A stretch of 64,000 bases of DNA from a virus (Duplodnaviria > Caudoviricetes). This document shows, piece by piece, positions 1 through 64,000 of this stretch. Every line of letters starts with the position of its first letter. Positions within the stretch are counted from its first letter, which is position 1. The notes beneath the pieces were generated by a model. That model was given only the letters and a program-made list of their open reading frames with translations, had not been told where the DNA came from and searched no databases. A program made the position numbers and the translations under genes. The stretch is taken from the IMG/VR virus record IMGVR_UViG_3300007735_000917, positions 1-64,000 of that record, one strand, 5' to 3'.

Positions 1-761
1 CCGCTACTACCATCAGTATCACTTTTTCCGCTTTGACCGCTACTTCCACTAGTACCACTATTGCCTGATGTACCACTACTACCATTTGTACCACTTGATC
101 CAGTTGCACCGCTTGTACCACTACTGCCTACTCCGCCACCTGGCACATAACTGGCACTTAATGCTCTAAGTGCTTTAAGTGCATAACTACTAGTTAATTG
201 TATTGGCAAACCAGGCACTTCAATTTGTTTGGATGCGGTATTTACCACAACAATTGGTAATGCATTTGCAAACACAATTGAAGCGGATGTAGATAATTTA
301 ACATCACCGATGTATAAGCTACCGGTGCTTACAAATATATCTTTCCATCTAACAGCGGATGTGCCTAAACTATAGGTATTATTTTTAGCTGGTATTAAAG
401 ATTGGCTTATGGTGGTTAAATAACTTGCAGTAATCGATTTTCTTGACCAACTGCTTGTAATTGGATATAAACTACCAGTTGCTAATGAAGCACCCCCACC
501 ACTTGTTCCACTACTTCCACTATTTCCGCTTGTACCATTAGTACCGCTGTTACCACTGGTGCCACTGGTTCCACTATTACCGCTAGTACCACTTGTGCCT
601 GTTGCACCACTTGTACCACTGGTTCCACTACCTCCACCGCCACCATTCATAGCATAACTTGCGGTTAATGCTCTTCTTGAATAACTGCTGGTACCATAAA
701 ATGAACCAGTAAAGCTACCACTTGAAATTAATGCTGGTAATACCTTTGTTAACGTCAACAT
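1..761 (-). CDS. Tail-fibre-like structural protein, 3' end runs off the window (not in ORF track)
   Basis: ATG at 761 reads MLTLTKVLPALISSGSFTGSFYGTSSYSRRALTASYAMNGGGG, then SGTSG repeats like the neighbouring fibre genes; late-type motif upstream. Confidence 0.8.
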   Translation of the reverse strand, partial: MLTLTKVLPALISSGSFTGSFYGTSSYSRRALTASYAMNGGGGGSGTSGTSGATGTSGTSGNSGTSGTSGNSGTNGTSGNSGSSGTSGGGASLATGSLYPITSSWSRKSITASYLTTISQSLIPAKNNTYSLGTSAVRWKDIFVSTGSLYIGDVKLSTSASIVFANALPIVVVNTASKQIEVPGLPIQLTSSYALKALRALSASYVPGGGVGSSGTSGATGSSGTNGSSGTSGNSGTSGSSGQSGKSDTDGSS

Positions 762-806
762 ATCATATAAATATCATAATTATACACATTCATCAAATTA
801 AGATAT

Positions 807-1511
807 TTATCTTCCAAATCTACCTTTTACAGCATTATAGTTTTGCAATATTTCAGTAGCTGTTAATACTCTATTATATAGTCTTACAATTGCTATATTA
901 CCATTGAAATAACTAGGTGCCCAAGTAGCTGCTCCTATTTCTAGAGGAGTTGATGTATTAGGCAAAGTTGATGGTAAAGTATTAACTCTAGTAGCATATG
1001 TAGTTTCTACACCATTAACAAATGTTCTTAATTGAGTACTCGGTGTAGCTATACCAAGTACTTGATTCCATATTCCCAATGTCACAACTCCTGTAGCCGT
1101 TTCAAGATATACATCAGTACCTGGATAACTCCAGTCAAAATATAACTTTCCCGTATTGTATACAATAAATCTTGGATTATCAGGAGTCGCTCCTGAATCA
1201 CTGGTACCTCTATTTAAAAATGGGCCTGTTGTTGCAACGGTGGGTTTAATCCACACTTCATATGTAGCACCTGTAGGAGTATTTAAAATAGCATTATAAG
1301 CAACACTTACATAATCATTTGTGCCATCAAAACTTATACTGCCTTGATTACCCGCGCTAAATGTAGGACCATTAGTTAATGTACCTATGTTGTTATTTCC
1401 ACTTAAATCGGTCCAAACAGTACCACTACCAGGATAACTCACTTTATTAGCCGCATCCAAACACAATACTAATCCGCTTGATACAATTTTTGGTCCTCTA
1501 GATATACCCAT
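807..1511 (-). CDS. LamG/concanavalin A-like lectin-domain virion protein (paralogue 1)
   Basis: GLVLCLDAAN..SYPGSGT.WTDLSGN, FDGTNDY, YFNGNIAIVRLYNRVLTATEILQNY. Confidence 0.85.
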   Translation of the reverse strand: MGISRGPKIVSSGLVLCLDAANKVSYPGSGTVWTDLSGNNNIGTLTNGPTFSAGNQGSISFDGTNDYVSVAYNAILNTPTGATYEVWIKPTVATTGPFLNRGTSDSGATPDNPRFIVYNTGKLYFDWSYPGTDVYLETATGVVTLGIWNQVLGIATPSTQLRTFVNGVETTYATRVNTLPSTLPNTSTPLEIGAATWAPSYFNGNIAIVRLYNRVLTATEILQNYNAVKGRFGR

Positions 1512-1522
1512 ATACAGTATAA

Positions 1523-2239
1523 TTATCTTCCAAATCTACTTTTAGTTGCGTTATAATTTTGCAACACTTCAGCTGCTGTGAGTGATCTGTTATAAATTTG
1601 TACATTTGAAATATTACCACTGTAATAAAGGCCTGTGGATCGTCTGCCTATTTGTACAGTTGATGATGTATTTCCGCCATAAACCGATATTTGAGATGAT
1701 GCGCCATTAGAAAGAGACCCATCTATGTACATAGACGCAATATTATTAGCAGTCACTGTCGTACTTGTAGTAAAAACAGACACTACATTATGCCATATTC
1801 CATTTGTACAAGAAACAGTGGCGTATCTATAAAATGCATCTGAACCAACCCCGTTAAGTTTTGTATTAAAATAAGGTGTGCCAGTAGAATCAATAAGCAT
1901 CCCCCAACCTCCTGTAGAATCCATATTTTTAGCTATTAAAAATGCTTGTGATGGAAATGAGGTAGAAGTTTTAAACCATATACTAACTGTTCCAGAAGTG
2001 TTTGTAAAATTAAGACCGGTTGAATTCGCAGTATCAATATAATCGTTTGTACCATCAAATGATATACTACCCAAATTACCAGCACTAAATGTAGGTCCAT
2101 TGGTTAATGTGCCATTATAACTATTTCCACTCAAATCAGTCCACGCAGTACCACTGCCAGGATAGCTAAGTTTATTAGCCGCATCCAAACACAATACTAA
2201 TCCATTTTCAACAATATCTGGTCCACTTTTTCCTGCCAT
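1523..2239 (-). CDS. LamG/concanavalin A-like virion protein (paralogue 2)
   Basis: Same N- and C-terminal motifs, plus WHNVV and YSGNISNVQIYNRSL. Confidence 0.85.
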   Translation of the reverse strand: MAGKSGPDIVENGLVLCLDAANKLSYPGSGTAWTDLSGNSYNGTLTNGPTFSAGNLGSISFDGTNDYIDTANSTGLNFTNTSGTVSIWFKTSTSFPSQAFLIAKNMDSTGGWGMLIDSTGTPYFNTKLNGVGSDAFYRYATVSCTNGIWHNVVSVFTTSTTVTANNIASMYIDGSLSNGASSQISVYGGNTSSTVQIGRRSTGLYYSGNISNVQIYNRSLTAAEVLQNYNATKSRFGR

Positions 2240-2250
2240 ATAATTTATAA

Positions 2251-2931
2251 TTATCTACCAAATCTAGTTTTAGTTGCGTTATAATTTTGCAACACTTCAG
2301 CTGCACTTAGTGATCTGTTGTAAACATTAAATAAAGCGCAATTCATCGGTGTATAGTATGCAGCTCCTCTAATAGTACCAATTGCACCAAGTCCACTATT
2401 GAAATTTCTATTTCCAGCATTTTCAGAAGATGCTATTTGTGATAATGTTTGAGAAACACCATTAATGTAAATTTTATTATTTGTATAACTTACATCACTA
2501 CGCATTTCAAAAACATAGTGTTTCCAATTATTTAACAACTGCAAACTTGTTACAGTTGCACTACCAATACCATAAATATCATTAGCATTAAATGTATTGT
2601 ATCCGAAATTACCTGCATTATAAAAAACATCATAACTCGACCAGCCAAACATCATTCCAAATGATATCGCATTTGATATTTTTGCCCAAATTTCAATAAC
2701 AGCAACACCACTTAAATTTGGTGCATAAAAATTTGCGTAATCATCTACTCCATCAAAAACGATACTTCCTTGATTACCAGCGTTAAATGTAGGTCCATTA
2801 GTAAGTGTAACATTATTACTATTACCACTTAAATCAGTCCAAGTTGTACCACTACCACGATAGCTAAGTTTATTAGCCGCATCCAAACACAATACTAATC
2901 CACTTGATACAATTCTGGGTCCGTAATACAT
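2251..2931 (-). CDS. LamG/concanavalin A-like virion protein (paralogue 3)
   Basis: Same termini, divergent core. Confidence 0.85.
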   Translation of the reverse strand: MYYGPRIVSSGLVLCLDAANKLSYRGSGTTWTDLSGNSNNVTLTNGPTFNAGNQGSIVFDGVDDYANFYAPNLSGVAVIEIWAKISNAISFGMMFGWSSYDVFYNAGNFGYNTFNANDIYGIGSATVTSLQLLNNWKHYVFEMRSDVSYTNNKIYINGVSQTLSQIASSENAGNRNFNSGLGAIGTIRGAAYYTPMNCALFNVYNRSLSAAEVLQNYNATKTRFGR

Positions 2932-2942
2932 AAATTATCGCA

Positions 2943-3320
2943 TCAAGATTCTAATTTGGTATATTTTTCTTTTACTGCAACACATGCATCAAGATAAACT
3001 TGTAATGCTTCATTATCATTTTTCACAATAGCATCCAAATAATTTGCCATTGGTGGATATGCGTTTTTACGTAAATCTGATATGGTTCTTACAACTACTT
3101 CTTCATTTATTGTTAATCCCCATTGTTGACAATATGTAAAATCAAATCCATCATAACCAACAAATGGTTCAAGTGCTGTATAATTTGTTTTGGATAATAC
3201 CAAGAAACTGGAACAATCTGGTTTTTGCGCAATGATTACAACATCATTTACTTGTTTTCTTTCCATTGGATTTCCAAACAAAGATTCAAAGTTTGTAGCC
3301 GGTAATATATAAAGTTTCAT
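2943..3320 (-). CDS. Hypothetical protein, possible tail assembly chaperone
   Basis: C-terminal LRKNAYPPMANYLDAI...AVKEKY resembles phage fibre-associated chaperone motifs; tightly packed in operon. Confidence 0.6.
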   Translation of the reverse strand: MKLYILPATNFESLFGNPMERKQVNDVVIIAQKPDCSSFLVLSKTNYTALEPFVGYDGFDFTYCQQWGLTINEEVVVRTISDLRKNAYPPMANYLDAIVKNDNEALQVYLDACVAVKEKYTKLES

Positions 3321-3321
3321 A

Positions 3322-3930
3322 TTATTGTATTAGTTTTGGTTCATTTATGTTGTTTAACTTTAACGCATCAACAATATCTTTTTGTTCCAATAAAAGTGTT
3401 TCTTTTGGTACTAACCCCACAAGTTTCAATGATTCAAGTGTTTGTGGATTGCTCATTGCATTTAGCAATTTGGCTGGGGATGGTCTACCATTTGCAATAA
3501 TTTCAGCTTGTATTTCCCGTCCAATTGTTACTGTAAATTCATTATTAGCATTGGCTTCAAACATTTGATCATCTGTATAACCAGGTATTCTGGTGGGTTC
3601 AACTATTGTATATAATTCAGCAATTAGATTTTCTAAAATCTTTATTTCTTGACGGTTTAATTCAAATGCATGTTTTTGATCATCAAGATGTGATTCAAGT
3701 TCTAATATTTCTGCTTCTAAATTTAGAATTACGTGGGGTAATGCTGGTAATTCTTTTAGATGTTTTAGTTCTGCTAATTTGGCTTTATATTTTAAATCTG
3801 CAACTTGTTCCAAAACAGCTGCTCTTTTTCTACCCACAAGAAAACCTTTTAATGTTTTTAACTTTTCCCACGGGGTACTACCTATAACTTGATAACGATA
3901 ATTAAATTCTGAATTTAGATTTGATGCCAT
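3322..3930 (-). CDS. Coiled-coil hypothetical protein
   Basis: Likely start is the ATG at 3930 (MASNLNSEFNY); the longer track ORF overlaps the upstream gene. Confidence 0.7.
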   Translation of the reverse strand: MASNLNSEFNYRYQVIGSTPWEKLKTLKGFLVGRKRAAVLEQVADLKYKAKLAELKHLKELPALPHVILNLEAEILELESHLDDQKHAFELNRQEIKILENLIAELYTIVEPTRIPGYTDDQMFEANANNEFTVTIGREIQAEIIANGRPSPAKLLNAMSNPQTLESLKLVGLVPKETLLLEQKDIVDALKLNNINEPKLIQ

Positions 3931-3952
3931 ATGCTTGTTTAATATATATTGT

Positions 3953-6046
3953 TTATGTTGTAGAATAACCTGCAGCTGCCGTACCATGTCTAGCAGTACC
4001 CACACCTGTTGTGTCAGTTGCAACTACACCTGTATTACTTACTAAATTTGTCATAGATACAGCTACACTAGTTAAACCATATCCAAATATTGCTTTATCC
4101 GTTCCATATCCAGCAGCTGCTAAATATGCCCTAGTGGTACCAATACCTGTTACATCGTTCGCAACTATACCTGTGTTGCTCACCAAATTTGTCATAGATA
4201 CTCCAGCACTAGTATAACCATAACCAAATATAGCTTTATCAGTACCATATCCTGCAGCTGCCAATCCGTTTCTTGTAGTACCAATTCCTGTAGTATCATT
4301 TGCAACTACACCAATATTAGATACTAAATTAACTATAGATACATTTGAACTGCCATTGTTACCATATCCAAATATAGCTTTATCCGTACCGTATCCAGCT
4401 GCTGCTAAATCATATCGTGCAGTGCCTACGCCTGTTGTATCTGTAGCAACCACGCCAGTGTTGCTTACCAAATTTGTCATAGATACTCCAGCACTAGTAT
4501 AACCATAACCAAATATAGCTTTATCATTTCCATATCTAGCTGCAGCTAAAGCTCGTCTAACAGTACCCACACCTGTTGTGTCAGTAGCAACTACACCAAT
4601 ATTAGATACTAAATTAACTATAGATACATTTGAACTGCCATTGTTACCATATCCAAATATAGCTTTATCCGTTCCATATCCAGCAGCTGTTAAAGCATTT
4701 CTTGCAGTCCCAATGCCAGTTGTGTCAGTAGCAACTACACCTGTATTGCTTACCAAATTTGTTACAGATGTAACTGTACCAGTGGTACCATATCCAAATA
4801 TAGCTTTGGTTGTGTTATTTGAAGTGGGTATTAAATAACTTGCTGACAAAGAATTTCTAGCATAACTGCTGGTTACACTCACATTGGTATAATCCAATAC
4901 ATTTACATATACTCTGCTTACACTGCCACTCAATGATCCACTGCCAATTAACGGTTGATTTGGATAAGTTAATCTAGTCAATTTAAGCGAACTGTTACTT
5001 AACTTCTCAACACCGTAATCCACATATTTGTCATCAACACCACCAACCAAACCAACATACCTTGTAAGCACTTGATTTCTTGAATTTGGAAATTCAGAAG
5101 TTTGTGGAGTGAAATTAGATGTATATCTAGCTACACCTTTGGTTATACGAAGTTCATCCAAATAACCTTGATACAAATATGATGTATTATAATATCCACC
5201 AATAGCTAGATAGGTTCCAGAACAATTGCCTGTGGTTGTTGCTGAACCAACAGATGTTCCATTTACATATAATGTAGATGTTCCTGAATTTCTTACTAAA
5301 GCAATGTGATACCAAGTGTTTGTTGTTATTACAGCTGTGCTTGAACCTAAATTAGTACCAGCAACAATAGCACTTAATCCGCCATTCAAACTTCCACCAG
5401 AACTGTTACCACCTTGGTATAACAATATACCGCTAGTATAAGTTGTTTTTAAACCGCCTACTGTATCTGATGTTTGTAAAAATCCTCTTTGAGTTGCGGA
5501 TGATACATCTGAAGAATAAATCCAACATTCTATAGTAAAATTCCCCGTGCCAAATGCAAAATCACTTACACTGGGACTACTTAAATAATCTCCAGTACCA
5601 TCTAAATAAGCACTTGCTCCACCAAATTTACTTTGCACAGTACTTATTTGTGAATTACCATTAACTGTAAATGTTGTTTTATTTTTGCTATTATCAGTAA
5701 ATGCAGTGCTACCATTTGTACCATTAAAATGACACAACAAGCTACAGCTATTATAATATTGATCCAATGTCGCAGCATCCCATTCTTCCACCACGCTTAC
5801 ATCCCACTTGTTGCTGCTCAAATTTAAGCTGGTTATGGTATTTGTGCTGCCTGAGGTTACATTAGTCCAAACTGTTTGTTTAGCAATACTGCCTGTTTGA
5901 ACTGATCCTCCGCCGCCGCCTCCACTTGAATTCAAAGCATAACTCGCGGTCAATGTTCTTCTTGAATAACTACTAGTGCCACTTAATGATCCTGTTATAG
6001 ATCCATTTGGCTTAATCATTGATTGTCGTAATCTTGTAAATGGCAT
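3953..6046 (-). CDS. Tail fibre/receptor-binding protein: LamG domain plus six KAIFGYG repeats (probable beta-propeller)
   Basis: SLLCHFNG..GNFTIECW..WYHIAL..GYLDELRITKGVARY LamG; six ~47-aa repeats at the C-terminus. Confidence 0.85.
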   Translation of the reverse strand: MPFTRLRQSMIKPNGSITGSLSGTSSYSRRTLTASYALNSSGGGGGGSVQTGSIAKQTVWTNVTSGSTNTITSLNLSSNKWDVSVVEEWDAATLDQYYNSCSLLCHFNGTNGSTAFTDNSKNKTTFTVNGNSQISTVQSKFGGASAYLDGTGDYLSSPSVSDFAFGTGNFTIECWIYSSDVSSATQRGFLQTSDTVGGLKTTYTSGILLYQGGNSSGGSLNGGLSAIVAGTNLGSSTAVITTNTWYHIALVRNSGTSTLYVNGTSVGSATTTGNCSGTYLAIGGYYNTSYLYQGYLDELRITKGVARYTSNFTPQTSEFPNSRNQVLTRYVGLVGGVDDKYVDYGVEKLSNSSLKLTRLTYPNQPLIGSGSLSGSVSRVYVNVLDYTNVSVTSSYARNSLSASYLIPTSNNTTKAIFGYGTTGTVTSVTNLVSNTGVVATDTTGIGTARNALTAAGYGTDKAIFGYGNNGSSNVSIVNLVSNIGVVATDTTGVGTVRRALAAARYGNDKAIFGYGYTSAGVSMTNLVSNTGVVATDTTGVGTARYDLAAAGYGTDKAIFGYGNNGSSNVSIVNLVSNIGVVANDTTGIGTTRNGLAAAGYGTDKAIFGYGYTSAGVSMTNLVSNTGIVANDVTGIGTTRAYLAAAGYGTDKAIFGYGLTSVAVSMTNLVSNTGVVATDTTGVGTARHGTAAAGYSTT

Positions 6047-6059
6047 ATTATTTTATACG

Positions 6060-9000
6060 TTATGTTGTTGAATATCCGGCAGCAGCTAAAATTCTTCTAG
6101 CAGTGCCTACACCCGTTGTATCAGTCGCAACTACACCTGTATTATTTACCAAATTTGTCATAGATACAACAGCATTGCTACTATTATAACCATATCCAAA
6201 TATAGCTTTATCACCACCATATCCCGCTGCGGCTAACATCCATCTAGCGGTACCAACACCTGTTACATCATTTGCAACTACCCCAGTATTACTTACCAAA
6301 TTTGTCATAGATACAACTCCTGTGGTATAACCATAACCAAATATAGCTTTATCACTGCCATATCCCGCAGCTGCTAGTGATTCTCTAGCAGTACCAATAC
6401 CAGTTGTATCATTTGCAACTACTCCAACGTTTGATACCAAATTAACTATAGATACATTTGTACCAGTAGTACCATATCCGAATATAGCTTTATCACCACC
6501 ATATCTAGCAGCAGCGGGACTATATCTAGCGGTACCAACGCCTGTCGTATCTGTCGCAACTACGCCTGTATTACTTACTAAATTTGTAATAGATACTTGT
6601 GTACTTGTATAACCATAACCAAATATAGCTTTATCATTTCCATAGGTAGAAGCTGCTAATGATCTTCTATCAGTACCTACACCTGTTGTATCGGTCGCAA
6701 CTATGCCAGTATTACTTACTAAATTTGTAATAGATACATTTACAGAAGTAAAACCATAACCAAATATAGCTTTATCATTTCCATATCCAGCAGCTGCCAA
6801 ATTGCTTCTAGCACTACCTACACCCGTTGTATCATTTGCAACTACGCCAGTATTACTTACTAAATTTGTAATAGATACTGCTGCACTAGTATAACCATAT
6901 CCAAATATAGCTTTGGTTGTATTATTTGAAGCAGGTAGTAAATAACTCGCTGTCAATGCTCTTCTTGAAAAACTGCTGCTAGTAGAAGAACCACCGCCAA
7001 AGTATCTGATATCAACATTTGAACCTGAAAGCGCATTTTCTGTCAAAGTCAAAGTGGATCCTGAAACTGTATAACTACCTACTCTGGATTGAACCAAACC
7101 ATCCAATATTACCAATATTTGATCATTGTTGGCTGCACTTTGTGTTAATTTTAATTGACTCACAGACGCAGTTAACACAAATGTTTGAGCCAATGATAAC
7201 GCTGGGGTAGAACTGGTACCACTAGTTCCACCACTACCAGGAGATCCAACTCCACTAGTACCGCTTGATCCTGATGTGCCACTAGCACCAGAACTACCTG
7301 ATGTACCACTAGTTCCACTAGTTCCACTCGTACCACTTGATCCGCTAGTGCCACTAGTACCAGAACTACCTGATGTTCCACTTGCACCTGAACTGCCTGA
7401 TGTACCATTTGCACCACTTGTACCACTTGATCCAGCAGCTCCTCCAAGTACATAACTGGCTGATAATGATCTTCTTGCATAACTAGCCGTACCAAAGAAG
7501 CCAACTGCGTTTGTTCTGCTACTAGTAAATTGACTTCCACTTATATTTCCTTGAACGTGTAGTTTAGCACGTGGTGTAGCCACACCAATACCAACTCTAC
7601 TACCACTAACAACCAAATCATTTGCAGCATATTTACCCGCCACAATTCTATTGTTGCTAAATACCTCAAATATAGGCAATCCTGTAATATCATTTACATT
7701 GAATAAGCTACCACTCAAATTATCAGTGACTTCAAACAATGTGCCACTACCACCATCCACCTTCAACACACTAGCATTACTACCACTACGATATACTTGT
7801 AAACTAGATACCAAACTGCTTGTTACACCTATACCAATAAAAGCACTTCCACTCTCATACAACATAGTTGAACTATTAACAGCAGAAGCATTTGTATACT
7901 TAACAAATCTATTGGTAACACCCGCCGCAATCGCAGATGTTTTACTAGCAGTAATTGGATATGTACTACCAGTTCGCAATGTACTTCCACCCCCACCACC
8001 ACTTGCATTCAATGCATAACTTGCAGTCAATGCTCTTCTTGCATAACTCGCAGTACCAGAGAATCCAATCGCATTTCTTCTGCTACTAGTAAATTGACTA
8101 CCACTTATGTTACCCACAACGTGCAACTTTGCTTGGGGTGTAGCTGTACCAATACCAACTCTGCTACCACTGACCACCAAATCATTTGCAGCATATTTAC
8201 CCGCAACAATTCTGTTGTTACTAAACACTTCAAATATAGGTAAACCAGTAATATCATTGACGTTAAACAAACTGCCACTTAAATTATCAGTAACTTCAAA
8301 CAATGTGCCACTTCCACCATCCACTTTAAGCACACTAACATTACTTCCGCTGCGGTAAACCTGTAAACTAGATACCAAACTGCTTGTTACACCTATACCA
8401 ATAAAAGCACTTCCACTTTCATATACTATAGCCGAACTTCCCACTGTAGTTGCGCCTGTATATTTGGCCAATCTATTTACAACACCAGACGATACTGTAC
8501 CACTTCCTCCTCCACCACCAGCACTAGCCAATGCATAACTTGCTGTAATAGCTCTACTTGCAGTTATAGGATATCTACTAGCCGTATTTAATCTTGTTCC
8601 CCCAGCTAAAGCAAAACTTGCTGTAATTGCTCTTCGGGAAAAACTACTTGTAATTGGATATGTACTACCTGTTCTTAATGTGGTACCACCTCCACCAGCA
8701 TTTAGTGCATAACTTGCAGTCAATGCTCTTCTTGAAAAACTACTGGTACCAAAGAACCCAACTGCATTTCGTCTACTACTAGTAAATTGACTACCGCTTA
8801 TATTACCTTGTATATGTAATTTGGTACTTGGAGTAGCAATGCCAATGCCAACACTACTAGCACTTACAACCAAAGCATTTGTACCATAAGCACCAGCAAC
8901 CATTCTGTTGTTGCTAAATACTTCTAGTATTGGAAAACCTGCTATAGTATTTACACTAAATAAACTACCGCTTAGATTATCAGTAACTTCAAATAGTGTG

Positions 9001-10325
9001 CCACTACCACCATCTACTTTGAGCACACTTGAATTACTACCACTACGATACACTTGTAGTCTTGATACCAAACTGGTAGAAATAGGTCCAACACCAACAA
9101 AAGCAGATCCACTTTCAAAAATAGGAGTAAATGATTGACCAACAGTAGTTGTACCTGTGTATTTAGGTATTCTATTAACAATACCACTTGATATAGTACC
9201 ACTGCCTCCGCCGCCACCAGCACTAGCTAAAGCATAACTCGCGGTAATTGCTCTACTGGCAGTTATAGGATATCTACTGCCAGTTCTCATAATACCCACA
9301 CTACTTGCATTCAAAGCAAAACTTGCAGTCAAAGCTCTTCTTGCATAACTTGCAGTACCAGAAAATCCAACTGCGTTTCTTCTGCTGGATGTAAATTGGC
9401 TACCACTAACATTACCTTGTATGTGTAGTTTGGTACTTGGAGTGGCAATACCGATACCAACGCTACTGGCACTTACTACTAAAGCATTTGATCCGTAAGC
9501 GCCAGCAACCATCCTATTGTTGCTAAATACTTCTAGTATTGGAAAGCCTGCTATAGTATTTACGCTAAATAAACTGCCACTCAAATTGTCAGTAACTTCA
9601 AATAATGTGCCACTACCACCGTCCACTTTGAGTACACTTGAGTTACTTCCGCTGCGGTAAACTTGCAATCTTGATACTAAACTTGATGATACACCCACTC
9701 CTAAAAATGCAGATCCACTTTCGTGTACAGTTGATGTATTGCCAATTGTAGAAGCACTGGTAAATTTAACCAATCTATTTGTTGTACCAGACACAGATAC
9801 ACTTGTTCCGCTACTTCCACTCGTTCCACTGTTACCGCTACTACCTGATGTGCCTGAAGCTCCACTACTACCACTAGTGCCTGGAGAACCTACACCACTT
9901 GTACCACTACTACCAGCAGTAGCACTTGTTCCACTAGATCCAGATGTACCACTACTACCACTACTACCACTAGTGCCACTAGTGCCAGGCGAACCTACAC
10001 CACTTGTACCGCTACTACCAGCAGTAGCACTTGTTCCACTACTACCTGATGTGCCAGATTCACCTGATGAACCCGATGTGCCAGGCGAACCTACTCCACT
10101 TGTACCACTGCTTCCAGCAGTTGCGGATGTTCCGCTACTTCCCGATGATCCACTTGTACCACTAGTACCACTAGATCCGTTATTACCACTAGTGCCTGAT
10201 GTACCACCTCCACCTCCACTAGCATTTAAAGCATAACTTGCGGTTAATGCGTAACTACTTGTTATTTTTAACGAGGAAGTTAAGTATAAAGTTAACTGAC
10301 TTACAGATGGTTTTGTTTCTGGCAT
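6060..10325 (-). CDS. Long tail fibre protein: SGT repeats, four ~170-aa modules, Ig-like module, six KAIFGYG repeats
   Basis: 1421 aa; VGIG.ATP..KLH fibre motifs; C-terminal repeats shared with 3953-6046. Confidence 0.85.
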   Translation of the reverse strand: MPETKPSVSQLTLYLTSSLKITSSYALTASYALNASGGGGGTSGTSGNNGSSGTSGTSGSSGSSGTSATAGSSGTSGVGSPGTSGSSGESGTSGSSGTSATAGSSGTSGVGSPGTSGTSGSSGSSGTSGSSGTSATAGSSGTSGVGSPGTSGSSGASGTSGSSGNSGTSGSSGTSVSVSGTTNRLVKFTSASTIGNTSTVHESGSAFLGVGVSSSLVSRLQVYRSGSNSSVLKVDGGSGTLFEVTDNLSGSLFSVNTIAGFPILEVFSNNRMVAGAYGSNALVVSASSVGIGIATPSTKLHIQGNVSGSQFTSSRRNAVGFSGTASYARRALTASFALNASSVGIMRTGSRYPITASRAITASYALASAGGGGGSGTISSGIVNRIPKYTGTTTVGQSFTPIFESGSAFVGVGPISTSLVSRLQVYRSGSNSSVLKVDGGSGTLFEVTDNLSGSLFSVNTIAGFPILEVFSNNRMVAGAYGTNALVVSASSVGIGIATPSTKLHIQGNISGSQFTSSRRNAVGFFGTSSFSRRALTASYALNAGGGGTTLRTGSTYPITSSFSRRAITASFALAGGTRLNTASRYPITASRAITASYALASAGGGGGSGTVSSGVVNRLAKYTGATTVGSSAIVYESGSAFIGIGVTSSLVSSLQVYRSGSNVSVLKVDGGSGTLFEVTDNLSGSLFNVNDITGLPIFEVFSNNRIVAGKYAANDLVVSGSRVGIGTATPQAKLHVVGNISGSQFTSSRRNAIGFSGTASYARRALTASYALNASGGGGGSTLRTGSTYPITASKTSAIAAGVTNRFVKYTNASAVNSSTMLYESGSAFIGIGVTSSLVSSLQVYRSGSNASVLKVDGGSGTLFEVTDNLSGSLFNVNDITGLPIFEVFSNNRIVAGKYAANDLVVSGSRVGIGVATPRAKLHVQGNISGSQFTSSRTNAVGFFGTASYARRSLSASYVLGGAAGSSGTSGANGTSGSSGASGTSGSSGTSGTSGSSGTSGTSGTSGTSGSSGASGTSGSSGTSGVGSPGSGGTSGTSSTPALSLAQTFVLTASVSQLKLTQSAANNDQILVILDGLVQSRVGSYTVSGSTLTLTENALSGSNVDIRYFGGGSSTSSSFSRRALTASYLLPASNNTTKAIFGYGYTSAAVSITNLVSNTGVVANDTTGVGSARSNLAAAGYGNDKAIFGYGFTSVNVSITNLVSNTGIVATDTTGVGTDRRSLAASTYGNDKAIFGYGYTSTQVSITNLVSNTGVVATDTTGVGTARYSPAAARYGGDKAIFGYGTTGTNVSIVNLVSNVGVVANDTTGIGTARESLAAAGYGSDKAIFGYGYTTGVVSMTNLVSNTGVVANDVTGVGTARWMLAAAGYGGDKAIFGYGYNSSNAVVSMTNLVNNTGVVATDTTGVGTARRILAAAGYSTT

Positions 10326-10331
10326 TTACAG

Positions 10332-10535
10332 TTAGTTGTTTAATTCTTTTATTTCTGGAAACATATCTAATAAGCTACCGGATATAAAATCTTTAATTTC
10401 ATCTTTACTTTTGAATAATTCACCAGACATTGGATTGTATGGTTGTTCTATTATTGCTGTTAATTCGTTTTGATTTTCAGATAATATTTTAAAACCAGTG
10501 GATATATCGTTTATTTTGAAATAAAATGTGTTCAT
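10332..10535 (-). CDS. Small hypothetical protein
   Basis: 67 aa, fills the gap in the operon. Confidence 0.6.
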   Translation of the reverse strand: MNTFYFKINDISTGFKILSENQNELTAIIEQPYNPMSGELFKSKDEIKDFISGSLLDMFPEIKELNN

Positions 10536-10538
10536 ATG

Positions 10539-12164
10539 TTATGTACTATAAATATACTTACTTCTTATAAATATGGGTTTAATTATAACGTTGTACATTG
10601 TTGAATTGCTTAATTTTACCCGTAATGTTTTTTGTTCTGTAAAATTAACATAACCTACCAAATTAAGTTTATTTGATGAAATATAAAAGCCTACAGGCGC
10701 ATCATATAATGTGTCAATAGTAGATGTGTTGTCTATTTGAACATTTAACATAGTATTGAAATCAACTTCATAAACTACGCTTGGATTTATAAGTGGTACA
10801 AATTCAGATACCTTTGTGAAGAATTCAATATCAGTAGACATCACATAAGTTTTATCTACACTACCTTTTGTTGTAAAACTAACATTGCTATATTCATCAC
10901 CTGTAAAATCTGTCTGGTTAGTTATACCGTCCAATCTTCTTATTGTTTTCGATGAACCACTACTTATTGTGTTTATATAACCATTATTTACAGCACCAAC
11001 TATATTATTCACTAAAACATCTTGAGAACCAGTTGCGCTTAAAAAAATATTATTAGAATATGGTCTAGATTTATTTGATCCTGTTATAGGACCATTAACA
11101 AATCTTATATTTAGTATATTAGAATTGTTAAATCCTACACCGTAATAATTTACACTCGTTCCCTCAACTGACCATTTTGCTAAAAAATAATTCCACAAAT
11201 TAAATCTTTCGGTTGTGCTCAATATTTTATTGTATATAACCAATTCATACAATTCACAAGTAGAATATTCACTGTTGCCTGCACTATGATTTATAGTTAT
11301 TCCATTTGGACCTGTAATACCACCTTGGTTTGATGCCAATGACGATGTATTTGAATAAACTATTGAATTTACACCTGATCCACCTATGGTTGCTGTATAA
11401 AACCTTACAGTTGTATCTGCTGCAGATCCATATGGACCAGATACCCATCCCTCAAAATAAGCTTGATTAATATATCCTGCCCATGCACCTAAAAGCCAGT
11501 TGTTATTAACAGATTGCAACATTCTAGCATTTGTACCGCCTGTTAGTTTTCCAACATATGCTACAGTAACTGGCGTAGAATAATTCGTAGTCTCTCTAAA
11601 ACCATCACTGGTTGTAAATCTAATACCAGTTCTGCCATTAAGTGCATTACTAATAATTTGAGGAGAACCACGAAGTGTTATTGTTTTTGCCACAGAACTT
11701 TTATTATTCCAAGCCGTTAACGTAGTACCAGACGATGTTATAGTTCGCAAATCATTAGCATCCAACCACAATTGTAAACCTGTTACTGTACTTGGAAATG
11801 AAGCAGTGTATTGTCTACTATCATTCACCGATTCAGTTCTAGTTGATCCCGTTGGATATAAACTACCACTACTGTTCATAGCGATTGATCTAAATCTTTC
11901 TTGGTTATTTAAATCTAAAATAGTATTACGATTTATAGTGGTAGAATCAGTTACGCTGCCATTTTCACCATTATTATAATCAGTTAAATAAGAACTTGAT
12001 AATCCTCTATATTTTTTATTTACAATCAAATCAAGCGGTTCACTTACAAAAACACTTCCATATTGATTGGAAATGCCTTTGTAATCAACTTTGCCAATAA
12101 ATTCTCCAGTAACAGATGTTTCGTTACTATCGTAAAAATTTGGAATATTTACAACAATATTCAT
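10539..12164 (-). CDS. Virion structural protein with internal LamG-like domain
   Basis: GLQLWLDA...ELVIYNKILSTTER..WNYFLAKW. Confidence 0.7.
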   Translation of the reverse strand: MNIVVNIPNFYDSNETSVTGEFIGKVDYKGISNQYGSVFVSEPLDLIVNKKYRGLSSSYLTDYNNGENGSVTDSTTINRNTILDLNNQERFRSIAMNSSGSLYPTGSTRTESVNDSRQYTASFPSTVTGLQLWLDANDLRTITSSGTTLTAWNNKSSVAKTITLRGSPQIISNALNGRTGIRFTTSDGFRETTNYSTPVTVAYVGKLTGGTNARMLQSVNNNWLLGAWAGYINQAYFEGWVSGPYGSAADTTVRFYTATIGGSGVNSIVYSNTSSLASNQGGITGPNGITINHSAGNSEYSTCELYELVIYNKILSTTERFNLWNYFLAKWSVEGTSVNYYGVGFNNSNILNIRFVNGPITGSNKSRPYSNNIFLSATGSQDVLVNNIVGAVNNGYINTISSGSSKTIRRLDGITNQTDFTGDEYSNVSFTTKGSVDKTYVMSTDIEFFTKVSEFVPLINPSVVYEVDFNTMLNVQIDNTSTIDTLYDAPVGFYISSNKLNLVGYVNFTEQKTLRVKLSNSTMYNVIIKPIFIRSKYIYST

Positions 12165-12167
12165 TTA

Positions 12168-13859
12168 CTAAAAATTAGTACTAGCAACAATTCTAGTGAA
12201 TCCACCATTTACAATTTGTATAGGCACAGTCAAAGATCCAGATGTAGATGTATTAATATCTCTATAAGACAAACCATTTGACGTAAATAATGCACTGTTG
12301 CCTTCTATCGTTAGTCTTACAGGCACAGATACTCTATTACCCAAATAATTTCTCGCCTCAGCATATACTTGTGAATTTATAGTGGATCCATTGTATGTAT
12401 ACGATGAACTTTGACTCGTTATATTAACTCTTACTGGCGAATCCAACGTAAAACAATACAAATCCCAATTGTATGTAGAACCCCACAATCGACCATAACT
12501 ATCAACTCCATATGATCTAAATTCACCAGCAATAGTTTGTGTTAAAGCCAATGTTTTGGTAGAAGGCGTAAAAGTATATATTCCCATATTATTAGTGGTC
12601 ACTACCAAAAATCTATCATTGTTAACCCCCAATGAAATAATTTCTCTAGCCTCACCGCCCAATTCAGTATATGTGTTAACTCTACTACGATATGTTAAAT
12701 TAGCACTATTTGTATTGCTTATCTCAAATACATGCGCGTTATAATATTGTTTGTCTGAATCTTCATAACCATACGGAGTACTACTAAAATTAATTAAAAA
12801 TTTACTGGAACTTTGTGTATTTAAAAATAATTTTGTTCTTCTTCTTAAATCTGCATATTGTGTTGTACTCCAACTATTTGGCCAAAGAGCTGATGGTGTT
12901 AAACTACCAGATGCACTGTAATCAATTGTGCAGGGAGTGCCATATGCAGTAGCAGATGCGGATCCAGAAGCAAACCCACCATTCACATTAAATATTACTC
13001 TACGAATACCGTGTCTAGCAGTACTAGCTCCAACAGGCACACCAGATGGAAACAACGCGGTGTGATAAAATACTAAACTAGACGAACTATTAGCTATAGG
13101 AAATGTTTCTGAGGGAATAGTTGTTTCTGATCCAGAATGATTAAACTGATACACGTTTGTTGACGTAAATGTACTTTTATTCAACATATAAAGAACACTT
13201 CGTTGTTGATATGTATCCGAATTAGAATATGCAAATGTACGTGTGCTGCTTCGACCAATATAACAATAAAATGTATAATTCTCCTGAATCAAACCGTTTG
13301 CATCTCCAACTGTAGCATTTGTTGATTTTGTAAATTTACTAAACAATCCACTTCTTCTCCAATAATCAGTTCTAAGAGCGGTGTTCATCAAAATAACCGA
13401 AGTTGAATCTTCATCAATCACCCACGATTCATCGCCACGAAAGTTATTGCGATCAGTTGTCGCACTATTTTTATCATATAAAGCATAAGTTAAATTTTGA
13501 TTTGATGGATTGAATCTCCATTGTCTATAACCACCATATTCCATTACATAATAATTAAATCCATCACTCCATCTATATAGTGGCAAATCTTTCATACCAC
13601 GATTTAAACTTTCTAATCCCATTGCTTGTCTATCATAAGAACGGTCTCTGTAGCTCTCTGCTCCTTGCAATGTACCTGAGTATTTTGTGAAAATAGTTCC
13701 ATTTGTATTACGACTACTCGCGAGTGGCATAAAATTTCTGCCAAATAGTGGAGTTAATGTTGCTGGATCGTGCTCTTGACCCATAATATATATGCTACTC
13801 GGAGTTTCTATAACATATGGGATATTTAGATTTTGATTTTGACGATTGATGAGACTCAT
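12168..13859 (-). CDS. Putative virion structural protein (beta-rich)
   Basis: 563 aa, S/T/Y/N-rich, in structural operon. Confidence 0.65.
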   Translation of the reverse strand: MSLINRQNQNLNIPYVIETPSSIYIMGQEHDPATLTPLFGRNFMPLASSRNTNGTIFTKYSGTLQGAESYRDRSYDRQAMGLESLNRGMKDLPLYRWSDGFNYYVMEYGGYRQWRFNPSNQNLTYALYDKNSATTDRNNFRGDESWVIDEDSTSVILMNTALRTDYWRRSGLFSKFTKSTNATVGDANGLIQENYTFYCYIGRSSTRTFAYSNSDTYQQRSVLYMLNKSTFTSTNVYQFNHSGSETTIPSETFPIANSSSSLVFYHTALFPSGVPVGASTARHGIRRVIFNVNGGFASGSASATAYGTPCTIDYSASGSLTPSALWPNSWSTTQYADLRRRTKLFLNTQSSSKFLINFSSTPYGYEDSDKQYYNAHVFEISNTNSANLTYRSRVNTYTELGGEAREIISLGVNNDRFLVVTTNNMGIYTFTPSTKTLALTQTIAGEFRSYGVDSYGRLWGSTYNWDLYCFTLDSPVRVNITSQSSSYTYNGSTINSQVYAEARNYLGNRVSVPVRLTIEGNSALFTSNGLSYRDINTSTSGSLTVPIQIVNGGFTRIVASTNF

Positions 13860-13874
13860 ATTCTATATATATTA

Positions 13875-15086
13875 TTAAATTACACTTGCCGTTACACGAA
13901 AATTTAAATAACCGCTAGCGGAAATTTGCAAAGGTACGTAATCAGATAACGATAAAACATTGATTGTACTCTGATTTATCGTAACAGTTTGTATCAATGT
14001 AGAATTTATTCCGTTATAAACATAAACATTAGCTTGAGAATTAGATGATAAATTCTCAGCAAAAAGATCAGCTGATATTAGTGAGTATCCATTTATTATT
14101 TGCGTTCTTACATTTACTACGGGAATTATATTTGAACTGCTTATGCTAGATGAAAAATAGTTATATCTCAACACTCGTAGTAGTGAATTATTTAAGTACA
14201 AAGATCCATTACTTGCACTTAAAGTAACATTATTAATTTTTATCGTTTTAGTTATAGACAACGATCCTGTAATAATAGCTGATCCACTAAATGGAAATGC
14301 TTGTCCACCTCCTCCGCCACCATTTAGTGCATAACTGGCGGTCAAACTGTAACTTGCAGTTATAGCTCTTCTAGAAAAACTACTTGTTATAGGATAAGTA
14401 CTACCAGTTAAAAATCCACCACCGCTAGTACCACTTGACCCATTATTGCCACTAGATCCGCTTGATCCACTGGATCCACTGCTTCCACTCGTACCACTAC
14501 TTCCATTTTGTCCGCTGGTGCCACTTGATCCTGAAGTACCACTATTTCCACTCGATCCTGATGCGCCACTTGTACCGCTTGTACCAGATCCACCCCCACC
14601 TCCATTTGATGAATAACTCGCGGTTAATGCATAACTACTGCTTATATTATTTCCAGACAATAAAAATCTTACATCAATTCTGCTTCCTGATGTTGGCACT
14701 TGTGAAAAATTTATTGTGTTGCCAGATATTGTATAACTTGAAGATGGTATTTGTACCACACCATTTATACTAACAAATATATCTGCTGAGTTTGCAACAC
14801 TTCGAATCAATGTATAACTACTACCAGTTATGCTAGGTACAATAATTTGCGCCTGTACATTATTTATTATTGGAAAATTAGCAATATACGAAGCAGTTAG
14901 AGCTTTTACAGACCAACTACTTGTTATGGGATATTTACTACCTGTATTTAATGAAGATCCTCCACCACCGCTAGCATTTAAAGCATAACTTGCAGTTAAT
15001 GCTTTGTTTGAATAACTGGAGCTAAAATTATAAAGATAATTTGAGCTGGTTATTATTCGTGTTAAATTTAACTTCTTGATGGCCAT
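13875..15086 (-). CDS. Fibre-like structural protein with SG repeats and Ig-like module
   Basis: IFVSINGVVQ..YTISGNTINF module, TASYA repeats. Confidence 0.75.
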   Translation of the reverse strand: MAIKKLNLTRIITSSNYLYNFSSSYSNKALTASYALNASGGGGSSLNTGSKYPITSSWSVKALTASYIANFPIINNVQAQIIVPSITGSSYTLIRSVANSADIFVSINGVVQIPSSSYTISGNTINFSQVPTSGSRIDVRFLLSGNNISSSYALTASYSSNGGGGGSGTSGTSGASGSSGNSGTSGSSGTSGQNGSSGTSGSSGSSGSSGSSGNNGSSGTSGGGFLTGSTYPITSSFSRRAITASYSLTASYALNGGGGGGQAFPFSGSAIITGSLSITKTIKINNVTLSASNGSLYLNNSLLRVLRYNYFSSSISSSNIIPVVNVRTQIINGYSLISADLFAENLSSNSQANVYVYNGINSTLIQTVTINQSTINVLSLSDYVPLQISASGYLNFRVTASVI

Positions 15087-15124
15087 AATTTACTAACATA
15101 TAAATAGTACCACCAATAATCTAT

Positions 15125-15346
15125 TCAATTATTGTTTAACAGTATTTTATATGTGGTGCCATTTATAACAATTGGTAAATACAATCCACTACTACCTCCA
15201 GCAGCACCAGCCAAGTTAATTGAACTGGTGATACCGCTGGTATTTAAACTAATAAAGTTACTGTTTACTTTATGAAAACCTTCTCTGATAGTATCAGCGG
15301 TATCACTATTAGCAATAGATCCTGTATTTACTAAAATATACGCCAT
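15125..15346 (-). CDS. Small protein with T4 gp9/gp10-like N-terminal attachment motif
   Basis: VNTGSIANSDTADTIREGFHKVNSNF resembles the ND.TGD.LR..F.K.N.NF baseplate motif. Confidence 0.55.
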   Translation of the reverse strand: MAYILVNTGSIANSDTADTIREGFHKVNSNFISLNTSGITSSINLAGAAGGSSGLYLPIVINGTTYKILLNNN

Positions 15347-15363
15347 AACAATTTATTTTATAA

Positions 15364-17472
15364 TTAACCTCTACCCCAAGTGTATCTAAACACCATCTTC
15401 AACGAATAATCTTTGCTCTTGGTTTGTCCATTTTGCAATACATACACATAACCATTGTTCTTAGCAGCATCATTCATCGCCTCAGGTGTCAAGTTAATAC
15501 TGGTTGGACCCACACCAATTGTTCTCCACAACGGAGCAACAGCTGGATTTGGTCTATACGCATTTGGAATATCTTCATTATTAGCAACACCATTGCTAAA
15601 GATAACCACTTTGTCTCTTCTGTAAGTGCTTTGTGTATATGGATTCAAATACATAGGCAATTCAACAGAATATATCTTGGTGGCTGAATTTCTAGATCTA
15701 TCACGTGCATTAAACGAAGATGTAGCAGATCCACTAAATGTTGATAGAAAACAACTGCTTCCACGTACATAATAGTTTGTACCAAGTTTACGTCCACTTG
15801 TTGGAGAAGATGTACCTGTCCAACCTGTACGTCTTACCCACAATGGCATATTTGCCAACGAAGCAGTAGTTTGATATGGATTCCAATCATCCCAATAAAA
15901 GAACTGAGTTGGTATTTTCTTATTAATAACTGAGTATGATGTTATTAATTTATTACCATCCACTTTTATAGGAGGAGCGGTGCCAAAAAGCGGAGTGGTA
16001 CTTTGTGTAATTTCGTATCTGGATCCTGTACCTTTACCTCCTGGTACCAATAATCTACTAGGAAACTTTGGAAAACTTAAAATGCCATCATTTTGCATAG
16101 ATGGATCATAAAAGAAATCATTAAATAAATTGCTATTGTTGTTGTTGGTATACAATTGAGGAGTTACACTGGGTATACTACTTATTGTTGCAAGTTTACA
16201 ATATGGAGTCCACAAATTGTCCAATTTAGTAAATCTATTTGTATCCCAATGTACCGCTGTATCGGATATTGTGACGCCAGTTCTAAATCCCCAACTACCT
16301 GTAGCTGCACTATTATTGTTAACTTGAGTTACACTATATGTACCTTTTAAACGCGTATTGTCACCTATTCCTGTACCTGTTTTTGGATCAACCGTCCAAT
16401 TTGGTCGATAAATTGATTGTGAGAAAGTATATATACCATTAACCCCACCAAATATATTAGCTAAACTATAAAATAAATCACTGGTAAAATAATTTCTGGG
16501 TTTATATGAACTTGTATTTGGAATACAATAACTTCCACTGTATCTACCGTTACTAACACTCAAACTAGCAGATATACCCAAATCCAAAAATTGATACGGA
16601 TTTTGATAGTTTGCAAAAAATTCTTGAAGCGGACCAACTGCTTTGAATGGATTTGGTTCATAACTTACAGCTGGGAAAAATGAACCTGTAGGAACATAGT
16701 TTACATTTGCACCATTATAGTATCTATTCACGAAACCAAAGCCAGGTCCAAAGCTAATTTGACCAGGAGCAAATGGTTCGTTACAAAAACCACCTTCATC
16801 AATTGGAATTGCCAAACCACTACCACTATCAATACCACACAAACCAATCTTTTGAATTGCTTCTCTGTCTAATGAACCAGTTGTCCAACCTGTAAAAGAA
16901 GGATATTGAGCTGGAATTCTACCACCCACACTGCTGCTGAATGGACTCATATTTACACGCAATTCGTAGTTTACACGAAGATATTGACCAGCGTGCAAAG
17001 TAATTGGTGGATCCAAACGAATTTTGCTAAACAATGTAGTTGCAGCAGGTGTTTCTTTGAAACCAACTTCAGTGTATGTGGTATTATCTAATTCTTTGTA
17101 GAAATCAAATGTTCTGTATAATCTGACTATACTACCAGTAACTTTATGACCACAGTTATTTTCACCAGTTAGATAAAAAGCGTTGATTTTTCTTGGTCTT
17201 TTCAACATCTTTTCACTAAAAGAAGCGGTCAATGTATCAGATGGTCCATATGGATAATCACCAACCAAACAAAATTGAAACACTTGTGCCCATGGCATAT
17301 AAGCAATTTTGTCCAAACCACAGTCTAAAATTGTGTTGGGTTTCCAACCTGTTGAAAATTGTTCGTTGACCTGATTATTTTCATCAACTCCCATTACAGA
17401 GGCTTTATAAAAACCTTTTACCGTTCTGTGTAATGTTACTGTTTGTTCTTTTTCTACACGTGTGTTTGTCAT
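15364..17472 (-). CDS. Putative virion structural (baseplate/tail) protein
   Basis: 702 aa ORF, late-type motif upstream. Confidence 0.65.
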   Translation of the reverse strand: MTNTRVEKEQTVTLHRTVKGFYKASVMGVDENNQVNEQFSTGWKPNTILDCGLDKIAYMPWAQVFQFCLVGDYPYGPSDTLTASFSEKMLKRPRKINAFYLTGENNCGHKVTGSIVRLYRTFDFYKELDNTTYTEVGFKETPAATTLFSKIRLDPPITLHAGQYLRVNYELRVNMSPFSSSVGGRIPAQYPSFTGWTTGSLDREAIQKIGLCGIDSGSGLAIPIDEGGFCNEPFAPGQISFGPGFGFVNRYYNGANVNYVPTGSFFPAVSYEPNPFKAVGPLQEFFANYQNPYQFLDLGISASLSVSNGRYSGSYCIPNTSSYKPRNYFTSDLFYSLANIFGGVNGIYTFSQSIYRPNWTVDPKTGTGIGDNTRLKGTYSVTQVNNNSAATGSWGFRTGVTISDTAVHWDTNRFTKLDNLWTPYCKLATISSIPSVTPQLYTNNNNSNLFNDFFYDPSMQNDGILSFPKFPSRLLVPGGKGTGSRYEITQSTTPLFGTAPPIKVDGNKLITSYSVINKKIPTQFFYWDDWNPYQTTASLANMPLWVRRTGWTGTSSPTSGRKLGTNYYVRGSSCFLSTFSGSATSSFNARDRSRNSATKIYSVELPMYLNPYTQSTYRRDKVVIFSNGVANNEDIPNAYRPNPAVAPLWRTIGVGPTSINLTPEAMNDAAKNNGYVYVLQNGQTKSKDYSLKMVFRYTWGRG

Positions 17473-17520
17473 AGATAATGTTATAGTTATAAATAGAAAG
17501 AAGATATACTTAATATTTAT

Positions 17521-18729
17521 TTATTCATATAGAGGTAAAAATTTTCTACCATATCCTTCCACATATACCGGCATCCACCCCCAAAAAGGTTTGCTAGTTA
17601 ATCCAGCCGCAGATGGTTCTGTACCACCTCCATCAGCTGTAAATATATATGTATTTGGATCGTTTATGCTACCAGATACCATTCCTGATAAACCTTCACC
17701 CAATATATACAAATTCTGAGCTGTAGTTTTGTTTTGTAAACCAGGTGTCTTTAAATCAGTAATAAATGCTATAGATTTACTTACAGGTCTACCAATACCA
17801 GCATTATCATAAAAAATAAATGAGAAAAATAGTTCTTGATTACCCGCCATTAATATGGACCCAGTATTGTCAAATCCACTAGCAACACCAGCCCATTCAA
17901 TAGTATTATATGGAGATAATCTTACACGATGACTCACACTGCCACTATTCACCAATCTAATAGAAAAAGCAGATGGAATTCTACTACCAGTAAGTCTTAT
18001 GTTTAAATTGTTTTGGGTGCTTAAATGATAATACGAATAATAAGCAGAACAAGTTATTCTAGATAACGTCTCACCTTTAAAAAATGAAGAAGTAAACAAT
18101 ACAGCTGTACTAGTACCACTATTCAAAGCATAACTAGCAGTAATACCCCAACTTGAAGTTATTGGATAAGTACTGCCAGTAAATAACTTTGTACCGCCAC
18201 TTATCGCATATAAAGCCCAACTTGCAGTTATTGGATAAGTGCTACCAGTAAATAATTGAGTACCACCACTCAGTGCATATAAAGCATAACTAGAACTTAC
18301 CGCCCAACTCGCAGTGATAGGATATGTACTGGCAGTATATAATTGAGTACCACCAGCATTCGCATTTAATGCATAACTGGCCGTAACTGACCAGCTTGAA
18401 GTTATTGGGTATGTACTTCCAGTATGTATCAAAGTTCCAGCGCCACTAGTACCACTACTACCAGGATATCCAGTCAAACCACTTGTACCGGCTGTAGCAC
18501 TAGTACCGCTACTACCAGCAGTACCAGCCGTACCACTGGTGGTTATTACAATAATGTTGGATTTACCAAGTTTGCCTGTATTGGTATCTAATGTAAGATA
18601 TACAGCATTTGCTTGCGCAGACAAATCACTGGGTCTTATGCTTACAGAGCCAGTAAATGATGTAGATCCAGATATTACTGTTTTTCTAGTAATTGTTGGA
18701 TCCTGAATGAATGGTGTATCAATTAACAT
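17521..18729 (-). CDS. Fibre-like protein with GSTYPITASWA repeats
   Basis: Four tandem TGSTYPIT(A/S)SW repeats. Confidence 0.7.
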   Translation of the reverse strand: MLIDTPFIQDPTITRKTVISGSTSFTGSVSIRPSDLSAQANAVYLTLDTNTGKLGKSNIIVITTSGTAGTAGSSGTSATAGTSGLTGYPGSSGTSGAGTLIHTGSTYPITSSWSVTASYALNANAGGTQLYTASTYPITASWAVSSSYALYALSGGTQLFTGSTYPITASWALYAISGGTKLFTGSTYPITSSWGITASYALNSGTSTAVLFTSSFFKGETLSRITCSAYYSYYHLSTQNNLNIRLTGSRIPSAFSIRLVNSGSVSHRVRLSPYNTIEWAGVASGFDNTGSILMAGNQELFFSFIFYDNAGIGRPVSKSIAFITDLKTPGLQNKTTAQNLYILGEGLSGMVSGSINDPNTYIFTADGGGTEPSAAGLTSKPFWGWMPVYVEGYGRKFLPLYE

Positions 18730-18730
18730 C

Positions 18731-19747
18731 TTATTTAATCTTTATAATCTTTTTAGCCGCACCTGTTTCTCTAGCATATCTGTTATAATCCAAATACAAC
18801 TCTTCAGCATTTGCTCTAGCATCAACTTCCCACGGCAAAGTCTTTTCTTTTGGATCATTGTCTTTGTATCTAGGATATACTTTACCTTCCCAACTATTAT
18901 CAAATGTATTTAATTTACCATCTTCCACTTGTTTAATGTGCCAACACTCGTGCGCCAATGTCTTTATTTGATCATCACTGCTATGAGGACTGTTTGTTCT
19001 CATAATCACTTTATATGATCTTATTTTGTATGGAGTTTTATCACCCTCAACTTTTACTTTACCTTGCACATCATCTTCTAAACTACCAAACTCCAACTTG
19101 ATTTTTCCACTGGGTAAACTTAACTTGTTAACAAAAAATTTGTAAGCCTTCTTAAGTCTTTCCTTATCAACCACATTCTTTAACATCTCATTTAAACTAT
19201 TGGTGGTTGGAAGATTGTTACCCTCATATTTACGTGGGGTAGTAATATCAACCAACTTATACTTAATAGGCAAGTTACTAATAGTTTTATAGGTAGCCAA
19301 TATATTCTTGCTGCTATCATCCACAAAGAATATATCATTGTAACCCTCATTTTGTATCTTGTTCAATATCCAATTAGCCTTAGCCATAGGATCACCAGTA
19401 CCAAGAGTAACCACTTCAATGTTTACTCTAAAGTACTTTCTAATTATATCTCTTATGTGTGGTGCTGCTTCAGATCCTCTAGCCGTCAATATCACAGTCT
19501 TACGATCACCATTAGAAGATGTAACTATCTTATAAAATCTTTTGCCAATTGAACGAATTAGTGTTGGGTTGATAAGTGTTTGAAATTGACTAAAATCAAA
19601 CTTATCACCTGGTTGTGGTTCATATACAGCATATTCAGCTGGGGTAATTTCTCTACTGGTACCATCTGATGAAGTAACAATAACTTTAGCTTCGGTTTCA
19701 AAAAGTGTATCATCCAGGTCAAAAATTCTAAGTTTCTTTATTTTCAT
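18731..19747 (-). CDS. HAD-superfamily hydrolase fused to an HExxH metallopeptidase-like domain
   Basis: FDLDDTL, ILTAR, K, FVDD HAD motifs; C-terminal AHECWH..Q and PWEVDA. Confidence 0.75.
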   Translation of the reverse strand: MKIKKLRIFDLDDTLFETEAKVIVTSSDGTSREITPAEYAVYEPQPGDKFDFSQFQTLINPTLIRSIGKRFYKIVTSSNGDRKTVILTARGSEAAPHIRDIIRKYFRVNIEVVTLGTGDPMAKANWILNKIQNEGYNDIFFVDDSSKNILATYKTISNLPIKYKLVDITTPRKYEGNNLPTTNSLNEMLKNVVDKERLKKAYKFFVNKLSLPSGKIKLEFGSLEDDVQGKVKVEGDKTPYKIRSYKVIMRTNSPHSSDDQIKTLAHECWHIKQVEDGKLNTFDNSWEGKVYPRYKDNDPKEKTLPWEVDARANAEELYLDYNRYARETGAAKKIIKIK

Positions 19748-21216
19748 CCTCTTAATGCCTTTAATAGTTTCTTGTATAGTGATTCTTTCTTAACCAATTG
19801 ATCCAATGGCACTCCTCTATACTTTTGTCTTATTTGTGCAATAGGCATACCATATTGCTTTTCAGCTTGGGCTATCAAACTATATCTATCTTGTTTTTCT
19901 TTTGACATAGCATGTAGTTTGCGTTGAATAGATTTAGCAACCACATCTTTTACATTGTCTGTATAGTTCTTTATACCAGCATTCAATAGATCGTTTAGTA
20001 TCTTGATTTCAATTTCCAAACTATCCACTTCTTTTTCTAAATTTTGTTTTTCCGATGGAGTAAATGTAGCACCCGTTGAATGTAGTTTACCTCGTTTTTC
20101 AACAAACTCTTGAGTCTTATCATCAATTACTTTCTCAATCGTCTCACCTTGCGTTCTTTTATCAAGTTCCAAAGCAGATGGCGGAAAACTAAAACTTACA
20201 CCTACAGGCATAAGAGGAACATCAGACTGATTTATTTTAACAATAATAGTATTTTTGTCAATAAATTTTATTTCACCATATGTATCATAACCTTTGTATT
20301 TTACTTTATCACCCACTTTAAATTGTGTATTGTTAATAACATCAGGTTCCAAAAACCAAGAAGAAAATGTTTTTTCAGAACCAACACTAACACCTGCAAC
20401 ATCTGTATCCGTTATTCTTATAGTAATTTTATCTCCGGCAATAGATACAACCACTCCAGAAGTCTTCATTCCTCTAACTTTCACATTATCACCCACTTTG
20501 AAACTGACTGAACTACCTCCCGTTTGTAAGTTACTAGAAGTAGTATCAGTAGTAGTTTGTGAAGGTTTTTCCGCTATTGATGGACCATTGTTGTAAAAGT
20601 TATCATAAGTATAAAAATTCATACTTGGTTCATACAAACATTCTTTGGGATCATATCCATTGAACCCTATCACCTTATCATATTGATCTTTATATTTAAT
20701 TATTCTATCTTTTTTAGAATCCCAAAATGTTACAATAATAGCTTTACCACTTGGTATTGTAGTTTCAATCTTTAAATGAGAATCATCAACCACATCTTTA
20801 GCATCATCTACTTCAAATATTCTACCTTTCAAAAGTGGATCAGCATAAATACCAAATCTACCTATACCCTTTAAAAGATTTTCTATATCTAAATGACCTC
20901 CACCGCTATTGCTATTCTTTAAGTTAGTTATTGCTCTTTGTCCCCAATAGTTAAGTTGATTGTCAGAATTCTTGTTTGGATCCAATTTGAGACTTGGCTG
21001 TTTGGATAGTTCGTCTACATCCTTTAAAACTTCGGGGTCATCACAATAAAAATCTTTTTTAACAAGACTATATCCAAATATAGCATTTTTACCACTCTTT
21101 TCATCTTTATATACAAGAAAAGCACATTTATTAGCTGGGCTACGATAACTATATGTCTTTTTCTTATAATATACAGTATCTGGATTTTCTAACAGTAAGT
21201 CTCTAAATAGCTTCAT
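19744..21216 (-). CDS. Hypothetical protein with two SH3/KOW-like FKVGD.VK repeats
   Basis: FKVGDNVKV and FKVGDKVKY repeats. Confidence 0.7.
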   Translation of the reverse strand: MKLFRDLLLENPDTVYYKKKTYSYRSPANKCAFLVYKDEKSGKNAIFGYSLVKKDFYCDDPEVLKDVDELSKQPSLKLDPNKNSDNQLNYWGQRAITNLKNSNSGGGHLDIENLLKGIGRFGIYADPLLKGRIFEVDDAKDVVDDSHLKIETTIPSGKAIIVTFWDSKKDRIIKYKDQYDKVIGFNGYDPKECLYEPSMNFYTYDNFYNNGPSIAEKPSQTTTDTTSSNLQTGGSSVSFKVGDNVKVRGMKTSGVVVSIAGDKITIRITDTDVAGVSVGSEKTFSSWFLEPDVINNTQFKVGDKVKYKGYDTYGEIKFIDKNTIIVKINQSDVPLMPVGVSFSFPPSALELDKRTQGETIEKVIDDKTQEFVEKRGKLHSTGATFTPSEKQNLEKEVDSLEIEIKILNDLLNAGIKNYTDNVKDVVAKSIQRKLHAMSKEKQDRYSLIAQAEKQYGMPIAQIRQKYRGVPLDQLVKKESLYKKLLKALRG

Positions 21217-21230
21217 AGTAGTTATAAATA

Positions 21231-21404
21231 TCAGTCAAATCTACTCTTATGCTTACTTTTAAAGTGTTTTAACCGTTCCATTATCTCCTCACGTTGTTTA
21301 TCACTATAAAAAGACCACTCTCGTAACTCTTCCCAAGTACGACCACATCCTTCACATAGTTTGTAATCAACAAGCACGCATATTCTTTTGCACGGCGTTT
21401 TCAT
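21231..21404 (-). CDS. DUF1289-like small Cys-rich protein (not in ORF track)
   Basis: MKTPCKRICVLVDYKLCEGCGRTWEELREW... 57 aa, matches the PCxxxC...CxGCxRT..E...W pattern. Confidence 0.75.
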   Translation of the reverse strand: MKTPCKRICVLVDYKLCEGCGRTWEELREWSFYSDKQREEIMERLKHFKSKHKSRFD

Positions 21405-21419
21405 ATTATTTCATTACAC

Positions 21420-21447
21420 AAAAAAACCCGTTCATTTCTGAACGGGT
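21420..21447 (-). terminator. Rho-independent terminator
   Basis: ACCCGTTCA..TGAACGGGT hairpin followed by a T-run on the minus strand. Confidence 0.8.
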
Positions 21448-21462
21448 CAATCAATTTTTAAT

Positions 21463-21993
21463 TTAAATGTTTTTTGCTTTTTCTATAATTTCTTTTAACT
21501 TCTTTGTATTTTTACCTTTAATAGATTGACCAATCTTTTCACGACGGTTTTTTAAATATTTATCAGTACCATCTACTTTACCGTCATTATTAATATCACT
21601 GTCTTCTTTACCAACAGGATCCAATGCTTCACCCTTCCAACCTTCTTCGTAACATTCATCACATTCCATATATTCCATCATCTTATCAATATCAGCTTCT
21701 TCTAACTTTCTACCAACATATGGAGTAAGAATTTTCTTGATTTTACCAAATAATTCAGCATCACCCTTGTCACCAGCAAATTTGTTCTTATCACTGTGTT
21801 TGTCAATTGTCTTGACAAATGTCTTGGTAATCTTGCTTGGATCTTCTGCTTTTGGAGCTTCAGCAGCTTTCTTCACAGGTGCTTTAGGAGTTTCTTTCTT
21901 TGGTTCTTCCTTAGCAGCACCTTTTTTCTTGGTTTCTGCCATTTCTTCTTCGTAGACTTCTTGAATTAGTTGTTTTAGATCTTCTTTGGTCAT
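21463..21993 (-). CDS. Charged hypothetical protein with EF-hand/dockerin-like loop
   Basis: [28 protein letters not shown]. Confidence 0.7.
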
Positions 21994-22035
21994 AATAGTG
22001 AATTTAAATTGTTATTATAGAAATAAATATAATAA

Positions 22036-22335
22036 TCAATCAGTTATCACTTGTTTTTTTCTCAATCCGTCATACCATTTTCTGCCAGTCTCACTAAACC
22101 TATAATCCCATTTTAATGTATATCTACTCTGTAATTCTTTAACCATCGCCGTAGCATACCCTCTACGACGATGCTCATAACATATGTTTATGAATTCTAT
22201 ACACACAATGTCATCATAACTGTTATTTTTATAATATTTACAAAAACCCACCGAGTTTTTCTTGTTATTTAATATTTCACAGTTATACTCATCTCGGTTA
22301 TTGTTGTAACCCAAATATGTGTGAATAAACTCCAT
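22036..22335 (-). CDS. GNAT-family acetyltransferase-like protein
   Basis: HRRRGYATAM acetyl-CoA motif A. Confidence 0.6.
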   Translation of the reverse strand: MEFIHTYLGYNNNRDEYNCEILNNKKNSVGFCKYYKNNSYDDIVCIEFINICYEHRRRGYATAMVKELQSRYTLKWDYRFSETGRKWYDGLRKKQVITD

Positions 22336-22338
22336 ATA

Positions 22339-23031
22339 TCAACCGTGACATAACCACGCCTGTATGTTGAATCTCTTGTTTTCCCAAGCCAAATCCTTTG
22401 GAGCAGTAATTTCACTACAAGCGTGAAACACTGTGGATGGAAAGATTGCTAACTGATTGCTTGTAAGTGGCAATCTGTATGTATGGTTTTTATACATAAA
22501 GTATTGTTCTCCACCCTTCATCACACTTGGATCTTTAACCAAAGTAAGTGCAAATGTAAATGCATTTTGTTTGTTTACATCTACACCATCCCAAGTCATT
22601 CCACTAACTGACAAATCTCGGTGCCAATTATAATAACCACCATCACCATAATTAATGATATGATACTTATACAAGTATCTGTACTTAGCATAAGCAGTGA
22701 GTTCTTCATTTTTAGCGTGGGTTAGAAAATCTAATATACCCTGATGAAAGATATATTTGCTTAAATTTGATACATAATAACCCAAATCTTTGTTCTTTTC
22801 AACCTGATCATTGTTAAATGGAAGCCAAACATCTTGTCCAGTACACAATGGACTCAATGGTTCATCTGGATTATAAGCAGCACCATCATTGTAACCACCA
22901 CTCCAATGTGGTACACCAAAATGTGGCTTTAACTTGATAAAATCTTCATACAATTTAGTAACATAATCTCTTGGAAGAAAATTATCAATTACTACAAGTG
23001 GAATGTGTTCGTGTTCTACAGGAATATACAT
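22339..23031 (-). CDS. 2OG-Fe(II) oxygenase
   Basis: YNWHRD, GGE, IFPS..FH, R metal and 2OG ligands. Confidence 0.85.
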   Translation of the reverse strand: MYIPVEHEHIPLVVIDNFLPRDYVTKLYEDFIKLKPHFGVPHWSGGYNDGAAYNPDEPLSPLCTGQDVWLPFNNDQVEKNKDLGYYVSNLSKYIFHQGILDFLTHAKNEELTAYAKYRYLYKYHIINYGDGGYYNWHRDLSVSGMTWDGVDVNKQNAFTFALTLVKDPSVMKGGEQYFMYKNHTYRLPLTSNQLAIFPSTVFHACSEITAPKDLAWENKRFNIQAWLCHG

Positions 23032-23045
23032 AACAATTTATTTTA

Positions 23046-23750
23046 TTAATTATACCAACCAGATACGCTGATTCTTTCTTTGTTTGAGTTATTAACAACC
23101 TGTGTTACACAATGTGGTGCTACTCCAGCTGTTACTTCAAAAATTACCAATTTATTGAAAGATGGATTGATTGCTCTGATATTGTTTTTGTCTCTCAAAT
23201 CAAAATATAACCCACCAAAATCAGGATTCCAATCTTTGGTCAAATGACACACAAATGCCAGTTTACCGTTAACATCGTCTGTATGATTGCTTAAAAAGCA
23301 GTTTTCAGCATAACGACTCACAAAGGTTTTGTCTCCCATCGTAATTTCCAAATCAGTTACACTATTGATGAACTCAATCATTTCTTTACCGTTAAAGAAA
23401 GCCATTGTTTCTTCATAAACAACTGATTTAGCCTTTTCCATAACGCCTGGCATAGTTTTATAGAAAAAATAACTGAATAGATTGTTATCTCTAGCGTTAC
23501 AAGCGTGTTGATAAGCTTGTTCCATAACATATCTATTACCCGGAATATTTTGCCACCACTCCCAATCACCTTCATATCTAAGTGACGGCATATATGTAGC
23601 AGACCAATATTCTTTGCTCATTTCGGTTGTATAGTACTTATACAACTTTTCAGCATATTCTTCTGTCAAAAAGTTATCTATTACAACTCGTCTTTTTTTA
23701 ACAAACTCTTCTTTATATGCAGAAGCATTGATATTCTTTATATTAATCAT
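23046..23750 (-). CDS. 2OG-Fe(II) oxygenase (prolyl hydroxylase-like)
   Basis: HTD, W.PDFGG, FNKLVIF, PHCV, RISVSGW. Confidence 0.85.
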   Translation of the reverse strand: MINIKNINASAYKEEFVKKRRVVIDNFLTEEYAEKLYKYYTTEMSKEYWSATYMPSLRYEGDWEWWQNIPGNRYVMEQAYQHACNARDNNLFSYFFYKTMPGVMEKAKSVVYEETMAFFNGKEMIEFINSVTDLEITMGDKTFVSRYAENCFLSNHTDDVNGKLAFVCHLTKDWNPDFGGLYFDLRDKNNIRAINPSFNKLVIFEVTAGVAPHCVTQVVNNSNKERISVSGWYN

Positions 23751-23753
23751 ATA

Positions 23754-23996
23754 TTAACCGTTTAAAACGTTTTTAACGCAACCCTTTGATAGATGCAGAA
23801 TTTCATCCAATGTTTCTTTTACTCGGATAGGATGCTGCGTGTTGTTTTTGGTGAAAATTAAACTATGAACTTTTGATTGTTCGACATTAATGACCATATC
23901 CAAGTTAATTAGTTGCGGATTATATTTTCTATTTGTTGTATTTTCTAGGTCATCGTGACCAGGATCCAATACTGAGAGTTTTACAAAGTGTGCCAT
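23754..23996 (-). CDS. Small FlbD/LytTR-like hypothetical protein
   Basis: LINLDMVINVE...IRVKETLDEI; likely start MAHFVK. Confidence 0.55.
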   Translation of the reverse strand: MAHFVKLSVLDPGHDDLENTTNRKYNPQLINLDMVINVEQSKVHSLIFTKNNTQHPIRVKETLDEILHLSKGCVKNVLNG

Positions 23997-24070
23997 ATTA
24001 TCTACTAATATATAACAACTATTTGTGAGGGTCAAGTAAAATATGAAAATATAATAACTACTTATAGTTA

Positions 24071-24466
24071 ATGTCAGTTACTAATACATTTGGGTCGGTT
24101 TGTGATACGTGGGGTTCATATTGTTTCACTTGGGGAGACTGTATTGCTTCTGTTGTTGAGGTTTTGGAAGGAGGAGCTAGAAATCCTGCTGAGTGGGGAG
24201 ATCATCCCTTTGATAATTACGAAGACCAACAAAAAGCGCTAGAAGATTTTCAAATTAAAAATCCTGCTAAAGCGGCTAAGTTGGTTGATATACTGTTACA
24301 GTGTCAAAATAAAAAATATAAGAAAACTATTGAAATACCCGACAAAAAGATATTTATAAAAGTAAATGACGTTAACTTCATTCTTAATACATTAAATGAG
24401 GTAGGAGTTGACATTAAAAATATAAGAAAGTACAAAGACGATGAGCTACAAAATTTACTTGGATAA
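24071..24466 (+). CDS. Hypothetical protein
   Basis: 131 aa with TACTTATA motif upstream. Confidence 0.7.
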   Translation: MSVTNTFGSVCDTWGSYCFTWGDCIASVVEVLEGGARNPAEWGDHPFDNYEDQQKALEDFQIKNPAKAAKLVDILLQCQNKKYKKTIEIPDKKIFIKVNDVNFILNTLNEVGVDIKNIRKYKDDELQNLLG

Positions 24467-24953
24467 AGAAGAAACATTTGAATGTGAAGCTAGTATTAAA
24501 AATGCTTCTTACAAAAATAGTTCAGCACGATTGATCATTGAAAGTGAAGATGTTAACTTGGTATTCTTTGGCAATGTTGACAAAAACACTATCACTGTAC
24601 CCATCAAGAGTCTCAAAAAGTACTTTACTGAAAGTGATACCGCCAAGATTAAATTGGAAGTTATTGTAGAAAATCAATTGGTTACCCCATGGGAAAGTGA
24701 AGTAGAATTTGACAATTATAATAAGGTGGAAATTAAAGAAATCAAAAATATCAAACAAAATCCACTAGTAGAAATCAAAGTCAAAGAAGAACAAAAAGAA
24801 GTTGTTGTGGAAAAAGAACAATCAGTAGAAAGTCCAAAACAAAATCTATTGAAAAATCTCAACGAAGAAATCAAAAAGATAAAATCAAACGGTAAATTAA
24901 ATAAAGAGGCAAAAAAAGAATTAATTAAAAATCTATTACAGAAAGATTTATAA
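24441..24953 (+). CDS. Hypothetical protein
   Basis: 170 aa, overlaps the upstream gene. Confidence 0.7.
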   Translation: MSYKIYLDKEETFECEASIKNASYKNSSARLIIESEDVNLVFFGNVDKNTITVPIKSLKKYFTESDTAKIKLEVIVENQLVTPWESEVEFDNYNKVEIKEIKNIKQNPLVEIKVKEEQKEVVVEKEQSVESPKQNLLKNLNEEIKKIKSNGKLNKEAKKELIKNLLQKDL

Positions 24954-24968
24954 TTAATATAATATGAT

Positions 24969-26198
24969 ATGCCTCAGTTTCCATCTCAAAATCTAAATAC
25001 ACAAAAAATTTGTGAGTCATATCCCAGATTACTCCAAAGATACAGTAGTAGCTTAGTACTAGACGGTACAGGCAGTTTAATAACATTTCTCAATCTCACC
25101 GCCAGTTACGCCTTAAATTCACCATCAACAATTGGTACCTCAGGCACAAGCGGCCAAACAGGTGCCAGTGGAAGTAGTGGTTCAAGTGGATCCAGTGGCA
25201 ATAGTGGAAGTAGCGGATCTAGCGGTACATCAGGTAGTTCAGGTTCAAGCGGCAGTAGTGGTAGTAGTGGTCAAACTGGTAGTAGTGGAACAAGTGGATC
25301 AAGTGGTACAAGCGGTAGTAGTGGTACAAGCGGTAGTAGTGGCACAAGTGGAAGTAGTGGAACAAGTGGTCAAACTGGTAGTAGTGGAACAAGCGGTATA
25401 AATGGTGCGGGTGGTGCTCAAGGACACTGGGGAAGTTTTTGGGATACTACAACACAGACAAACGTATCTGGCTCTACTGGCAGCAATTTGATGTTTTTTA
25501 ATACCAAAGATCCAGATCGATATGGTATTGACATGGTTGATACCACAAAACTTACATTTAGCGAGGGTGGTGTATACAATATTCAATTTAGTGCGGTCTT
25601 TCAAAAAAGCAATTCAAATGCTGCTGATGTGGATATTTGGATAGCTAAAAATGGTACTAATGTACCCGTCACAAATACCATATTTAGTGCTGCTGGTCAG
25701 TCTAATAGTATTGCTGCTTGGAACTTTGTATTGAAACTTAATGCGGGTGATTTTATACAATTTTATTGGCACACTGATTCGCCTACAATTTCAATTGCGT
25801 ATGTAGGAGAACAATCCAATCCTTCTATTCCAGCGATGCCTTCTATTATTTTGACGGCTACGCAAGTAATGTATACACAGTTGGGTAGTGCTGGTAGCAA
25901 TGGTACTTCTGGTTCATCCGGTTCTTCGGGTTCATCTGGTAGTAGTGGAAGTACAGGTACAAGTGGTACCAGTGGATTTCTTAATTTAACTGGATCAACT
26001 GTTAATGGTGTACTTACGTATAATGGAGCTGGTAGTGGAACTGTACAGTCAAATGCAAAAATACAAAATGGTTATGTAATATTAAATCAAGTATCATCTT
26101 CTTTAAATTTCGTAGATGATGCAGCTGCTGCCAGCGCTGGAGTACCAATTGGTGGGTTATATAGAAACGGAAACTTTATACTTATAAGAATAACATAA
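24969..26198 (+). CDS. Collagen-like (GSS repeat) fibre with C1q/BclA-like domain
   Basis: GSSGTS repeats; GVYNIQFSA..DVDIW..NG..LNAGDFIQFYW. Confidence 0.75.
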   Translation: MPQFPSQNLNTQKICESYPRLLQRYSSSLVLDGTGSLITFLNLTASYALNSPSTIGTSGTSGQTGASGSSGSSGSSGNSGSSGSSGTSGSSGSSGSSGSSGQTGSSGTSGSSGTSGSSGTSGSSGTSGSSGTSGQTGSSGTSGINGAGGAQGHWGSFWDTTTQTNVSGSTGSNLMFFNTKDPDRYGIDMVDTTKLTFSEGGVYNIQFSAVFQKSNSNAADVDIWIAKNGTNVPVTNTIFSAAGQSNSIAAWNFVLKLNAGDFIQFYWHTDSPTISIAYVGEQSNPSIPAMPSIILTATQVMYTQLGSAGSNGTSGSSGSSGSSGSSGSTGTSGTSGFLNLTGSTVNGVLTYNGAGSGTVQSNAKIQNGYVILNQVSSSLNFVDDAAAASAGVPIGGLYRNGNFILIRIT

Positions 26199-26202
26199 CA
26201 CT

Positions 26203-29200
26203 ATGTCATTAAAACTTTCAGGATCATTAGGATTTACAGGATCATTAATTGTTAAAGGAACACTAAGTTCCACACAAGTAGCTCAAGTCACATCCAGTTA
26301 TGCCAGAAGAGCTATAACAGCAAGTTATGCTTTAAGTTATAGTGGCACATCAGGTACCGCTGGAAGTAGTGGATCTAGTGGATCTAGTGGTACATCAGGA
26401 TCCAGCGGATCTAACGGTTCAAGTGGAAGTTCTGGTAGCAGCGGAACATCAGGAACATCAGGAACATCAGGTTCAAGTGGATCTAGCGGATCTAGCGGTT
26501 CAAATGGAAGTTCTGGTAGCAGCGGATCATCAGGTTCAAGTGGATCTAGCGGAAGTGGTGGTTCAAGTGGAAGTGCTGGCAGCAGTGGTTCAAGTGGCGC
26601 AAGCGGCAGTTCAGGATCATCAGGCAGTTCAGGTACAAGTGGTATAAGTTCATTTACAACATCCACTACAATTTTTCTTATGCCAGCAGTTTCCTCAACT
26701 GTTGATGTTGGCGTGTCAAATACTAGTTGGATGGCAATAGGTCAGATTGTCTATCTTGAGACCGCTGGATATTTTTCTGTCAATGCAATCGGTAGTACCA
26801 CTTCAGTTACTTTAACCAATACTGGATATACAGGAAACGCTTCACCATCAACTGTTATAAGCAGTTCACGAAAACTAACTCCAGGTGGCATAAATGGCGT
26901 TTCTGGTAGTTCAGGATCAAGCGGCAGTTCAGGTACTAGTGGGTCATCAGGAACATCAGGAAGTTCTGGCACAAGCGGTAGTAGTGGAAGTGGAGGAAGT
27001 TCAGGTAGTGCTGGTAGCAGTGGTACTAGTGTATCTGTGAGTGGTACTACCAATTATGTTGTTAAGTTTTCATCAGCTTCTACGGTGGCTACTGGATCAA
27101 TGTTTGATAACGGTAATATTGGTATTGGTACTAATAATCCTACTCGAAAACTACATATTGATGGTGGAGCTAATACAACTGTTGGAATTTATTTAGACGC
27201 TAATGGTATTAGTGGTACAGAACTTGAACAATCATCTGATGCATTTAGATTTCAAATCAGAGATAATATACCCGCATTATTTTATACCAACAATACTGAA
27301 AGAATGCGTATTACTAGTGGTGGTAATGTAGGCATTGGAACTACATCTATCAATGCTAAATTGGATATATTACAATCATCCACTTCAAACAATCAAATTA
27401 GAATTTATTCAGATGATGGTACTGCTCAATTAAGAACATATAGTACTTCGGATGGATATGGTTTGATTATTAATCAATATTATGCAGTAGCAGGTAGTCC
27501 TTATTTGAGAAGTGCTGATTTTGTAGCATCGACCGGAGATGTTTCATCAACAATGATGAGATTCTTTACTAAAAATTATTCATCTAACCCAGCTGAAAGA
27601 CTTAGAATTACTAGTGATGGTAACGTAGGTATTGGTACAACAAGTCCTGTGACTCAATTACATGTTTCGGGTTCACTTCAAATAGGTAATGGTACCAACT
27701 ATGGTAATAAATTTACATTATTTGATGATTTTTCAAGTGGAAAACTTGCATTTGTAATGCGAGATTTAAATGCGGATGATATATTTGGTTTATATTGTAA
27801 TTCCACGACAGGCGAAGTTAGATTATTAGCTGATGATGATAATGGTACAGCTTTCATGACATTCCAAATGAATGCTAGTGAAAGAATGCGTATCACAAAT
27901 GGTGGTAACGTAGGTATAGGTACGACAAGTCCAGCTCAAAAATTACACGTATCTGGTAATTCAAGAATAGATGGTATAGGTGCATTTGGAATAGTACAAA
28001 GCAATTGGACCTCTGGTATATATGGTGTTGAAATTGGTGGTGTAGGTAATGCATTATGGGCAAATGGTGCATCTTATATAGAATTAACTAATAATGGTTA
28101 TTTTGATAGTGGTGGTTGGAAATATGCTAATAGTGCTGCGTCATCAAGATATGAATTAGGAATTGGAGCTCATTATTGGTTTACCGCAGCTTCTGGTACT
28201 GCAGGTAACGCTCTGACTTGGAGTGAAAAAATGAGGTTGGATAATAATGGCAATGTTGGTATTGGTAGTGGCAGTCCTGCTTATAAATTGGATGTTGCTG
28301 GTTCTGCATATGCTTATAATTATTTTACATTGTTAACCGCAGCAACATATGGTACAAGTGACACTAGTGCAGCAATGCAAGTGTATGGATCAACTGGTTC
28401 AGGTGGTTTAACAAATACTATAAAATTTGTAACGGGTGGCAGTGAAAGAGTTCGTATAGATAGTAGTGGTAATGTTGGTATAGGCACAAGTAGTCCACCA
28501 GAAAAATTATCTGTAGCAGGTAATTTTGCTTTAGCCGCATCTGATGCTACTTCATTTGGAAGTGGAAGTAAAATAAGATTTTATAGAGCGGCCGATGGAT
28601 GGGAACCAGCGCAAATTGAACAAATTTGGACTGGCGGTAGTTATCAAGGCGTTTTAGCTTTTAAAACAACTACCGGTGCGTTAGGCACATTGACTACAAA
28701 GATGGTGCTTAATAATAATGGTAATTTAGGTATTGGTACGAGCAGTCCAGCATCTATTTTACATACCGCTGGTTCTGGTGATCAAGTTGTACGATTTACA
28801 CATACTGATAACGTAAATGGTAGAACACTAACTATAAGATTAACCAATAATAATTCTACATATTTAAATTCAGGCACTTATATTCAAGCAATACAAGGAG
28901 CTGGTATAGATTATTATTCACTAGCATTTGGTACCACAAACAATTCTACTACTTCAACTGAAAGAATGCGTATTACCAGTGATGGTAATGTAGGTATAGG
29001 TACAAGTAGTCCATCTGCTGGATTAGATGTTAGTAAAGCAACATCTTATATTGGTATTAATGGAACTGATACATTTCTATATTTAAGAGGATACAATACA
29101 GGCAGATCTTCACTTATAACAAACGCGGGATCTTCAGGTAATTACAATGGTTTAGCAATAATTACAAATGAAACAAATGCCAATTCATTGCCAAGTTGGA

Positions 29201-31272
29201 GAATGGATATCGGTGGATATGATGGTATTAGTTATGGTACAGATAATTTTTGGATTGGTAGAACTCCATCAGGCGGTTCGTTATCAAGATTTTTATTTAT
29301 CAATAATGGTGGTAATATTGGTATAGGCACAACAAGTCCAAATGATAAATTGACTATCTTCGCAGATAATTATTTATCATTTCAAACTTCAAATACCACA
29401 TTTAATTCGGGCAGAGGTGCTAGAATTGGTGCTACTTCAACAGGAAGTGGAATCGGAGAATTAATTTTCGAAACTTATAAAGGTGGAAGTGGTGGTGGCG
29501 AAAGAATGCGTATTACTTCAGATGGTTATGTAGGTATAGGCACATCAACTACAACATCTGGATTACAAATACAAACTGAAGGTACAAATACCACATCAGG
29601 TTCATTCTTGTTTATAAGATCTACCAATGCAAGTTTTGGTGGAGGTGCTATAGGTGTTGGATATCAATTTGCAGCCCCCGTAGGTAATAACTATTATCCA
29701 TTCAGAATTAGAGCTGGTTCAACAAATGCAATATTTACAATAAATAGTTCTGGAGTTTTGTATGCTGGAGATACTACAGGAGCAATTGCTTATGGTAATC
29801 ACGATCCATATTATGCGTTTAATCAAGATACCAATACAGGTATGGATTGGGCAGCCGCTGATACATTAACATTTAAAACAGGTGGTAGTGAAAGAATGCG
29901 TATCGATAGTGGTGGTAATGTGGGTATAGGCACAACAAGTCCTGCTTACAAACTTGAAGTTGCATCAGGAACATCTGGACAACAGTCGTTAGTTAACTTT
30001 AGAACAGCAGACTCAACTACAGCAAACAATGCTGGAATACAGATTTTTGCGACCCCTTCAGCAACTGCCACAAGTCGAGAAGCTGTAATGGCGCTAGACG
30101 CTGATGGTGCAAATGCAAGTGGCGGAGATTACTTTTTAATAAAAAAGCGAGGAAATAGCGGAACTACAGATTTTGAGCAGTACTCAAATGCCTCAATGCG
30201 CTTTGGTACAAACTTTATAAGTCGTGCTACCTATGACATGACTATTGCGAATGATGGTAATGTTGGTATAGGCACAACAAGTCCTGTTGCTAAATTGCAC
30301 ATAAAAGGTGGTAATGAACTATTAAATACATCTGGTAGTACAGGTAGTACAACCAGCGGTTCTTTGATGGTGGTTGGTCAAAATACAAAAGGTGGTGCAA
30401 ATTATCACGACTTCTTGTATACAAAGAATTCAAAAGCTACACTAAATCCACAAAAATATTTCCGCCAAGATAATACCGGTAATTTAGAAATAGTTAACAG
30501 TGCATATAATAATACCATATTCATATTAACTGATAGCGGTTCATTACAATTACCAGTTACACAAACATCAAATGTCACACAATTAAGAAATACAGGCGCT
30601 GGACTTAAAATTAGTGGTTTATCAATATTTGATGATGGTAATGTTCATATTCATGATACCACACCAAATACAAATATGTGGATAAATGTTAGTGGATCTG
30701 GAAAACTTATTGTAAATGGTCAAACAGGTGCAACTGGTGGTGTTTCTATTGGTTCTAGCAATGGAAGAGGTAAGTTGGATGTAAATGGTAGTGTAAATTA
30801 TGATCAAGGCACATTCTATTATTACGCAAACATTTACGGTGGTACTTCAAGTGGTACAATTCCTATCAGTGTATATGCAACTGATCGTATGGGCGCAAGT
30901 GAATTTGATGCCCGTTCAGATAAAAGATTAAAGAAAGATATAAGACCAGTTGATACACAAATGGCACTGCAATTCGTCAAAACATCAAAACCTGTAATGT
31001 ACAAATGGAACATAGGCGTTGATAATGGAGATAAATCTGGTTATATAGCTCAAGACATCATTAAAATTGGCTTCCCACACTTAATAAGCGGCATTCCAAA
31101 CGATGATGTAAAACAAGAAACCGATAACGATGGCTATACCTCACCAGATAAAATTCAACTGTCTATGAATTATGACCAAGTTGTTCCACTGTTAGACGCA
31201 GCATTAAAACACGCATTACAAAAAATCGAACAACTAGAAAATAGAATCTCACAACTAGAATCTAAACAATAA
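26203..31272 (+). CDS. Long tail fibre with C-terminal peptidase S74 intramolecular chaperone
   Basis: About ten ERMRI.S.GNVGIGT.SP repeats; SDKRLKKDI...GYIAQD...coiled coil. Confidence 0.9.
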   Translation: MSLKLSGSLGFTGSLIVKGTLSSTQVAQVTSSYARRAITASYALSYSGTSGTAGSSGSSGSSGTSGSSGSNGSSGSSGSSGTSGTSGTSGSSGSSGSSGSNGSSGSSGSSGSSGSSGSGGSSGSAGSSGSSGASGSSGSSGSSGTSGISSFTTSTTIFLMPAVSSTVDVGVSNTSWMAIGQIVYLETAGYFSVNAIGSTTSVTLTNTGYTGNASPSTVISSSRKLTPGGINGVSGSSGSSGSSGTSGSSGTSGSSGTSGSSGSGGSSGSAGSSGTSVSVSGTTNYVVKFSSASTVATGSMFDNGNIGIGTNNPTRKLHIDGGANTTVGIYLDANGISGTELEQSSDAFRFQIRDNIPALFYTNNTERMRITSGGNVGIGTTSINAKLDILQSSTSNNQIRIYSDDGTAQLRTYSTSDGYGLIINQYYAVAGSPYLRSADFVASTGDVSSTMMRFFTKNYSSNPAERLRITSDGNVGIGTTSPVTQLHVSGSLQIGNGTNYGNKFTLFDDFSSGKLAFVMRDLNADDIFGLYCNSTTGEVRLLADDDNGTAFMTFQMNASERMRITNGGNVGIGTTSPAQKLHVSGNSRIDGIGAFGIVQSNWTSGIYGVEIGGVGNALWANGASYIELTNNGYFDSGGWKYANSAASSRYELGIGAHYWFTAASGTAGNALTWSEKMRLDNNGNVGIGSGSPAYKLDVAGSAYAYNYFTLLTAATYGTSDTSAAMQVYGSTGSGGLTNTIKFVTGGSERVRIDSSGNVGIGTSSPPEKLSVAGNFALAASDATSFGSGSKIRFYRAADGWEPAQIEQIWTGGSYQGVLAFKTTTGALGTLTTKMVLNNNGNLGIGTSSPASILHTAGSGDQVVRFTHTDNVNGRTLTIRLTNNNSTYLNSGTYIQAIQGAGIDYYSLAFGTTNNSTTSTERMRITSDGNVGIGTSSPSAGLDVSKATSYIGINGTDTFLYLRGYNTGRSSLITNAGSSGNYNGLAIITNETNANSLPSWRMDIGGYDGISYGTDNFWIGRTPSGGSLSRFLFINNGGNIGIGTTSPNDKLTIFADNYLSFQTSNTTFNSGRGARIGATSTGSGIGELIFETYKGGSGGGERMRITSDGYVGIGTSTTTSGLQIQTEGTNTTSGSFLFIRSTNASFGGGAIGVGYQFAAPVGNNYYPFRIRAGSTNAIFTINSSGVLYAGDTTGAIAYGNHDPYYAFNQDTNTGMDWAAADTLTFKTGGSERMRIDSGGNVGIGTTSPAYKLEVASGTSGQQSLVNFRTADSTTANNAGIQIFATPSATATSREAVMALDADGANASGGDYFLIKKRGNSGTTDFEQYSNASMRFGTNFISRATYDMTIANDGNVGIGTTSPVAKLHIKGGNELLNTSGSTGSTTSGSLMVVGQNTKGGANYHDFLYTKNSKATLNPQKYFRQDNTGNLEIVNSAYNNTIFILTDSGSLQLPVTQTSNVTQLRNTGAGLKISGLSIFDDGNVHIHDTTPNTNMWINVSGSGKLIVNGQTGATGGVSIGSSNGRGKLDVNGSVNYDQGTFYYYANIYGGTSSGTIPISVYATDRMGASEFDARSDKRLKKDIRPVDTQMALQFVKTSKPVMYKWNIGVDNGDKSGYIAQDIIKIGFPHLISGIPNDDVKQETDNDGYTSPDKIQLSMNYDQVVPLLDAALKHALQKIEQLENRISQLESKQ

Positions 31273-31276
31273 CCAC

Positions 31277-31309
31277 AAAAACCCCACCAAATTAATGATG
31301 GGGTTTTTT
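31277..31309 (+). terminator. Rho-independent terminator (possibly bidirectional)
   Basis: AAAACCCCA...TGGGGTTTTT. Confidence 0.8.
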
Positions 31310-31366
31310 ATTAAATAATTTTAACTATTTTTCCACTTTTTTCCCACTTCTTTACTATTTATTAGT

Positions 31367-31510
31367 ATGGGAAGAAAAAAGAAATATACAACTGAACAAC
31401 AACTTAACGGCGCAAATAAAGAAAAATATATGCGGTACTATCATAATAATATTATTGAAAGAAGAAAAAAAGCATTAGAAAGATATTATAAAAAGAAAGA
31501 AGAGAAATGA
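31367..31510 (+). CDS. Small basic protein coupled to the endonuclease (not in ORF track)
   Basis: MGRKKKYTTEQQ...ALERYYKKKEEK, 47 aa; ATGA overlap with the next gene; TATTTATT upstream. Confidence 0.6.
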   Translation: MGRKKKYTTEQQLNGANKEKYMRYYHNNIIERRKKALERYYKKKEEK

Positions 31511-32307
31511 AACTCTATTTGATGATAAAAACACATAATATAACTGGCAAAAAATATTTATGCAAAAAACAAGCTAGAAATGATATAGAAGCCATTAAAT
31601 ACACAGGATCAGGTCTTAAATGGAAACCACATTTAAAAGAATTTGGCAAAAATTTTACTACTGAAATTTTGTTTGTTTGTCCAATTGAAAACAAAACGGA
31701 ATTTAGAAAAATAGCTATAGATTATAGTTGTAAACTTAATATTTTAAGTGATTCGAATTGGATGAATATGATATTAGAAGATGGCGGTGGTGGTTCAACA
31801 TCAGAAACAAATGGTAGTAAAGGTAAAAAATGGATTTATAAAGATGAACAAAGAAAAAGTGTATGTCAAAGTGTATTGCAAGAATATCTATCAAATGGAT
31901 GGACTCTTGGATTTCCAGAAAAATTTAAAAAAATCATTTCTGATTATAGCAAAGGAAAAATTCCGTGGAATAAAAATAAAAGTTTAAAACTTCCACATGA
32001 ATATACATCAAGAATTTGTAAGAAAAAATACAACTCTAATAAATCTAATAAATATACTAGTGAACTTAGAAGTTTAACTGCAAAAGAATGTTTAAATAGA
32101 CCAGAAGTATTATTGAAATTTAAACAACCAAGAAAATCCCCAATTACAGCAAAAAATGTAACCACGAATGAAATTAAAACGCTTGGTAGAAGACAATGGC
32201 ACGATGTTCACCAAATAGATTATAGGAAACTTTTGAAGGGATATACATCAAAAGGATGGAAGATGGTAGTGGTACCGGGACTTGAACCCGGAACTTCACC
32301 CTTATAA
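31507..32307 (+). CDS. Seg-like (GIY-YIG-related) free-standing homing endonuclease
   Basis: LYLMIKTH..TGKKYL, KYTGSG..W..HL, N...EDGGGG; NUMOD-like KGKIPWNK. Confidence 0.65.
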   Translation: MKLYLMIKTHNITGKKYLCKKQARNDIEAIKYTGSGLKWKPHLKEFGKNFTTEILFVCPIENKTEFRKIAIDYSCKLNILSDSNWMNMILEDGGGGSTSETNGSKGKKWIYKDEQRKSVCQSVLQEYLSNGWTLGFPEKFKKIISDYSKGKIPWNKNKSLKLPHEYTSRICKKKYNSNKSNKYTSELRSLTAKECLNRPEVLLKFKQPRKSPITAKNVTTNEIKTLGRRQWHDVHQIDYRKLLKGYTSKGWKMVVVPGLEPGTSPL

Positions 32308-32340
32308 GGAGTGTACTCTAACCACTTGAGTTATACCACT
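32264..32340 (-). tRNA. tRNA-Ile(UAU)
   Basis: AGTGGTA/TACCACT acceptor, CACTC-CTTATAA-GGGTG anticodon arm, TTCAAGT T-loop, encoded CCA. Confidence 0.92.
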
Positions 32341-32350
32341 ATCAAAAAAC

Positions 32351-32423
32351 TGGAGCGGGTCCGAACTTTGCATTTCGCCTTTTGATCTGGTAGACCAACG
32401 TGCTCTCTTTACACTTGACCCGC
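32351..32423 (-). tRNA. Atypical tRNA-Gly(ACC)
   Basis: GCGGGTC/GACCCGC acceptor, U73, CCA; TTGGT-CTACCAG-ATCAA anticodon arm; A8 and degenerate T arm. Confidence 0.7.
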
Positions 32424-32434
32424 ATCTTAAATAC

Positions 32435-32722
32435 AAATAGGAAGGACTAATGATTACCTCCAAGTTTCACAATATGCACCGTTATTCATCCACAATCCAT
32501 AAAGTTAATTACTCTCTATGTTAACAATTGATGGGATTGGTTTCCCACAACGACCTACGATATATCATTTATTTTAGCTACGATGTCGTTACGCTTGGAT
32601 TATAGGTTGTACGACCCACATTCCGCCATAGACTTACACTACATATTGCTACTCCAACCAATAATGATTCTTCACCACTATTGTGCGTTACCCCTATACA
32701 AAGGTTGTTCCGCCACTATCTT
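32435..32722 (-). ncRNA. ~290-nt pseudoknotted ncRNA, possibly GOLLD-related
   Basis: Terminal helix, long-range helices with G-U pairs, loop pseudoknot, own boxA-like motif, lies between tRNAs. Confidence 0.7.
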
Positions 32723-32747
32723 AAATTGTTAAAGAACTATCAAAAAA

Positions 32748-33025
32748 TGGTAGGGATGAGTGGATTCGAACCACCGCTTTACAGATTTTCGTACTACTAT
32801 AACTTTCGTTACTCATTTCTGATTTGTAGTCTGGACTTTCTCTTCATCATAACATTTCTGTTTTAGATGTTCGCCGTTAAGTCTCTACACCTTCTCATTT
32901 CTGAACTTGGCTCGGGATTGGCAGTTAAGCTTTCCCCGAATTTGACGAATTCTACTTTGAAGATTTCTCTTCAAGCACTCAATTTACGCTAAAGTCTGTT
33001 GCCTCTTCCGCTGGGCTACATCCCC
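32748..33025 (-). tRNA. tRNA-Leu(UAA), intron-split (exons 33025-32992 and 32789-32748), short variable arm
   Basis: Spliced 76 nt: GGGGATG..ACAGA CTT^AAAA TCTGT..GGTGG TTCGAAT CCACT CATCCCT ACCA. Confidence 0.92.
32790..32991 (-). ncRNA. Group I intron (trnL-UAA type), 202 nt, no ORF
   Basis: P AAATTCGGGGAA, Q AATCCCGAGC, R GTGTAGAGACT, S AAGAGAAAGTCC; P1 ACUU/GAGU with U-G splice pair; terminal G. Confidence 0.92.
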
Positions 33026-33065
33026 ATTTAAATTTGTTTAAAGAACGTTTACTTACTACTTATTC

Positions 33066-33093
33066 ATCTTACCACATCATTCTCTGATGTCAA
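33066..33093 (-). promoter_or_regulatory. Sigma70-type promoter with extended -10
   Basis: TTGACA-N16-TAAGAT with TGG before the -10. Confidence 0.75.
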
Positions 33094-33109
33094 CTGCTTT
33101 TTCAAAATT

Positions 33110-33186
33110 TGGTAGCTAGGGTCAGATTCGAACTGACACTGTTTCGTTTTTGAGACGAATGCCTCCTGCCTTTGGGCTACCTAGCC
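33110..33186 (-). tRNA. tRNA-Leu(CAA), short variable arm
   Basis: GGCTAGG/CCTAGCT, TTCGT-CTCAAAA-ACGAA, 5-nt variable loop, TTCGAAT, ACCA. Confidence 0.9.
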
Positions 33187-33289
33187 ATTTAATCTTATAC
33201 AATAACTATACCACAAAATCAAAAAATTTAAGTGAAATTTAATTTCATTTTATACTTATAAGTGTAAAGAAATTACTAATCCTTACACT

Positions 33290-33748
33290 ATGAAATACGA
33301 TAAAAATAAAATGATTCAACTTCAATCCCAAGGAGAAACTTATGATAATATTGCAAAGAAAATGGGTTGTTCTAAATGGACGGTTGATTACCAACTCAAT
33401 CCAAAAAGAAAAAAATGTCAAACTAAATATGACAAACAAAAACAAAAAACAGATACTCTTTATTTTAAGAGAAAACGTTTTTTGTCAGTTGGAAACAAGG
33501 TTCCATTTACATTAAAAGAACTAAAAAATAAAATTGGAACTAATCCAAAATGTTATCTTACCGGAGAATCAATTGATTTGTCAAATCCAAGTGATTACAG
33601 CTTGGATCATATCATTCCTGTATCTAAAGGAGGTGAAAGTTCTCTAAAGAACTTAGGAATTATTAAATCTGATATAAATCAAGCAAAATATAATCTTACA
33701 CCAGAAGAATTTCTCTCATTATGTAAGCGAGTATTAAGACAAATTTAA
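33290..33748 (+). CDS. HNH endonuclease with N-terminal HTH
   Basis: TYDNIAKKMGCSKWTV HTH; CYLTG, SLDHIIPVSKGG, N, NQAK. Confidence 0.85.
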   Translation: MKYDKNKMIQLQSQGETYDNIAKKMGCSKWTVDYQLNPKRKKCQTKYDKQKQKTDTLYFKRKRFLSVGNKVPFTLKELKNKIGTNPKCYLTGESIDLSNPSDYSLDHIIPVSKGGESSLKNLGIIKSDINQAKYNLTPEEFLSLCKRVLRQI

Positions 33749-33751
33749 AAA

Positions 33752-33845
33752 TGGTGGTTCCGCCCGGATTCGAACCGAGACCGTGCTCAAATCTAGAGCT
33801 TATCAACGTTATAAGCGTTGCGTTCTACCGTTAAACTACGGAACC
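33752..33845 (-). tRNA. tRNA with UAU anticodon and long variable arm (94 nt)
   Basis: GGTTCCG/CGGAACC, CAACG-CTTATAA-CGTTG, 24-nt variable region with GCTC/GAGC stem, TTCGAAT, ACCA. Confidence 0.85.
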
Positions 33846-33851
33846 ACTAAA

Positions 33852-33928
33852 TGGTAGCGGGGGAGTGAATTGAACACTCTACCTTCCGGTTATGAGCCGG
33901 ACGATCTATTCCGTTGATCTACCCCGCA
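33852..33928 (-). tRNA. tRNA-Met(CAU), initiator-like
   Basis: U1:U72 mismatch, TCCGG-CTCATAA-CCGGA, TTCAATT, ACCA. Confidence 0.85.
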
Positions 33929-33961
33929 AATTTTTAAAAGAACATAAAATCTTATATACTA

Positions 33962-33989
33962 ACTATACTGCCAAATTTTCAAAAGTCAA
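33962..33989 (-). promoter_or_regulatory. Sigma70-type promoter
   Basis: TTGACT-N16-TATAGT, overlapping the 3' end of the endonuclease gene. Confidence 0.65.
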
Positions 33990-34730
33990 CTGAAATTTAT
34001 TTGTTTTTAACTTTTCAATTTCTTCTTTTTTTATAATTATTAGTTTATGTGGAAATTGTTCCCACTTAGCTTTGTCTCTATCTCTTTCATATCCTTTAAC
34101 TTCAATAAAGACATTATCATAATCTAACAATTTAAAGTCCGGAAAATATCTGTGGTAAGATTCATTCCAATAATATTGGAAATTTTCTTCAATTTTATTT
34201 GACCATCTTATATTATTTTTGTTTAAATAATCTATTACTAATAGTTCCCATTTACCAAGACAACTAGTTTCATTACCTAAACTATCTACAGTCTTAATTG
34301 TTTTAACTCTACCACAAACATTTTTACTAGAATAAGATTCTGGATTATCATTCACTGCTTTCTTCATTTTCAATGAATGTTCCAACCTTTTTTCTTTAGT
34401 CCAAACTTTCTTCTGTAATATTTTTTGTTTTTCAGAAATTTTATTTAACTGCTCTTTTGTTAATGGATTTAACTTCATTTTTAATTTCTGAGAACAAGAT
34501 TTATTGCAACAATTATTTTTTCTTTTTTTTAAAGAAATTTCTTTCTTACATAGAAGACATAAATTTGGTTTTTTTTCATATTCCATTCTTCTTTGGAATG
34601 CATCAAATACATTAAAACATTGTACTTTACAAAAAGTTTTATTACGAACTCTTTTTCTTTTATTATAAGGTATAACTTCCATACAAGATTTACATTTGTT
34701 TGGATTTAAATCATATTCTTCTTTAGTCAT
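33963..34730 (-). CDS. PD-(D/E)xK endonuclease with CxxC repeats (free-standing homing endonuclease-like)
   Basis: WE..V..YL, YFPDF, FIEVKG; N-terminal Zn-finger-like repeats. Confidence 0.8.
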   Translation of the reverse strand: MTKEEYDLNPNKCKSCMEVIPYNKRKRVRNKTFCKVQCFNVFDAFQRRMEYEKKPNLCLLCKKEISLKKRKNNCCNKSCSQKLKMKLNPLTKEQLNKISEKQKILQKKVWTKEKRLEHSLKMKKAVNDNPESYSSKNVCGRVKTIKTVDSLGNETSCLGKWELLVIDYLNKNNIRWSNKIEENFQYYWNESYHRYFPDFKLLDYDNVFIEVKGYERDRDKAKWEQFPHKLIIIKKEEIEKLKTNKFQLTFENLAV

Positions 34731-34800
34731 ATCTAATATATATTAGAGAGCCAGACTAAAGTCTTGTCTTTTGACATTTTTTATTTCAAAGAACAATAAA

Positions 34801-34872
34801 TGGTTGGAACGGTGGGTGCTGCCCCCACTTAAACTGGCTTATGAAACCTGTTTCTTTGCTGAAAGCGCTCCA
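34801..34872 (-). tRNA. Non-canonical tRNA-like gene, CAU anticodon, miniature D arm
   Basis: TGGAGCG/CGTTCCA acceptor, CTTT-CAGC-AAAG, TTCATAA loop, GTGGG-GGCAGCA-CCCAC, ACCA. Confidence 0.65.
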
Positions 34873-34879
34873 ATTGAAA

Positions 34880-34958
34880 TGGTAGCGGGTACAGGAGTCG
34901 AACCTGTTATCACTAACGTTATGAGCGTTGTATGGTAATTCCGTGCCACTCACCCGCA
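34880..34958 (-). tRNA. tRNA-Met(CAU) with 1:72 mismatch
   Basis: GCGGGT/ACCCGC, AACG-CTCATAA-CGTT, TTCGACT, ACCA. Confidence 0.82.
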
Positions 34959-34989
34959 AATTGTTTATAAAGAACTAAAAATTAAAAAT

Positions 34990-35152
34990 TATGTTGGGTG
35001 TGATTATTGAATACTTTGTCCACCCAACAAACAGAGTATACCATGCGCTAACCCCGCAACCAAGAAGTTTTTTAAGAGAACTTCCAACTCTAGGGGCGTA
35101 GTTTCCTATACCCTCCACCAAGTTGTTTTTATTAGATAAACAACCAAACATC
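34990..35152 (-). ncRNA. Unknown ~160-nt structured RNA
   Basis: Stems GGUUGUUU/AAACAACU, AGGGUAUA/UAUACUCU, GAAGUU/AACUUC, UGUUGGGUG/CACCCAACA. Confidence 0.55.
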
Positions 35153-35155
35153 AAA

Positions 35156-35231
35156 TGGTAGAGCCACAGAGAATCGAACTCTGATCTATTCCGTGAAAGG
35201 GAATTATCCTAAACCGTTAGACGATGACTCC
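35156..35231 (-). tRNA. tRNA-Glu(UUC)
   Basis: ATTCC-CTTTCAC-GGAAT, TTCGATT, ACCA. Confidence 0.92.
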
Positions 35232-35238
35232 GTTAAAA

Positions 35239-35315
35239 TGGTGGCCCCGGTGGGACTCGAACCCACGACCAAAAGCTTAAAAGGCTTCTGCTACTACCAA
35301 CTGAGCTACAAGGCC
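35239..35315 (-). tRNA. tRNA-Lys(UUU)
   Basis: GAAGC-CTTTTAA-GCTTT, TTCGAGT, ACCA. Confidence 0.92.
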
Positions 35316-35353
35316 ATTAAAATTGTTTTAAAGAACTTATTTACTACTTTTTT

Positions 35354-35381
35354 ATCTTACCACGATTTTTTGTTTTGTCAA
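35354..35381 (-). promoter_or_regulatory. Sigma70-type promoter with extended -10
   Basis: TTGACA-N16-TAAGAT. Confidence 0.75.
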
Positions 35382-35383
35382 CT

Positions 35384-35497
35384 AAGTATTTCATTCTTTC
35401 GTCGGTGACCCCCTTTGGTTAAAGGCCAAGGCAGTTCCACCATACAAAGATGTTCTAGAGGAGTGCTTCTCCCACCACGCTGAGAGAACGAATACTT
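35384..35497 (-). ncRNA. Unknown ~110-nt GC-rich structured RNA with its own promoter
   Basis: UUCGU/ACGAA, UCUC/GAGA, UCCUCU/AGGGGG, two 7-nt-loop hairpins, possible GGUGG/UCACC pseudoknot. Confidence 0.6.
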
Positions 35498-35508
35498 ACT
35501 ACTTCTTT

Positions 35509-35536
35509 ATCTTACCACTAAGTTTTCAAAGATCAA
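35509..35536 (-). promoter_or_regulatory. Sigma70-type promoter
   Basis: TTGATC-N16-TAAGAT with extended -10. Confidence 0.65.
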
Positions 35537-35604
35537 CTTCTTTTTTCAAGAAGTTTTGAGGTAAATTATAAATATAATCAAATATTTGTAAAATTAGCAA
35601 AAAA

Positions 35605-35681
35605 TGGTAGCCCCGGAGGGAATTGAACCCCCAACCATACGGGTAGAAACCGTGCGCTCTATCCAATTGAGCTACGAGGCC
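35605..35681 (-). tRNA. tRNA-Arg(UCU)
   Basis: GGCCTCG/CGGGGCT, ACGG-TTTCTAC-CCGT, TTCAATT, ACCA. Confidence 0.92.
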
Positions 35682-35698
35682 ATTAAAATTAAAAGAAC

Positions 35699-36031
35699 TT
35701 ACTTACTGTCGCCTAGTTCTTTACGAACAGCTTTACCAAGTTCAGTTAGCTGAAACAGTGGTTCGCCATCTTCGTTGTGACCAGATACATATAATAGACC
35801 ATCTGCTACCATCTTGTCAACTGTTTCTTTAACTTCAGCCAAAACGAGGTCATTATAAATGACTTCAGCTTCAGCTTCATCACATTCAAGTTCTTTCATA
35901 ATGACTTGAATACAGGCTTCTTTTTCTTCAGCTTTGACTTGTTCTTCTACTTTTGCTGTATCTAGCTTAGAACAATGATTTAGTAGATCGTCAATTGACC
36001 CGGTGAAATTATCGGTAATGTACTTGTCCAT
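35699..36031 (-). CDS. Hypothetical protein, winged-helix-like C-terminus
   Basis: VDKMVADGLL...FQLTELGK. Confidence 0.65.
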   Translation of the reverse strand: MDKYITDNFTGSIDDLLNHCSKLDTAKVEEQVKAEEKEACIQVIMKELECDEAEAEVIYNDLVLAEVKETVDKMVADGLLYVSGHNEDGEPLFQLTELGKAVRKELGDSK

Positions 36032-36048
36032 TTTTATAAATAGTTGAA

Positions 36049-36336
36049 TTAAATACCGTAGACGGGAACATTCTTGTAATAGCGAACGGATCGATCAATC
36101 ATCTTATTTAGAATCTTGGCTGTAGATACAGGTACATTTGTTTTTGGACCCCAACCATTTTCAGCTCGGCCTAGAGCAATGGTGAGTGCTTTACACTTAT
36201 CAAAACGATCACCTGCTTTTGTATTGGTGTGACTCCATCCAAATCGGATTGCGCCATCAATTACTGTGGCAACAACCATACCACGGGGCTGACCATTGCG
36301 GTCACGTACCAACTGCTTGAGTGTAGTGTCTTTCAT
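36049..36336 (-). CDS. Hypothetical phage protein
   Basis: 95 aa; GWS...DRFDK..A..IALGRA. Confidence 0.65.
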   Translation of the reverse strand: MKDTTLKQLVRDRNGQPRGMVVATVIDGAIRFGWSHTNTKAGDRFDKCKALTIALGRAENGWGPKTNVPVSTAKILNKMIDRSVRYYKNVPVYGI

Positions 36337-36360
36337 ATAACCTTTATTTAAATGTTTAGT

Positions 36361-36543
36361 TTACTTTCCCTCGACGTAACGTAGTAGATCACGATTTGGT
36401 TCCGTGCCAATCTTTTCATCTACTGTCTGCTTAATAGCAGCCTTATAATAATATTCTGCGTATAGATCTGTTAGATGCGACTTTCGTTCTGCGATTTTTG
36501 ATTTGAGATTGTTAATAAGTGTTTGAGTTGTCTTCGTCTTCAT
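36361..36543 (-). CDS. Hypothetical protein
   Basis: 60 aa, in operon. Confidence 0.55.
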   Translation of the reverse strand: MKTKTTQTLINNLKSKIAERKSHLTDLYAEYYYKAAIKQTVDEKIGTEPNRDLLRYVEGK

Positions 36544-36667
36544 ATTTTGAATTGTAACGTGATGGTTTTACCTCAGTGGCTTGCCACTTCTTGTTAACCT
36601 TTTTATTTGATTTGTTGCGCCAATTTCCTTCGTTGCGTGAACGACGATCTTTGAATGACTTTCCCAT
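36512..36667 (-). CDS. Small basic protein (not in ORF track)
   Basis: MGKSFKDRRSRNEG... 51 aa. Confidence 0.55.
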   Translation of the reverse strand: MGKSFKDRRSRNEGNWRNKSNKKVNKKWQATEVKPSRYNSKYEDEDNSNTY

Positions 36668-36744
36668 ATACTACTTTTAAAAATAAATAGTTTAAGAAAA
36701 GGGATTAACAATCTTTTTTTATTAATCCCAATTCTTAATACCGT

Positions 36745-37020
36745 TTAATTTGCAGAAGTCTGAGTAGATTCAACAGTGGTGGTTGTGGCACCAGTGGGAG
36801 TTGCGTCGTATGTATATACGATACTTGGCTTACCACGCTTACCAGTCTTCTGCGAACCACTGATCTTGTATCGTCCAGCGGTTACACTACGCTTAACGTG
36901 CATCCGAATTGTTGGAGCCTTAACGTTGGCGTTGATATTAATCAGATCAACAATAGTGAAATTGCGATCAGTGATTTCGTTTACTGCGGTTGCCTTACGG
37001 CCTGTCTTGTTCTTGTTCAT
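36745..37020 (-). CDS. Small putative DNA-binding (winged-helix-like) protein
   Basis: TGKRGKPSIVY wing-like motif; strong promoter upstream. Confidence 0.6.
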   Translation of the reverse strand: MNKNKTGRKATAVNEITDRNFTIVDLININANVKAPTIRMHVKRSVTAGRYKISGSQKTGKRGKPSIVYTYDATPTGATTTTVESTQTSAN

Positions 37021-37059
37021 ATTTTTTGTTTTTTGTTAATGTTAACCGACTACAAATTT

Positions 37060-37087
37060 ATCTTACCACGGTTTTAGAAAATGTCAA
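37060..37087 (-). promoter_or_regulatory. Sigma70-type promoter with extended -10
   Basis: TTGACA-N16-TAAGAT. Confidence 0.75.
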
Positions 37088-37097
37088 CGTTCTTTTT

Positions 37098-37307
37098 TTA
37101 AATCTTTCGAGCAGCCTCAAAAACCAGAGCATTGGTCAAATCGCCAAAGCCATAACGCTTGCCATTGCGGTCAAACGTAGTGTCAGTGCTTTTTTGGTAA
37201 TAACCAACGTTCTCACCATTGGGACCGTGTGCGTAAATTACGCTGCCACTATCCTTTACATATCCAATTCGTGCGCTCTTACTGTCCGTAACGTATTTTG
37301 TACTCAT
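37098..37307 (-). CDS. Small beta-repeat hypothetical protein
   Basis: 69 aa with D/N-G-x-x-V/Y-G repeats. Confidence 0.6.
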   Translation of the reverse strand: MSTKYVTDSKSARIGYVKDSGSVIYAHGPNGENVGYYQKSTDTTFDRNGKRYGFGDLTNALVFEAARKI

Positions 37308-37316
37308 ATTATTATT

Positions 37317-37859
37317 TTAGTTATTGTCAATATAGTTGCGATAAAAACCCATTACAATTCCACTAGTAGTACCCACATTAAGTGATCGTACACTGCCATA
37401 TGCTGGAACAGTAACAATATAGTCACTGTTATCAAGAATATAATCACTCAATCCAGCCTTTTCTTCGCCAAATACAAACATTGGCTTATCTACACCAGTA
37501 AATACCCAGTGGTTAAAAATAGATACTGTCTTGTCACTATACTTGGGAATGTTATTTTCCACAGCAATTAGTGTATAACCGTTATCATTTACATAATCAA
37601 CAAAGTCTTCTTCTGTCTTAATATGATTTAAATCTGTATAGTGATGAGTACCCACCGTACCACGACGGTCCCATTGCTTGCTTCCTCCTACATACATAGC
37701 TTCCTTGAAGCCAAAGAAGTTTGCATTGCGTACCAAAGTGGAGAGGTTAAAGTCTCCATTAACGTGCATCATAGCAACACCTGCTTCGATACAACTATTC
37801 TTACAGTAAGACTTAATATCGTCTACTGTCTTGCTCTTTAAATGATCCAAAACATTCAT
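37317..37859 (-). CDS. SpoU/TrmH (SPOUT) family RNA 2'-O-methyltransferase
   Basis: NLSTLVRNANFFG, FVFGEEKAGL, VPAYGSVRSLNVGT. Confidence 0.88.
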   Translation of the reverse strand: MNVLDHLKSKTVDDIKSYCKNSCIEAGVAMMHVNGDFNLSTLVRNANFFGFKEAMYVGGSKQWDRRGTVGTHHYTDLNHIKTEEDFVDYVNDNGYTLIAVENNIPKYSDKTVSIFNHWVFTGVDKPMFVFGEEKAGLSDYILDNSDYIVTVPAYGSVRSLNVGTTSGIVMGFYRNYIDNN

Positions 37860-37893
37860 AACAAAACTACTATACCACGCAGTTTATAATAAG

Positions 37894-38145
37894 TCAAATC
37901 TTTTTCTTAAATGTCTTCTTGATCTTATTTTCCAAATCTTTCTTTGGTTCCACTGGAGCAGCTGCTACATTTGGCTTGGAGTTAGCATATTCTTTTTCAG
38001 CTTCTTCAATTACGGCTTTAATAAACTCAGTGAGTAAACCGCTCCAATTGTTTCGTTCACTATCTTCTACAATCGCCAGCTTTTTCCAACGTGGCAATTC
38101 GTTGAATTTGCGTTGATATACTGTTTTATAGAATGATGCAGTCAT
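37894..38145 (-). CDS. Hypothetical protein
   Basis: 83 aa with late-type motif upstream. Confidence 0.6.
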   Translation of the reverse strand: MTASFYKTVYQRKFNELPRWKKLAIVEDSERNNWSGLLTEFIKAVIEEAEKEYANSKPNVAAAPVEPKKDLENKIKKTFKKKI

Positions 38146-38157
38146 ATAGTATAAATA

Positions 38158-38409
38158 TTAGAATGAAGTACTCAAACGGCTAGCATATGCCATATTGCTG
38201 GCTTTTCCCTTACGGTAAGATACTTTGGAATAATTGTCAAATGCTTTCTTTGAAGTGATCACAATACTACCCGCTGTTTTGTGTCCAAAGTGAAGATATC
38301 CAAACTTTTGACTGCGTTTAGCACTGTTTTCGCCACAAGACAAACAAATCTTGTAACCAAGTTCATAACGTTCAGGATGAATTTCGTTTCCACAACCACA
38401 TTTGATCAT
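38158..38409 (-). CDS. DksA/TraR-like C4 zinc-finger protein
   Basis: CGCGNEIHPERYELGYKICLSC. Confidence 0.6.
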   Translation of the reverse strand: MIKCGCGNEIHPERYELGYKICLSCGENSAKRSQKFGYLHFGHKTAGSIVITSKKAFDNYSKVSYRKGKASNMAYASRLSTSF

Positions 38410-38447
38410 ATATAAAAAGTATACACGATGATGTGGTTGTGGTCAAT

Positions 38448-38474
38448 AAAAAAAGCGTACCGAGTGGTACGCTT
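38448..38474 (-). terminator. Rho-independent terminator
   Basis: AAGCGTACC..GGTACGCTT followed by a T-run on the minus strand. Confidence 0.75.
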
Positions 38475-38480
38475 GCAATT

Positions 38481-38999
38481 TTAATTGGTTGGTTCGTGGG
38501 GATAGTCCGATCTTAGATGCTCTAATCTTAACTCCATATTAACAAGTTCTCGTTTAGTGTTTCTCAGTTCACTTTCAAGTTCAGTGATTTTTCTGAGTCT
38601 TGCGTCGAGAATGTAATCTGGATCTGAATGTTCTCTATTTTTGATATCTTCTTCTAATGCACATCCAATGTGGTTTGTACCAAAAAGATATTCAACATCA
38701 TCATTATAGGTATTTTTACCGCAATAATTGCATACCCACTTTTCTTTTCGTTCGTTTGTAATAATCTTTTCTAATCTGGTTAGAGTCTCTACTACTTCAG
38801 TATTAGATTCCGCATTAAGAATATCATATGCCCAGTTTAAAGCATTATCTTCACGATCTTTCAACTCGGGAAAGAGTGTAATTAGTTCATTCTCAATTAG
38901 TCCGATATATGGATCGATTTGTTCTTTTTGAACATTGCGAATTTTACGTGCATAAGTGAGAATGATATTTTTACTTACTGTATCTATTTCTGTTTTCAT
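38481..38999 (-). CDS. Hypothetical protein (CxxC..HxxC motif, coiled coil)
   Basis: 172 aa. Confidence 0.65.
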   Translation of the reverse strand: MKTEIDTVSKNIILTYARKIRNVQKEQIDPYIGLIENELITLFPELKDREDNALNWAYDILNAESNTEVVETLTRLEKIITNERKEKWVCNYCGKNTYNDDVEYLFGTNHIGCALEEDIKNREHSDPDYILDARLRKITELESELRNTKRELVNMELRLEHLRSDYPHEPTN

Positions 39000-39003
39000 A
39001 TGT

Positions 39004-39162
39004 TTATTTAGTGTTTGTTAAATATTTAAGCACTTCTTTTAGTGTGAAATAAAAGAGAAATGGTATCAATACCGCAAAGAAAATCATCAACACCAATATT
39101 AATGCTAATGCAAATAGTGTACCAAATATTATTCCAACCGTCAAATCTATAATTTTATTCAT
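39004..39162 (-). CDS. Small membrane protein (not in ORF track)
   Basis: MNKIIDLTVGIIFGTLFALALILVLMIFFAVLIPFLFY, 52 aa. Confidence 0.55.
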   Translation of the reverse strand: MNKIIDLTVGIIFGTLFALALILVLMIFFAVLIPFLFYFTLKEVLKYLTNTK

Positions 39163-39424
39163 TTTTAAAAAATCTATTGTAAATCAATTTGCCTAAATTA
39201 GCTGCAAATTTACGAGCTTTCTTTTCTGGTAAATCATACAAATGTGCATGAAACACTTCTTCAATCAATACATTGAGTTGTCGTCTAGTCTGTAACTTTG
39301 GATTTACAATTATTGAAGGGTTTTTATTGTCTGGATTGTCACACAAACCATCTGCACGATATCTACCGTGTGGTTTTACGTAATTTACAGTGTACTCTAC
39401 ACCTTCAAAATTCTTAAATTTCAT
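39155..39424 (-). CDS. Zn-metallopeptidase-like hypothetical protein
   Basis: GLCD...LIEEVFHA (degenerate HExxH). Confidence 0.6.
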   Translation of the reverse strand: MKFKNFEGVEYTVNYVKPHGRYRADGLCDNPDNKNPSIIVNPKLQTRRQLNVLIEEVFHAHLYDLPEKKARKFAANLGKLIYNRFFKNE

Positions 39425-39666
39425 TCTAAGAAATCCTTTAATTGTTTTTGATTTTCTGTATTTAAGATTACAAAATCAGACCAAGGTTTACCGTGTCTTA
39501 GTATTTGCCAACACCATCTTAGTCTTTCTGACCAACATAGTGTTCTGCCATTGAGTCCTCGTTCAAACAAGCTCAAAGATACTTCTTCTTCATCTTTAAA
39601 CTTTTCTACAAGAAGTCCGTGTTCAAAACAATCACAAATTAAAAATATAGAATCTTGATCTTTCAT
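39421..39666 (-). CDS. Hypothetical protein
   Basis: 81 aa, overlapping neighbours. Confidence 0.6.
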   Translation of the reverse strand: MKDQDSIFLICDCFEHGLLVEKFKDEEEVSLSLFERGLNGRTLCWSERLRWCWQILRHGKPWSDFVILNTENQKQLKDFLE

Positions 39667-40247
39667 ACAATTAGTTTACGTTCCAATTTCCAAACTTTAG
39701 CAATCAAAAATGAACCAAAATTATATATCAATTTACAGATAAACCTAATAATTTTATTATATGGTTTGATAACTAATTTATAAAGATTAGTAGATTCAAA
39801 CTCTTTGTTCTTTTTAAGTTCTTCAATGAATTGTCTATCGTTTTCTTTTCTTTTAGAGTTATCAGTGGCATCAAACTTAATTAGTTTAATCTTGTCAATA
39901 ACTCCGTCAATAAATACAATTTCAAATTCAACCCAATAGTCATACGGTCCATCGTTATAATTATTATAATCATACATGCATATGGTGTTGGTTGTTTTTA
40001 CATGTGTCCACCAAACTTTGGTTTCTTTTACCATTCCAAACTTTTCAAAGAATGTTTTACCGTTTGGATCGCCTTCAGTATATTCTCGTTCACATTCACG
40101 CAACCATAGTGTGCCATCTTCACGAATTTCATAACAATCCAAAGCATTGTCCAAATCTTTGGTTTGAAATCTGAGTGGAACAAATCCTTTAGTATCTTCT
40201 GGTAAAGGAAGGGGGTATTTACATACTATGTCATCATACATACCCAT
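39663..40247 (-). CDS. Hypothetical phage protein
   Basis: MGMYD...FQTKDL...Y.IREDG.L. Confidence 0.7.
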   Translation of the reverse strand: MGMYDDIVCKYPLPLPEDTKGFVPLRFQTKDLDNALDCYEIREDGTLWLRECEREYTEGDPNGKTFFEKFGMVKETKVWWTHVKTTNTICMYDYNNYNDGPYDYWVEFEIVFIDGVIDKIKLIKFDATDNSKRKENDRQFIEELKKNKEFESTNLYKLVIKPYNKIIRFICKLIYNFGSFLIAKVWKLERKLIV

Positions 40248-40250
40248 AAA

Positions 40251-40484
40251 TTAGTTACCTCCATTTTTGTATTCTTGAACGTCATATAGAAAACTACGAA
40301 ATGCTTGAAAATCTTCAATATCAGCCTGTAATTCTCCATCCGTCTTGTAATCCTTGATATATTCACATAACGAATCAATGTAGTACCTTGGAATAGTGAT
40401 GTTTTTACCATCAAACTTCAAGTCATCGTGTTGAATAATGATTGGATTGATTACTTTGTCTTTGATTGTTAGTTCCGTTTCCAT
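40251..40484 (-). CDS. Hypothetical protein
   Basis: 77 aa after TTGACA-N16-TATAGA promoter (40493-40520). Confidence 0.6.
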   Translation of the reverse strand: METELTIKDKVINPIIIQHDDLKFDGKNITIPRYYIDSLCEYIKDYKTDGELQADIEDFQAFRSFLYDVQEYKNGGN

Positions 40485-40561
40485 AGTAGTATTCTATATC
40501 TAACTATCAAACTTTGTCAATATAAAAAATTATTTCGAAATATAAAAAATAGATATAGATA

Positions 40562-41404
40562 ATGAAAGGGATTATTTTAGCTGGAGGTACCGGTAGTAGA
40601 TTATATCCATTAACCAGTACAATAAATAAACAATTGTTGCCTGTTTATGACAAGCCGATGATTTATTATCCATTTTGCACATTATTGTCGTGTGGTATTA
40701 AAGATTTTTGCATTATTTCTTCTCCTGAATATTTGCCTTCTTATGAAAAGTTATTTGGAGATGGCACTCAATTGGGAGTTAAGATTACTTATAAAGTGCA
40801 ATATAAGCCAAGAGGAATAGCTGAAAGTTTCATTATAGCCGAAGACTTTATTGGTGATGATAATGTTGCTCTTATACTAGGAGACAATATATTCCACGGA
40901 ATGCCCAGAGTCAAGCCTTTACTTGAAGGTGCAATTATTTTTGGTTATGAAGTTAATGATCCTAGAGCTTATGGAGTTATTGAATTTGATAGTGAAAACA
41001 ACGTAATAAGCATAGAAGAAAAACCAGTTGAACCCAAGAGCAATTATGCGGTACCAGGCTTATATTTTTATGACAAAAGAGTAGTTCAGTATGCTAAATC
41101 ACTTAAGCCTTCCAACAGAGGTGAAATTGAAATAACTGATTTAAACTTAATATATCTTGACAAAGCGCAGCTTACCGCTGTAAAATTTGCTAAAGGCACA
41201 GCGTGGTTAGATGCTGGAAGTGCTGAAACATTATTTGAAAGTAGTGCTTATATACAAGCTATTCAATCAAGACAGGGAATTAAAATAGGATGTATAGAAG
41301 AAGAGTGCTACAAGCGCAAATATATAAATAAAGCGCAATTGCAGTGCTTAATAGGTAAAATGCCTGAAAGTGAATACAAAAAATATTTATTAAAATTATT
41401 ATGA
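40562..41404 (+). CDS. rmlA: Glucose-1-phosphate thymidylyltransferase
   Basis: MKGIILAGGTGSRLYPLT..NKQLLPVYDKPMIYYP, LILGDNIF, EKP..PKSNYAVPGLYFYD. Confidence 0.95.
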   Translation: MKGIILAGGTGSRLYPLTSTINKQLLPVYDKPMIYYPFCTLLSCGIKDFCIISSPEYLPSYEKLFGDGTQLGVKITYKVQYKPRGIAESFIIAEDFIGDDNVALILGDNIFHGMPRVKPLLEGAIIFGYEVNDPRAYGVIEFDSENNVISIEEKPVEPKSNYAVPGLYFYDKRVVQYAKSLKPSNRGEIEITDLNLIYLDKAQLTAVKFAKGTAWLDAGSAETLFESSAYIQAIQSRQGIKIGCIEEECYKRKYINKAQLQCLIGKMPESEYKKYLLKLL

Positions 41405-42267
41405 TTATATTATTCGGATCAAGCGGTTATATTGGAAGTGAATTCAAAAAGCAATTAGCTGAATTAAAGCTACCTGTTTTTCTTTGGCCAAATGCGCATA
41501 AAACCACTTTTGCAGATTTGGAAAAGTGGTATGATGAAGCTGGATATCCACTCATAGGCGCTGTAATAAATGCAGCTGGATATACTGGCAAACCTAATGT
41601 GGATGCATGCGAATTAAACAAAGAAGATACTATCCACGGCAATATTGTATGGCCGCAAATATTAACTGATTGGTGTATGTTAAATGATATACCTTTAGCG
41701 CATGTTTCCAGTGGTTGTATATATGAAGGTAAAAGAGCCGATGGCAATCCTTTTACTGAAGAAGATGTACCAAACTTTAGTTTTGCGCAAAATAACTGTA
41801 GTTTCTACAGTGGTACCAAAGTAATAGGTGAACAAGTAGTAAAGAAGTGGGAAAAGCACTATATTTGGAGATTGCGAATTCCATTTGAAGAGTTTGATAA
41901 TTCTAGAAATTATATAAGCAAAATATTAAAGTATGAAAGACTGTTAGATGCTGAAAATAGTGTAAGCAACAAACAAGAATTTGTAAGTGCTTGTATTCAA
42001 ACCATTACCAAAGAAGTTCCATATGGTACATATAATGTGACCAATGGTGGTTATATCACGACCAAGGGTGTAGTAGAAAAGTTTAAGAATACAATTGCAA
42101 AAGACAAAACCTTTACATTTGTGGAAGAAGATGAATTTTATAAAAATGTAGTCAAAACACCCCGATCAAATTGCGTGATGAGCAACGAAAAGTTGTTGTC
42201 AACTGGAATCAAAATGAGAACCGCAGACGAAGCTTTTGACCATTGCATTAATAATTGGACTGTATGA
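41401..42267 (+). CDS. RmlD-like NAD-dependent sugar epimerase/reductase
   Basis: GSSGYIG, NAAGYTGKPNVDACE, SSGCIY, YSGTK. Confidence 0.85.
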   Translation: MIILFGSSGYIGSEFKKQLAELKLPVFLWPNAHKTTFADLEKWYDEAGYPLIGAVINAAGYTGKPNVDACELNKEDTIHGNIVWPQILTDWCMLNDIPLAHVSSGCIYEGKRADGNPFTEEDVPNFSFAQNNCSFYSGTKVIGEQVVKKWEKHYIWRLRIPFEEFDNSRNYISKILKYERLLDAENSVSNKQEFVSACIQTITKEVPYGTYNVTNGGYITTKGVVEKFKNTIAKDKTFTFVEEDEFYKNVVKTPRSNCVMSNEKLLSTGIKMRTADEAFDHCINNWTV

Positions 42268-43220
42268 ATATATTAGTAACAGGAGGATGTGGATTTATTG
42301 GAAGTCACTTTATAGAAGAAATTCTAAAAAGAGATGATGTTGTTATGGTTTATAACATTGATTGTGGTACTTATGCTGCAAACAAAAAACTTCCCTTTCA
42401 AAAAAATCCTAGATATCACAGATTGTCACTGGACATTGCTGCGCCTTATTTTCCAGATCAAAAGAAATATATTGATTCGTTAAATTTAGATTATGTGATT
42501 CATTTTGCAGCAGAATCGCACGTGGATAACTCTATCAAAGGACCAAAAAGATTTATTGAAACAAACATTATCGGTACTTTTAATCTATTAGAAATGCTTA
42601 AGGGTACAAACATAAAGAAGTTTATTCACGTATCCACCGATGAAGTGTATGGATCATTGAATCACAAAGAAGGATCTTTTACTACAGACAGTCCTTATAG
42701 AGCAAATAATCCATATTCAGCTACTAAAGCTGCCAGCGATCTACTGGTTAGAAGTTATAACAAAACTTATAATTTCCCAGCAATTATTACCAATTGCAGC
42801 AACAACTTTGGGTCCAGACAATATACTGAAAAGATGATTCCAGTATGTATTCAGAAACTTCTCAACAAAGAAGCCATACCTTTATATGGTAATGGGTCGA
42901 ATGTAAGAGACTGGATCTATGTCAAAGACCACGTTAATGCACTTATATGCGTTCTATTAGATGGTAAAATAGGAAAACAGTATTTGATAGGGTCTGACAA
43001 CGAACTATCTAACTATGAGCTTATACACGTGATTAAAGATGTATATAGTACTATAACTGGAATAGAAGTAGACTGGGAATGGTTTAAATATGTTGAAGAC
43101 CGTAAAGGACACGATAGTAGATACAGCATTGACAATCGTGACTTCAAGATGGAGTTTCCTCAATTTAACACAACTAAATTTGATATTGCTATTTTGGAAA
43201 CGGTCAAATCATATTTATAA
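42264..43220 (+). CDS. rmlB: dTDP-glucose 4,6-dehydratase
   Basis: ILVTGGCGFIGS, HFAAESHVD, HVSTDEVYG, PYSATKA, RDWIYVKDH. Confidence 0.95.
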   Translation: MNILVTGGCGFIGSHFIEEILKRDDVVMVYNIDCGTYAANKKLPFQKNPRYHRLSLDIAAPYFPDQKKYIDSLNLDYVIHFAAESHVDNSIKGPKRFIETNIIGTFNLLEMLKGTNIKKFIHVSTDEVYGSLNHKEGSFTTDSPYRANNPYSATKAASDLLVRSYNKTYNFPAIITNCSNNFGSRQYTEKMIPVCIQKLLNKEAIPLYGNGSNVRDWIYVKDHVNALICVLLDGKIGKQYLIGSDNELSNYELIHVIKDVYSTITGIEVDWEWFKYVEDRKGHDSRYSIDNRDFKMEFPQFNTTKFDIAILETVKSYL

Positions 43221-43223
43221 TAT

Positions 43224-43610
43224 GTGCCCGTTAGAATTTATTCTAAAGAAGCCAAGGACTTAACTCTCTTTGAAGAAAAGAGTTGTGGAAAACTGGTATC
43301 TTCTGGATCGATTTATTCGGTGTATGTTGAATGTTGTACCCCAGATAAAAAAATACCAAATAGAGTATTTTTAGCCAAGGACAATGGTAAGATTGTAGGG
43401 TGGTCCATTATACGACTAAAGAAAAAAATGGGAGTTAATGGATACTTTGAGTTTATGGTTTATATCAAACGTCTTTATAGACGTAAAGGTATAGCAACAA
43501 AGATGTACAAAAGATCTCGTAAATACTTCAACTTGGAAGATGACGATATAAAGGTATACAAAACAGACAGAGCCAATATTAGTTTCTTTGACTCTGTTAT
43601 GGAGTCATAG
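43224..43610 (+). CDS. GNAT-family acetyltransferase
   Basis: YIKRLYRRKGIATKM. Confidence 0.7.
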   Translation: MPVRIYSKEAKDLTLFEEKSCGKLVSSGSIYSVYVECCTPDKKIPNRVFLAKDNGKIVGWSIIRLKKKMGVNGYFEFMVYIKRLYRRKGIATKMYKRSRKYFNLEDDDIKVYKTDRANISFFDSVMES

Positions 43611-43973
43611 ATTCTTATTGTAGATAGTTAATTTTGGATTTTGATATCCAAACTTTTTCACCAATTGACCAGCCACACTGTTTGCTTCATCTTCAATTTC
43701 CCCACCAATATCTTGGGAAGGTATTTCCAACTTACCAGTTTCATTTTGTTGGTGGTGAATTAGTTCGTGAGCTATACTACGCAAAATGTCTGCCAATCCT
43801 CTATCTTTACAATAAACCTTAACATCTCCATTTGTTTGATTGTAATATGCATATGTTCGCAAATCATCATCTCGTTGTTTTACCAACTTGACTTTGAAAG
43901 GTTTATTTAAAGCCAATTCATCACTGACAAATTTAATGAATTTAAGAATTGTGTATTTACTCAATTTATCCAT
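43605..43973 (-). CDS. ImmA/IrrE-like HExxH metallopeptidase
   Basis: SIAHELIHHQQ...EDEAN. Confidence 0.75.
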   Translation of the reverse strand: MDKLSKYTILKFIKFVSDELALNKPFKVKLVKQRDDDLRTYAYYNQTNGDVKVYCKDRGLADILRSIAHELIHHQQNETGKLEIPSQDIGGEIEDEANSVAGQLVKKFGYQNPKLTIYNKNL

Positions 43974-43974
43974 A

Positions 43975-44427
43975 TTAGAGTCCCGCTTCTTTATAAGACA
44001 TCTTTATTTTACCTTCATCAATCAAACGTTTGCGGTTTTGTAAATGAAGATTCTTTACGTTGTCTTTGTTTTCCCCAAGATATTTTACAGCAAAACCCTC
44101 TTCAATAAGAGAATTATTCAACACTTCTTTGGATTCCGGATTAATAATTTCCCCGAGTAATCTACCAAATTTTTCACTATCATCGCTTTTGTGAGTACGT
44201 AAAATTACATCTTTTTTGCAATTTTCAACAAAGGATTTGGTGTAGTCTTTACTTGCTAATCCAAATACCTTTTCAATTTTATCACTGGTACGACTTTCTG
44301 GGGTATCAACTCCCAATAATCTTACACTTTGATTAGATAGTACCACATTGAACCCCAAGTCAATGTCAACAACAATTGTGTCACCATCTACAACATTTGT
44401 AACCTTAGCGTGATATTCGTATGGCAT
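43975..44427 (-). CDS. Thermonuclease (SNase) family protein
   Basis: VVDGDT, VRLLGVDTPE, KFGRLL, N..LI..G.A. Confidence 0.9.
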   Translation of the reverse strand: MPYEYHAKVTNVVDGDTIVVDIDLGFNVVLSNQSVRLLGVDTPESRTSDKIEKVFGLASKDYTKSFVENCKKDVILRTHKSDDSEKFGRLLGEIINPESKEVLNNSLIEEGFAVKYLGENKDNVKNLHLQNRKRLIDEGKIKMSYKEAGL

Positions 44428-44428
44428 A

Positions 44429-44788
44429 TTATGATAGTGTTAATAGATACTTTAGTTTGTTTAACTGAGCTAACATTTCATCTCTGATATTAAATAAATC
44501 GGTATCAGATTCTTCTAGAGACTTTGGTAATTCGTTTACCAAATAATCAACGTATTTATCCACAAAGTCTGTAGGAGATATATCTTTGTAGTTCTCTAAT
44601 TCGATTTTGAATCCGTCACGACTTTCAATTCTTCCATATTTACCCATAAATACTTCAATGAATTCGTCGATTAGACCAGAAAATTCGTCGTATGCTCCAC
44701 CCAAAGCTTGGTGTTCTGCATAACTTTTAGTTTGCCAGTGATGTATTTTTAACTGGTTATGTAATGTCAAAAGATTGGTTACTATCAT
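44429..44788 (-). CDS. Ferritin/Dps-like protein (DUF5856-like)
   Basis: HHWQTKSYAEHQALG..YD..D..IE...NIRDEM..KLKYLLTL; start reassigned to the ATG after the late motif. Confidence 0.75.
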   Translation of the reverse strand: MIVTNLLTLHNQLKIHHWQTKSYAEHQALGGAYDEFSGLIDEFIEVFMGKYGRIESRDGFKIELENYKDISPTDFVDKYVDYLVNELPKSLEESDTDLFNIRDEMLAQLNKLKYLLTLS

Positions 44789-44855
44789 AATAGATATAAA
44801 TATCATATTCATAATAAAATAACCAAAACAAAAATAAATCAATTATTTATAATTA

Positions 44856-45191
44856 ATGAAAGCAGTTATATATTTTGTCTTTAGAGACAGTGAAGAAAAT
44901 TACATCGAAGATATTCAAAAGCAATTAACTTACGATGTCAAACAATTTATTATTACCGATGTAATCAATCCTAGTAAATCAATATACACTAAAATTGAAA
45001 ACATCTTTTACTTTAAAGATATGACATCGTGTTTAAACAATGTATCGGATATATTGAATTATCTTGAAATGTTTAATTATAAACAAGTATTGTTACTAAA
45101 TCCGAATAAGTCTTACGATTCAAATCAACTAACATTCAAAGATGTATCAACAGTTAAAGAAGAGTTCTCCGTTGTAAATAACATTTTGTGA
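44856..45191 (+). CDS. Hypothetical protein
   Basis: 111 aa. Confidence 0.5.
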   Translation: MKAVIYFVFRDSEENYIEDIQKQLTYDVKQFIITDVINPSKSIYTKIENIFYFKDMTSCLNNVSDILNYLEMFNYKQVLLLNPNKSYDSNQLTFKDVSTVKEEFSVVNNIL

Positions 45192-46166
45192 TCCTTCAAA
45201 AGTTTTTACCAATTTGTCATTTATCACAAGTTTTGTACTGCTTATTAACTGTGGGTCTATATAAGAATAATACCAACAGCCTGGATATATAGTGGTGTCT
45301 TCGTGTAACATATTACCAACATATATTTTCATATTAACAGGATCTGATAACAAAACACTAGAATAATAAAAAACTGGTTTGTTATTAATTATGTCATATA
45401 TGAAATTGCATCTAGAATCATCAATTAAATTCCTATAAGAATAAACTTGATTAATAGAAGAATACTTAAATATATCAGATAAACTTCTAGTTTCCTCCAA
45501 TATTTTACAATCAGCCGATTTATACTTTGTCACCAACTTAGTAAAAACTGTTTCAAAAAAATGACCGTATATTTCAACATCGTTGTTTTTATACTCATAT
45601 TCTGAATAAGCAAAGTTTTTAACAATGTCATACATTGTATTAACTTTACCCAAATGAAAATAAGTACAATATACCAATTCAGTGCTTGTTGTATGTTTTT
45701 GAAAACAAAATGTAATTAAATCGTGTTCACATAAATTTTTAAAATATTTTCTTATATTGTGTAAATCGTGGTTATGAATGTAATGATCATCTTCAATATA
45801 AAAATAATTATCATACCCAAGGCATTTAGCATAACTCACCAATGAACGATAATTACGAAGTAAAGATGGAAAATGAGTATCGTGATAAAACATCACTTTA
45901 TGATGTGAGTTAACATCATACATAAAATAACCACCACCTGATGCTTTATAGTAATCGTAATAAAACTTCTTATCACATTTGTGACTTGTATAGTCGTAAA
46001 TCAAATGTTTGGATTTTTCTACAATATAAGATGGTAATAGGTCTGTAGTAGATAAAGTTATTATATCATAACCCAAATTTAAAAGTTGTTTGAAATTCTT
46101 CAAACACATTTTTGATCTATTAACCGAACTGGGACTGGTTAAAAATAATATAACATTTTTAGACAT
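45147..46166 (-). CDS. Hypothetical protein, possibly glycosyltransferase-like
   Basis: LGYDNYFYIEDD (DxD-like). Confidence 0.6.
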   Translation of the reverse strand: MSKNVILFLTSPSSVNRSKMCLKNFKQLLNLGYDIITLSTTDLLPSYIVEKSKHLIYDYTSHKCDKKFYYDYYKASGGGYFMYDVNSHHKVMFYHDTHFPSLLRNYRSLVSYAKCLGYDNYFYIEDDHYIHNHDLHNIRKYFKNLCEHDLITFCFQKHTTSTELVYCTYFHLGKVNTMYDIVKNFAYSEYEYKNNDVEIYGHFFETVFTKLVTKYKSADCKILEETRSLSDIFKYSSINQVYSYRNLIDDSRCNFIYDIINNKPVFYYSSVLLSDPVNMKIYVGNMLHEDTTIYPGCWYYSYIDPQLISSTKLVINDKLVKTFEGSQNVIYNGELFFNC

Positions 46167-46169
46167 AAC

Positions 46170-46367
46170 CTAAGTAACTACTTCAACTTTACATTTAGTT
46201 TTATTAAAGAATCCTTCGTCAATTAAATACTTAACCGTTAGATCACACCGATTTTTAAAATCATAAAAAGCAATCTCAGAAGGTTTCCAGATACGGATAG
46301 TGCTGGCATCTTTTATTTCAAATTTTATACCATTTACATATCCACTCTTTTTAGTACTACTGAACAT
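46170..46367 (-). CDS. Small hypothetical protein
   Basis: MFSSTKK...VKYLIDEGF; late-type motif upstream. Confidence 0.55.
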   Translation of the reverse strand: MFSSTKKSGYVNGIKFEIKDASTIRIWKPSEIAFYDFKNRCDLTVKYLIDEGFFNKTKCKVEVVT

Positions 46368-46468
46368 TATTAATAAATATGTCAGTGTATTCAAAGGATA
46401 TTAAAATATAGTCGGCGCACAAATATAAAAATTTTGACAGCTGAAAAGTATAATTAACAAACTATGTA

Positions 46469-46942
46469 TTGAAAATGAAAATTGAGTTACAACGTTATTT
46501 AAAGAAAAAGTTCCCAGAAATGTATCCGGATAATTTGTCATTCGATTGTGATAATGGTTGGTTTAGACTTTTATTGTGGTTGAGTAGATATCTCGAAATG
46601 TATATCACTCAACAAAATGAAATGGCAAAATCAAACCCACAACATTATCTGCCAGTAAAACAAATTGTTGCTAAACAAATAAAACAAAAGTTTGGCACAT
46701 TAAGATTTTATTATGAGGGTGGAAATCAACACACCCAATCAATAATTGAATATACAACATTTATATCAGGTTATATTTGTGAACAAACAGGCGCTACTAT
46801 GGATGTTGGTTATAACCACAATGGATTTGTACAAGTACTACACAAAGATTTAGCCAGAAACAAAAATGATTTTAACTTCGTTGATGACGAAGAGTTACGA
46901 ACAATACTAAAAACATATGACCAAAAAACTAATGCTCAATAA
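46469..46942 (+). CDS. Hypothetical phage protein
   Basis: CDNGW...QIKQKFGTLRFY...ICE..G. Confidence 0.7.
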   Translation: MKMKIELQRYLKKKFPEMYPDNLSFDCDNGWFRLLLWLSRYLEMYITQQNEMAKSNPQHYLPVKQIVAKQIKQKFGTLRFYYEGGNQHTQSIIEYTTFISGYICEQTGATMDVGYNHNGFVQVLHKDLARNKNDFNFVDDEELRTILKTYDQKTNAQ

Positions 46943-47516
46943 TGATGATATATCTGATGTATCTCACGACAAACAAAAATTCGTCTCTGTCATTGACAAC
47001 AACGAGTTATATTTTTACAACGATGTAAATACAGAATCAGCACTAATAGTAAATAAAACGTTAAGTGATTTAGCTAGACAATTGTTAATAGCACAAATTA
47101 CATTTGATCTACAAGAAACTCCCCACATCAAATTACACATCAATAGTGATGGTGGAGAAGTATTCGGCGCATTGAGTATAGTAGATAGAATTCAAGCATC
47201 CAAAGTACCTGTACATTCATATGCAGAAGGATTGGTAGCAAGTGCATCTACATTAATCAGTGTAAGTTGTCACAAACGTTATATACGTAAAAACACTATC
47301 TTGTTGATTCATCAAGTGAGAAGTTGGTTTGAGGGTACATACGAAGACTTCAATGACGAAAAACAAAATATGGACTTGATAATGAAAGTTGTTAAAGACA
47401 TATATTTGAAACATACAAAGTTTACTGAAGACGAATTAAATACACTGTTAAAACGTGACATTTATTTGAACGCAGAAGACGCAATTAAGTACGGATTAGC
47501 CGATGAAATCGTCTAG
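46917..47516 (+). CDS. clpP: ClpP-like protease subunit
   Basis: LHINSDGG, ASAS (catalytic Ser), LLIHQ (His), RDIYLNAEDAIKYGLADEI. Confidence 0.85.
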   Translation: MTKKLMLNNDDISDVSHDKQKFVSVIDNNELYFYNDVNTESALIVNKTLSDLARQLLIAQITFDLQETPHIKLHINSDGGEVFGALSIVDRIQASKVPVHSYAEGLVASASTLISVSCHKRYIRKNTILLIHQVRSWFEGTYEDFNDEKQNMDLIMKVVKDIYLKHTKFTEDELNTLLKRDIYLNAEDAIKYGLADEIV

Positions 47517-47835
47517 AGATAAAGAGGGATACGTATATATCATCAGTAACTGCAACTTTCCTGGTTATTACAAAGTGGGAGTTACTAATGATATAAAATC
47601 AAGATTACGCACATATCAAACATCTTCTCCTCTACGTAACTATAAAATTGAACATTACATAGAACACCCAAATTGTTATGAAGCTGAAAAGAAAATAGCT
47701 GAAAAGTTAAGATATTTTGCTACGGAAATCAAAAATGAATGGTTCAAATGTGATCTTGAAATTGTCAAGGGAAGACTAGATGAAAGTTTAGAACCCGAAG
47801 AAAATGTGTTGACTTTTATAAAAAGAAGGGTATAG
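47503..47835 (+). CDS. T5orf172/GIY-YIG-like protein
   Basis: GYVYII...YKVG.T..R...YQT.SP..EWF. Confidence 0.8.
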   Translation: MKSSRDKEGYVYIISNCNFPGYYKVGVTNDIKSRLRTYQTSSPLRNYKIEHYIEHPNCYEAEKKIAEKLRYFATEIKNEWFKCDLEIVKGRLDESLEPEENVLTFIKRRV

Positions 47836-47836
47836 T
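47809..47836 (+). promoter_or_regulatory. Sigma70-type promoter
   Basis: TTGACT-N16-TATAGT upstream of the HNH gene. Confidence 0.65.
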
Positions 47837-47848
47837 TATAGTATAGTT

Positions 47849-48493
47849 ATGAATACAATAGCTAATAAATTGATCTGTTTGAACCTAAATTCGAACTGGC
47901 AACCAATTGGTTTCAAAACCGTAAAAGATGCAATTATTGATCTTTGTGGTGGTGAAGTTGATGGTAAACCTTCTAGTTTGGCGTTGGACATTGACTACGA
48001 ACTTCTTGAGAACGGAGAGCCAAATCTTTCTGCTCCCAAGAATATGAATCCCGTAAGTTGGACCGAGTGGTTGAAACTACCTATTCGTCCCTGGGATTTG
48101 GTAATCAATTCAGCTCATATGTCTGTACGTGTACCAACCGTTATCATTGCTGTTAATTTCAGTAAAATGCCTGTAAAGTCATTTAAGGGAAAACCCAGCA
48201 AAGATGCAATTTATAACCGTGATAATGGTATCTGTCAGTATACTGGCAAAAAGATTGATCGTCACGCAGCTACTGTAGACCATATTCTACCTCGTAGTAA
48301 AGGTGGAGAAGACAGTTGGACCAATCTGGTACTGTGTTCACGGGATATCAATTCTAAAAAAGGTAATAGACTAAATACAGAAGCTGGTTTGAAGTTGATC
48401 AAACAACCTAGTATTCCACAACCAATTCCAGTGTCAGCTTTGATTAAAGAAGCAAAACACAAAGATTGGGAACACTTTTTGATGGGTGTTTAA
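47849..48493 (+). CDS. HNH endonuclease (McrA-like)
   Basis: IYNRD..CQYTG, TVDHILPRSKGG..SW.NLV.C...N..K. Confidence 0.88.
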   Translation: MNTIANKLICLNLNSNWQPIGFKTVKDAIIDLCGGEVDGKPSSLALDIDYELLENGEPNLSAPKNMNPVSWTEWLKLPIRPWDLVINSAHMSVRVPTVIIAVNFSKMPVKSFKGKPSKDAIYNRDNGICQYTGKKIDRHAATVDHILPRSKGGEDSWTNLVLCSRDINSKKGNRLNTEAGLKLIKQPSIPQPIPVSALIKEAKHKDWEHFLMGV

Positions 48494-48564
48494 ACAAATA
48501 TTAACTAATTTTAAAATACACAAATATATAATCTTAATCGATTATATATTTTTTTTGCGTCTGT

Positions 48565-48741
48565 ATGAAAAAGAACAAAAGCATCACCGTCAATATCAAT
48601 GGAAACGAAGTGGTTTTGGATGAAGCGGAAATCAAATTTTACCTATCCGAAACCAAAAAGAAAAAGGTCAACAAATCTAAAATAGAAAAATTCTTTACAA
48701 ACTTAGGTAACATTTTTAATAAAAATAACGAATCTAATTGA
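48565..48741 (+). CDS. Small basic protein (not in ORF track)
   Basis: MKKNKSITVNINGNEVV... 58 aa. Confidence 0.5.
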   Translation: MKKNKSITVNINGNEVVLDEAEIKFYLSETKKKKVNKSKIEKFFTNLGNIFNKNNESN

Positions 48742-48752
48742 TATTTATTGTT

Positions 48753-49340
48753 GTGAATCAATACGACAAATTTTTATTGGAAGCCTATAAAGGTGGATTA
48801 CGTGCGTGGTTTGGTAAAGGACCAGTGGGTAGTACCAGTGGCGGTGGTTGGGATCGATATGATAGTACAGGCAAAAAAGCGGGTAAATGCGGTGATGCTA
48901 AACAAGGAAGTAGTTACAGTGCCTGTTTAGGTAAAAAGTATGCAGCTAGATTGAGAGCTAAAGGTGGTAAAAAAGCAATTGCTAATTGGGTAAAGAGAAA
49001 GAAGTCTGCGCAAAGATCAGCTGGTAGAGGAGAAAAAGGAAGTGGTGGTAAAGGACAATCTCCTGTAAGAGTAAGTTACAAAGAAGAATTAAGTGAAATA
49101 TTTGTAATTGATCAACGAGAAAAGTTGAAACAAGATCTAATAAATTTTCTGCGTCAAGAATTTCAAAATGGCAATTTAAAAGCGGTTCACGGCGGCATAA
49201 GTACAACCGAATTTAAACCAGAAGATTGGTTAGAAGCAATTGCAGATCATACAATCAACCATTTGATTAATTATTTTGAAACTATACGTAGTCAAACAGA
49301 ACGTAATATTTACTCATCTGTACCTATATCTTCTAACTAA
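48753..49340 (+). CDS. Hypothetical protein, possibly virion-internal
   Basis: Likely GTG start after TATTTATT; GLRAWF..GGGW..GKCG..Y..C module. Confidence 0.65.
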   Translation: MNQYDKFLLEAYKGGLRAWFGKGPVGSTSGGGWDRYDSTGKKAGKCGDAKQGSSYSACLGKKYAARLRAKGGKKAIANWVKRKKSAQRSAGRGEKGSGGKGQSPVRVSYKEELSEIFVIDQREKLKQDLINFLRQEFQNGNLKAVHGGISTTEFKPEDWLEAIADHTINHLINYFETIRSQTERNIYSSVPISSN

Positions 49341-49400
49341 GATTATAATATTAAATAGTATTGAAAGTTAGATAGTTATATAGTAAACTATAAGAAATAT

Positions 49401-49700
49401 ATGAGTTACTATATCAAAGATACAACGATAAATAAGGTCGTAACATTTAACGATCTAAATGAGGTGGTTAATTACCTAGAAAATTTATGCATCAAGAAAA
49501 ATGGTAAACGTCGTAAAGACTTTATGTTTGATATGTCTGAACTTGGACATGGTTATGATGACCCACAGGGTATAAATTTTACCAATTTGATGAGTGATTC
49601 TTTTGAAGTTGGCGCATTAAAGAAAGATGGCAGGTTGGTGCGCACCAACATTCACGAATTGGCTAGAAATAACAAGTACCGTAGTGAAATGGGTGATTGA
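49401..49700 (+). CDS. Hypothetical protein
   Basis: 99 aa. Confidence 0.65.
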   Translation: MSYYIKDTTINKVVTFNDLNEVVNYLENLCIKKNGKRRKDFMFDMSELGHGYDDPQGINFTNLMSDSFEVGALKKDGRLVRTNIHELARNNKYRSEMGD

Positions 49701-49703
49701 TTT

Positions 49704-51311
49704 ATGATTAACTTGGATATCAAGTGGTCAGATCCAGTTCAAGTAGAAAAAAACGGAGACGTAACGTTTCAACGTGAATGGGTAATTACCCCATCTTACC
49801 TCAATCAGTTCTTTGCTTATTGGAAGGTAAACAAATTAATGTTGAAAAGCAAAGGTTACGGTGTCGTTAAAAGAGAACAAGACTGGGTTCTTACACAGAC
49901 TAATGATAATCCAACATTATTCAAAGATCCAAAAAAACCCAAGCAAAAGGTAGATGAAGCTCTACCTTTATATGAAGTTAAAACTCCAGATGGATTGCGT
50001 CCTTGGCAAGTTGGTGCGGTAAGTAAGATAGTATCATCACTTAAAAAATGGGGAGCTGCCGTTGATGGTAGTGACGTAGGCATCGGCAAGACTTATACTG
50101 CAACAGCTGTAGCTAGAGAATTAAATATGGACATTATGATTGTATGTCCTAAAGCAGTTAAAGAAAGTTGGAAACGGGTTATTAAAAATCACTTTAAGAT
50201 GTGGGGTAAGTGTGTGGGTATTACTAACTATGAATCTTTACGCACTGGTAAAACAGACAATATGTTTGCATCATATGTAAAACGTAGAGATACCCACCGT
50301 AAAGAATTCGTCTGGAAAATTCCCAAAAATACTTTAATCGTTTGGGACGAAGCACAAAAGTTAAAGAATGCCAAGACCAAAAATAGTGAAATGTGTATGG
50401 CAGCACTCAAACAAGGTTACAAGATGTTGTTTTGTAGTGCTACTATGGCTACCAATCCACTTGAACTACGTACAGTAGGACAATGTATTCAACTGTTCAA
50501 GAACAACAAACAGTATTATGAATGGGCATATGCACACGGTGTTGTAAAAGGTAGATTTGGATTAGAATTTCGTGGTAATGTAGATGCTTTAAAGAAACTA
50601 AGCAATGACATATTTGTTAACAGAGGCGTTCGTCTCAGTCGTGATTCCATTCCTAATTTCCCAGAAAGTCAAATTATCGCTGAATGTTATGAAATGGATA
50701 AAGAAGACCAAGATAAAATCAATTCAGCTTATGAAGAAATGCAACTTGAGTTGTTGAAGATTGAAAAACTACTCAAGAAAGATAAAAAGAGTACCGAACT
50801 AACAGCAATACTAAGAGCTAGACAAAAAGTAGAAATGATCAAAGTACCATTATTTGTTGAAATGGTAGAAGAAGCTCTCGAAAACAATATGAGCGTTGTT
50901 GTGTTTTGTAACTTCTCGGAGACTATTGAAGCACTTAGTCAACGATTGAATACTAAGTGTGTTGTTAACGGTGAAGCAAAATACGCAAAGACGCGTCAAC
51001 AAAGCATAGATGATTTTCAGGCAGACAAACAAAGGGTTATATTGATAAATCTCGCCGCTGGTGGTGCTGGTTTGAGTTTACACGATGTTACTGGTAAGTA
51101 TCCTCGTTTGGCTTTGATCAGTCCATCTTACTCGGCTGTCAATATGAGACAGGCAACGGGTAGAGTATGGCGTGACAGTGCAAAAAGTAAAAGTATACAA
51201 AAGATTGTGTTTGTGTCAGGCACAGTCGAAGAAAAAGTATGTAACAGTGTAAATCAAAAGTTAGCTAACTTGGATTTACTTAACGATGGAGATATGAACT
51301 ATGTTAAATAA
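49704..51311 (+). CDS. SNF2-like superfamily 2 helicase
   Basis: LRPWQ, DVGIGKT, WDEAQ, SAT, GLSL, QATGRVWR. Confidence 0.9.
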   Translation: MINLDIKWSDPVQVEKNGDVTFQREWVITPSYLNQFFAYWKVNKLMLKSKGYGVVKREQDWVLTQTNDNPTLFKDPKKPKQKVDEALPLYEVKTPDGLRPWQVGAVSKIVSSLKKWGAAVDGSDVGIGKTYTATAVARELNMDIMIVCPKAVKESWKRVIKNHFKMWGKCVGITNYESLRTGKTDNMFASYVKRRDTHRKEFVWKIPKNTLIVWDEAQKLKNAKTKNSEMCMAALKQGYKMLFCSATMATNPLELRTVGQCIQLFKNNKQYYEWAYAHGVVKGRFGLEFRGNVDALKKLSNDIFVNRGVRLSRDSIPNFPESQIIAECYEMDKEDQDKINSAYEEMQLELLKIEKLLKKDKKSTELTAILRARQKVEMIKVPLFVEMVEEALENNMSVVVFCNFSETIEALSQRLNTKCVVNGEAKYAKTRQQSIDDFQADKQRVILINLAAGGAGLSLHDVTGKYPRLALISPSYSAVNMRQATGRVWRDSAKSKSIQKIVFVSGTVEEKVCNSVNQKLANLDLLNDGDMNYVK

Positions 51312-51636
51312 AAATAACTACTTGGTTAAATCCGCAAACTGGTCTATGGCAATATCAATTGACGAGACTATATTTGATGATCCTCATATAGAAGCTTGTA
51401 CTCGATGTATTGAAAATAAAATTAAAACCTTAAAAGAAGACGATGACTTTTTAGTTAATCCTATAATGGTTGTTAAATCATTAAAAAGGAAAAATAGCAA
51501 AGAAAAAATAGTAAATACATACAAAGTACTTTTGAATGCATCATTTCCATTTAGAGCGGAAACTCTACGTAGAGTATTTTACGATAGCACTGAAATAGAT
51601 TTAGCTAAAGAACCACTATCATCATCTAAATACTAA
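51301..51636 (+). CDS. Hypothetical protein
   Basis: 111 aa, overlapping neighbours. Confidence 0.6.
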   Translation: MLNKNNYLVKSANWSMAISIDETIFDDPHIEACTRCIENKIKTLKEDDDFLVNPIMVVKSLKRKNSKEKIVNTYKVLLNASFPFRAETLRRVFYDSTEIDLAKEPLSSSKY

Positions 51637-52379
51637 TGAACAATATATTCGATAACGAAGAAATAACTCGAAAGTTAAAAGAACTTGAAGACCTTAAAAT
51701 TAAAGTTGAAAAATTATTGTCATTGAGTGAAATTGGAGAAGATGTAAAACTTGAAATTGAACAAATAAGAATATTGCAGGGAAAAGGCATTACTATTCCC
51801 CACTTAGAAAACCAATATGCTGATCAGCTTTATCCAAAACGGCCAACAGATGGTAAAAAGAGAAAACCAATTACCGAATCTGAAATATTAGAAGCAATTG
51901 AACGAACAGTTTCAGCTAGACAAGCAGCAAAATTTTTGGGAGTAAGTTATCCTACGTTTAAAATGTATGCTAAAAAATACGGCGTACACAAAACAAAAGG
52001 ATGGCCCATTGTAAAAACTTCTCGTCCACGTGGTCCAATTAATCCATATAGAGGAAAATATCCTATTAATGATATATTGGATGGTAAACATCCTGAGTTT
52101 CCAGTACACAGACTAAAAGATAAGTTAATTAGATCAGGCATCAAAAAAGCAGAATGTGAGCAGTGTGAATTTAGAGAAAGACGTATACTGGATGGTAAGT
52201 TGCCATTATTGTTGAATTTTGAAGACGGTAACAATAAGAATCATAAAATAGAAAATATGAGACTGCTTTGTTACAATTGTACATTTACGAGCGGCAAAGG
52301 TTATATCAGCAAAGGACCAAAGATATTTGATCCTGATATACTACAAGATAGTAAAAAGATTTTGCGTCAGAGATTTTAA
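51636..52379 (+). CDS. HTH plus degenerate HNH zinc-finger protein
   Basis: ARQAAKFLGVSYPTF HTH; CEQC...LLNFEDGN..N..EN..LLCYNC. Confidence 0.7.
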   Translation: MNNIFDNEEITRKLKELEDLKIKVEKLLSLSEIGEDVKLEIEQIRILQGKGITIPHLENQYADQLYPKRPTDGKKRKPITESEILEAIERTVSARQAAKFLGVSYPTFKMYAKKYGVHKTKGWPIVKTSRPRGPINPYRGKYPINDILDGKHPEFPVHRLKDKLIRSGIKKAECEQCEFRERRILDGKLPLLLNFEDGNNKNHKIENMRLLCYNCTFTSGKGYISKGPKIFDPDILQDSKKILRQRF

Positions 52380-52399
52380 CAACCATACATAATATTACA

Positions 52400-52873
52400 A
52401 TGAATAATATAAATCATCTATTGTCTCAAAATGGCATACTATCATCATTCAATATATGTAAAAAAGTGAGTCCCACAAAAGTAAAGAATATAAAAAAGAA
52501 GTTGTTGAAAGGTGGTGTACCCGAAAATAAAATTGAAGATGAAGTGTATAAACATATTATAAATAATCACATAGATGATTCAATAATTGATGATATACCA
52601 GGAATAATATTAGAAGGTGTGCCACCTAAAATCAAAATTGCCCCAGCTGTTCAAAAGAAAATAGTTTCAGCTTCAAATGAGATTAGTGAATATTTTAAAA
52701 AGAATAAATTTACAAAGGAAGAAATAATATTGTATATACAAGCTGTATTTTTTCTTTGTGGTATCACAAATGACGATGTTGCAGATTTTAAAGAAAAATA
52801 TAATATTAATAACAGCAAAGATGAAGACTATTTAGATGAAGAGGACGAAGACGAAGAATCAGGTTTTGAATGA
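52400..52873 (+). CDS. Hypothetical protein with acidic tail
   Basis: 157 aa. Confidence 0.65.
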   Translation: MNNINHLLSQNGILSSFNICKKVSPTKVKNIKKKLLKGGVPENKIEDEVYKHIINNHIDDSIIDDIPGIILEGVPPKIKIAPAVQKKIVSASNEISEYFKKNKFTKEEIILYIQAVFFLCGITNDDVADFKEKYNINNSKDEDYLDEEDEDEESGFE

Positions 52874-53985
52874 AATATCTTATGGAAATATATAATATTA
52901 ATGACGTTGTTCCGTTTATGGAAAACAAAAAAGTTGCATTTGTTACAGGTGTGACTGGTCAAGATGGCAGCTTTATGGTAGATTATCTGTTGAAAAACAC
53001 AGACTATTTCATCGTGGGAGGTGCTAGAAGACTAAGTATCAAAAATCACGAAAACATTAGACACTTAGAAAACAACCCCAGATTTAAATTAGTTAACTTT
53101 GATTTGAGTGATGCACATAGTATTAGCAAAATTGTAGAAAAGTTAAAACCAGAGTACTTTATTAATTTGGCAGCACAGACATTCGTTGGTAGTAGCTGGG
53201 ACTTTCCAGCTCAAACTTGGGAATGTAATACTACTGGGGTAATTCATATTCTAGAAGCTATTCGTCAACACAAACCAACTTGTAGATTCTACAACGCCGG
53301 TTCATCCGAAGAATATGGTAATGTCGCTTATGTTCCTCAAGATGAAAATCATCCATCCAAACCTCGTAGTCCATATGGAGCAAGCAAATCAGCTGCTAGA
53401 CAACTGGTTAAAGTATACAGAGAAAGTTATAATTTGTATGCGGTACAAGGATTGTTGTTTAATCACGAAGGTACTAGACGAGGTGAAGAATTTGTTACCC
53501 GTAAGATTACCAAGGGGGTAGCTAGAATTAAAAAAGCAATATCTGAAGGTAAAAGCTTTGTACCAATTGAATTAGGCAATGTTAAAGCTAAAAGAGATTG
53601 GAGTGACGCTGAAGACTTTGTAGATGGTATTTGGAAAATGTTAAATCAAACTCATCCCAATGAATATGTACTTTCAAGCAATGAAACACATACCATCGCA
53701 GAATTTGTACAGTATGCATTTAAAGTTGCTGATATTGACGGTGGATGGCACGGAGAAGCAGAATCTGCGGAGTTTAGTATTACCACAAAAGATGCTATTA
53801 AATATGAACCAGTGGCATCTGTATTGGTAAAGATCAATCCTAAGTTTTATAGACCCGCCGAAGTAGATTTATTGTTGGGTGATAGTACCAAAGCTAGAAA
53901 CGAATTAAAGTGGGAACCTAAAACTTCATTTGAACAGCTTGTAGAAAAGATGGTCAAGAATGATTTGACTCAAATTGGTTTATAA
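52870..53985 (+). CDS. gmd: GDP-mannose 4,6-dehydratase
   Basis: VTGVTGQDGS, NLAAQ, PRSPYGASK, LFNHE..RRGEEFVTRKIT, RPAEVDLLLGD; exact start uncertain. Confidence 0.95.
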   Translation: MKYLMEIYNINDVVPFMENKKVAFVTGVTGQDGSFMVDYLLKNTDYFIVGGARRLSIKNHENIRHLENNPRFKLVNFDLSDAHSISKIVEKLKPEYFINLAAQTFVGSSWDFPAQTWECNTTGVIHILEAIRQHKPTCRFYNAGSSEEYGNVAYVPQDENHPSKPRSPYGASKSAARQLVKVYRESYNLYAVQGLLFNHEGTRRGEEFVTRKITKGVARIKKAISEGKSFVPIELGNVKAKRDWSDAEDFVDGIWKMLNQTHPNEYVLSSNETHTIAEFVQYAFKVADIDGGWHGEAESAEFSITTKDAIKYEPVASVLVKINPKFYRPAEVDLLLGDSTKARNELKWEPKTSFEQLVEKMVKNDLTQIGL

Positions 53986-53994
53986 TTATAATAT

Positions 53995-54414
53995 ATGAGT
54001 GAATCTTATACATTATATAATCAAACAGTAATGGATCATTTTATGAACCCACGTAATATGGGTGATATAAAAGAAGCAGATGCTATTGGTGAAGTTGGCG
54101 CAGCTGCTTGTGGAGATATAATGAAAATTAGTCTCAAAATAGATGAAACAACCAATCGTGTAATTGATGCTAGATTCAAGACATTTGGTTGTGGTAGTGC
54201 TATTGCAGCTTCATCTATGGCTACAGAATTAATAAAAGGTAGAACAATAGAAGAACTTGAAAAAAACTTTAGTAATAAAGAAGTGTTGGATGCTTTAGGC
54301 GGAGAAGAATATTGGAAATGTAATCTTCCTCAAAAAATTCACTGTAGCGTACTCAGCGAAGAAGCAGTTTCAGCGGCAATCGAAGATTATAAACGTCGTA
54401 AAAATATTTTGTAG
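53995..54414 (+). CDS. iscU: Fe-S cluster scaffold IscU/NifU-N
   Basis: DHFMNPRN.G, ACGD, FKTFGCGSAIAASS, KIHCS. Confidence 0.93.
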   Translation: MSESYTLYNQTVMDHFMNPRNMGDIKEADAIGEVGAAACGDIMKISLKIDETTNRVIDARFKTFGCGSAIAASSMATELIKGRTIEELEKNFSNKEVLDALGGEEYWKCNLPQKIHCSVLSEEAVSAAIEDYKRRKNIL

Positions 54415-54443
54415 TTTTACTGGGGGTAATACTACTTATATAT

Positions 54444-55199
54444 ATGGGCGAAAAACGATTAAAAATTAGTATTACCAAAAAATGTGAAATATGTGGAATT
54501 GATTTTGAAGCTTGGTATAAAAAAACTAAAAGTTGTTCAAAAGTATGTAAAAACGAATTAGCTAGAAAAATAACACAAAAACAATTTTCTACTTTAGAAT
54601 CTAGAAAAACTCATTCTTTAATAACAAAAAAATCAATGGAAGATCCTGTTGTTAAAAATAACTTTAAAACAGGAATGTCTACTAGAAGATCTTATAAAAA
54701 AGAAAATCATCCTAGATGGGGAATCAAACTGGACGATAGTACTAAACTAAAAATTTCTAATGGCAATAAAGGAAAAGCTAAAGGTAAAACTTGGGAAGAA
54801 AGATATGGTATAAAAGAAGCTAATAAAAGAAGAAAAAATACGGCTGATAGAATGGCTAAAACAAATAGTATTCTTCTCAAAAAAAGAACCTCAAAGTTAG
54901 AAAAACAATTTTTAATTGAACTAAAACAAAAGGGGTACAAATCAAACAAAAAAATATCAAAGTATACGGTTGATTATGTAAATGAAAAAACGAAACACAT
55001 TATAGAAATAAACGGAGATTATTGGCATTGTAATCCACAATTATTTAAACCGGATTACTATAATAGTTCTATAGGAATGACAGCTTCAGAAAAATGGAAA
55101 TATGACGATGAAAGAAAACAATATCTTGAAAATTTAGGATACCGTGTTACAATACTATGGGAAACCGATTTAAAAAATCAAAAAAGAAAAGGAATATAA
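54444..55199 (+). CDS. Vsr/DUF559-like endonuclease with NUMOD3-like region (homing endonuclease-like)
   Basis: CEICG..CSKVC; HPRWGIK; VDY..IIEINGDYWH...GYRV..LWE. Confidence 0.8.
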   Translation: MGEKRLKISITKKCEICGIDFEAWYKKTKSCSKVCKNELARKITQKQFSTLESRKTHSLITKKSMEDPVVKNNFKTGMSTRRSYKKENHPRWGIKLDDSTKLKISNGNKGKAKGKTWEERYGIKEANKRRKNTADRMAKTNSILLKKRTSKLEKQFLIELKQKGYKSNKKISKYTVDYVNEKTKHIIEINGDYWHCNPQLFKPDYYNSSIGMTASEKWKYDDERKQYLENLGYRVTILWETDLKNQKRKGI

Positions 55200-55202
55200 A
55201 TT

Positions 55203-55463
55203 ATGTTTAACAATAAAATTGATGGAATGGGACAAGCTCCAAATGTTAACTTTGGATTGAAAGATACACAATCTGTGCAATGCACCGAATGTCAAGGTGC
55301 GGTTTTTCAAAACGGAGTTATGTTTAGAAAAGTAAGCAAAATATTAGCGGGTACCGATAAAGATGCATTGGTGCCAATTAATATTCCATACTGCGTAAAT
55401 TGTTTGGAACCATTGGATGATCTGTTACCATCCGAATTAAGAAAACAAAAGTTCAGTCTCTAA
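55203..55463 (+). CDS. Zinc-ribbon hypothetical protein
   Basis: CTEC...CVNC. Confidence 0.65.
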   Translation: MFNNKIDGMGQAPNVNFGLKDTQSVQCTECQGAVFQNGVMFRKVSKILAGTDKDALVPINIPYCVNCLEPLDDLLPSELRKQKFSL

Positions 55464-55466
55464 AAC

Positions 55467-55489
55467 AAAACCCCCGAAAGGGGGTTTTT
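55467..55489 (+). terminator. Bidirectional terminator
   Basis: AAAACCCCC-GAAA-GGGGGTTTT between convergent genes. Confidence 0.88.
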
Positions 55490-56878
55490 TCATTTGTAGT
55501 TATATTTTTGTTTAATGGTTTTTGGATAGTATCGTAAAACATCCAAAACGTCTTTGTCATTATATGTTGCCCATTTTTGCCTATCATCATTATACCAGTT
55601 ATGATATACCTCCATATTAAATGGAGACTCCAATGTGTAATCTATTAACGAATCGGTGAGAGACAAAAATTCTTTTTCTGCACCAAATTTACCGCATATG
55701 ATTCTGTTACCAATCTTTTTAGCGGTATATGTACATAAACCAAATCCTTCACCTCTGTTTAGAGTAAAATAAACATCTCCAAATTCGTGTATTAAGTTTA
55801 TTTCATCATCATTTAAGTCATCAAAGCAAAATATAATTGGTGGGATATTATCATATGCATTGAGAAGTTCTGCAAATTTATACTTCAACATTTCTTTTTG
55901 AGAAGCGGTAAATTCTTTGAAATATGTTTTGATAAACAAACACACATTATCATCAGCTGTGAATTTTTTACAAAAAGTAGAAACAACTTGATTTAGGTTT
56001 TTTCGTTCGTTATACTGACTTATGTTATAATAAACGGTATTATTATCCAATATTGTTTTAATAAAAGAATCTGATTGAACATATCGGTTGTCTTGATATA
56101 AATAAAATTTATTTAAAACGCTGGATACATTTAAATCTTTATTGTTTACAAAGCTAAACACATCGTGATACCATATATTAATCTTTTTATTAATACCACT
56201 TTCTGTAAATGTCTTTTTATTAAAATGTGACGGCACAATTACTTCGTGTACAATACTAGAATTGATAAATTTCACCCAATCTTCGTGTAAGTGTGTTGTT
56301 TCCCAGGTTGTAAGGCCGTACACTTTTTTTGCAATTCTAAAATATTTTCCAACATCGTCCCACCCACTGGGGATGTTATGTACTATTATCGAATCGTAAA
56401 CTATATTAGGATCGTATTTATTTTCGCAGTTAAAAACTTGCAACTCCTCATCATTACACGGTTTATATGTAGAAGTTCCAAATAAATTATTTATCCAATG
56501 AACTTTAAAATCGTTTTGTAATAATTGAAATATATAATTTCTAGCGGAATAACTATATCCACTGTAATTATTTTGGGAAATATAAAGAACATTTTTTCCG
56601 TTTATAAAACTAAAATTTTTGAAAAGATGTGTAAATATTACTTCGTATGTATCAAGTCTTATTATTTTAAATATGATGTCATTTTTGAAAAAATCCACAC
56701 CTTTGTTTAAACCTGAATAATATCCAACATTAGCGTGTAATGTTATGAGTTCACTGTGTTGTGGTATTTTTGTAATATAATCTTCCCATAAAAAAAGTGC
56801 CGGTACATCATTAATATCGGGCGCAATCAAAACTTCAATATTAAGAGGGGAATTTTTAGCCTTAATTAATTTTACCAT
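55490..56878 (-). CDS. GT-B (family 4-like) glycosyltransferase
   Basis: SGY..SAR, TTWET, IVPS.FN, ERKN, RGEGFGL. Confidence 0.85.
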   Translation of the reverse strand: MVKLIKAKNSPLNIEVLIAPDINDVPALFLWEDYITKIPQHSELITLHANVGYYSGLNKGVDFFKNDIIFKIIRLDTYEVIFTHLFKNFSFINGKNVLYISQNNYSGYSYSARNYIFQLLQNDFKVHWINNLFGTSTYKPCNDEELQVFNCENKYDPNIVYDSIIVHNIPSGWDDVGKYFRIAKKVYGLTTWETTHLHEDWVKFINSSIVHEVIVPSHFNKKTFTESGINKKINIWYHDVFSFVNNKDLNVSSVLNKFYLYQDNRYVQSDSFIKTILDNNTVYYNISQYNERKNLNQVVSTFCKKFTADDNVCLFIKTYFKEFTASQKEMLKYKFAELLNAYDNIPPIIFCFDDLNDDEINLIHEFGDVYFTLNRGEGFGLCTYTAKKIGNRIICGKFGAEKEFLSLTDSLIDYTLESPFNMEVYHNWYNDDRQKWATYNDKDVLDVLRYYPKTIKQKYNYK

Positions 56879-56899
56879 AACAAAAATAAATATTGTATG

Positions 56900-57238
56900 C
56901 TAATCAAGCAACATTTTTTTATTATGTACCTTTTCGTCAACAATGCCCATTTTTCCTTTAAGCATTTTTAATGCTGATTTGGGATTCATTTTACCAAAAT
57001 TAAAGCCCATTATACCATATTGTTGACAAAACTCTTCCAACGCTTGTATATCTTTAGGGTCGTATTGTTCTACTTGTGCATTAATATAACCATTTTCATC
57101 AGACACATTTGATTGTTTGCGTCTCAACATAGCTTGATATGGATCAAAGCTGCTAATAGATGATACAGGCGCACTCTGTTGACGCATTACCATCATAGCT
57201 TGTAAGTTGCCCATAGGCACTGTTGGCCATTCATTCAT
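56900..57238 (-). CDS. Hypothetical protein
   Basis: 112 aa. Confidence 0.65.
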   Translation of the reverse strand: MNEWPTVPMGNLQAMMVMRQQSAPVSSISSFDPYQAMLRRKQSNVSDENGYINAQVEQYDPKDIQALEEFCQQYGIMGFNFGKMNPKSALKMLKGKMGIVDEKVHNKKMLLD

Positions 57239-57241
57239 AAC

Positions 57242-59146
57242 TTAGAAATAAGTTGTAAAACCAAAGTATTCAGCTAAAAACCTTTTCAAGAACTCTGAGT
57301 TTCTACCCTTTAATTCTTTACCACCGGCATATCTCTTATACTGACTCTTCATACCTTCCAAATCATTTTTCAATGCAAATTCGGTAAACTTAGGAAATTT
57401 CTTCAATGTACCCATATTGAATACAAAGTCAACAAACATTTCTTCTTGTTGAGGAGTTAATTTAACACTACCAAGTTCTTTATAAACTTGTTGTTTTGCC
57501 TTTGCCAAATCTGTCTTTAACAGAGATTCAGCTTGAGCATCTGTTATACCTTTACTAAAGTCTTCTCCTTTTTGTATTTTATGACCGTATCCAATGGTAT
57601 CACTTCCACCCTCAAAACTTTTGTGTGGAAACCAAAGTTTCTTTTCAGCATTATATCCGACTTTGCCTTGATTTTCCACTTTCTTAATGTAGTCCATAAA
57701 AGACCCAACCGATTTTTGTACACTTTGTGTTATAGCGGATTGATCTGCGGGTTTTACTTTAGATGCATCGACTTTACCAGTCATTGCGCCTAAACCAATT
57801 GCGCCAGCAGCAACCCAGTCTTTCCAACCTTCTTCAAGGTTTTTAGAGGACAAAATTTGTTCAGCTAATTCCAATTGTTCAGCAAAACTAAATTCAAAAT
57901 CTTTTAATAATTTACCTTTTCCACTTGCTACTAATCTTATTTCTTTATCTACTACAAAGTCTTCGATTGCTTGTTTTGTACTTCTACCCAATTTAGACAT
58001 TGTAAAGTCATAGTTTGGTAAATTTGAAAGTGTAAGAAATCCAGATCCAATGTCGTGAATTGCTCGTACATATCCTTTTGCAATTGCATTTTCGTATGTA
58101 TCCACTAAAGTTGAGCCAACTAAAGATCTATCTATTTTTGCGATAGATGATTCGTGACTATTTCCAGCATCCACAACATTTCCACTTGGAGTAAACCAAT
58201 ATTTCTTAGTATCATATCCTTCATCAAGTGTACGACCTTCTGCGCCAAAATGATCCAAGTGATGATATACATCATCCAAATATTCACCTGCCAAGTTCAA
58301 CTTAGATTTTACCCAATCTTCCAATTGAGTATTTGGTTGCAACATTGTTTCTAATTCTTTAGCATCACTGTTAAGTTGTTTCAAAGCACCCATAGCCATA
58401 CTGCTATTGAATTCTTTTAACATATGACGTACAACAGCTTCGTATATCTCTCTTACTGGCTTACTTTGTGTGTGTTTACCAGCTTGTCTTAGTCTTCTGG
58501 CTTTACAATGTGCCTTTTGACTAAAACCTTTTGGGTTACTACAGTTGATACTCTTTTTGTAACTATTTGTCCACTTTTCATCTATCTGATCATCAGTAGT
58601 ACCAGCTTCCTTTTCATCACGATAAAACTTCAAATAATCTCTCACTGTGGCTACATAATCACAAGCGTGATTTAACTTAGCTTTTACCCAATCTTCCAAG
58701 TTATCGTCTACAGAAAACATCGATTGTAGCTTTTCACTATAATCGATAATTTTCGTAATGTCGCTTTGAGACATTTCTGCATTTTCTGCTTTTAAATTAT
58801 TAACTTGATGTTTAATACGATTTATTTTAGACATAAGTTCTCTTAAAGATCGATCTTCCCAACTATTAAGATCTATTTTACCAGTTTGATGCAACTTAAC
58901 TAAATCACTATGATTGAACGAATACTTTGACAAATTTTTTAATTTGTTTGTTAGTTCTGGAAATCGATCACCCAATCCCACAATAATAGATCCAACAGAA
59001 CTTTGTGTAACAATGTCGCCAGCAGGTATTTTACCTTTTCCAATTGCTTTTATTTTTTCAAGTTTTGAAATCATTTTTAAAGCATAATCTTTATACTTTT
59101 GAAATGCTTTATAATTTGCTATCGATGAATTGTCTGTTTCGTTCAT
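57242..59146 (-). CDS. Modular protein with C-terminal lysozyme (GH24-like)
   Basis: E...SFEGGSDTIGYGH..IT..QAE.LL..DL..DFVFNMG; duplicated LEDWVK.KL motif. Confidence 0.8.
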   Translation of the reverse strand: MNETDNSSIANYKAFQKYKDYALKMISKLEKIKAIGKGKIPAGDIVTQSSVGSIIVGLGDRFPELTNKLKNLSKYSFNHSDLVKLHQTGKIDLNSWEDRSLRELMSKINRIKHQVNNLKAENAEMSQSDITKIIDYSEKLQSMFSVDDNLEDWVKAKLNHACDYVATVRDYLKFYRDEKEAGTTDDQIDEKWTNSYKKSINCSNPKGFSQKAHCKARRLRQAGKHTQSKPVREIYEAVVRHMLKEFNSSMAMGALKQLNSDAKELETMLQPNTQLEDWVKSKLNLAGEYLDDVYHHLDHFGAEGRTLDEGYDTKKYWFTPSGNVVDAGNSHESSIAKIDRSLVGSTLVDTYENAIAKGYVRAIHDIGSGFLTLSNLPNYDFTMSKLGRSTKQAIEDFVVDKEIRLVASGKGKLLKDFEFSFAEQLELAEQILSSKNLEEGWKDWVAAGAIGLGAMTGKVDASKVKPADQSAITQSVQKSVGSFMDYIKKVENQGKVGYNAEKKLWFPHKSFEGGSDTIGYGHKIQKGEDFSKGITDAQAESLLKTDLAKAKQQVYKELGSVKLTPQQEEMFVDFVFNMGTLKKFPKFTEFALKNDLEGMKSQYKRYAGGKELKGRNSEFLKRFLAEYFGFTTYF

Positions 59147-59163
59147 AGATCTTAATTTGAATA

Positions 59164-60420
59164 TTATTCTAGACTTTCTTTTAACTTACGAAGTGTCTTA
59201 GCAAGTCGTGCTCTTTGACCCATCTTTCCACCTTTTTTTGCAGCTGCAGCTAATTTTTTAGCTGGAATCTTTTCTCCATCTGGAACGTGTAGTGCTTTCT
59301 TCAAAGCACCTGGTTTGCTAATGGCTTTTTGTATCCATTGTTTTTTAGCTTCATCCATTGAATCAGATTCGTCGGATGTAACATCATCAACAGATTCACC
59401 ACTTTCGCCGTCAGCCTTAATTGGCAATTGATCGCTGCTCATATCATCAGCTTTAGCTTCCACATCGTCTTCAGCAGGTACTACAGCATTTGCATCTTCT
59501 GGGCCAGCTGGAGTTTGTTCTGCATCTTCTCCTGGTGGAGTTAGTTGTGTCATTAATAGACTGTGAAGTTTTTGAGCAAGTTCACGATCCAATGTAATAG
59601 TTACAGTTTCTTTTTCTGCATCTACATTAACATCATCTTGTTCCATTTCACGAATCATTCGTTTAATAGCTTCTTTTAGTTGTTGTTTATTCATAGTTTG
59701 TTTGTTTTCTGCATATCCGACAAAATCATATCCACTGCCACTTGTACCAGATCCAGTCATCGTTGCGTCTGCTGGAAATGGACTTTCCATAGCTTGTGCT
59801 GGATAACTCTCACTCATTCTCCAACCGCCGCCTTTACTCTTATACCATCTTGCAGCCCATCCATTGGCATAAGCACTGGGATAAACATCAAATTTGGCTC
59901 TGGCTGCGGATTTGGCTCTAGCCCAAAGTGCGGGATTGGTTGGCTTTGGTTTTCTTTTACCTTTGCCCTTCTTTCTTCTTTTCTTTTCGTCCAATAAAGC
60001 TTCTTCCAAGCTATTAAATGTTTGATTTTCCAATTCAATGTCAATTGTTTTATTAATAATTGGATCACTGTTTCTACCGTGTACTTGACCGTTTGGTGTA
60101 CCACCAGCAGATCCACCCATATTTCCTTTTTGTAATCCGCCATTACCTACTCTCGCCTCATCGTTAAAACTTTGGTTTGGGTCACCAAAACCAGAATTAG
60201 TTGATGGTTTAAATTCACTTGCTAATCCAGCAGCAACCAACTTAGAATAGTATTTAGGATCTTCAGTTAAATGATCCATAGCAATTTCTTTTGCAATATC
60301 TAAATCATTGGTATGTTCCATCTCAATTTGTATACCTGTACTTAATTGAATCGGATCGACCTGACTGGTTGGTGTTTGGTCACCAACTCCTCCGGGCAAC
60401 TTTATTAAATTATTAATCAT
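59164..60420 (-). CDS. Modular protein with DUF5661-like N-terminus
   Basis: GIQIEMEHT..AKEIAMDHL.EDPKYY; PTNPALW..YPSAYANGW; WIQKAI.KPGAL. Confidence 0.75.
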   Translation of the reverse strand: MINNLIKLPGGVGDQTPTSQVDPIQLSTGIQIEMEHTNDLDIAKEIAMDHLTEDPKYYSKLVAAGLASEFKPSTNSGFGDPNQSFNDEARVGNGGLQKGNMGGSAGGTPNGQVHGRNSDPIINKTIDIELENQTFNSLEEALLDEKKRRKKGKGKRKPKPTNPALWARAKSAARAKFDVYPSAYANGWAARWYKSKGGGWRMSESYPAQAMESPFPADATMTGSGTSGSGYDFVGYAENKQTMNKQQLKEAIKRMIREMEQDDVNVDAEKETVTITLDRELAQKLHSLLMTQLTPPGEDAEQTPAGPEDANAVVPAEDDVEAKADDMSSDQLPIKADGESGESVDDVTSDESDSMDEAKKQWIQKAISKPGALKKALHVPDGEKIPAKKLAAAAKKGGKMGQRARLAKTLRKLKESLE

Positions 60421-60613
60421 TCTTTAGTCCTTGTTGAAATTTTGAAAAGCTTTTACCACTACCAGCTCCTGGATCAATCATCCATCTACGACCTCTCATT
60501 GGATCACTGCCAATACTTGGATCGTGAAATCTGCCGTCGCCAATATAATGCCAACCTTTGTGAAGTGGGTCAGCTTTGCGGTATGTGGGTTTATCTTTAG
60601 CAAAGTTAGCCAT
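60413..60613 (-). CDS. Small hypothetical protein
   Basis: 66 aa, packed in operon. Confidence 0.55.
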   Translation of the reverse strand: MANFAKDKPTYRKADPLHKGWHYIGDGRFHDPSIGSDPMRGRRWMIDPGAGSGKSFSKFQQGLKND

Positions 60614-60614
60614 A

Positions 60615-61148
60615 TTAGTTCCAGTTTCTACGTTGTTTTTTTGTTTCGTGCAAATTTCTCATTATTTCAGCTATAGCTTTTTCTTGTGGGGTACGATAAT
60701 CTGTTTCATCTATCTTTTCTGGTTCATCTGTTATATCCAACATATGAAGTTTACTGTAGTATTGAGGATCTTTCTTTAGATTATTCACAACGTTTTGTTT
60801 GGCTACTTGTTTATCTTTTAGCACAAGTTTCTTCATTTCATAATCAATACCCATAATAACTTCATCAGGAGTTACTTTGTATTTGATTTGTTGAACGTCC
60901 CCCACATAATCTCTAGGATTTTGACCAGTATACGGACCAAATGGAGTTACTTTTGACATTGAATCTTTAGCACTAACTGTAATTTTACTTTTGTCTGTTA
61001 GTGTGCCAAAATGATTTGGATCTTGAGATACGTCAGGACTTGCAAAGGTAGATAAATCAGAAGCACCTGAAACAGCTCCTCCTTGAGAGAAAGGTAAACC
61101 TTGCATCATTCTGTCGCCGGTATCTCCCAATTCTTTTAACTTTTTCAT
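60615..61148 (-). CDS. Degenerate DUF5661-like protein
   Basis: MGIDYEM..AKQNV..NL..DPQYYSKL. Confidence 0.65.
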   Translation of the reverse strand: MKKLKELGDTGDRMMQGLPFSQGGAVSGASDLSTFASPDVSQDPNHFGTLTDKSKITVSAKDSMSKVTPFGPYTGQNPRDYVGDVQQIKYKVTPDEVIMGIDYEMKKLVLKDKQVAKQNVVNNLKKDPQYYSKLHMLDITDEPEKIDETDYRTPQEKAIAEIMRNLHETKKQRRNWN

Positions 61149-61293
61149 ATACATATAAATATATCAAAAAAGATTAATGTGTTAATTGATTTATATGTAA
61201 TGTATTTTTAAATTTATGTTAATTATGGAGTATATCTATGCATTTTTACTTACGGTGAATTTATTCATATTAAAATTATATATATAAGATGTT

Positions 61294-61902
61294 ATGATAA
61301 GAAGTGTAAATGAATTATATGTAACTGAGTGTATTACGTTTCCTAGATGTGGACACACGTGGTTGAGTAGAATATTAAAGTATTATTTTAAAAACGATCT
61401 TAATTACTGCGAAATGTACAATAATCCGGAATTGATGATTGATGTAAATGAAAATACAAACTTACAAAAAAATCACGATATTCATTTATACACCCCAGTT
61501 AAAAATGATAGAAAATATATTATACAAATAAGAGGTGCAGAACAGTGTCTAAACTCTTACTATAAATTAGAAGTGGCAGGCATAGATAATAATTATGTAA
61601 AAAAAGAAATTGGTTCAACAGGTTTAATAAATTTTCAAGAATATAGACGCTATAACAATTGGATTGAAGAAAAGAAAATTTTCTATAATCATTTTTTGAA
61701 TAAATGGGTTTTTAAATATATACCCAATTCAAAAATTGTTATATATGAACATTTAAAAGACAATACTGTTGAAGAAGTATTGTCTATAATAAAGTTTATG
61801 ACTGATAAAGATGGTGATAGAGAAAAATTATTAATTGCAATAGAGTACTCAAATGAACCGCATTTAATAAATGAACCATTCAAAGAAAAATATATTGTGT
61901 GA
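61294..61902 (+). CDS. Sulfotransferase-like protein
   Basis: TFPRCGHTWL (5'-PSB-like), KNH, IR...SYY (3'-PB-like), YE.L. Confidence 0.7.
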   Translation: MIRSVNELYVTECITFPRCGHTWLSRILKYYFKNDLNYCEMYNNPELMIDVNENTNLQKNHDIHLYTPVKNDRKYIIQIRGAEQCLNSYYKLEVAGIDNNYVKKEIGSTGLINFQEYRRYNNWIEEKKIFYNHFLNKWVFKYIPNSKIVIYEHLKDNTVEEVLSIIKFMTDKDGDREKLLIAIEYSNEPHLINEPFKEKYIV

Positions 61903-61903
61903 A

Positions 61904-64000
61904 TTATATATATTTATATTGATGCATAATTACTTTTAAATTGGTTTCTAACATATTCAATCTTTGTTTTTCATTATAACAAAAATCTCCACAACCTGAA
62001 TAAGACGACGGCAGCCATCCTACTCTTTTAAAAGAATCTTCTTTAAATTTATTATAAATACGAATTCCAAGACCAAAATCCCAAGGACCAACTTCGTCTA
62101 CGTGTTCGCTTTTATTTAAAATAGTACCGTATAATTCTTTATTAAAAAACTCACACATTTTTTCTGTATTATAAAATGTAAGTGCGCCATTTGTATATAT
62201 TGATATAGGTGAAGCGTGATCAATATTTATTGATACTTTACATTCTTTTGAATAGTTGTATACATAATCTTGCATACTTTGAAAAAAATTACCTATTGCT
62301 AGTTTAGGCATTCTAATTGCTGGTGTTCCTGTAATAATTGGTTCATATGGCCAAGATAAATGTTCTTGCCATAATATATCAAACCAATAATCCTTAGATA
62401 TTAAACAGTCCCATTCGTAACAAAAGAAATAATCCCAACCTTTTTCTTTAGCAATTCGTATACCTTCTACAAATGCCCAGAATGCATATTTATCACATTT
62501 TCTATATAAACCAGCTTGCATTTCTTCCATTTTGTTAAATTTAACAAAATTGACAGCATCTAAATTGTTATCCGAATAAACAACAAATGGAATATTATAT
62601 TTTGATAATTTATAATCATTTATATTATCAATACATTTTTTAATACCATTGTTCATTTGGTGAACATAAAAAATGATACCGACCTTTAAATTGTTTTTAA
62701 TATGTAAACTTTTTACCTTAGAATAAATTTTTATAAAATTGCTATCAACTATTTTTTTTCTGTTAATATCAATTTGAGTAGCGCTAGAATCGTGACTTAT
62801 ACATTTAACGCATTTTTCTTGAAAAAATAAAAACAAATTATCTGAATTCTTAGTAAAATGCGACCAAATGTATATATCGTTTCCCACAACGAATGATGGT
62901 CGTTCATAAAAAAATTTATCATTTCCGTGAGTTTGTTCCCATTCAATCAAACAAGAAATAAGTTTATCAGTTGGAAAAATTCCATGAATAGGCGATAAAG
63001 AATATCTCTGTCTAATAATGTAATCTTTTATTACGTCTACTTTGTACACCCCAGTTTTTAACTCTATATCCAAAGTTGAATTTAACTCGGTTTTTTTAGT
63101 AATAAAATTTTCTACCGATCCTTTCCAAACTCCAAATGCGCAATTTTCATTCATTAAATTTACTGCATTTTTAACTTCGGATAAGATGATGTCATCATCG
63201 TGAAGAATAGTAACCCAATTTGTAGTTACATTTTTTAATCCTTCAATCCAACATAAATTATTATTTCGTTCATCTTCTATGATAACTACTTTATGTTTTT
63301 TGGATAACTGTTTTGCCCAATTAACATATTCAAAATTAAATCCTGACACTACTATTACTATATTGGTGATACCAGCGTCAATAATAGATTGATAAGCTTT
63401 TTTTCCAAATGAAAGTCTATCTCCGTGACACGTTAATAGTACTGTATAATTATCTAAATTAGATGAATGTTGGACTTTTGGAAATTGAAAAAATTTATCT
63501 GTATGAGTTTCGACATAAGATAATTTTTTATATGAAATGTCGTCTTTATAATAAAAGACATCGTTCATACCAATGAATTTTGATACTTTATTTTTCCACA
63601 TTGTAAATCCATTTACTCTTATTCCCAATTTTCTATTGTCTTGACTTTTTGTATCAATATCACTTGGAGTAAATGTACTAGATTCACATCTTATTTCCAC
63701 TACATTATTTAATGGAATCTTAACAAACAACTTTTTATCTTTTTCAGCACTAACTGTTGTAAACAACTGGTAATCATCACCGTCTTTATATTTTGTATAA
63801 AACTTTACAGTTGCTGTGTATGGTAAGTTGGCAGATTCAATTGAAATGAAATCGTAATTAAAATTGTTTATTTGTACAAAAAACAATTCAGATGTCCATC
63901 TCCAACACAATTCATCTGTTCCTTCTAAATTATGCCATCCACGACCAAGAACCATTTCCACAGAATCATCTATATCTATTATAGAATTTGATGGTTTATT
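61904..64000 (-). CDS. Multi-domain GT-A glycosyltransferase, 5' end beyond the window
   Basis: WVTILHDDD and FFCYEWD DxD-like motifs; reading frame open to 64000. Confidence 0.75.
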   Translation of the reverse strand, partial: NKPSNSIIDIDDSVEMVLGRGWHNLEGTDELCWRWTSELFFVQINNFNYDFISIESANLPYTATVKFYTKYKDGDDYQLFTTVSAEKDKKLFVKIPLNNVVEIRCESSTFTPSDIDTKSQDNRKLGIRVNGFTMWKNKVSKFIGMNDVFYYKDDISYKKLSYVETHTDKFFQFPKVQHSSNLDNYTVLLTCHGDRLSFGKKAYQSIIDAGITNIVIVVSGFNFEYVNWAKQLSKKHKVVIIEDERNNNLCWIEGLKNVTTNWVTILHDDDIILSEVKNAVNLMNENCAFGVWKGSVENFITKKTELNSTLDIELKTGVYKVDVIKDYIIRQRYSLSPIHGIFPTDKLISCLIEWEQTHGNDKFFYERPSFVVGNDIYIWSHFTKNSDNLFLFFQEKCVKCISHDSSATQIDINRKKIVDSNFIKIYSKVKSLHIKNNLKVGIIFYVHQMNNGIKKCIDNINDYKLSKYNIPFVVYSDNNLDAVNFVKFNKMEEMQAGLYRKCDKYAFWAFVEGIRIAKEKGWDYFFCYEWDCLISKDYWFDILWQEHLSWPYEPIITGTPAIRMPKLAIGNFFQSMQDYVYNYSKECKVSINIDHASPISIYTNGALTFYNTEKMCEFFNKELYGTILNKSEHVDEVGPWDFGLGIRIYNKFKEDSFKRVGWLPSSYSGCGDFCYNEKQRLNMLETNLKVIMHQYKYI

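What the first reader, a model, noticed from the sequence alone, without database searches (positions are those of the whole stretch)
32264..37859. Translation-remodelling RNA island: altered tRNAs, three unknown ncRNAs and a SPOUT methyltransferase
Seen: 11 tRNA or tRNA-like genes, about half non-canonical, interleaved with three non-tRNA structured RNAs under shared promoter and boxA-like motifs. A SPOUT 2'-O-methyltransferase lies about 1.6 kb upstream on the same strand. Established: phage tRNAs counter host tRNA depletion and anticodon nucleases. Inference: this is one integrated system that supplies nuclease-resistant tRNAs for AT-rich codons (AUA, UUA, AGA, AAA, GAA, GGU), together with accessory RNAs and a modifying enzyme. 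It is my best candidate for an undescribed system in this window.
Basis: partly seen in the sequence, partly recalled or inferred. Interest (0 to 1): 0.85.

Follow-up and report, generated by a model that had tools for sequence, protein, structure and literature searches.

The report
Phage tRNA array carrying folded RNAs
A freshwater phage packs eleven tRNA-type genes and three conserved folded RNAs into one promoter-rich RNA gene array; one of these RNAs is very abundant in river RNA data with its two ends joined, but the nearby methylase is not a fixed partner.

Summary
On the minus strand, 32264-35681 carries 11 tRNA-type genes. Seven are called by both ARAGORN and Rfam and one by ARAGORN alone. 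One is a tRNA(UAA) split by a group I intron. Two are odd cloverleaves kept by compensatory changes. Three structured non-tRNA RNAs, repeated promoters and a boxA-like leader motif are also present. A SpoU methylase lies 1.6 kb upstream.

The reading as one integrated anti-nuclease system is only partly supported. The tRNA set matches the phage's own preferred A/U-rich codons. The array is a mosaic across 31 related contigs. SpoU lies about 20 kb away in some relatives and is absent from one complete relative that has all three RNAs.

Two of the "unknown" RNAs resemble known orphan cyanophage motifs, both below Rfam's cut-offs. ncRNA_B resembles wcaG and ncRNA_C resembles manA. In cyanophage S-CREM1 these motifs also lie among tRNAs.

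The new points concern these two RNAs:
- ncRNA_C is far deeper than its neighbours in three of the four metatranscriptomes laid, and its 3' end is found joined to its 5' end (a circle, a multimer or an artefact).
- ncRNA_B has tails complementary to the 3' ends of the E. coli initiator tRNA (11 nt) and tmRNA (8 nt).
- The phage's own initiator-type tRNAs differ at position 72 and so mismatch the first tail.

This scan reported the same kind of island earlier on other DNA.

The parts
37317..37859 (-). SpoU-family RNA 2'-O-methyltransferase, 180 aa; a neighbour of the array, not an obligatory part of it
   Evidence: PF00588 E 4.5e-22. TrmH Gm18 enzymes are the best solved relatives. No equivalog cut-off is reached. 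Absent from G001.
35699..37307 (-). Six small ORFs (69, 91, 51, 60, 95, 110 aa) between SpoU and the array. One has its own TTGACA-16-TAAGAT promoter at 37060-37087.
   Evidence: ORF list. No Pfam or PHROG family for the five that were scanned. Conserved in relatives. Promoter.
35605..35681 (-). tRNA-Arg(UCU), preceded by a boxA-like motif at 35692-35698
35384..35536 (-). ncRNA_A with its own promoter (35509-35536). It is an RNA of about 115 nt of no catalogued family. A terminal helix pairs its boxA-like leader with its trailer. It has an invariant hairpin loop CCUUUAA.
   Evidence: Alignment and covariation in one hairpin. No Rfam hit on its strand at E<=5. Present in 23 of 31 contigs. Fold. 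Low RNA depth of 3-6.
35239..35315 (-). tRNA-Lys(UUU), with a promoter at 35354-35381 and a boxA-like motif at 35330-35336
35156..35231 (-). tRNA-Glu(UUC)
34992..35155 (-). ncRNA_B. The 5' 105 nt are wcaG-like with three hairpins, and the 3' part is a pseudoknot-like domain. Tail 35120-35113 is complementary to the tmRNA 3' end. Tail 35062-35052 is complementary to the initiator tRNA 3' end.
   Evidence: Rfam RF01761 at 31.7 bits, below the cut-off of 42, and 32-33 bits in two relatives. Four different P1 helix sequences in relatives. Tails. RNA depth 30-100 in two runs.
34880..34958 (-). CAU tRNA with a U1xU72 mismatch and an elongator-type D stem, preceded by a boxA-like motif at 34969-34975
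   Evidence: ARAGORN only. Not found by Rfam. Ends.
34801..34872 (-). Shrunken CAU tRNA-like gene with a T loop lacking the TTC consensus
   Evidence: Called by neither tool. In L041 the acceptor and anticodon stems are replaced by other complementary sequences while the D and T arms are kept.
33963..34730 (-). orf255, a probable free-standing homing endonuclease-like gene (24% GC) with patchy distribution
   Evidence: No Pfam, PHROG, NCBIfam or PDB match. Atlas look-alikes carry NUMOD3 or TnsA-like N domains in a minority of members, which is a lead only. Present in 4 of 31 contigs. GC.
33852..33928 (-). Initiator-type CAU tRNA (U1xU72, A11:U24, three G/C pairs closing the anticodon stem), with a boxA-like motif at 33937-33943 and a promoter-like site at 33962-33989
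33752..33845 (-). UAU tRNA with a 24-nt variable arm; identical in all 29 loci that hold it
33290..33748 (+). HNH endonuclease gene on the opposite strand; found only in this window
   Evidence: PF13395 E 6.6e-8. PHROG HNH families. Absent from all 50 loci then held.
33110..33186 (-). CAA-anticodon tRNA of 77 nt with a short variable arm
   Evidence: Some relatives carry an 84-nt form instead.
32748..33025 (-). tRNA(UAA) split after position 34 by a 202-nt group I intron (32790-32991), with a promoter at 33066-33093 and a boxA-like motif at 33040-33046
   Evidence: Rfam RF00028 72.2 bits. Spliced junction in one RNA contig, and intron head-to-tail joints in two runs. Intron-less alleles exist in relatives.
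32424..32722 (-). ncRNA_C, a highly structured RNA of about 294 nt. It is manA-like in outline, abundant in RNA data, and its ends are found joined. A boxA-like motif lies at 32731-32737.
   Evidence: Structure. manA at 14.4-14.6 bits and ROOL at 15.1 bits, all far below their cut-offs. Depth and joints. Single copy in 24 of 24 sources.
32351..32423 (-). tRNA-Gly-like gene with anticodon ACC, U73 and a 4-bp T stem with an 8-nt loop
   Evidence: Called by neither tool. Compensatory changes in the acceptor and anticodon stems across 7 variants.
32264..32340 (-). Canonical tRNA-Ile(UAU)
   Evidence: Present in only 5 of 31 contigs.

Best explanation
This is the stable-RNA gene array of a large freshwater tailed phage. 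Several strong sigma-70-type promoters drive untranslated transcripts. Each sub-unit of the array starts with a boxA-like leader. The host's tRNA-trimming enzymes would cut these transcripts into tRNAs and free folded RNAs (inferred).

The tRNAs supply the codons that the AT-rich phage uses most: AUA, UUA, UUG, AGA, AAA, GAA and GGU. The array also encodes an initiator-type tRNA of the phage's own.

Three folded RNAs ride in the array:
- ncRNA_B is a wcaG-type RNA whose single-stranded tails can pair with the 3' ends of the bacterial initiator tRNA and of tmRNA.
- ncRNA_C is an enlarged manA-type RNA. It accumulates to high levels, and its ends are joined in RNA data.
- ncRNA_A is an uncatalogued RNA predicted to fold as a four-way junction.

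Selfish elements have invaded the array: a group I intron, an HNH gene and orf255. These elements, together with recombination, make it a mosaic.

The SpoU methylase is a frequent neighbour that probably modifies some RNA, but it is not required by the array.

Shown here: gene content, conservation, covariation, codon match, RNA presence and end-joining. Inferred: processing by RNase P and RNase Z, boxA function, the targets of the tails, and any effect on defence.
For: Gene content.

Codon match over 41 ORFs: ATA is 41% of Ile codons, TTA 40% and TTG 31% of Leu, AGA 69% of Arg, AAA 76% of Lys, GAA 89% of Glu and GGT 54% of Gly.

Conservation and mosaicism over 31 contigs.

Structure and covariation.

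boxA-like motif: 9 copies against 0.58 expected. It shares 14 consecutive bases with the E. coli rrnB leader.

Precedents:
- T4 makes a 1.75-kb precursor that holds 8 tRNAs, the species I and II RNAs and segB (PMC2330249, passage read).
- In cyanophage S-CREM1 the wcaG, manA and abiF RNAs are interleaved with tRNAs in a similar order: Arg, wcaG, Met, Leu, manA, Gly, Ile.
- In S-SSM7, manA abuts tRNA-Gly.

RNA data: ncRNA_C contigs reach depth 204-970 in three metatranscriptomes from three studies, against 35 or less in nearly all neighbouring bins. Head-to-tail joints appear in two of the runs, and matching loose ends in a third.

Tails of ncRNA_B.
Against: - The wcaG and manA matches are below Rfam's cut-offs (31.7 against 42 bits; 14.4 against 55.2 bits).
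- My own model of ncRNA_B did not find the Rfam wcaG sites in 5 cyanophage genomes. That model was built from near-identical sequences.
- The RNA data are assembled contigs. They cannot show strand, true ends or the share of joined molecules. RNA libraries can also contain DNA. No DNA run was laid as a control.
- A 7-9 nt direct repeat at both ends of ncRNA_C could favour template switching by reverse transcriptase.
- The host is unknown. The tail targets were checked only against E. coli RNAs. The boxA match is a sequence resemblance only.
- ncRNA_A has little covariation and an unremarkable folding energy.
Confidence: 0.7

Rival explanations
1. The tRNAs, the three RNAs and the SpoU methylase form one integrated counter-defence system. 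It supplies nuclease-resistant, 2'-O-methylated tRNAs against anticodon nucleases of the PrrC, RloC or PARIS type.
For: - Phage tRNAs that evade or replace cleaved host tRNAs are documented. I saw passages of PMC10264068, and only the search listings of PMC11464382, PMC11555353 and PMC13096335.
- The clade encodes a T4 Rnl1-type RNA ligase, the enzyme class T4 uses for tRNA repair (the T4 role is recalled). It scores 57.7 bits on PF09511 in G001 and has relatives in 64 viral loci.
- SpoU accompanies the array in 18 of 31 contigs.
- ncRNA_A carries an invariant loop CCUUUAA that resembles a tRNA-Lys anticodon loop with C at position 33.
Against: - SpoU is about 20 kb from the array in two contigs.
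- SpoU is absent from a complete relative that has all three RNAs (the family control rang in 14 of 14 genomes).
- The SpoU substrate is unassigned.
- The tRNA set is explained by codon usage alone.
- No ligase gene lies in the 64-kb window.
- Host tRNAs and host defences are unknown, so no resistance feature could be tested.
Confidence: 0.15
2. The three folded RNAs act in cis. They would be leader, spacer or processing elements that set transcription antitermination, folding or cleavage of the tRNA precursor. On this reading they are not free RNAs with targets of their own.
For: - Each follows or contains a boxA-like leader.
- In ncRNA_A the leader pairs with the trailer, as in an rRNA leader-trailer helix. 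Such helices are described in PMC10250234 (passages read).
- Rfam files wcaG and manA as cis-regulatory.
- An earlier scan note (e1-5366590) describes a conserved leader RNA that heads phage tRNA arrays.
Against: - ncRNA_C accumulates far above its flanking tRNAs and spacers, as a discrete unit of about 294 nt with joined ends. That is not expected of a spacer.
- ncRNA_B is also several-fold deeper than its neighbours in two runs.
- manA RNA is reported to self-assemble into cages in vitro (preprint 10.64898/2026.07.01.735769; abstract and passages read).
Confidence: 0.12
3. The odd tRNA-like genes and folded intervals are decaying remnants of tRNA genes and have no function.
For: - Three of the 11 tRNA-type genes fail Rfam's tRNA model.
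- Array content varies greatly between relatives.
Against: - Compensatory changes keep the stems of the two odd cloverleaves and of ncRNA_C.
- The long-armed UAU tRNA is identical in 29 loci in which SpoU has diverged to as little as 78% identity.
- RNA is present for ncRNA_B and ncRNA_C.
Confidence: 0.03

Closest known systems
tRNA/ncRNA cluster of T4-like cyanophages (wcaG, manA and abiF among tRNAs, e.g. Synechococcus phage S-CREM1, OP535465; PMC9964418 Table 4)
   Same: - Folded RNAs are interleaved with tRNAs on one strand.
- The order is similar: Arg(UCU), a wcaG-type RNA, Met, Leu, a manA-type RNA, Gly, Ile(UAU).
- In 4 of 6 Rfam-confirmed sites in five cyanophages, a tRNA lies within about 850 nt.
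   Different: - The RNAs here score below Rfam's cut-offs.
- ncRNA_C is about 100 nt longer than manA, with an expanded central domain.
- No abiF RNA is present, and ncRNA_A has no counterpart.
- The phage is not a close relative of any isolate.
- The boxA-like leaders and the tRNA intron are features of this clade.
Phage T4 tRNA region (8 tRNAs, species I and II stable RNAs, segB homing endonuclease)
   Same: - One precursor carries tRNAs plus small stable RNAs of unknown function.
- A free-standing homing endonuclease gene lies inside the cluster (PMC2330249, passage).
   Different: - No sequence relation was tested.
- T4 has a single promoter region.
- T4 has no intron in a tRNA and no reported end-joined RNA.
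manA RNA motif (Rfam RF01745) and the cage-forming ornate RNAs ROOL and GOLLD
   Same: - The outline of ncRNA_C matches the manA consensus line. It has a closing helix, a 5' two-step hairpin domain, a hairpin holding GUGGUG, and a 5-bp hairpin with an 11-nt loop just before the 3' strand of the closing helix.
- It is a phage RNA beside tRNAs, as reported for ROOL and GOLLD.
   Different: - It scores 14-15 bits against cut-offs of 55 and 99.
- The central domain is much larger.
- Assembly into cages is untested for this RNA.
- End-joining is not reported for manA, ROOL or GOLLD in the papers I searched.
wcaG RNA motif (Rfam RF01761)
   Same: - All three hairpins and the UGGU-type linkers align.
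- The hit recurs at 32-33 bits in two diverged relatives.
- It has a phage context beside a Met tRNA.
   Different: - It is below the cut-off of 42 bits.
- It has an extra pseudoknot-like 3' domain.
- The reciprocal search failed.
Cyanobacterial and plastid tRNA-Leu(UAA) group I intron
   Same: - The intron sits between anticodon positions 34 and 35 of a UAA tRNA. The position in cyanobacteria is recalled.
- It ends in G and is spliced in RNA data.
   Different: - The carrier tRNA has a short variable arm.
- The intron is 80% identical to one in a 735-kb uncultured phage record, LR756501.1.
- It has no ORF.
rrn boxA antitermination leader (NusB/NusE site)
   Same: The motif before ncRNA_C shares 14 consecutive bases with the E. 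coli rrnB leader, at the place I recall as boxA.
   Different: - It is repeated 7-8 times within one phage RNA array.
- In ncRNA_A it is part of a helix.
- Nus factor binding is untested.

Membership tests
tRNA (Rfam RF00005 / ARAGORN) | Score above the family cut-off, or a cloverleaf call | tested here: met
   7 genes are called by both tools and 1 by ARAGORN only. The two odd cloverleaves and the CAU tRNA at 34880-34958 fail Rfam's model.
Group I intron (RF00028) | Score above 50 bits; excision at the predicted sites | tested here: met
   72.2 bits. One RNA contig skips exactly 202 nt, and two runs hold head-to-tail intron joints.
wcaG RNA (RF01761) | Score at or above the gathering score of 42 bits | tested here: not met
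   31.7 bits in the window, and 32.9 and 32.0 bits in L027 and L026.
wcaG RNA (RF01761) | Three-hairpin architecture with conserved linkers | tested here: inconclusive
   All three hairpins align, and P1 shows four different complementary sequences. My own model did not find the true wcaG sites.
manA RNA (RF01745) | Score at or above the gathering score of 55.2 bits | tested here: not met
   14.4 bits and 14.6 bits.
manA RNA (RF01745) | Closing helix, 5' domain and 3' hairpin with an 11-nt loop; position beside tRNAs in phages | tested here: inconclusive
   The outline agrees by eye. The synteny agrees with S-CREM1 and S-SSM7. There is no statistical support.
manA RNA (RF01745) | Self-assembly into closed shells | not testable with these tools
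   Reported for manA in vitro in preprint 10.64898/2026.07.01.735769.
ROOL RNA (RF03087) | Score at or above 99.1 bits | tested here: not met
   A partial match of 15.1 bits in the window. No ROOL match in the L041 variant.
SpoU/TrmH class of SPOUT methyltransferases (PF00588) | Domain score above 29.7 bits | tested here: met
   79.1 bits.
TrmH (Gm18) or TrmL (Nm34) equivalogs | Score above the NCBIfam equivalog cut-off | tested here: not met
   36.9 against 227 bits for TrmH, and 30.3 against 190.6 bits for TrmL.
rrn-type boxA | Consensus sequence in an untranslated leader | tested here: met
   14 consecutive bases are shared with the E. coli rrnB leader. The motif is enriched on the array strand. 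The identity of that E. coli stretch as boxA is recalled.
rrn-type boxA | Binding of NusB/NusE and antitermination | not testable with these tools
   -
Covalently closed circular RNA | 3'-to-5' junction in RNA that is absent from DNA | tested here: inconclusive
   Junction contigs appear in X16 and X17, and loose ends in X18. DNA holds a single copy in 24 of 24 sources. No DNA run was laid, no resistance to exonuclease is known, and template switching is not excluded.
Bacterial initiator tRNA | Mismatch at 1x72, A11:U24, three G/C pairs next to the anticodon loop | tested here: met
   The tRNA at 33852-33928 has U1xU72, A11:U24 and C-G, G-C, G-C pairs (read; ends). The canonical pair C1xA72 is replaced. 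The defining features are recalled.

The most novel reading that the evidence does not exclude
The array is an RNA-based take-over kit for the start and rescue steps of translation.

ncRNA_B would capture the free 3' ends of the host initiator tRNA and of tmRNA through its two tails. The phage's own initiator-type tRNA carries U72 in place of A72 and would escape capture.

ncRNA_C would be cut out by the tRNA-trimming enzymes and sealed into a circle, perhaps by the clade's Rnl1-type ligase. It would then be a nuclease-proof subunit of a manA-like RNA shell that stores or shields small RNAs such as tRNAs.
Probability: 0.15. Interest if true: 0.9.

Novelty: new variant of a known kind. Interest (0 to 1): 0.6.

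Why it matters
Phage tRNA arrays are usually read as codon supplements or as spare parts against tRNA-cutting defences. This array shows that, in a widespread clade of freshwater phages, the array also carries conserved folded RNAs.

One of these RNAs is among the most abundant phage RNAs in river metatranscriptomes and seems to be end-joined. It resembles manA, which a 2026 preprint reports to build RNA-only shells.

Another has tails that match the ends of the initiator tRNA and tmRNA. That gives the orphan wcaG and manA motifs, described in 2010, concrete partners and a testable biogenesis route.

The work also removes the methylase from the proposed system.

Tried and rejected
- No close relative among isolated phages. 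Megablast of the region found nothing. tblastn with the helicase gave at most 32% identity.
- No whole genome is held for the window.
- The ROOL reading of ncRNA_C is dropped. There is one partial match of 15-bit strength in the window and none in a diverged variant.
- The reciprocal test of the wcaG relation failed. Model R1 gave only weak hits at other places in 5 cyanophage genomes.
- RtcB as the joining enzyme: no match in G001.
- An RNA ligase gene inside the window: none.
- The general promoter scan gave no more sites than shuffles (25 against 26.7). Only the specific extended -10 form is enriched. My first promoter pattern had the wrong spacing and found nothing useful.
- The first boxA pattern with mismatches was not above chance. 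The exact 7-mer on one strand is.
- orf255 has no family in Pfam, PHROGs, NCBIfam or the PDB.
- I looked for the printed boxA sequence in two papers and did not find it, so I compared with the E. coli rrnB leader directly.
- Parts of the array with little or no cover in the RNA contigs, such as 33117-33640 and 35737-35998, are not evidence of silence.
- Literature. A search for circular RNA, bacteriophage, tRNA and GOLLD together found one review that has no such report. A search on boxA and phage tRNA operons found nothing on phage tRNA arrays. Supplementary files, for example those of Weinberg 2010 that list manA and wcaG contexts, could not be seen. They may already note the tRNA neighbours.

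Full report
**What is there**

The window comes from a large tailed phage. It encodes a 1,689-aa tail fibre and baseplate wedge proteins (PHROGs) and has 34% G+C. It has no close relative among isolated phages. DNA runs labelled river, lake, freshwater, drinking water and viral metagenome hold 75-95% of the sampled words of this stretch. These are 14 runs from 6 studies.

On the minus strand, from 35681 down to 32264, lies a dense array of RNA genes.
- ARAGORN tRNAs, and Rfam's tRNA model of them.
- Rfam also finds a group I intron at 72.2 bits. Reading the sequence shows that the intron splits a tRNA after position 34 of a UAA anticodon.
- Two further cloverleaves are called by neither tool: 32351-32423 (anticodon ACC, U73) and 34801-34872 (CAU). 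In relatives their acceptor and anticodon stems change on both sides while staying paired, so selection keeps them.

By my count 7 of them depart from the textbook form:
- The two Leu-anticodon tRNAs have short variable arms. Some relatives carry 84- and 88-nt long-armed versions instead.
- A UAU tRNA carries a 24-nt variable arm and is identical in 29 loci.
- Both larger CAU tRNAs start with a U1xU72 mismatch.
- The two odd cloverleaves lack the usual D- and T-loop signatures.

**The three non-tRNA RNAs**

ncRNA_C (32424-32722) has 81 predicted pairs that are 99.5% paired over 10 distinct sequences. Twelve pairs changed on both sides, against 0-3 when the partners are slid.

ncRNA_B (34992-35155) begins directly after tRNA-Glu. 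Its first hairpin has four different complementary sequences in relatives. The 3' part shows changes that fit a pseudoknot stem, read by eye.

ncRNA_A (35384-35505) has its own promoter. Its leader pairs with its trailer, and an 8-nt insertion in the leader of some relatives is matched by a longer trailer. One hairpin covaries and carries the invariant loop CCUUUAA. Its folding energy is not unusual, and it matches no Rfam family on its strand.

**Signals**

TGGTAAGAT occurs six times in the window. Four of these lie on the array strand between 33066 and 37068, each behind a TTGACA or TTGATC box.

GTTCTTT occurs nine times on the array strand, against 0.58 expected. Seven of the nine sit 16-21 nt before the 5' end of a tRNA, before ncRNA_C or before orf255.

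The copy before ncRNA_C shares 14 consecutive bases with the E. coli rrnB leader, at the place I recall as boxA. Whether Nus factors bind it is untested.

**Relatives**

The SpoU protein, two RNA patterns and a ligase query brought in loci from 31 contigs of this clade. Counting held DNA only:

| Element | Contigs of 31 |
|---|---|
| ncRNA_A | 23 |
| ncRNA_B | 23 |
| ncRNA_A and ncRNA_B together | 20 |
| ncRNA_C | 16 |
| all three RNAs | 13 |
| orf255 | 4 |
| intron | 5 |
| canonical tRNA-Ile | 5 |

The HNH gene on the plus strand is unique to the window. The array is therefore a conserved core (Arg, ncRNA_A, Lys, Glu, ncRNA_B) with a variable remainder, invaded by mobile elements.

**The methylase**

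The 180-aa protein is a SpoU-class enzyme. Its best solved relatives are Gm18 TrmH enzymes at E about 2e-5, and TrmL is weaker. No NCBIfam equivalog cut-off is approached.

It sits with the array in 18 contigs. It lies about 20 kb away in two of them. In 3 contigs it has no array in the held DNA. It is missing from a complete 295-kb relative (G001) that has ncRNA_A, B and C (the family control rang in 14 of 14 genomes). It is a frequent neighbour, not a fixed part.

**What the tRNAs are for**

In 41 ORFs of the window the codons read by these tRNAs are the phage's favourites: ATA 41% of Ile, TTA 40% and TTG 31% of Leu, AGA 69% of Arg, AAA 76% of Lys, GAA 89% of Glu and GGT 54% of Gly. Codon supply alone explains the set.

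The counter-defence reading is known from the literature (PMC10264068, passages). It cannot be tested here without the host's tRNAs. It gains some weight from a T4 Rnl1-type RNA ligase in the clade, although no ligase gene lies in this window.

**Known relatives of the RNAs**

The first 105 nt of ncRNA_B match Rfam's wcaG model over all three hairpins. The score is 31.7 bits against a cut-off of 42, with E 0.006 for an 8-kb search. Two diverged relatives give 32-33 bits.

ncRNA_C gives weak manA matches of 14.4 and 14.6 bits against a cut-off of 55.2. By eye it shares the manA outline:
- a closing helix;
- a two-step 5' hairpin domain;
- a hairpin holding GUGGUG;
- a 5-bp hairpin with an 11-nt loop just before the 3' strand of the closing helix.

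Its centre is much larger than that of manA.

Weinberg et al. 2010 described both motifs from marine metagenomes and T4-like cyanophages as possible riboswitches (PMC2864571, section read).

In cyanophage S-CREM1 the annotated order is tRNA-Arg, wcaG, tRNA-Met, tRNA-Leu, manA, tRNA-Asn, abiF, tRNA-Gly, tRNA-Ile. This parallels the order here. In S-SSM7, manA abuts tRNA-Gly. In S-SM2 and Syn9, wcaG lies 800-850 nt from tRNAs. In P-SSM2, manA has no tRNA within 1.5 kb.

Against the relation, my own model of ncRNA_B did not find the true wcaG sites. The model had an effective sequence number of only 1.29. I rate the wcaG relation at about 0.7 and the manA relation at about 0.65.

**RNA evidence**

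Four metatranscriptome runs from four studies were laid on 32200-36100 at 90% likeness. All are assembled contigs.
- ncRNA_C stands out. Contigs of 295-326 nt cover 32430-32724 at depth 204 (bins up to 970) in X16, 274 in X17 and 257 in X18. Nearly all neighbouring bins are at 35 or less.
- In X16 and X17 the contigs run from the 3' end straight back into the 5' end. The joints are 32722 to 32430 (293 nt) and 32717 to 32424 (294 nt).
- In X18 the loose ends at each end are the sequence of the other end.
- The 323-nt contig of X17 equals 293 plus 30. That is what a circular path gives if the assembler's word length is 31; the word length is recalled.
- In DNA the element is single-copy in all 24 sources that hold it.
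- Both ends carry the same 7-9 bases. At the 3' end these bases are the leader of the Gly-like tRNA. So both cuts may follow the same leader, and the exact junction is ambiguous.

The simplest reading is a circle or a head-to-tail multimer. Template switching at the short repeat, or an assembly effect at low junction coverage, is not excluded. No DNA run was laid.

The same data show one contig with the intron precisely removed, and head-to-tail intron joints in two runs. ncRNA_B is at depth 30-100 in two runs and ncRNA_A at 3-6.

**Tails of ncRNA_B**

An earlier scan note said that wcaG tails match tRNA 3' ends. Following that lead, I compared every position of the three RNAs with tRNA ends.
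- Bases 35062-35052 are a perfect 11-nt complement of the 3' end of E. coli initiator tRNA metY. None of 5,000 dinucleotide shuffles reached this. The tail is exact in 15 of 16 variants.
- Bases 35120-35113 are an 8-nt complement of the E. coli tmRNA 3' end, reached by 22 of 5,000 shuffles.
- Among the 56 distinct phage tRNA ends in the held loci, the best match to ncRNA_B is 7 nt.
- Most initiator-like CAU tRNAs of this clade, including both in this window, end with U72 instead of A72. That puts a mismatch in the middle of the 11-nt pairing.

The targets were chosen after the fact among some 40 possible tRNA ends, and the host is unknown. I treat this as suggestive. That the initiator acceptor end is nearly universal in bacteria is recalled, not tested.

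**Comparison and verdict**

The closest published analogues are:
- the T4 tRNA region, with 8 tRNAs, the species I and II RNAs and segB on one precursor (PMC2330249, passage);
- the cyanophage wcaG/manA/abiF cluster;
- the ROOL and GOLLD RNAs that lie near phage tRNA islands and form cages (preprint 10.1101/2024.12.08.627333, passages; PMC5737381, section; PMC12990946, passages);
- manA itself, reported to form a 60-subunit shell in vitro (preprint 10.64898/2026.07.01.735769, abstract and passages).

The island is thus a new variant of a known kind, not an undescribed system. I did not find the following in print in my searches:
- the high abundance and end-joining of the manA-like RNA;
- the complementarity of the wcaG-like RNA to the initiator tRNA and tmRNA ends, paired with a phage initiator that avoids it;
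- the repeated boxA-like leaders.

This scan's earlier reports on other genomes reached much the same conclusions (e1-5392558, e1-5870379, e1-6146597, e1-5411006, e1-5380924). They served as leads, not as independent evidence.

Noticed in passing
L051:5965-6035 and L051:6040-6130 (Synechococcus phage S-CREM1): Between the annotated tRNA-Met and tRNA-Leu lies an unannotated tRNA-like gene, which ARAGORN calls tRNA-His (anticodon atg). Next to it is a hairpin that encloses two copies of ATCGTAG. The same doubled ATCGTAG inside a covarying helix occurs in ncRNA_C of the window (about 32560-32600).
   Followed up: partly
window 32790-32991: The ORF-less group I intron is 80% identical to a stretch of a 735-kb uncultured phage record (LR756501.1). 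It is 69% identical to a stretch inside the capsid gene of Pelagibacter phage HTVC120P. This intron family therefore moves between very different phages and target genes.
   Followed up: no
window 35384-35505 and relatives L002, L026, L041: The stretch UGGUGGGA in ncRNA_A is an 8-nt complement of the 3' end of the tRNA-Lys(UUU) variant that follows it in several relatives. With the window's own tRNA-Lys only 6 nt pair.
   Followed up: partly
L017:10001-14959, L016: In two contigs with no array in the held DNA, the SpoU gene lies about 3.6 kb upstream of the Rnl1-type RNA ligase gene. This is a different pairing of RNA-handling enzymes.
   Followed up: no
window 31507-32307 (+): A 266-aa ORF of no known family converges on the array and overlaps the last tRNA gene by 44 nt. 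It is shared at 96% identity only with the relatives that also carry the canonical tRNA-Ile.
   Followed up: no
window 26203-31272 and 6060-10325: Two very long tail-fibre-like genes (1,689 and 1,421 aa) carry collagen-like repeat matches.
   Followed up: no
L001 15708-15800, L006 15982-16074, L008 15317-15409: Some relatives carry a second, different long-armed tRNA with a UAU anticodon (93 nt; Rfam 39 bits). The long variable arm on AUA readers therefore recurs in this clade.
   Followed up: no

What the first reader, a model, noticed from the sequence alone, without database searches (positions are those of the whole stretch)
32435..32722. Compact pseudoknotted ~290-nt RNA between tRNAs (minimal GOLLD-like?)
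Seen on the minus strand: terminal helix AGAUAG/CUAUUU; a 10-bp long-range helix GCAAUAUGUA (32640-49)/UGCAUAUUGU (32469-78); UAUAAUCCA/UGGAUUGUG; AACGAC/GUCGUU. The hairpin GUGGGA-AACCAA-UCCCAU has a loop that can pair with UUGGUU (32656-61) as a pseudoknot, and there is a 3' GGAGG/CCUUCC hairpin. The G-U pairs fix the strand, and a boxA-like motif precedes it. Established: GOLLD and ROOL are large ornate RNAs found near phage tRNAs. Inference: an unusually small GOLLD-like core or a new family.
Basis: partly seen in the sequence, partly recalled or inferred. Interest (0 to 1): 0.8.

Follow-up and report, generated by a model that had tools for sequence, protein, structure and literature searches.

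The report
Circular manA-like RNA in phage tRNAs
The flagged stretch is a real gene for a roughly 293-base folded RNA of freshwater phages: an enlarged, uncatalogued cousin of the cage-forming manA RNA that sits in a tRNA operon and whose two ends are found joined in river and lake RNA data, so it may be circular.

Summary
Real feature. Window 32430-32724 (- strand) encodes a conserved structured RNA of about 293 nt. I collected 22 distinct variants (71-99% identical). A 79-pair structure is 99.2% paired against 34-48% in slid controls. It has 15 pairs with compensatory changes against 0-3.

It is not GOLLD, and no Rfam family reaches its threshold. The nearest family is manA (RF01745). Weak hits run both ways (manA model E=0.17 here, 0.0011 on a relative; my family model hits 1 of 2 true manA RNAs, E=2.6e-4). 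The two share end modules. With ROOL it shares only a roughly 20-nt 3' motif.

New here:
- RNA-library contigs of 3 runs carry the 3' end joined to the 5' end. Two are closed 323-nt cycles (293+30). The joint is absent from all DNA I could search.
- The ends look tRNA-like.
- The RNA holds two copies of the manA-type 5' module and two self-complementary loops.

Best reading: a stable RNA cut from the tRNA operon, probably circularised and self-assembling. Its function is unproven.

This scan has found enlarged manA-like RNAs before on other DNA. Verdict: new variant of a known kind.

The parts
32430..32724 (-). The RNA itself, about 293-295 nt. In my numbering, RNA position 1 is window 32722.
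   Evidence: The X1 contig of 295 nt covers exactly 32430-32724. The X3 and X6 contigs of 323 nt close on themselves at 32722->32430. Model R1 scores 355.4 bits over 32430-32728.
32716..32721 (-). Closing helix P1, 5' strand (RNA positions 2-7)
   Evidence: Helix 1, 97.2% of cells paired. L184 keeps it with a different sequence.
32435..32440 (-). Closing helix P1, 3' strand (RNA positions 283-288)
   Evidence: helix 1.
32684..32715 (-). Module A: UGGCGGAA, then a hairpin with an A-rich asymmetric internal loop. It is manA P2-like, and its first 10 nt match positions 6-15 of class II tRNA-Leu genes.
   Evidence: The cmscan manA alignment. Helix 2. The pattern hit two tRNA-Leu genes in register.
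32659..32683 (-). Hairpin P3; the five central loop bases, GAAGA, are invariant
   Evidence: Helix 3: 7 of 10 pairs carry compensatory changes. Loop identical in 22 of 22.
32636..32653 (-). AGUA, then the 5' strand of the long-range helix
   Evidence: Helices 4-5. AGUA is conserved (J columns). Aligned to the same element of ROOL.
32462..32482 (-). 3' strand of the long-range helix, then GAAACUU (the motif shared with ROOL)
   Evidence: Of the 29 stretches found by the pattern scan, 13 are ROOL by cmscan.
32596..32633 (-). Inner closing-helix 5' strand plus module B, a second copy of module A. Its loop holds a 4-nt palindrome.
   Evidence: Helices 6-7. My hand alignment gives 19 of 40 identical positions to module A, read. 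Loop is GUAC in 13, GAUC in 6 and GGAC in 3 of 22.
32549..32595 (-). Near-invariant core with two AUCGUAG words (manA P4-like stem)
   Evidence: Helices 8-10 never vary, apart from 2 single cells.. The manA model aligns its P4 here on L250.
32531..32548 (-).
   Evidence: Helix 11. 10 loop variants. Pseudoknot not supported.
32498..32520 (-). Hairpin with loop AGUAAUUAA, which holds a self-complementary 6-mer
   Evidence: Helix 12: 3 of 7 pairs compensatory. Loop is UAAUUA in 18 and UAAUUG in 4 of 22.
32488..32493 (-). Inner closing-helix 3' strand
   Evidence: Helix 6, 100% paired.
32441..32461 (-). 3' hairpin: 5-bp stem and 11-nt loop, abutting P1 (manA P5-like and T-arm-like in position)
   Evidence: Helix 13. 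manA alignment. Loop identical in 18 of 19.
32726..32736 (-). boxA-like word in the leader
   Evidence: The only exact match in the window. Present in 18 of 19 flank contexts, with 1-2 changes in L242 and L228.
33066..33093 (-). Promoter-like site of the transcription unit
   Evidence: TTGACA-16-TAAGAT with TG, 10 of 12. This is a consensus match only.
32748..33025 (-). Upstream tRNA split by a group I intron (about 32790-32991)
   Evidence: RF00028, 72.2 bits. Exons read. Intron circle joint 32989->32789 in X6.
32351..32423 (-). Downstream tRNA-Gly-like gene (anticodon loop reads ACC, T arm degenerate). It starts 6 nt after the RNA's 3' end.
   Evidence: Fold. Follows the RNA in 18 of 19 contexts. 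Missed by ARAGORN.

Best explanation
A free-standing, stable, structured RNA gene of large freshwater phages. It belongs to an uncatalogued, enlarged branch of the manA type.

Shown:
- It is conserved and folds into a covariation-supported, multi-branched structure closed by a terminal helix.
- It sits in a tRNA transcription unit, downstream of a boxA-like word.
- In nearly every relative a tRNA-Gly-like gene follows it.
- RNA libraries hold it as a discrete unit of about 293 nt. In 3 runs its 3' end is joined to its 5' end.

Inferred:
- The terminal 6-7-bp helix stacked on the abutting 5-bp hairpin, together with a 5' end that matches tRNA positions 6-15, mimics the acceptor/T-arm of a tRNA.
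- The tRNA-processing nucleases therefore cut the RNA out of the operon transcript. RNase P would act at the 5' end, and 3' trimming would leave about 4-5 nt beyond the helix.
- An RNA ligase then seals the two ends, which the helix holds side by side. The closing helix becomes a capped hairpin, and the RNA becomes resistant to exonucleases.

Inferred by analogy with manA and ROOL:
- Copies bind each other into a defined multimer, through its invariant loops, two of which are self-complementary.
- What the assembly does during infection is not known.
For: Conservation:
- The RNA is 94.6-98.3% identical in three relatives (L001, L002, L005) whose neighbouring 255-aa protein is only 70-75% identical.
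- There are 22 distinct variants, down to 71% identity.

Structure:
- 79 pairs, 99.2% of cells paired against 33.6-47.5% when partners are slid.
- 15 pairs with changes on both sides, against 0-3.
- 0 of 500 shuffles reach any of the five measures.

Expression and ends:
- All 4 RNA-library runs laid hold it.
- X1 has a 295-nt contig covering 32430-32724.
- X3 and X6 come from different studies. Each has a 323-nt contig (293 plus a 30-letter overlap) with the joint 32722->32430.
- X1 has loose ends that spell the same joint.
- The same data show a circle joint for the neighbouring group I intron, a known kind of RNA circle.

The joint is missing from DNA:
- 0 hits in viral contigs.
- 0 hits in about 400 fetched loci and the window.

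manA kinship:
- RF01745 spans the RNA at 14.4 bits, E=0.17.
- It reappears at 15.2-21.8 bits in 5 of 9 relatives' loci, with E=0.0011 on L250 alone.
- My model R1 hits the true manA of P-SSM4 at its exact place: 14.3 bits, E=2.6e-4, next-best hit 6.0 bits.

tRNA-like 5' end:
- A 5'-module pattern hit two bacterial tRNA-Leu genes where the shared 10-mer starts at tRNA position 6. It starts at RNA position 6 here too.
- The tRNA-Ile of the same operon starts with the same 5 letters after the same 3 flanking letters.

Context:
- 18 of 19 flank contexts have the tRNA-Gly-like gene 9-12 nt after the closing helix.
- 4 of 19 have a TTGACA/TATATA promoter about 35 nt upstream.

Self-complementary loops: GUAC or GAUC in 19 of 22; UAAUUA or UAAUUG in 22 of 22.

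Literature:
- manA RNAs form 8-, 10- and 60-mers through kissing loops in vitro (bioRxiv 10.64898/2026.07.01.735769; outline and passages read).
- ROOL and GOLLD form cages and lie in tRNA arrays (review PMC12990946; passages read).
Against: manA kinship is weak:
- No manA score comes near the gathering score of 55.2 bits.
- The manA of P-SSM2 is not hit by R1.
- The inner half alone hits nothing in Rfam.
- The manA model aligns its 3' part to different hairpins in different members.

The family is narrow. Most variants are over 85% identical, so the compensatory changes come from few independent events.

The circle rests on assembled contigs only, not on raw reads. Contigs cannot show ends, strand or level, as the tool states. 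The joint could come from tandem gene copies in an unsampled relative, or from template switching at ends that the helix holds together. One X1 joint piece continues into a 5' module that differs from this family's.

No RNA ligase was found among the 25 window ORFs scanned. The window is only part of the genome.

RNase P cleavage, ligation and multimer formation are all untested here.

In 3 of 22 variants the 4-nt loop palindrome is lost.
Confidence: 0.6

Rival explanations
1. An independent RNA family. It only shares widespread building blocks with manA and ROOL: an A-rich internal loop, a loop-E-like AGUA/GAA element and a hairpin with a UAAU-type loop. It does not descend from them.
For: - All cross-family scores are low: 14-22 bits.
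- The middle 200 nt has no counterpart in manA.
- The inner half alone gives no Rfam hit.
- The manA model finds nothing in 4 ROOL-bearing records.
- The 5' part finds nothing collinear in 13 ROOL loci.
Against: - Hits run both ways at exactly the right places and cover both ends in the same order: closing helix, UG, module, then the 5-bp hairpin with an 11-nt loop abutting the closing strand.
- E=0.0011 on L250 is for a search of all 4227 families.
- Of the 22 non-family stretches hit by the 17-base 3' motif, 13 are ROOL. That is far more than chance for so rare an RNA.
Confidence: 0.2
2. The joined ends are not a circular RNA. They reflect tandem copies of the gene in unsampled phage genomes, or reverse-transcriptase template switching or ligation during library making.
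For: - Only contigs were available.
- In this window a 9-nt direct repeat flanks the RNA (read). It could mediate duplication or switching.
- One X1 piece joins the 3' region to a 5' module of different sequence (table 7).
Against: - 0 joints in viral contigs and 0 in all fetched DNA contexts, of which 19 are distinct.
- No locus holds two copies.
- Two runs of different studies give contigs of exactly 293+30 letters.
- The commonest joint has one U fewer than a switch within the repeat would give (my reading).
Confidence: 0.3
3. A cis-acting leader of the tRNA operon, acting in antitermination, processing or folding for the tRNA-Gly-like gene that follows. It would not be an RNA with a life of its own.
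For: - A boxA-like word lies just upstream.
- The RNA is tightly linked to the tRNA-Gly-like gene in 18 of 19 contexts and is promoter-proximal in 4 of 19.
- manA was first proposed as cis-regulatory (PMC2864571; passages read).
Against: - RNA contigs hold it as a separate 293-295-nt unit. The joints exclude the flanks.
- Its size, invariant loops and covarying helices go far beyond what a processing signal needs.
- In L233 a different tRNA follows it.
Confidence: 0.08
4. Decayed remains of duplicated tRNA or intron sequence, with no function.
For: - The 5' end matches tRNA positions 6-15.
- The array holds a group I intron and odd tRNAs.
- One contig (L003/L015) carries a copy lacking the first ~80 nt.
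Against: - 94.6-98.3% identity where the neighbouring protein is 70-75% identical.
- 15 compensatory pairs.
- Core blocks invariant across 22 variants.
Confidence: 0.02

Closest known systems
manA RNA motif (Rfam RF01745; Weinberg et al. 2010, PMC2864571; cage structures in bioRxiv 10.64898/2026.07.01.735769)
   Same: - Phage-borne.
- A closing helix followed by UG and a hairpin with an A-rich asymmetric internal loop.
- A 5-bp hairpin with an 11-nt loop starting UA, directly abutting the 3' strand of the closing helix.
- A GUCGUUGUGGG...CCCA stretch like manA P4-P5.
- Weak model hits in both directions.
- A sigma-70-type promoter directly upstream in some members.
   Different: - About 100 nt longer.
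- The manA P3 domain is missing.
- The 5' module is present twice, and a long AGUA/GAA-flanked helix encloses an inner unit.
- Scores are 14-22 bits against a cut-off of 55.2.
- It lies in a tRNA operon with no protein gene downstream, whereas the two true manA RNAs I fetched lie before purL/hsp20 and after pstS.
- Joined ends are seen here. The preprint text has no occurrence of 'circular' or 'tRNA'.
ROOL RNA (Rfam RF03087)
   Same: - Lies in phage tRNA arrays.
- Shares a conserved motif of about 20-30 nt: AGUAGC-helix ... helix-GUGAAA-UU-hairpin with a GGUAA.CA loop.
- ROOL is reported to contain a loop-E motif and to form cages (PMC12990946).
   Different: - Half the size.
- The ROOL model gives 14.6 bits against 99.1, E=1.1.
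- The 5' part is not collinear with any of 13 ROOL RNAs.
- R1's hits on ROOL loci (17.8 and 15.4 bits) are on loci I had selected by that very motif, so they are not independent.
GOLLD RNA
   Same: A large, ornate, phage-associated RNA near tRNA genes.
   Different: No match even at E<=10. Several times larger.
tRNA and tRNA-like processing substrates
   Same: - A closing helix of 6-7 pairs, then UG and a 3-bp GCG/CGC stem in the register of tRNA positions 8-12.
- A 5-bp hairpin abutting the 3' strand, where the T arm would be.
- A 3' overhang of about 4-5 nt at the joint.
- The 10-mer at RNA positions 6-15 equals tRNA positions 6-15 in two tRNA-Leu genes.
   Different: - Not found by ARAGORN or by the tRNA model.
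- No anticodon arm, no 7-nt T loop and no CCA.
- About 200 nt sit where the D loop to the variable arm would be.
Excised group I intron circles; RNA circles from permuted group II introns (Roth et al. 2021, seen only in the reference list of PMC12990946)
   Same: A bacterial or phage RNA whose ends are joined. The neighbouring group I intron shows such a joint in the same data.
   Different: This RNA matches no intron model and is not inside a split gene. How it would be closed is unknown.

Membership tests
manA (RF01745) | Reaches Rfam's gathering score (55.2 bits) | tested here: not met
   14.4 bits on the window. 15.2-21.8 bits in 5 of 9 relatives' loci and none in the other 4.
manA (RF01745) | Closing helix, UG, then a hairpin with a conserved A-rich asymmetric internal loop (5' GAA..AA, 3' UAA) | tested here: met
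   Aligned with high posterior probability. Helices 1-2. The stretch is nearly invariant in the alignment.
manA (RF01745) | 5-bp hairpin with an 11-nt loop directly abutting the 3' strand of the closing helix | tested here: met
   alignment. Helix 13. Loop identical in 18 of 19.
manA (RF01745) | Middle domains P3 (multi-stem with a GUGGUG loop) and P4 | tested here: inconclusive
   P3 columns are deleted in both alignments. P4/P5 align to the central stem and hairpin on L250 but not on the window. The inner half alone gives no hit.
manA (RF01745) | Reciprocal recognition: a model of this family finds true manA RNAs | tested here: inconclusive
   1 of 2. P-SSM4 is hit at 14.3 bits, E=2.6e-4. 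P-SSM2 is not hit above noise.
manA (RF01745) | Lies in the 5' UTR of a protein-coding gene (as first described) | tested here: not met
   tRNA genes lie on both sides and there is no ORF downstream on the strand.
manA (RF01745) | Forms closed homo-oligomers through kissing loops | not testable with these tools
   Only suggestive: two self-complementary loops.
ROOL (RF03087) | Reaches the gathering score (99.1 bits); about 580 nt with P1-P16 | tested here: not met
   14.6 bits, E=1.1, partial and cut off. The RNA is 293 nt.
ROOL (RF03087) | Conserved core motif GUGAAA-UU-hairpin with a GGUAA.CA loop, preceded by an AGUAGC helix | tested here: met
   The pattern scan found 29 stretches: 7 of this family, 13 ROOL (110-367 bits) and 9 others.
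ROOL (RF03087) | Collinear similarity outside that motif | tested here: not met
   nhmmer with alignment columns 5-90 against 13 ROOL loci: best E=1.1, and that hit is not collinear.
GOLLD | Any match to the Rfam model | tested here: not met
   Not listed at E<=10.
tRNA | Cloverleaf recognised by ARAGORN or RF00005 | tested here: not met
   No call in 32430-32724.
Circular RNA | 3' end covalently joined to 5' end in RNA and not in DNA | tested here: inconclusive
   The joint is in contigs of 3 of 4 RNA runs laid. It is absent from viral contigs and all fetched loci. No raw reads, no matched DNA run and no enzymatic test.

The most novel reading that the evidence does not exclude
manA, this roughly 293-nt family and ROOL are one lineage of tRNA-derived phage RNAs. 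On this reading:
- They keep an acceptor/T-arm-like end so that the host's tRNA-processing enzymes release them from tRNA operons.
- Their ends are then ligated, giving exonuclease-proof circles.
- The circles assemble through self-complementary loops into RNA-only shells during infection.

This family, with a manA-like unit nested inside another and a ROOL-type 3' motif, would be the link between the small and the large cage RNAs.
Probability: 0.15. Interest if true: 0.9.

Novelty: new variant of a known kind. Interest (0 to 1): 0.65.

Why it matters
manA, ROOL and GOLLD are the known natural RNAs that build cages without protein, yet nobody knows what the cages do or how the RNAs are made in cells.

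This family offers handles on both questions:
- It is a separately excised RNA inside a tRNA operon.
- Its ends look like tRNA ends and are found joined in environmental RNA.
- It carries motifs of both manA and ROOL.

If the circle and the tRNA-like processing hold, they would explain why such RNAs sit in tRNA arrays. They would also give direct, cheap experiments: RNase P cleavage, RNase R resistance, native gels and cryo-EM. If they do not hold, this is still one more well-supported member of an uncatalogued group that Rfam's manA model misses.

Tried and rejected
Searches that found nothing:
- GenBank phages hold nothing similar: blastn of 32340-32760 gave no match.
- No whole genome is held for the window.

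Pattern scans that gave only chance hits:
- The 5'-module pattern in genome contigs: 18 stretches. One (L389) is a 569-nt contig carrying this same RNA, two are tRNA-Leu genes, and the rest look like chance hits.
- L227, L231 and L253 were chance hits and were left out of the alignment.

Nested double-manA idea: the inner half alone (32478-32645) hits no Rfam family at E<=10. The idea therefore rests only on my hand comparison of the two modules.

All-against-all column covariation was swamped by shared ancestry and was discarded.

manA to ROOL link: RF01745 finds nothing in 4 ROOL-bearing records, and a fifth was not held.

I looked for covariation between the variable hairpin loop and the module A loop, by eye. 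None was consistent.

Coverage:
- The stretches flanking the RNA (32200-32271 and 33100-33250) had no cover in the 4 RNA runs. The tRNA-Gly-like gene had contig depths of 0-59, against 26-6432 in the bins over the RNA.
- The tool warns that contig depth and uncovered parts cannot rank genes, so I do not count this as evidence.

Not done:
- Supplementary files of the papers were closed and not seen. The manA secondary-structure figures (S13-16 of the preprint) could bear on the module comparison.
- No structure prediction or complex job applies to RNA, so none was run.
Full report
WHAT IS THERE.
The window is phage DNA. It holds a 1689-aa fibre protein with collagen repeats and an endosialidase-chaperone domain, a lysozyme, more collagen-repeat proteins and sugar-nucleotide enzymes. 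No whole genome is held for it.

On the - strand lies a tRNA array: 8 genes by ARAGORN, plus a tRNA split by a group I intron (RF00028, 72.2 bits). The flagged stretch lies between that intron-bearing tRNA (32748-33025) and a 73-nt tRNA-Gly-like gene (32351-32423; fold). tRNA-Ile follows.

A promoter-like site (TTGACA-16-TAAGAT with TG) lies at 33066-33093. No terminator-like site lies between it and tRNA-Ile on this strand. No ORF of 60 aa or more lies on the - strand in the stretch.

IS IT MORE THAN CHANCE?
Alone, the sequence folds only a little better than shuffles: z = -2.58, with 3 of 200 shuffles as good. The case rests on relatives.

I collected them in three ways:
- A neighbouring protein brought 7 viral loci.
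- Motif scans of viral contigs and one scan of metagenome contigs brought more.
- nhmmer sorted homologues from chance hits.

L227, L231 and L253 were dropped as chance hits. I aligned 22 distinct variants, 4 of them cut by a contig end. They are 71.4-98.6% identical to the window's copy. The copies in L001, L002 and L005 are 94.6-98.3% identical, while the adjacent 255-aa protein is 70-75% identical.

On a 79-pair structure (RNAalifold plus the terminal helix), one search gives:
- 99.2% of cells form standard pairs, against 33.6-47.5% when partners are slid by 1-3 columns.
- 15 pairs change on both sides, against 0-3.
- No shuffle of 500 reaches any of the five measures.

The best-supported helices are the hairpin at 32659-32683 (7 of 10 pairs compensatory), the hairpin at 32498-32520 (3 of 7) and the module B hairpin (2 of 9). 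The central core never varies, so it says nothing about pairing, but it is under strong constraint.

Caveat: most variants are close kin, so the compensatory changes come from few independent events.

Five of the described helices are in the supported structure. The UAUAAUCCA/UGGAUUGUG pairing is possible in 97.3% of cells, but it has no double change and excludes two covarying helices. It may be an alternative or an intermolecular pairing.

The loop pseudoknot fails: 84.8% paired, no better than shuffles. The loop takes 10 different forms while its proposed partner stays nearly constant. The boxA-like word is there, as the only exact copy in the window.

EXPRESSION, ENDS AND THE JOINT.
Thirteen rows on record as RNA hold part of the stretch. 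They are river, lake and freshwater metatranscriptomes. I laid four of them, and only assembled contigs were available.
- X1 has a 295-nt contig covering exactly 32430-32724.
- X3 and X6 come from different studies and years. Each has a 323-nt contig whose two ends overlap by 30 letters, giving a joint from 32722 back to 32430 (give or take 2). That is a closed cycle of 293 nt, the form a de Bruijn assembler gives a circle.
- X1 has short pieces whose loose ends spell the same joint, in two versions that differ by one U.
- In the same data the neighbouring group I intron shows a 201-nt circle joint. This is a known behaviour of such introns, and it shows that RNA-level joints of this phage lineage are captured.

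The joint string is absent from viral contigs. It is also absent from every locus fetched, which include 19 distinct DNA contexts of the gene. No locus holds two copies.

So a circular RNA is the simplest reading. Three alternatives cannot be excluded without raw reads and matched DNA: tandem copies in an unsampled genome, template switching at ends held together by the closing helix, or ligation in library making. In a circle the closing helix would become a hairpin capped by 6-7 nt.

WHAT IT IS RELATED TO.
No Rfam family reaches its threshold.

At permissive thresholds two families appear on the RNA:
- manA: 14.4 bits, E=0.17, the whole model spanning the whole RNA.
- ROOL: 14.6 bits, E=1.1.

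manA hits recur in 5 of 9 relatives' loci at 15.2-21.8 bits. On L250 alone the E-value is 0.0011.

The aligned parts are:
- the closing helix;
- the UG that follows it;
- a hairpin whose internal loop has GAA..AA on one side and UAA on the other;
- at the 3' end, a 5-bp hairpin with an 11-nt loop that abuts the closing strand.

On L250 the model instead places its P4 and P5 on the central invariant stem and the hairpin after it. That hairpin reads much like the manA consensus.

For the reverse test I fetched two true manA RNAs, from P-SSM2 (181.6 bits) and P-SSM4 (184.1 bits). Three other cyanophages had none. I searched them with my family model R1, filters off. The P-SSM4 manA is the top hit at its exact place (14.3 bits, E=2.6e-4; next best 6.0 bits). 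The P-SSM2 manA is not found.

This is weak but two-way evidence of kinship at the ends. The middle is different.

ROOL. A 17-base 3' motif of this RNA found 29 stretches in viral contigs. Seven are this family. I gave 17 of the other 22 to cmscan, and 13 of those are ROOL at 110-367 bits. The remaining 9 are not ROOL: 4 by cmscan, and 5 by eye as copies of one of those four. So this motif is truly shared with ROOL's conserved core: a helix flanked by AGUA and GAA, then UU and a hairpin with a GGUAA.CA loop.

The likeness stops there:
- The 5' 85 columns of the family find nothing collinear in the 13 ROOL loci.
- R1's hits on two ROOL loci are on loci chosen by the motif itself.
- The manA model finds nothing in 4 ROOL-bearing records.
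- GOLLD never appears.

1. The 5' module occurs twice, at RNA positions 1-40 and 88-127. Each copy is a 7-nt strand of a closing helix, then UGGCGGAA, then a hairpin with a yGUAyA loop, then UAA. By my hand alignment, 19 of 40 positions are identical. The second copy opens an inner unit with its own closing helix, the invariant core stem, a manA-P5-like hairpin and one more hairpin. The RNA therefore looks like a manA-type unit nested in another. The Rfam model does not see the inner unit on its own, so this stays a hypothesis.
2. The ends look like tRNA ends.
   - A pattern made from the 5' module hit two bacterial tRNA-Leu genes. There the shared 10-mer begins at tRNA position 6, and it begins at RNA position 6 here, counted from the 5' end seen in the contigs.
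   - The closing helix (6 pairs plus an A-G) is followed by UG and a 3-bp GCG/CGC stem, as in positions 8-12 of a tRNA.
   - The 5-bp 3' hairpin abuts the closing strand where a T arm would.
   - The joint leaves about 4-5 nt beyond the helix, the length of a discriminator plus CCA.
   - tRNA-Ile of the same operon begins with the same five letters after the same three flanking letters.
3. Two loops are self-complementary. One holds GUAC (13 of 22), GAUC (6) or GGAC (3). The other holds UAAUUA (18 of 22) or UAAUUG (4). The GUAC-to-GAUC change keeps the palindrome.

CONTEXT IN RELATIVES.
- In 18 of 19 distinct contexts the tRNA-Gly-like gene starts 9-12 nt after the closing helix. In L233 another tRNA does.
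- Upstream there is a tRNA 3' end plus a U-run and the boxA-like word in 15 of 19 contexts.
- In the other 4 (L233, L242, L249, L016) a TTGACA/TATATA promoter lies about 35 nt upstream, so there the RNA heads the operon.
- The true manA RNAs sit before protein genes, and that of P-SSM2 has its own TTGACA/TATAAT promoter.

HOW IT MOST LIKELY WORKS.
- Shown: it is a conserved, folded RNA gene in a tRNA operon, held in RNA libraries as a unit of about 293 nt with joined ends.
- Inferred, about 0.4: the tRNA-like end lets RNase P and 3' trimming enzymes release it.
- Inferred, about 0.6 that circles exist in cells: a ligase seals the ends. No ligase was found among the 25 ORFs scanned, and the window is only part of the genome.
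- Inferred by analogy, about 0.4-0.5: copies assemble through the invariant and self-complementary loops, as manA RNAs do in vitro (8-, 10- and 60-mers through kissing loops; preprint) and as ROOL does (review PMC12990946).
- Unknown: the role of such assemblies in infection.

KNOWN OR NEW.
manA (2010) and its cages (2026 preprint) are in print. The preprint treats manA as a putative 5'-UTR element of under 200 nt, and its text contains neither 'circular' nor 'tRNA'.

Full-text searches found no description of an enlarged manA-type RNA in tRNA arrays, or of a circular form. The searches were:
- manA RNA + cryo-EM;
- manA + ROOL + GOLLD;
- manA motif + phage + tRNA;
- ROOL + GOLLD + tRNA + circular.

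Papers outside the library and supplements were not seen.

Within this scan, earlier agents reported enlarged manA-like RNAs in phage tRNA arrays on other DNA. These include one with joined ends and one with two cores. Those notes gave me the manA lead and the preprint, and I tested the claims on this locus myself.

VERDICT.
This is a real RNA and a new variant of a known kind. The GOLLD reading is not supported, and the ROOL likeness is a shared motif only. The points worth follow-up are the joined ends and the tRNA-like ends.

Noticed in passing
window 32748-33025 (-): A tRNA split in the anticodon loop by a group I intron of about 201-202 nt (about 32790-32991); ARAGORN missed it. Joining the exons gives an anticodon loop that most simply reads UAA, yet the tRNA has a short variable loop. 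X6 RNA contigs carry a 201-nt circle joint of the intron (32989->32789).
   Followed up: partly
window 32351-32423 (-): A tRNA-Gly-like gene with ACC in the anticodon loop and a degenerate T arm. It follows the RNA in 18 of 19 relatives' contexts, where the anticodon loop reads ACC, UCC or UCU. ARAGORN did not call it.
   Followed up: partly
L003:11270-11525 (same contig as L015): In one 171-kb viral contig the first ~80 nt of the RNA, the spacer and the 3' half of the upstream tRNA are missing. The tRNA's 5' half is fused at its anticodon loop to RNA position ~82. This is either a recent deletion or an assembly fault.
   Followed up: partly
window 32425-32742: One X8 contig skips the whole RNA and its leader (316 nt), with 8 other letters in between. 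Some relatives may therefore lack the gene as a cassette. The shorter side is only 28 letters, so this is weak.
   Followed up: no
It could be an alternative fold or a contact between copies.
   Followed up: partly
window 33290-33748 (+): A free-standing HNH endonuclease ORF (PF13395, E=6.6e-08) on the opposite strand inside the tRNA array, near the intron-bearing tRNA.
   Followed up: no
window 37317-37859 (-): A SpoU-family RNA methyltransferase (PF00588, E=4.5e-22) on the same strand, upstream of the array.
   Followed up: no
window 40562-43220 (+) and 52870-53985 (+): Sugar-nucleotide genes: nucleotidyl transferase, RmlD-like, a 4,6-dehydratase and GDP-mannose 4,6-dehydratase. Classical manA and wcaG RNAs were described next to mannose and exopolysaccharide genes. 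Here these genes lie 8-20 kb away.
   Followed up: no
L236:198-302 (+): A weak wcaG RNA match (27.5 bits against a cut-off of 42, E=0.23) in a relative's tRNA array. Other folded RNAs may therefore sit between these tRNAs.
   Followed up: no
L018:5993-6103 (-): A skipping-rope RNA (RF02924, 43.8 bits, over its cut-off) in a ROOL-bearing phage tRNA array.
   Followed up: no
window 33752-33845, 34959-35155, 35316-35604 (-): A 94-nt 'tRNA-Ile' call with an odd anticodon position, and unannotated gaps between tRNAs in the same array. I did not examine them.
   Followed up: no
L389:505-569 (+): A 569-nt contig binned into a Verrucomicrobiota MAG carries the start of this same RNA with its phage-type leader. 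It is probably phage DNA in the bin.
   Followed up: no

Follow-up and report, generated by a model that had tools for sequence, protein, structure and literature searches.

A Conserved Folded RNA Element beside tRNA-Lys in the tRNA Arrays of a Clade of Large Freshwater Phages

Small stable RNAs of obscure purpose have been known in phage tRNA clusters for fifty years, with species 1 and 2 of T4 as examples. The locus described here raises the question of what is encoded between two tRNA genes of a large phage, and whether its function has anything to do with the tRNA-Lys that follows. We addressed this question in a 64,000-nucleotide stretch of DNA (the window), which corresponds to positions 1–64,000 of the IMG/VR virus record IMGVR_UViG_3300007735_000917 (Caudoviricetes). 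The window comes from a large tailed phage and encodes tail-fibre proteins, a helicase, and a lysozyme-type protein (PHROGs), together with sugar-nucleotide enzymes, ClpP, NifU, and HNH nucleases (Pfam). No close cultured relative of this phage was found among 50,697 phage records, in which all of the helicase matches were below 60% identity. The tRNA array of the window consists of eight tRNAs called by ARAGORN and a group I intron, and the element under study (35384–35536) lies within this array on the minus strand; read on that strand, its sequence agrees with the original prediction. It is located between tRNA-Arg(UCU) (35605–35681, minus strand), its upstream neighbor, and tRNA-Lys(UUU) (35239–35315, minus strand), which ARAGORN confirmed as the next gene downstream. 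A SpoU-type RNA 2'-O-methylase is encoded 1.8 kb upstream of the element, and all NCBIfam scores for its subfamily were far under the cut-offs.

Homologues and Conservation of the Element

Homologues were obtained along several routes. The upstream 110-aa gene led to 15 viral loci and the promoter motif to 15 more, and the region was present in all 30; these loci represented 17 distinct sequences, 15 of them intact and two with different deletions in the 3' part. When IMG/VR was scanned with patterns for the 5', middle, and 3' segments of the core, the same 23–25 contigs of one clade were recovered, alongside 8 and 2 unrelated chance matches; a 3'-hairpin pattern yielded 72 metagenome stretches. 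In total, approximately 108 loci with the core were collected, which reduced to 72 different regions of 190 nt, 65 different pieces of 129 nt, and 26 different cores. Exact patterns of the 5' and 3' parts gave no match in 185,579 prokaryotic species genomes (one per species), nor did blastn of the 285-nt region against the 50,697 phage records. Each genome carried one copy, with a single match to the covariance model (R1) in the window and a single match in a complete relative of 295,831 bp (G001), and no paralogues were found in either. These results indicated that the element is confined to one clade of large freshwater phages, and the two deletion contigs showed that it behaves as an accessory gene.

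The element contains a core of 73 nt (GGUGGGAG...GUCACC; 35404–35476, minus strand), and the folded RNA would comprise about 115 bases. The length of the core was invariant, as were 54 of its 73 columns, and no insertion or deletion occurred in about 108 copies. The element had been described as GC-rich, and the G+C content of the core is indeed 52%, compared with approximately 33% for the window. At the same loci, the mean pairwise identity was 0.943 for the core, 0.936 for tRNA-Lys, 0.897 for tRNA-Arg, and 0.880 for tRNA-Glu; conservation of the core thus equals or exceeds that of the neighboring tRNAs. The pattern used in the metagenome search fixed core positions 40–43, 46–47, 52–58, 63–65, and 68–73, and the evidence for invariance at these positions therefore comes from the viral set, which had been retrieved along other routes. 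The covariance model scored the core at 102.1 bits, and the next best match in the window reached 9.6 bits. Taken alone, the window sequence folded no better than chance (z = -1.36; 14 of 200 shuffles were as stable), and the structural case rests on conservation together with covariation, because a single sequence cannot exclude chance. A coding reading was rejected: the only frame spans 21 codons, and the changes that keep the base pairs would be radical substitutions in a protein (W to R and K to E). We consider it very probable that the element, in terms of both gene and structure, is a gene for a small folded noncoding RNA of the phage tRNA array.

Fold of the Core and Closing Stem

The core was modeled as two hairpins, Pa and Pb, separated by a linker. 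Hairpin Pa (core positions 1–20; 35457–35476, minus strand) pairs GG-U-GGGAG with CUCCU-CU around the loop AAGCA, which is replaced by UGGCA or AAACA in some homologues. Paired cells amounted to 99.4%, and the changes observed were G1-U20 to G-C in two cores and a broken A7-U15 in one core; Pa thus appears weakly supported, because no compensatory change occurred in it. The linker (core 21–35; 35442–35456, minus strand) contains the invariant segments AACAUCU and AU, and its positions 30, 31, and 33 vary freely. Hairpin Pb (core 36–73; 35404–35441, minus strand) is long and irregular, with UUGG/CCAA at its top, and was paired in 100% of cells. Its pair 49–61 was U-A in 13 cores and C-G in 12, pair 51–59 was G-C in 20 cores and A-U in 5, and pair 44–67 was U-G in 14 cores, U-A in 10, and C-G in 1; none of these three pairs was broken in any core. 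On these pair-keeping changes, we regard hairpin Pb as proven. Its 7-nt loop, CCUUUAA (core 52–58; 35419–35425, minus strand), matches the tRNA-Lys(UUU) loop CUUUUAA at six of seven bases, with C at the place of U33. No change in the loop was seen among the 15 intact distinct sequences to which the neighboring protein or the promoter had led, nor among the viral contigs retrieved with the 5' and middle parts of the core; for the metagenome set, the search pattern itself had fixed the loop sequence.

The original prediction had differed from this model in several respects. It had placed two hairpins with anticodon-like 7-nt loops within a junction closed by UCCUCU/AGGGGG. The second of these hairpins, UUGG-CCUUUAA-CCAA, was upheld by covariation at 49–61 and 51–59 and by the conserved sequence and size of its loop. 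The first hairpin (CAUC/GGUG), the 5' strand and loop of which fall within the linker, did not survive the comparison, as it was paired in 76% of cells, with A26-U38 in 1 of 25 cores and variable loop positions 30, 31, and 33. Only one of the two anticodon-like loops therefore holds, the sequence of loop 1 not being conserved in homologues. The junction UCCUCU/AGGGGG was paired in 91.3% of cells; of 25 cores, 10 lack the C16-G67 pair, G67 being paired consistently with U44 instead, so that the three-way junction fails in the homologues. Across the whole core, the model of Pa and a long Pb was paired in 99.8% of cells, compared with 92.0% for the earlier model. The proposed homologue search and covariation check yielded homologues in which P1 (described below) and Pb covary.

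The lower part of Pb allows two arrangements, either GG..GA.CU paired with GG.UC.CC or UCACC paired with GGUGG (core 1–5). The latter helix, which had been put forward as a pseudoknot, is plausible in itself, but it is nested and thus no pseudoknot; GGUG (1–4) took UCACC and closed the core in 57 of 64 single-sequence MFE folds. RNAalifold paired UCACC with G36–A41 and preferred longer forms of both hairpins. Both GGUGG and UCACC are invariant, and their helix competes with the longer Pa and Pb; all candidate partners of UCACC are invariant, and covariation therefore favors none of them. One contig (L047) has UCUCC, which would break U3-A71 but not the alternative model and is possibly a sequencing error.

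The core is enclosed by a closing stem, P1, a helix of approximately 15 bp formed by the leader and the trailer and identified by folding and a duplex test. The 5' strand, AAGUAUUCGUUCUCU (35483–35497, minus strand), starts a few bases past the predicted transcription start, and the 3' strand is AAAGAAUGAAAUACUU (35384–35399, minus strand). Between P1 and the core, the 5' joining segment CAGCGU (35477–35482, minus strand) is 5–7 nt long and variable in the homologue alignments, and the 3' joining segment GACG (35400–35403, minus strand) is represented in homologues by AACG, AAC, AAG, or AAA(C). The stem formed in 50 of 50 distinct flank pairs, with mean duplex energies of -16.1 kcal/mol for cognate, -12.0 kcal/mol for noncognate, and -6.3 kcal/mol for shuffled flanks. 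The flank sequences have diverged yet keep their pairing, as in GUUCUUU/AAAGAAC, AUUCUUU/AAAGAAU, and UUCUUUGUUCUUU/AAAGAACAAAGAA; judged by these flanks, P1 covaries. The predicted closing stem AAGUAUU/AAUACUU belongs to P1 and was thereby substantiated. The second predicted segment, UUCGU/ACGAA, was correct as part of a closing stem, but this particular pairing is a window-specific alternative register of P1. A helix proposed by RNAalifold, GUUCU/AGAAC, was rejected, as one homologue (L122) changes both of its strands without compensation and the same 5' change is compensated in P1.

Promoters, Transcripts, and tRNA Neighborhood

The element had been predicted to carry its own promoter, and the sequence agreed with this. 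A -35 hexamer, TTGATC (35531–35536, minus strand), is followed after a 16-nt spacer by an extended -10 element, TGGTAAGAT (35509–35517, minus strand), which together read as a promoter of the sigma-70 type. They are part of a repeated 61-nt module of promoter plus a leader of approximately 20 nt, which occurs in three copies in the window and was matched in 0 of 100 shuffles; the other two copies sit before tRNA-Lys and before an intron-bearing tRNA. Homologues have TTGATC or TTGATT as the -35 hexamer and a variable spacer, and among the 45 of 72 extracts long enough for both hexamers, the -10 hexamer was TAAGAT in 37 and TAGGAT in 5. A simple consensus promoter scan listed the tRNA-Lys copy and missed that of the element, as TTGATC and TAAGAT together give 8 of 12 matches, which is under the threshold. 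From the spacing, transcription would start at approximately 35501–35503.

A second promoter, TTGACA-16-TAAGAT with TG (35354–35381, minus strand), lies directly 3' of P1, serves tRNA-Lys, and was kept in 69 of 72 distinct regions. The interval 35300–35600 contained no terminator-like site, hence none lies between the element and tRNA-Lys, and transcripts should run on into tRNA-Lys. Given this second promoter after P1 and the lack of a terminator, the RNA would stand as a unit of its own and would also form the beginning of a read-through transcript into tRNA-Lys. RNA-library contigs from four metatranscriptome runs of four studies span the core and run on into tRNA-Lys, with DNA carry-over possible; they document presence in RNA libraries only, and neither transcription nor the ends or levels of the RNA follow from them. 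A contig from one of the runs (X8) reaches upstream of the predicted transcription start. Core position 1 (35476) coincides exactly with the end of three RNA-library contigs from two studies; it was considered as a 5' end of the RNA and rejected, because an assembly break explains the contigs equally well; such a break is plausible at 35476 because strain polymorphism starts there (position -1 is U or C). The segment 35517–35567, uncovered in three RNA-library runs, was likewise not counted as evidence.

With respect to gene order, 80 contexts extended more than 300 nt downstream of the element, and in 77 of them tRNA-Lys(UUU) was the next tRNA. The distance from the element to tRNA-Lys was usually 79–92 nt, and 133, 210–240, or 560–590 nt in some contexts. 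Among 88 distinct contexts, the upstream neighbor was tRNA-Arg in 55 and tRNA-Ala in 2, no tRNA was present within 1200 nt in 22, and the remaining 9 were too short for an upstream neighbor. At three loci the element is present with no tRNA-Lys in 5.6–14 kb of sequence, which fits a trans-acting RNA and at the same time weakens the link to tRNA-Lys. Conversely, 31 other viral contigs carry a very similar tRNA-Lys and lack the element. In the two deletion variants, the promoter of the element is fused to the tRNA-Lys leader.

Relation to Known RNAs and Candidate Function

The element matched nothing in Rfam, either at gathering thresholds over the whole window or at E values up to 10 over 5 kb. 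The absence of a T arm noted previously was confirmed, since the eight window tRNAs of ARAGORN exclude the element and the Rfam tRNA model (RF00005) gave no match on 35384–35500 at E up to 10. We therefore concluded that the element is an RNA family new to Rfam and to the collections searched. The closest parallels in position are rnaD (species 2, 119 nt) and rnaC (species 1, 139 nt) of T4, which according to the T4 annotation are non-tRNA genes directly after tRNA-Arg on the same strand. Like them, the element lies inside a phage tRNA cluster on the same strand without being a tRNA, and it is of similar size. Homology was not detected, however: with filters off, R1 gave at best 5.3 bits in the T4 region, not at rnaC or rnaD, and the folds differ. 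A tRNA-type T arm and a closing helix resembling an acceptor stem are present in rnaC and absent from the element. The element, unlike the T4 examples, has its own promoter, a long leader–trailer stem in place of a tRNA frame, and an anticodon-arm look-alike. A similar plan is seen in the bacterial and phage Y RNA-like RNAs (YrlA), in which a long closing stem of the 5' and 3' ends also holds a structured module in an RNA of approximately 100 nt, but the element had no Rfam match and its module is not tRNA-like. In the complete relative G001, no Ro60/TROVE gene was found, although it was detected in control genomes, and RtcB was also absent. A T-box-like reading, in which UGGU/UGGC would contact the tRNA 3' end, was discarded: most copies have UGGC, which misfits the discriminator A of the phage tRNA-Lys, and no Lys codon is present in a loop. 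As for a minihelix-with-ACCA reading of Pb (positions 71–74), the window clade has ACCG there.

We tentatively propose that the RNA acts in trans as a mimic of the tRNA-Lys(UUU) anticodon arm. Every intact copy has a 7-nt loop with UUU at positions 34–36 followed by A37 and A38. Two other features of a genuine arm were not found: all copies have C33, and the regular 5-bp stem is replaced by three to four pairs followed by a bulged A. The hairpin stem occurs in three variants (UUGG, UUGA, and UCGG), and the form UUGA-CCUUUAA-UCAA, present in 5 of 26 cores, equals the anticodon arm of Escherichia coli tRNA-Lys, as given in PMC11464382, at 14 of 15 bases, the exception being U33 to C. According to PMC11464382, AriB of the PARIS system recognizes the tRNA-Lys anticodon stem-loop and phage T5 evades PARIS with a variant tRNA-Lys; tRNA-Lys is also cut by PrrC and repaired by T4 with RNA ligase, as described in PMC10264068. 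In the relative G001, a T4 Rnl1-family RNA ligase is encoded approximately 10 kb from the element (57.7 bits, compared with a cut-off of 28.3), together with a PNK/KTI12-type kinase (92 bits); the Rnl1-type ligase was seen in this relative and not within the 64-kb window. The ligase, the kinase, the loop, and the linkage to tRNA-Lys make a tRNA-Lys-centered conflict in this phage lineage plausible, although the evidence is circumstantial. The decoy for anticodon nucleases suggested in the original prediction gained support of this circumstantial kind only.

If so, host processing enzymes would cut the RNA at or near P1, and it would accumulate in the manner of tRNAs. The RNA would then present itself as a tRNA-Lys(UUU) anticodon-arm look-alike that is made nondecoding by C at the place of U33, with the rest of the invariant core holding and presenting the arm, and would occupy a protein that recognizes the tRNA-Lys anticodon arm. 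The likeliest partner would be a host defence nuclease that cuts tRNA-Lys (of the PrrC, RloC, or PARIS AriB type), which the RNA would blunt while the tRNA-Lys and RNA ligase of the phage keep translation going. A nuclease as the specific partner, which takes up about half of the weight that we give to the mimic, is, however, rather doubtful in our estimation, and we hold it unlikely that the element is an RNA-only anti-defence factor, that is, a noncleavable or slowly cleaved look-alike that traps a tRNA-Lys nuclease of the PrrC, RloC, or PARIS type. A literature search found no RNA decoy of anticodon nucleases, which is no proof that none has been published.

RNA mimics that titrate proteins are known. 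The thrS operator mimics the anticodon arm of tRNA-Thr and acts in cis on an mRNA, and phage RNA anti-CRISPRs mimic CRISPR repeats; in both, as in the candidate mimic, a short hairpin copies the recognition element of a cellular RNA. The anti-CRISPRs copy crRNA repeats and not a tRNA, and the partner of the element is putative. In comparison with the arm targeted by PrrC and AriB, the element shares six of seven loop bases and is encoded by the phage beside its own tRNA-Lys, but it has C33 and a bulged A in the stem, so that any action would be by binding and not by decoding. The nuclease-resistant tRNA-Lys of T5 takes over from a cut tRNA; the element, which has no D arm, T arm, or acceptor end and is no tRNA, is unable to do so.

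Several features speak against the mimic. The universal U33 is C, and the stem is irregular. As the stem covaries freely, any partner does not read its sequence. The match at 14 of 15 bases was obtained with E. coli in place of the actual host, and it applies to only 5 of 26 core variants. Pa and the linker are as invariant as the loop, which the idea of a mimic leaves unexplained. The linkage to tRNA-Lys may be plain synteny among close relatives, and a decoy, which acts stoichiometrically, would be of limited use against a nuclease, which acts catalytically.

The proposed mimic thus has to be weighed against other readings. One that we also entertain, with similar reserve, is that the tRNA array encodes a stable small RNA with a partner unrelated to tRNA-Lys or to nucleases (as a protein sponge, a base-pairing RNA, or a component of an RNP); the resemblance of the loop to that of tRNA-Lys would then be fortuitous or a trace of the origin of the RNA. 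The invariance of Pa and the linker suits such an RNA, as its function would need more than the hairpin; the loop without U33 and the position of the T4 stable RNAs, at the same kind of place directly after tRNA-Arg, point the same way. On the other hand, no complementary target or partner was found, the linkage to tRNA-Lys is kept while upstream synteny changes, and one variant differs from a real tRNA-Lys anticodon arm at a single base. Less probably, the element would be a cis-acting leader of the tRNA-Lys transcript that directs processing, protects the precursor, or tunes read-through, and there would be no free RNA. We judge this improbable. The long leader–trailer stem resembles an RNase III processing site, of which such a stem is the classic form; the lack of a terminator, the RNA-library contigs that join the core to tRNA-Lys, the position of tRNA-Lys as the next tRNA in nearly all contexts, and the fusion of promoter and tRNA-Lys leader in the two deletion variants are likewise in its favor. 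However, a simple processing stem has no need of an invariant 73-nt core, and in the great majority of regions (69 of 72) tRNA-Lys is served by a separate near-consensus promoter that directly follows P1. Moreover, insertions of approximately 210–590 nt between the element and tRNA-Lys are tolerated, and each of the two occurs without the other, in the three contexts and the 31 contigs mentioned above.

A multistem junction closed by P1 and containing highly conserved unpaired bases would also be typical of an aptamer, and a riboswitch-like element that senses a ligand or a tRNA could control transcription into the tRNA genes. This is very unlikely: no known Rfam riboswitch matched at E up to 10, as the original prediction had asked to be checked; no terminator-like site, anti-terminator, or ribosome-binding site is present as an expression platform; the next feature is an independent promoter; and the element occurs in one phage clade and is absent from the 185,579 prokaryotic species genomes. 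The compact, invariant, multihelix core could equally recall a small self-cleaving ribozyme that trims its own ends, which without a terminator need some other maker. The suggestion of a small ribozyme was not sustained, since no self-cleaving ribozyme or other Rfam family lay on the element at E up to 10; hammerhead, twister, twister-sister, pistol, hatchet, and HDV-like ribozymes were all missing among the 22 Rfam matches at that limit in 31500–36500. With the hammerhead core motifs absent by eye and host enzymes available that process tRNA arrays, we give this reading hardly any weight. Finally, promoter and leader are the same as those of tRNA genes, the core has the length of a tRNA (73 nt), and two contigs have lost part of the element, as would be expected of a decaying tRNA gene or of a functionless relic of a duplicated promoter–leader module. 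This reading is disfavoured and in our view barely credible, given a conservation at least equal to that of functional tRNAs without any insertion or deletion, compensatory changes in the core, and no detectable tRNA signal.

Recent work has indicated that phage tRNAs are themselves weapons against tRNA-cutting defences. In this niche of the phage tRNA cluster, the element provides a clean, well-conserved new RNA family with a defined promoter and fold, and it offers a testable feature, namely an invariant Lys-anticodon-like hairpin beside tRNA-Lys in a lineage with a T4-type tRNA repair ligase. If the RNA is indeed a mimic, an RNA decoy would join the known countermeasures, which include replacement tRNAs and repair enzymes. 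As a decoy, it would be the first natural RNA decoy against an anticodon nuclease, and a single tRNA would be protected in three layers, by the decoy, the phage tRNA-Lys, and the Rnl1-type ligase. Should the mimic fail, the family would still offer structural and binding studies a structured orphan RNA that is well defined.

Predicted alternative folding of the invariant loop

The invariant loop of the UUGG/CCAA hairpin includes the bases CCUUU (core positions 52-56), which are also able to pair with AAAGG at core positions 61-65, just 3' of the hairpin (both segments within window 35412-35425). In variants bearing UUGA, this CCUUU/AAAGG alternative was the MFE fold. Covariation favoured the UUGG/CCAA form, although the element could conceivably switch between the two folds.

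Additional RNA features of the tRNA array

A tRNA gene split by a group I intron was located at 32748-33026 (-), with the intron at 32809-33001 (Rfam, 72.2 bits); ARAGORN made no call there. The promoter-leader module at 33042-33102, the same module as that of the element, belongs to this gene. When read by eye, the joined exons would form a class I tRNA; the exact splice site would determine whether its anticodon loop is CUUAAAA (UAA, Leu-type) or CUUUAAA. Two tRNA-Ile(UAU) genes were called by ARAGORN at 32264-32340 and 33752-33845 (both -), one of which, at 94 nt, is unusually long for tRNA-Ile.

Within the array, a leader motif, AGTTCTTTAA/TTAAAGAACT, is shared by most tRNAs, 10-25 nt 5' of each, and in the element its GUUCUUU constitutes the inner part of P1, the leader-trailer stem. 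Copies sharing this sequence were observed at 33503-33522, 33934-33949, 34966-34981, 35323-35345, and 35680-35699 (+ coordinates). No called tRNA follows the copy at 33503-33522, which may mark another unrecognised RNA at approximately 33430-33505 (-). In addition, the wcaG RNA motif is weakly matched within the 197-nt spacer from tRNA-Glu to tRNA-Met (35049-35153, -; E = 0.0037; 31.7 bits, below the gathering score of 42), and GDP-mannose dehydratase and rhamnose-pathway genes are present in the window at 40562-43220 and 52870-53985.

RNA-modifying and repair genes

The complete 295,831-bp relative G001 encodes a T4 Rnl1-family RNA ligase and a small AAA_33/KTI12-type kinase (L124 1369-2460; L126 1486-1941), both less than 15 kb from the element, and RtcB and Ro60 were absent from this genome. 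In the window, a SpoU-family RNA 2'-O-methyltransferase (37317-37859, -; 79 bits) is encoded upstream of the tRNA array, at a distance of 1.8 kb; it matched none of the subfamilies TrmH, TrmL, TrmJ, and RlmB well enough to be assigned to one.

Putative insertions and natural deletions at the element locus

Two HNH endonuclease ORFs were found, one at 33290-33748 (+), inside the array on the strand opposite to the tRNAs, and the other at 47849-48493 (+). In some relatives, tRNA-Arg lies approximately 740 nt upstream of the element rather than approximately 130 nt, which suggests mobile insertions between them. Two natural deletion variants were also observed among viral contigs (L002/L028 and L003/L024), one retaining only core positions 1-4 and the other only 1-29. 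In both, the leftover of the element is fused to the tRNA-Lys leader, and thus the element's promoter drives tRNA-Lys directly.
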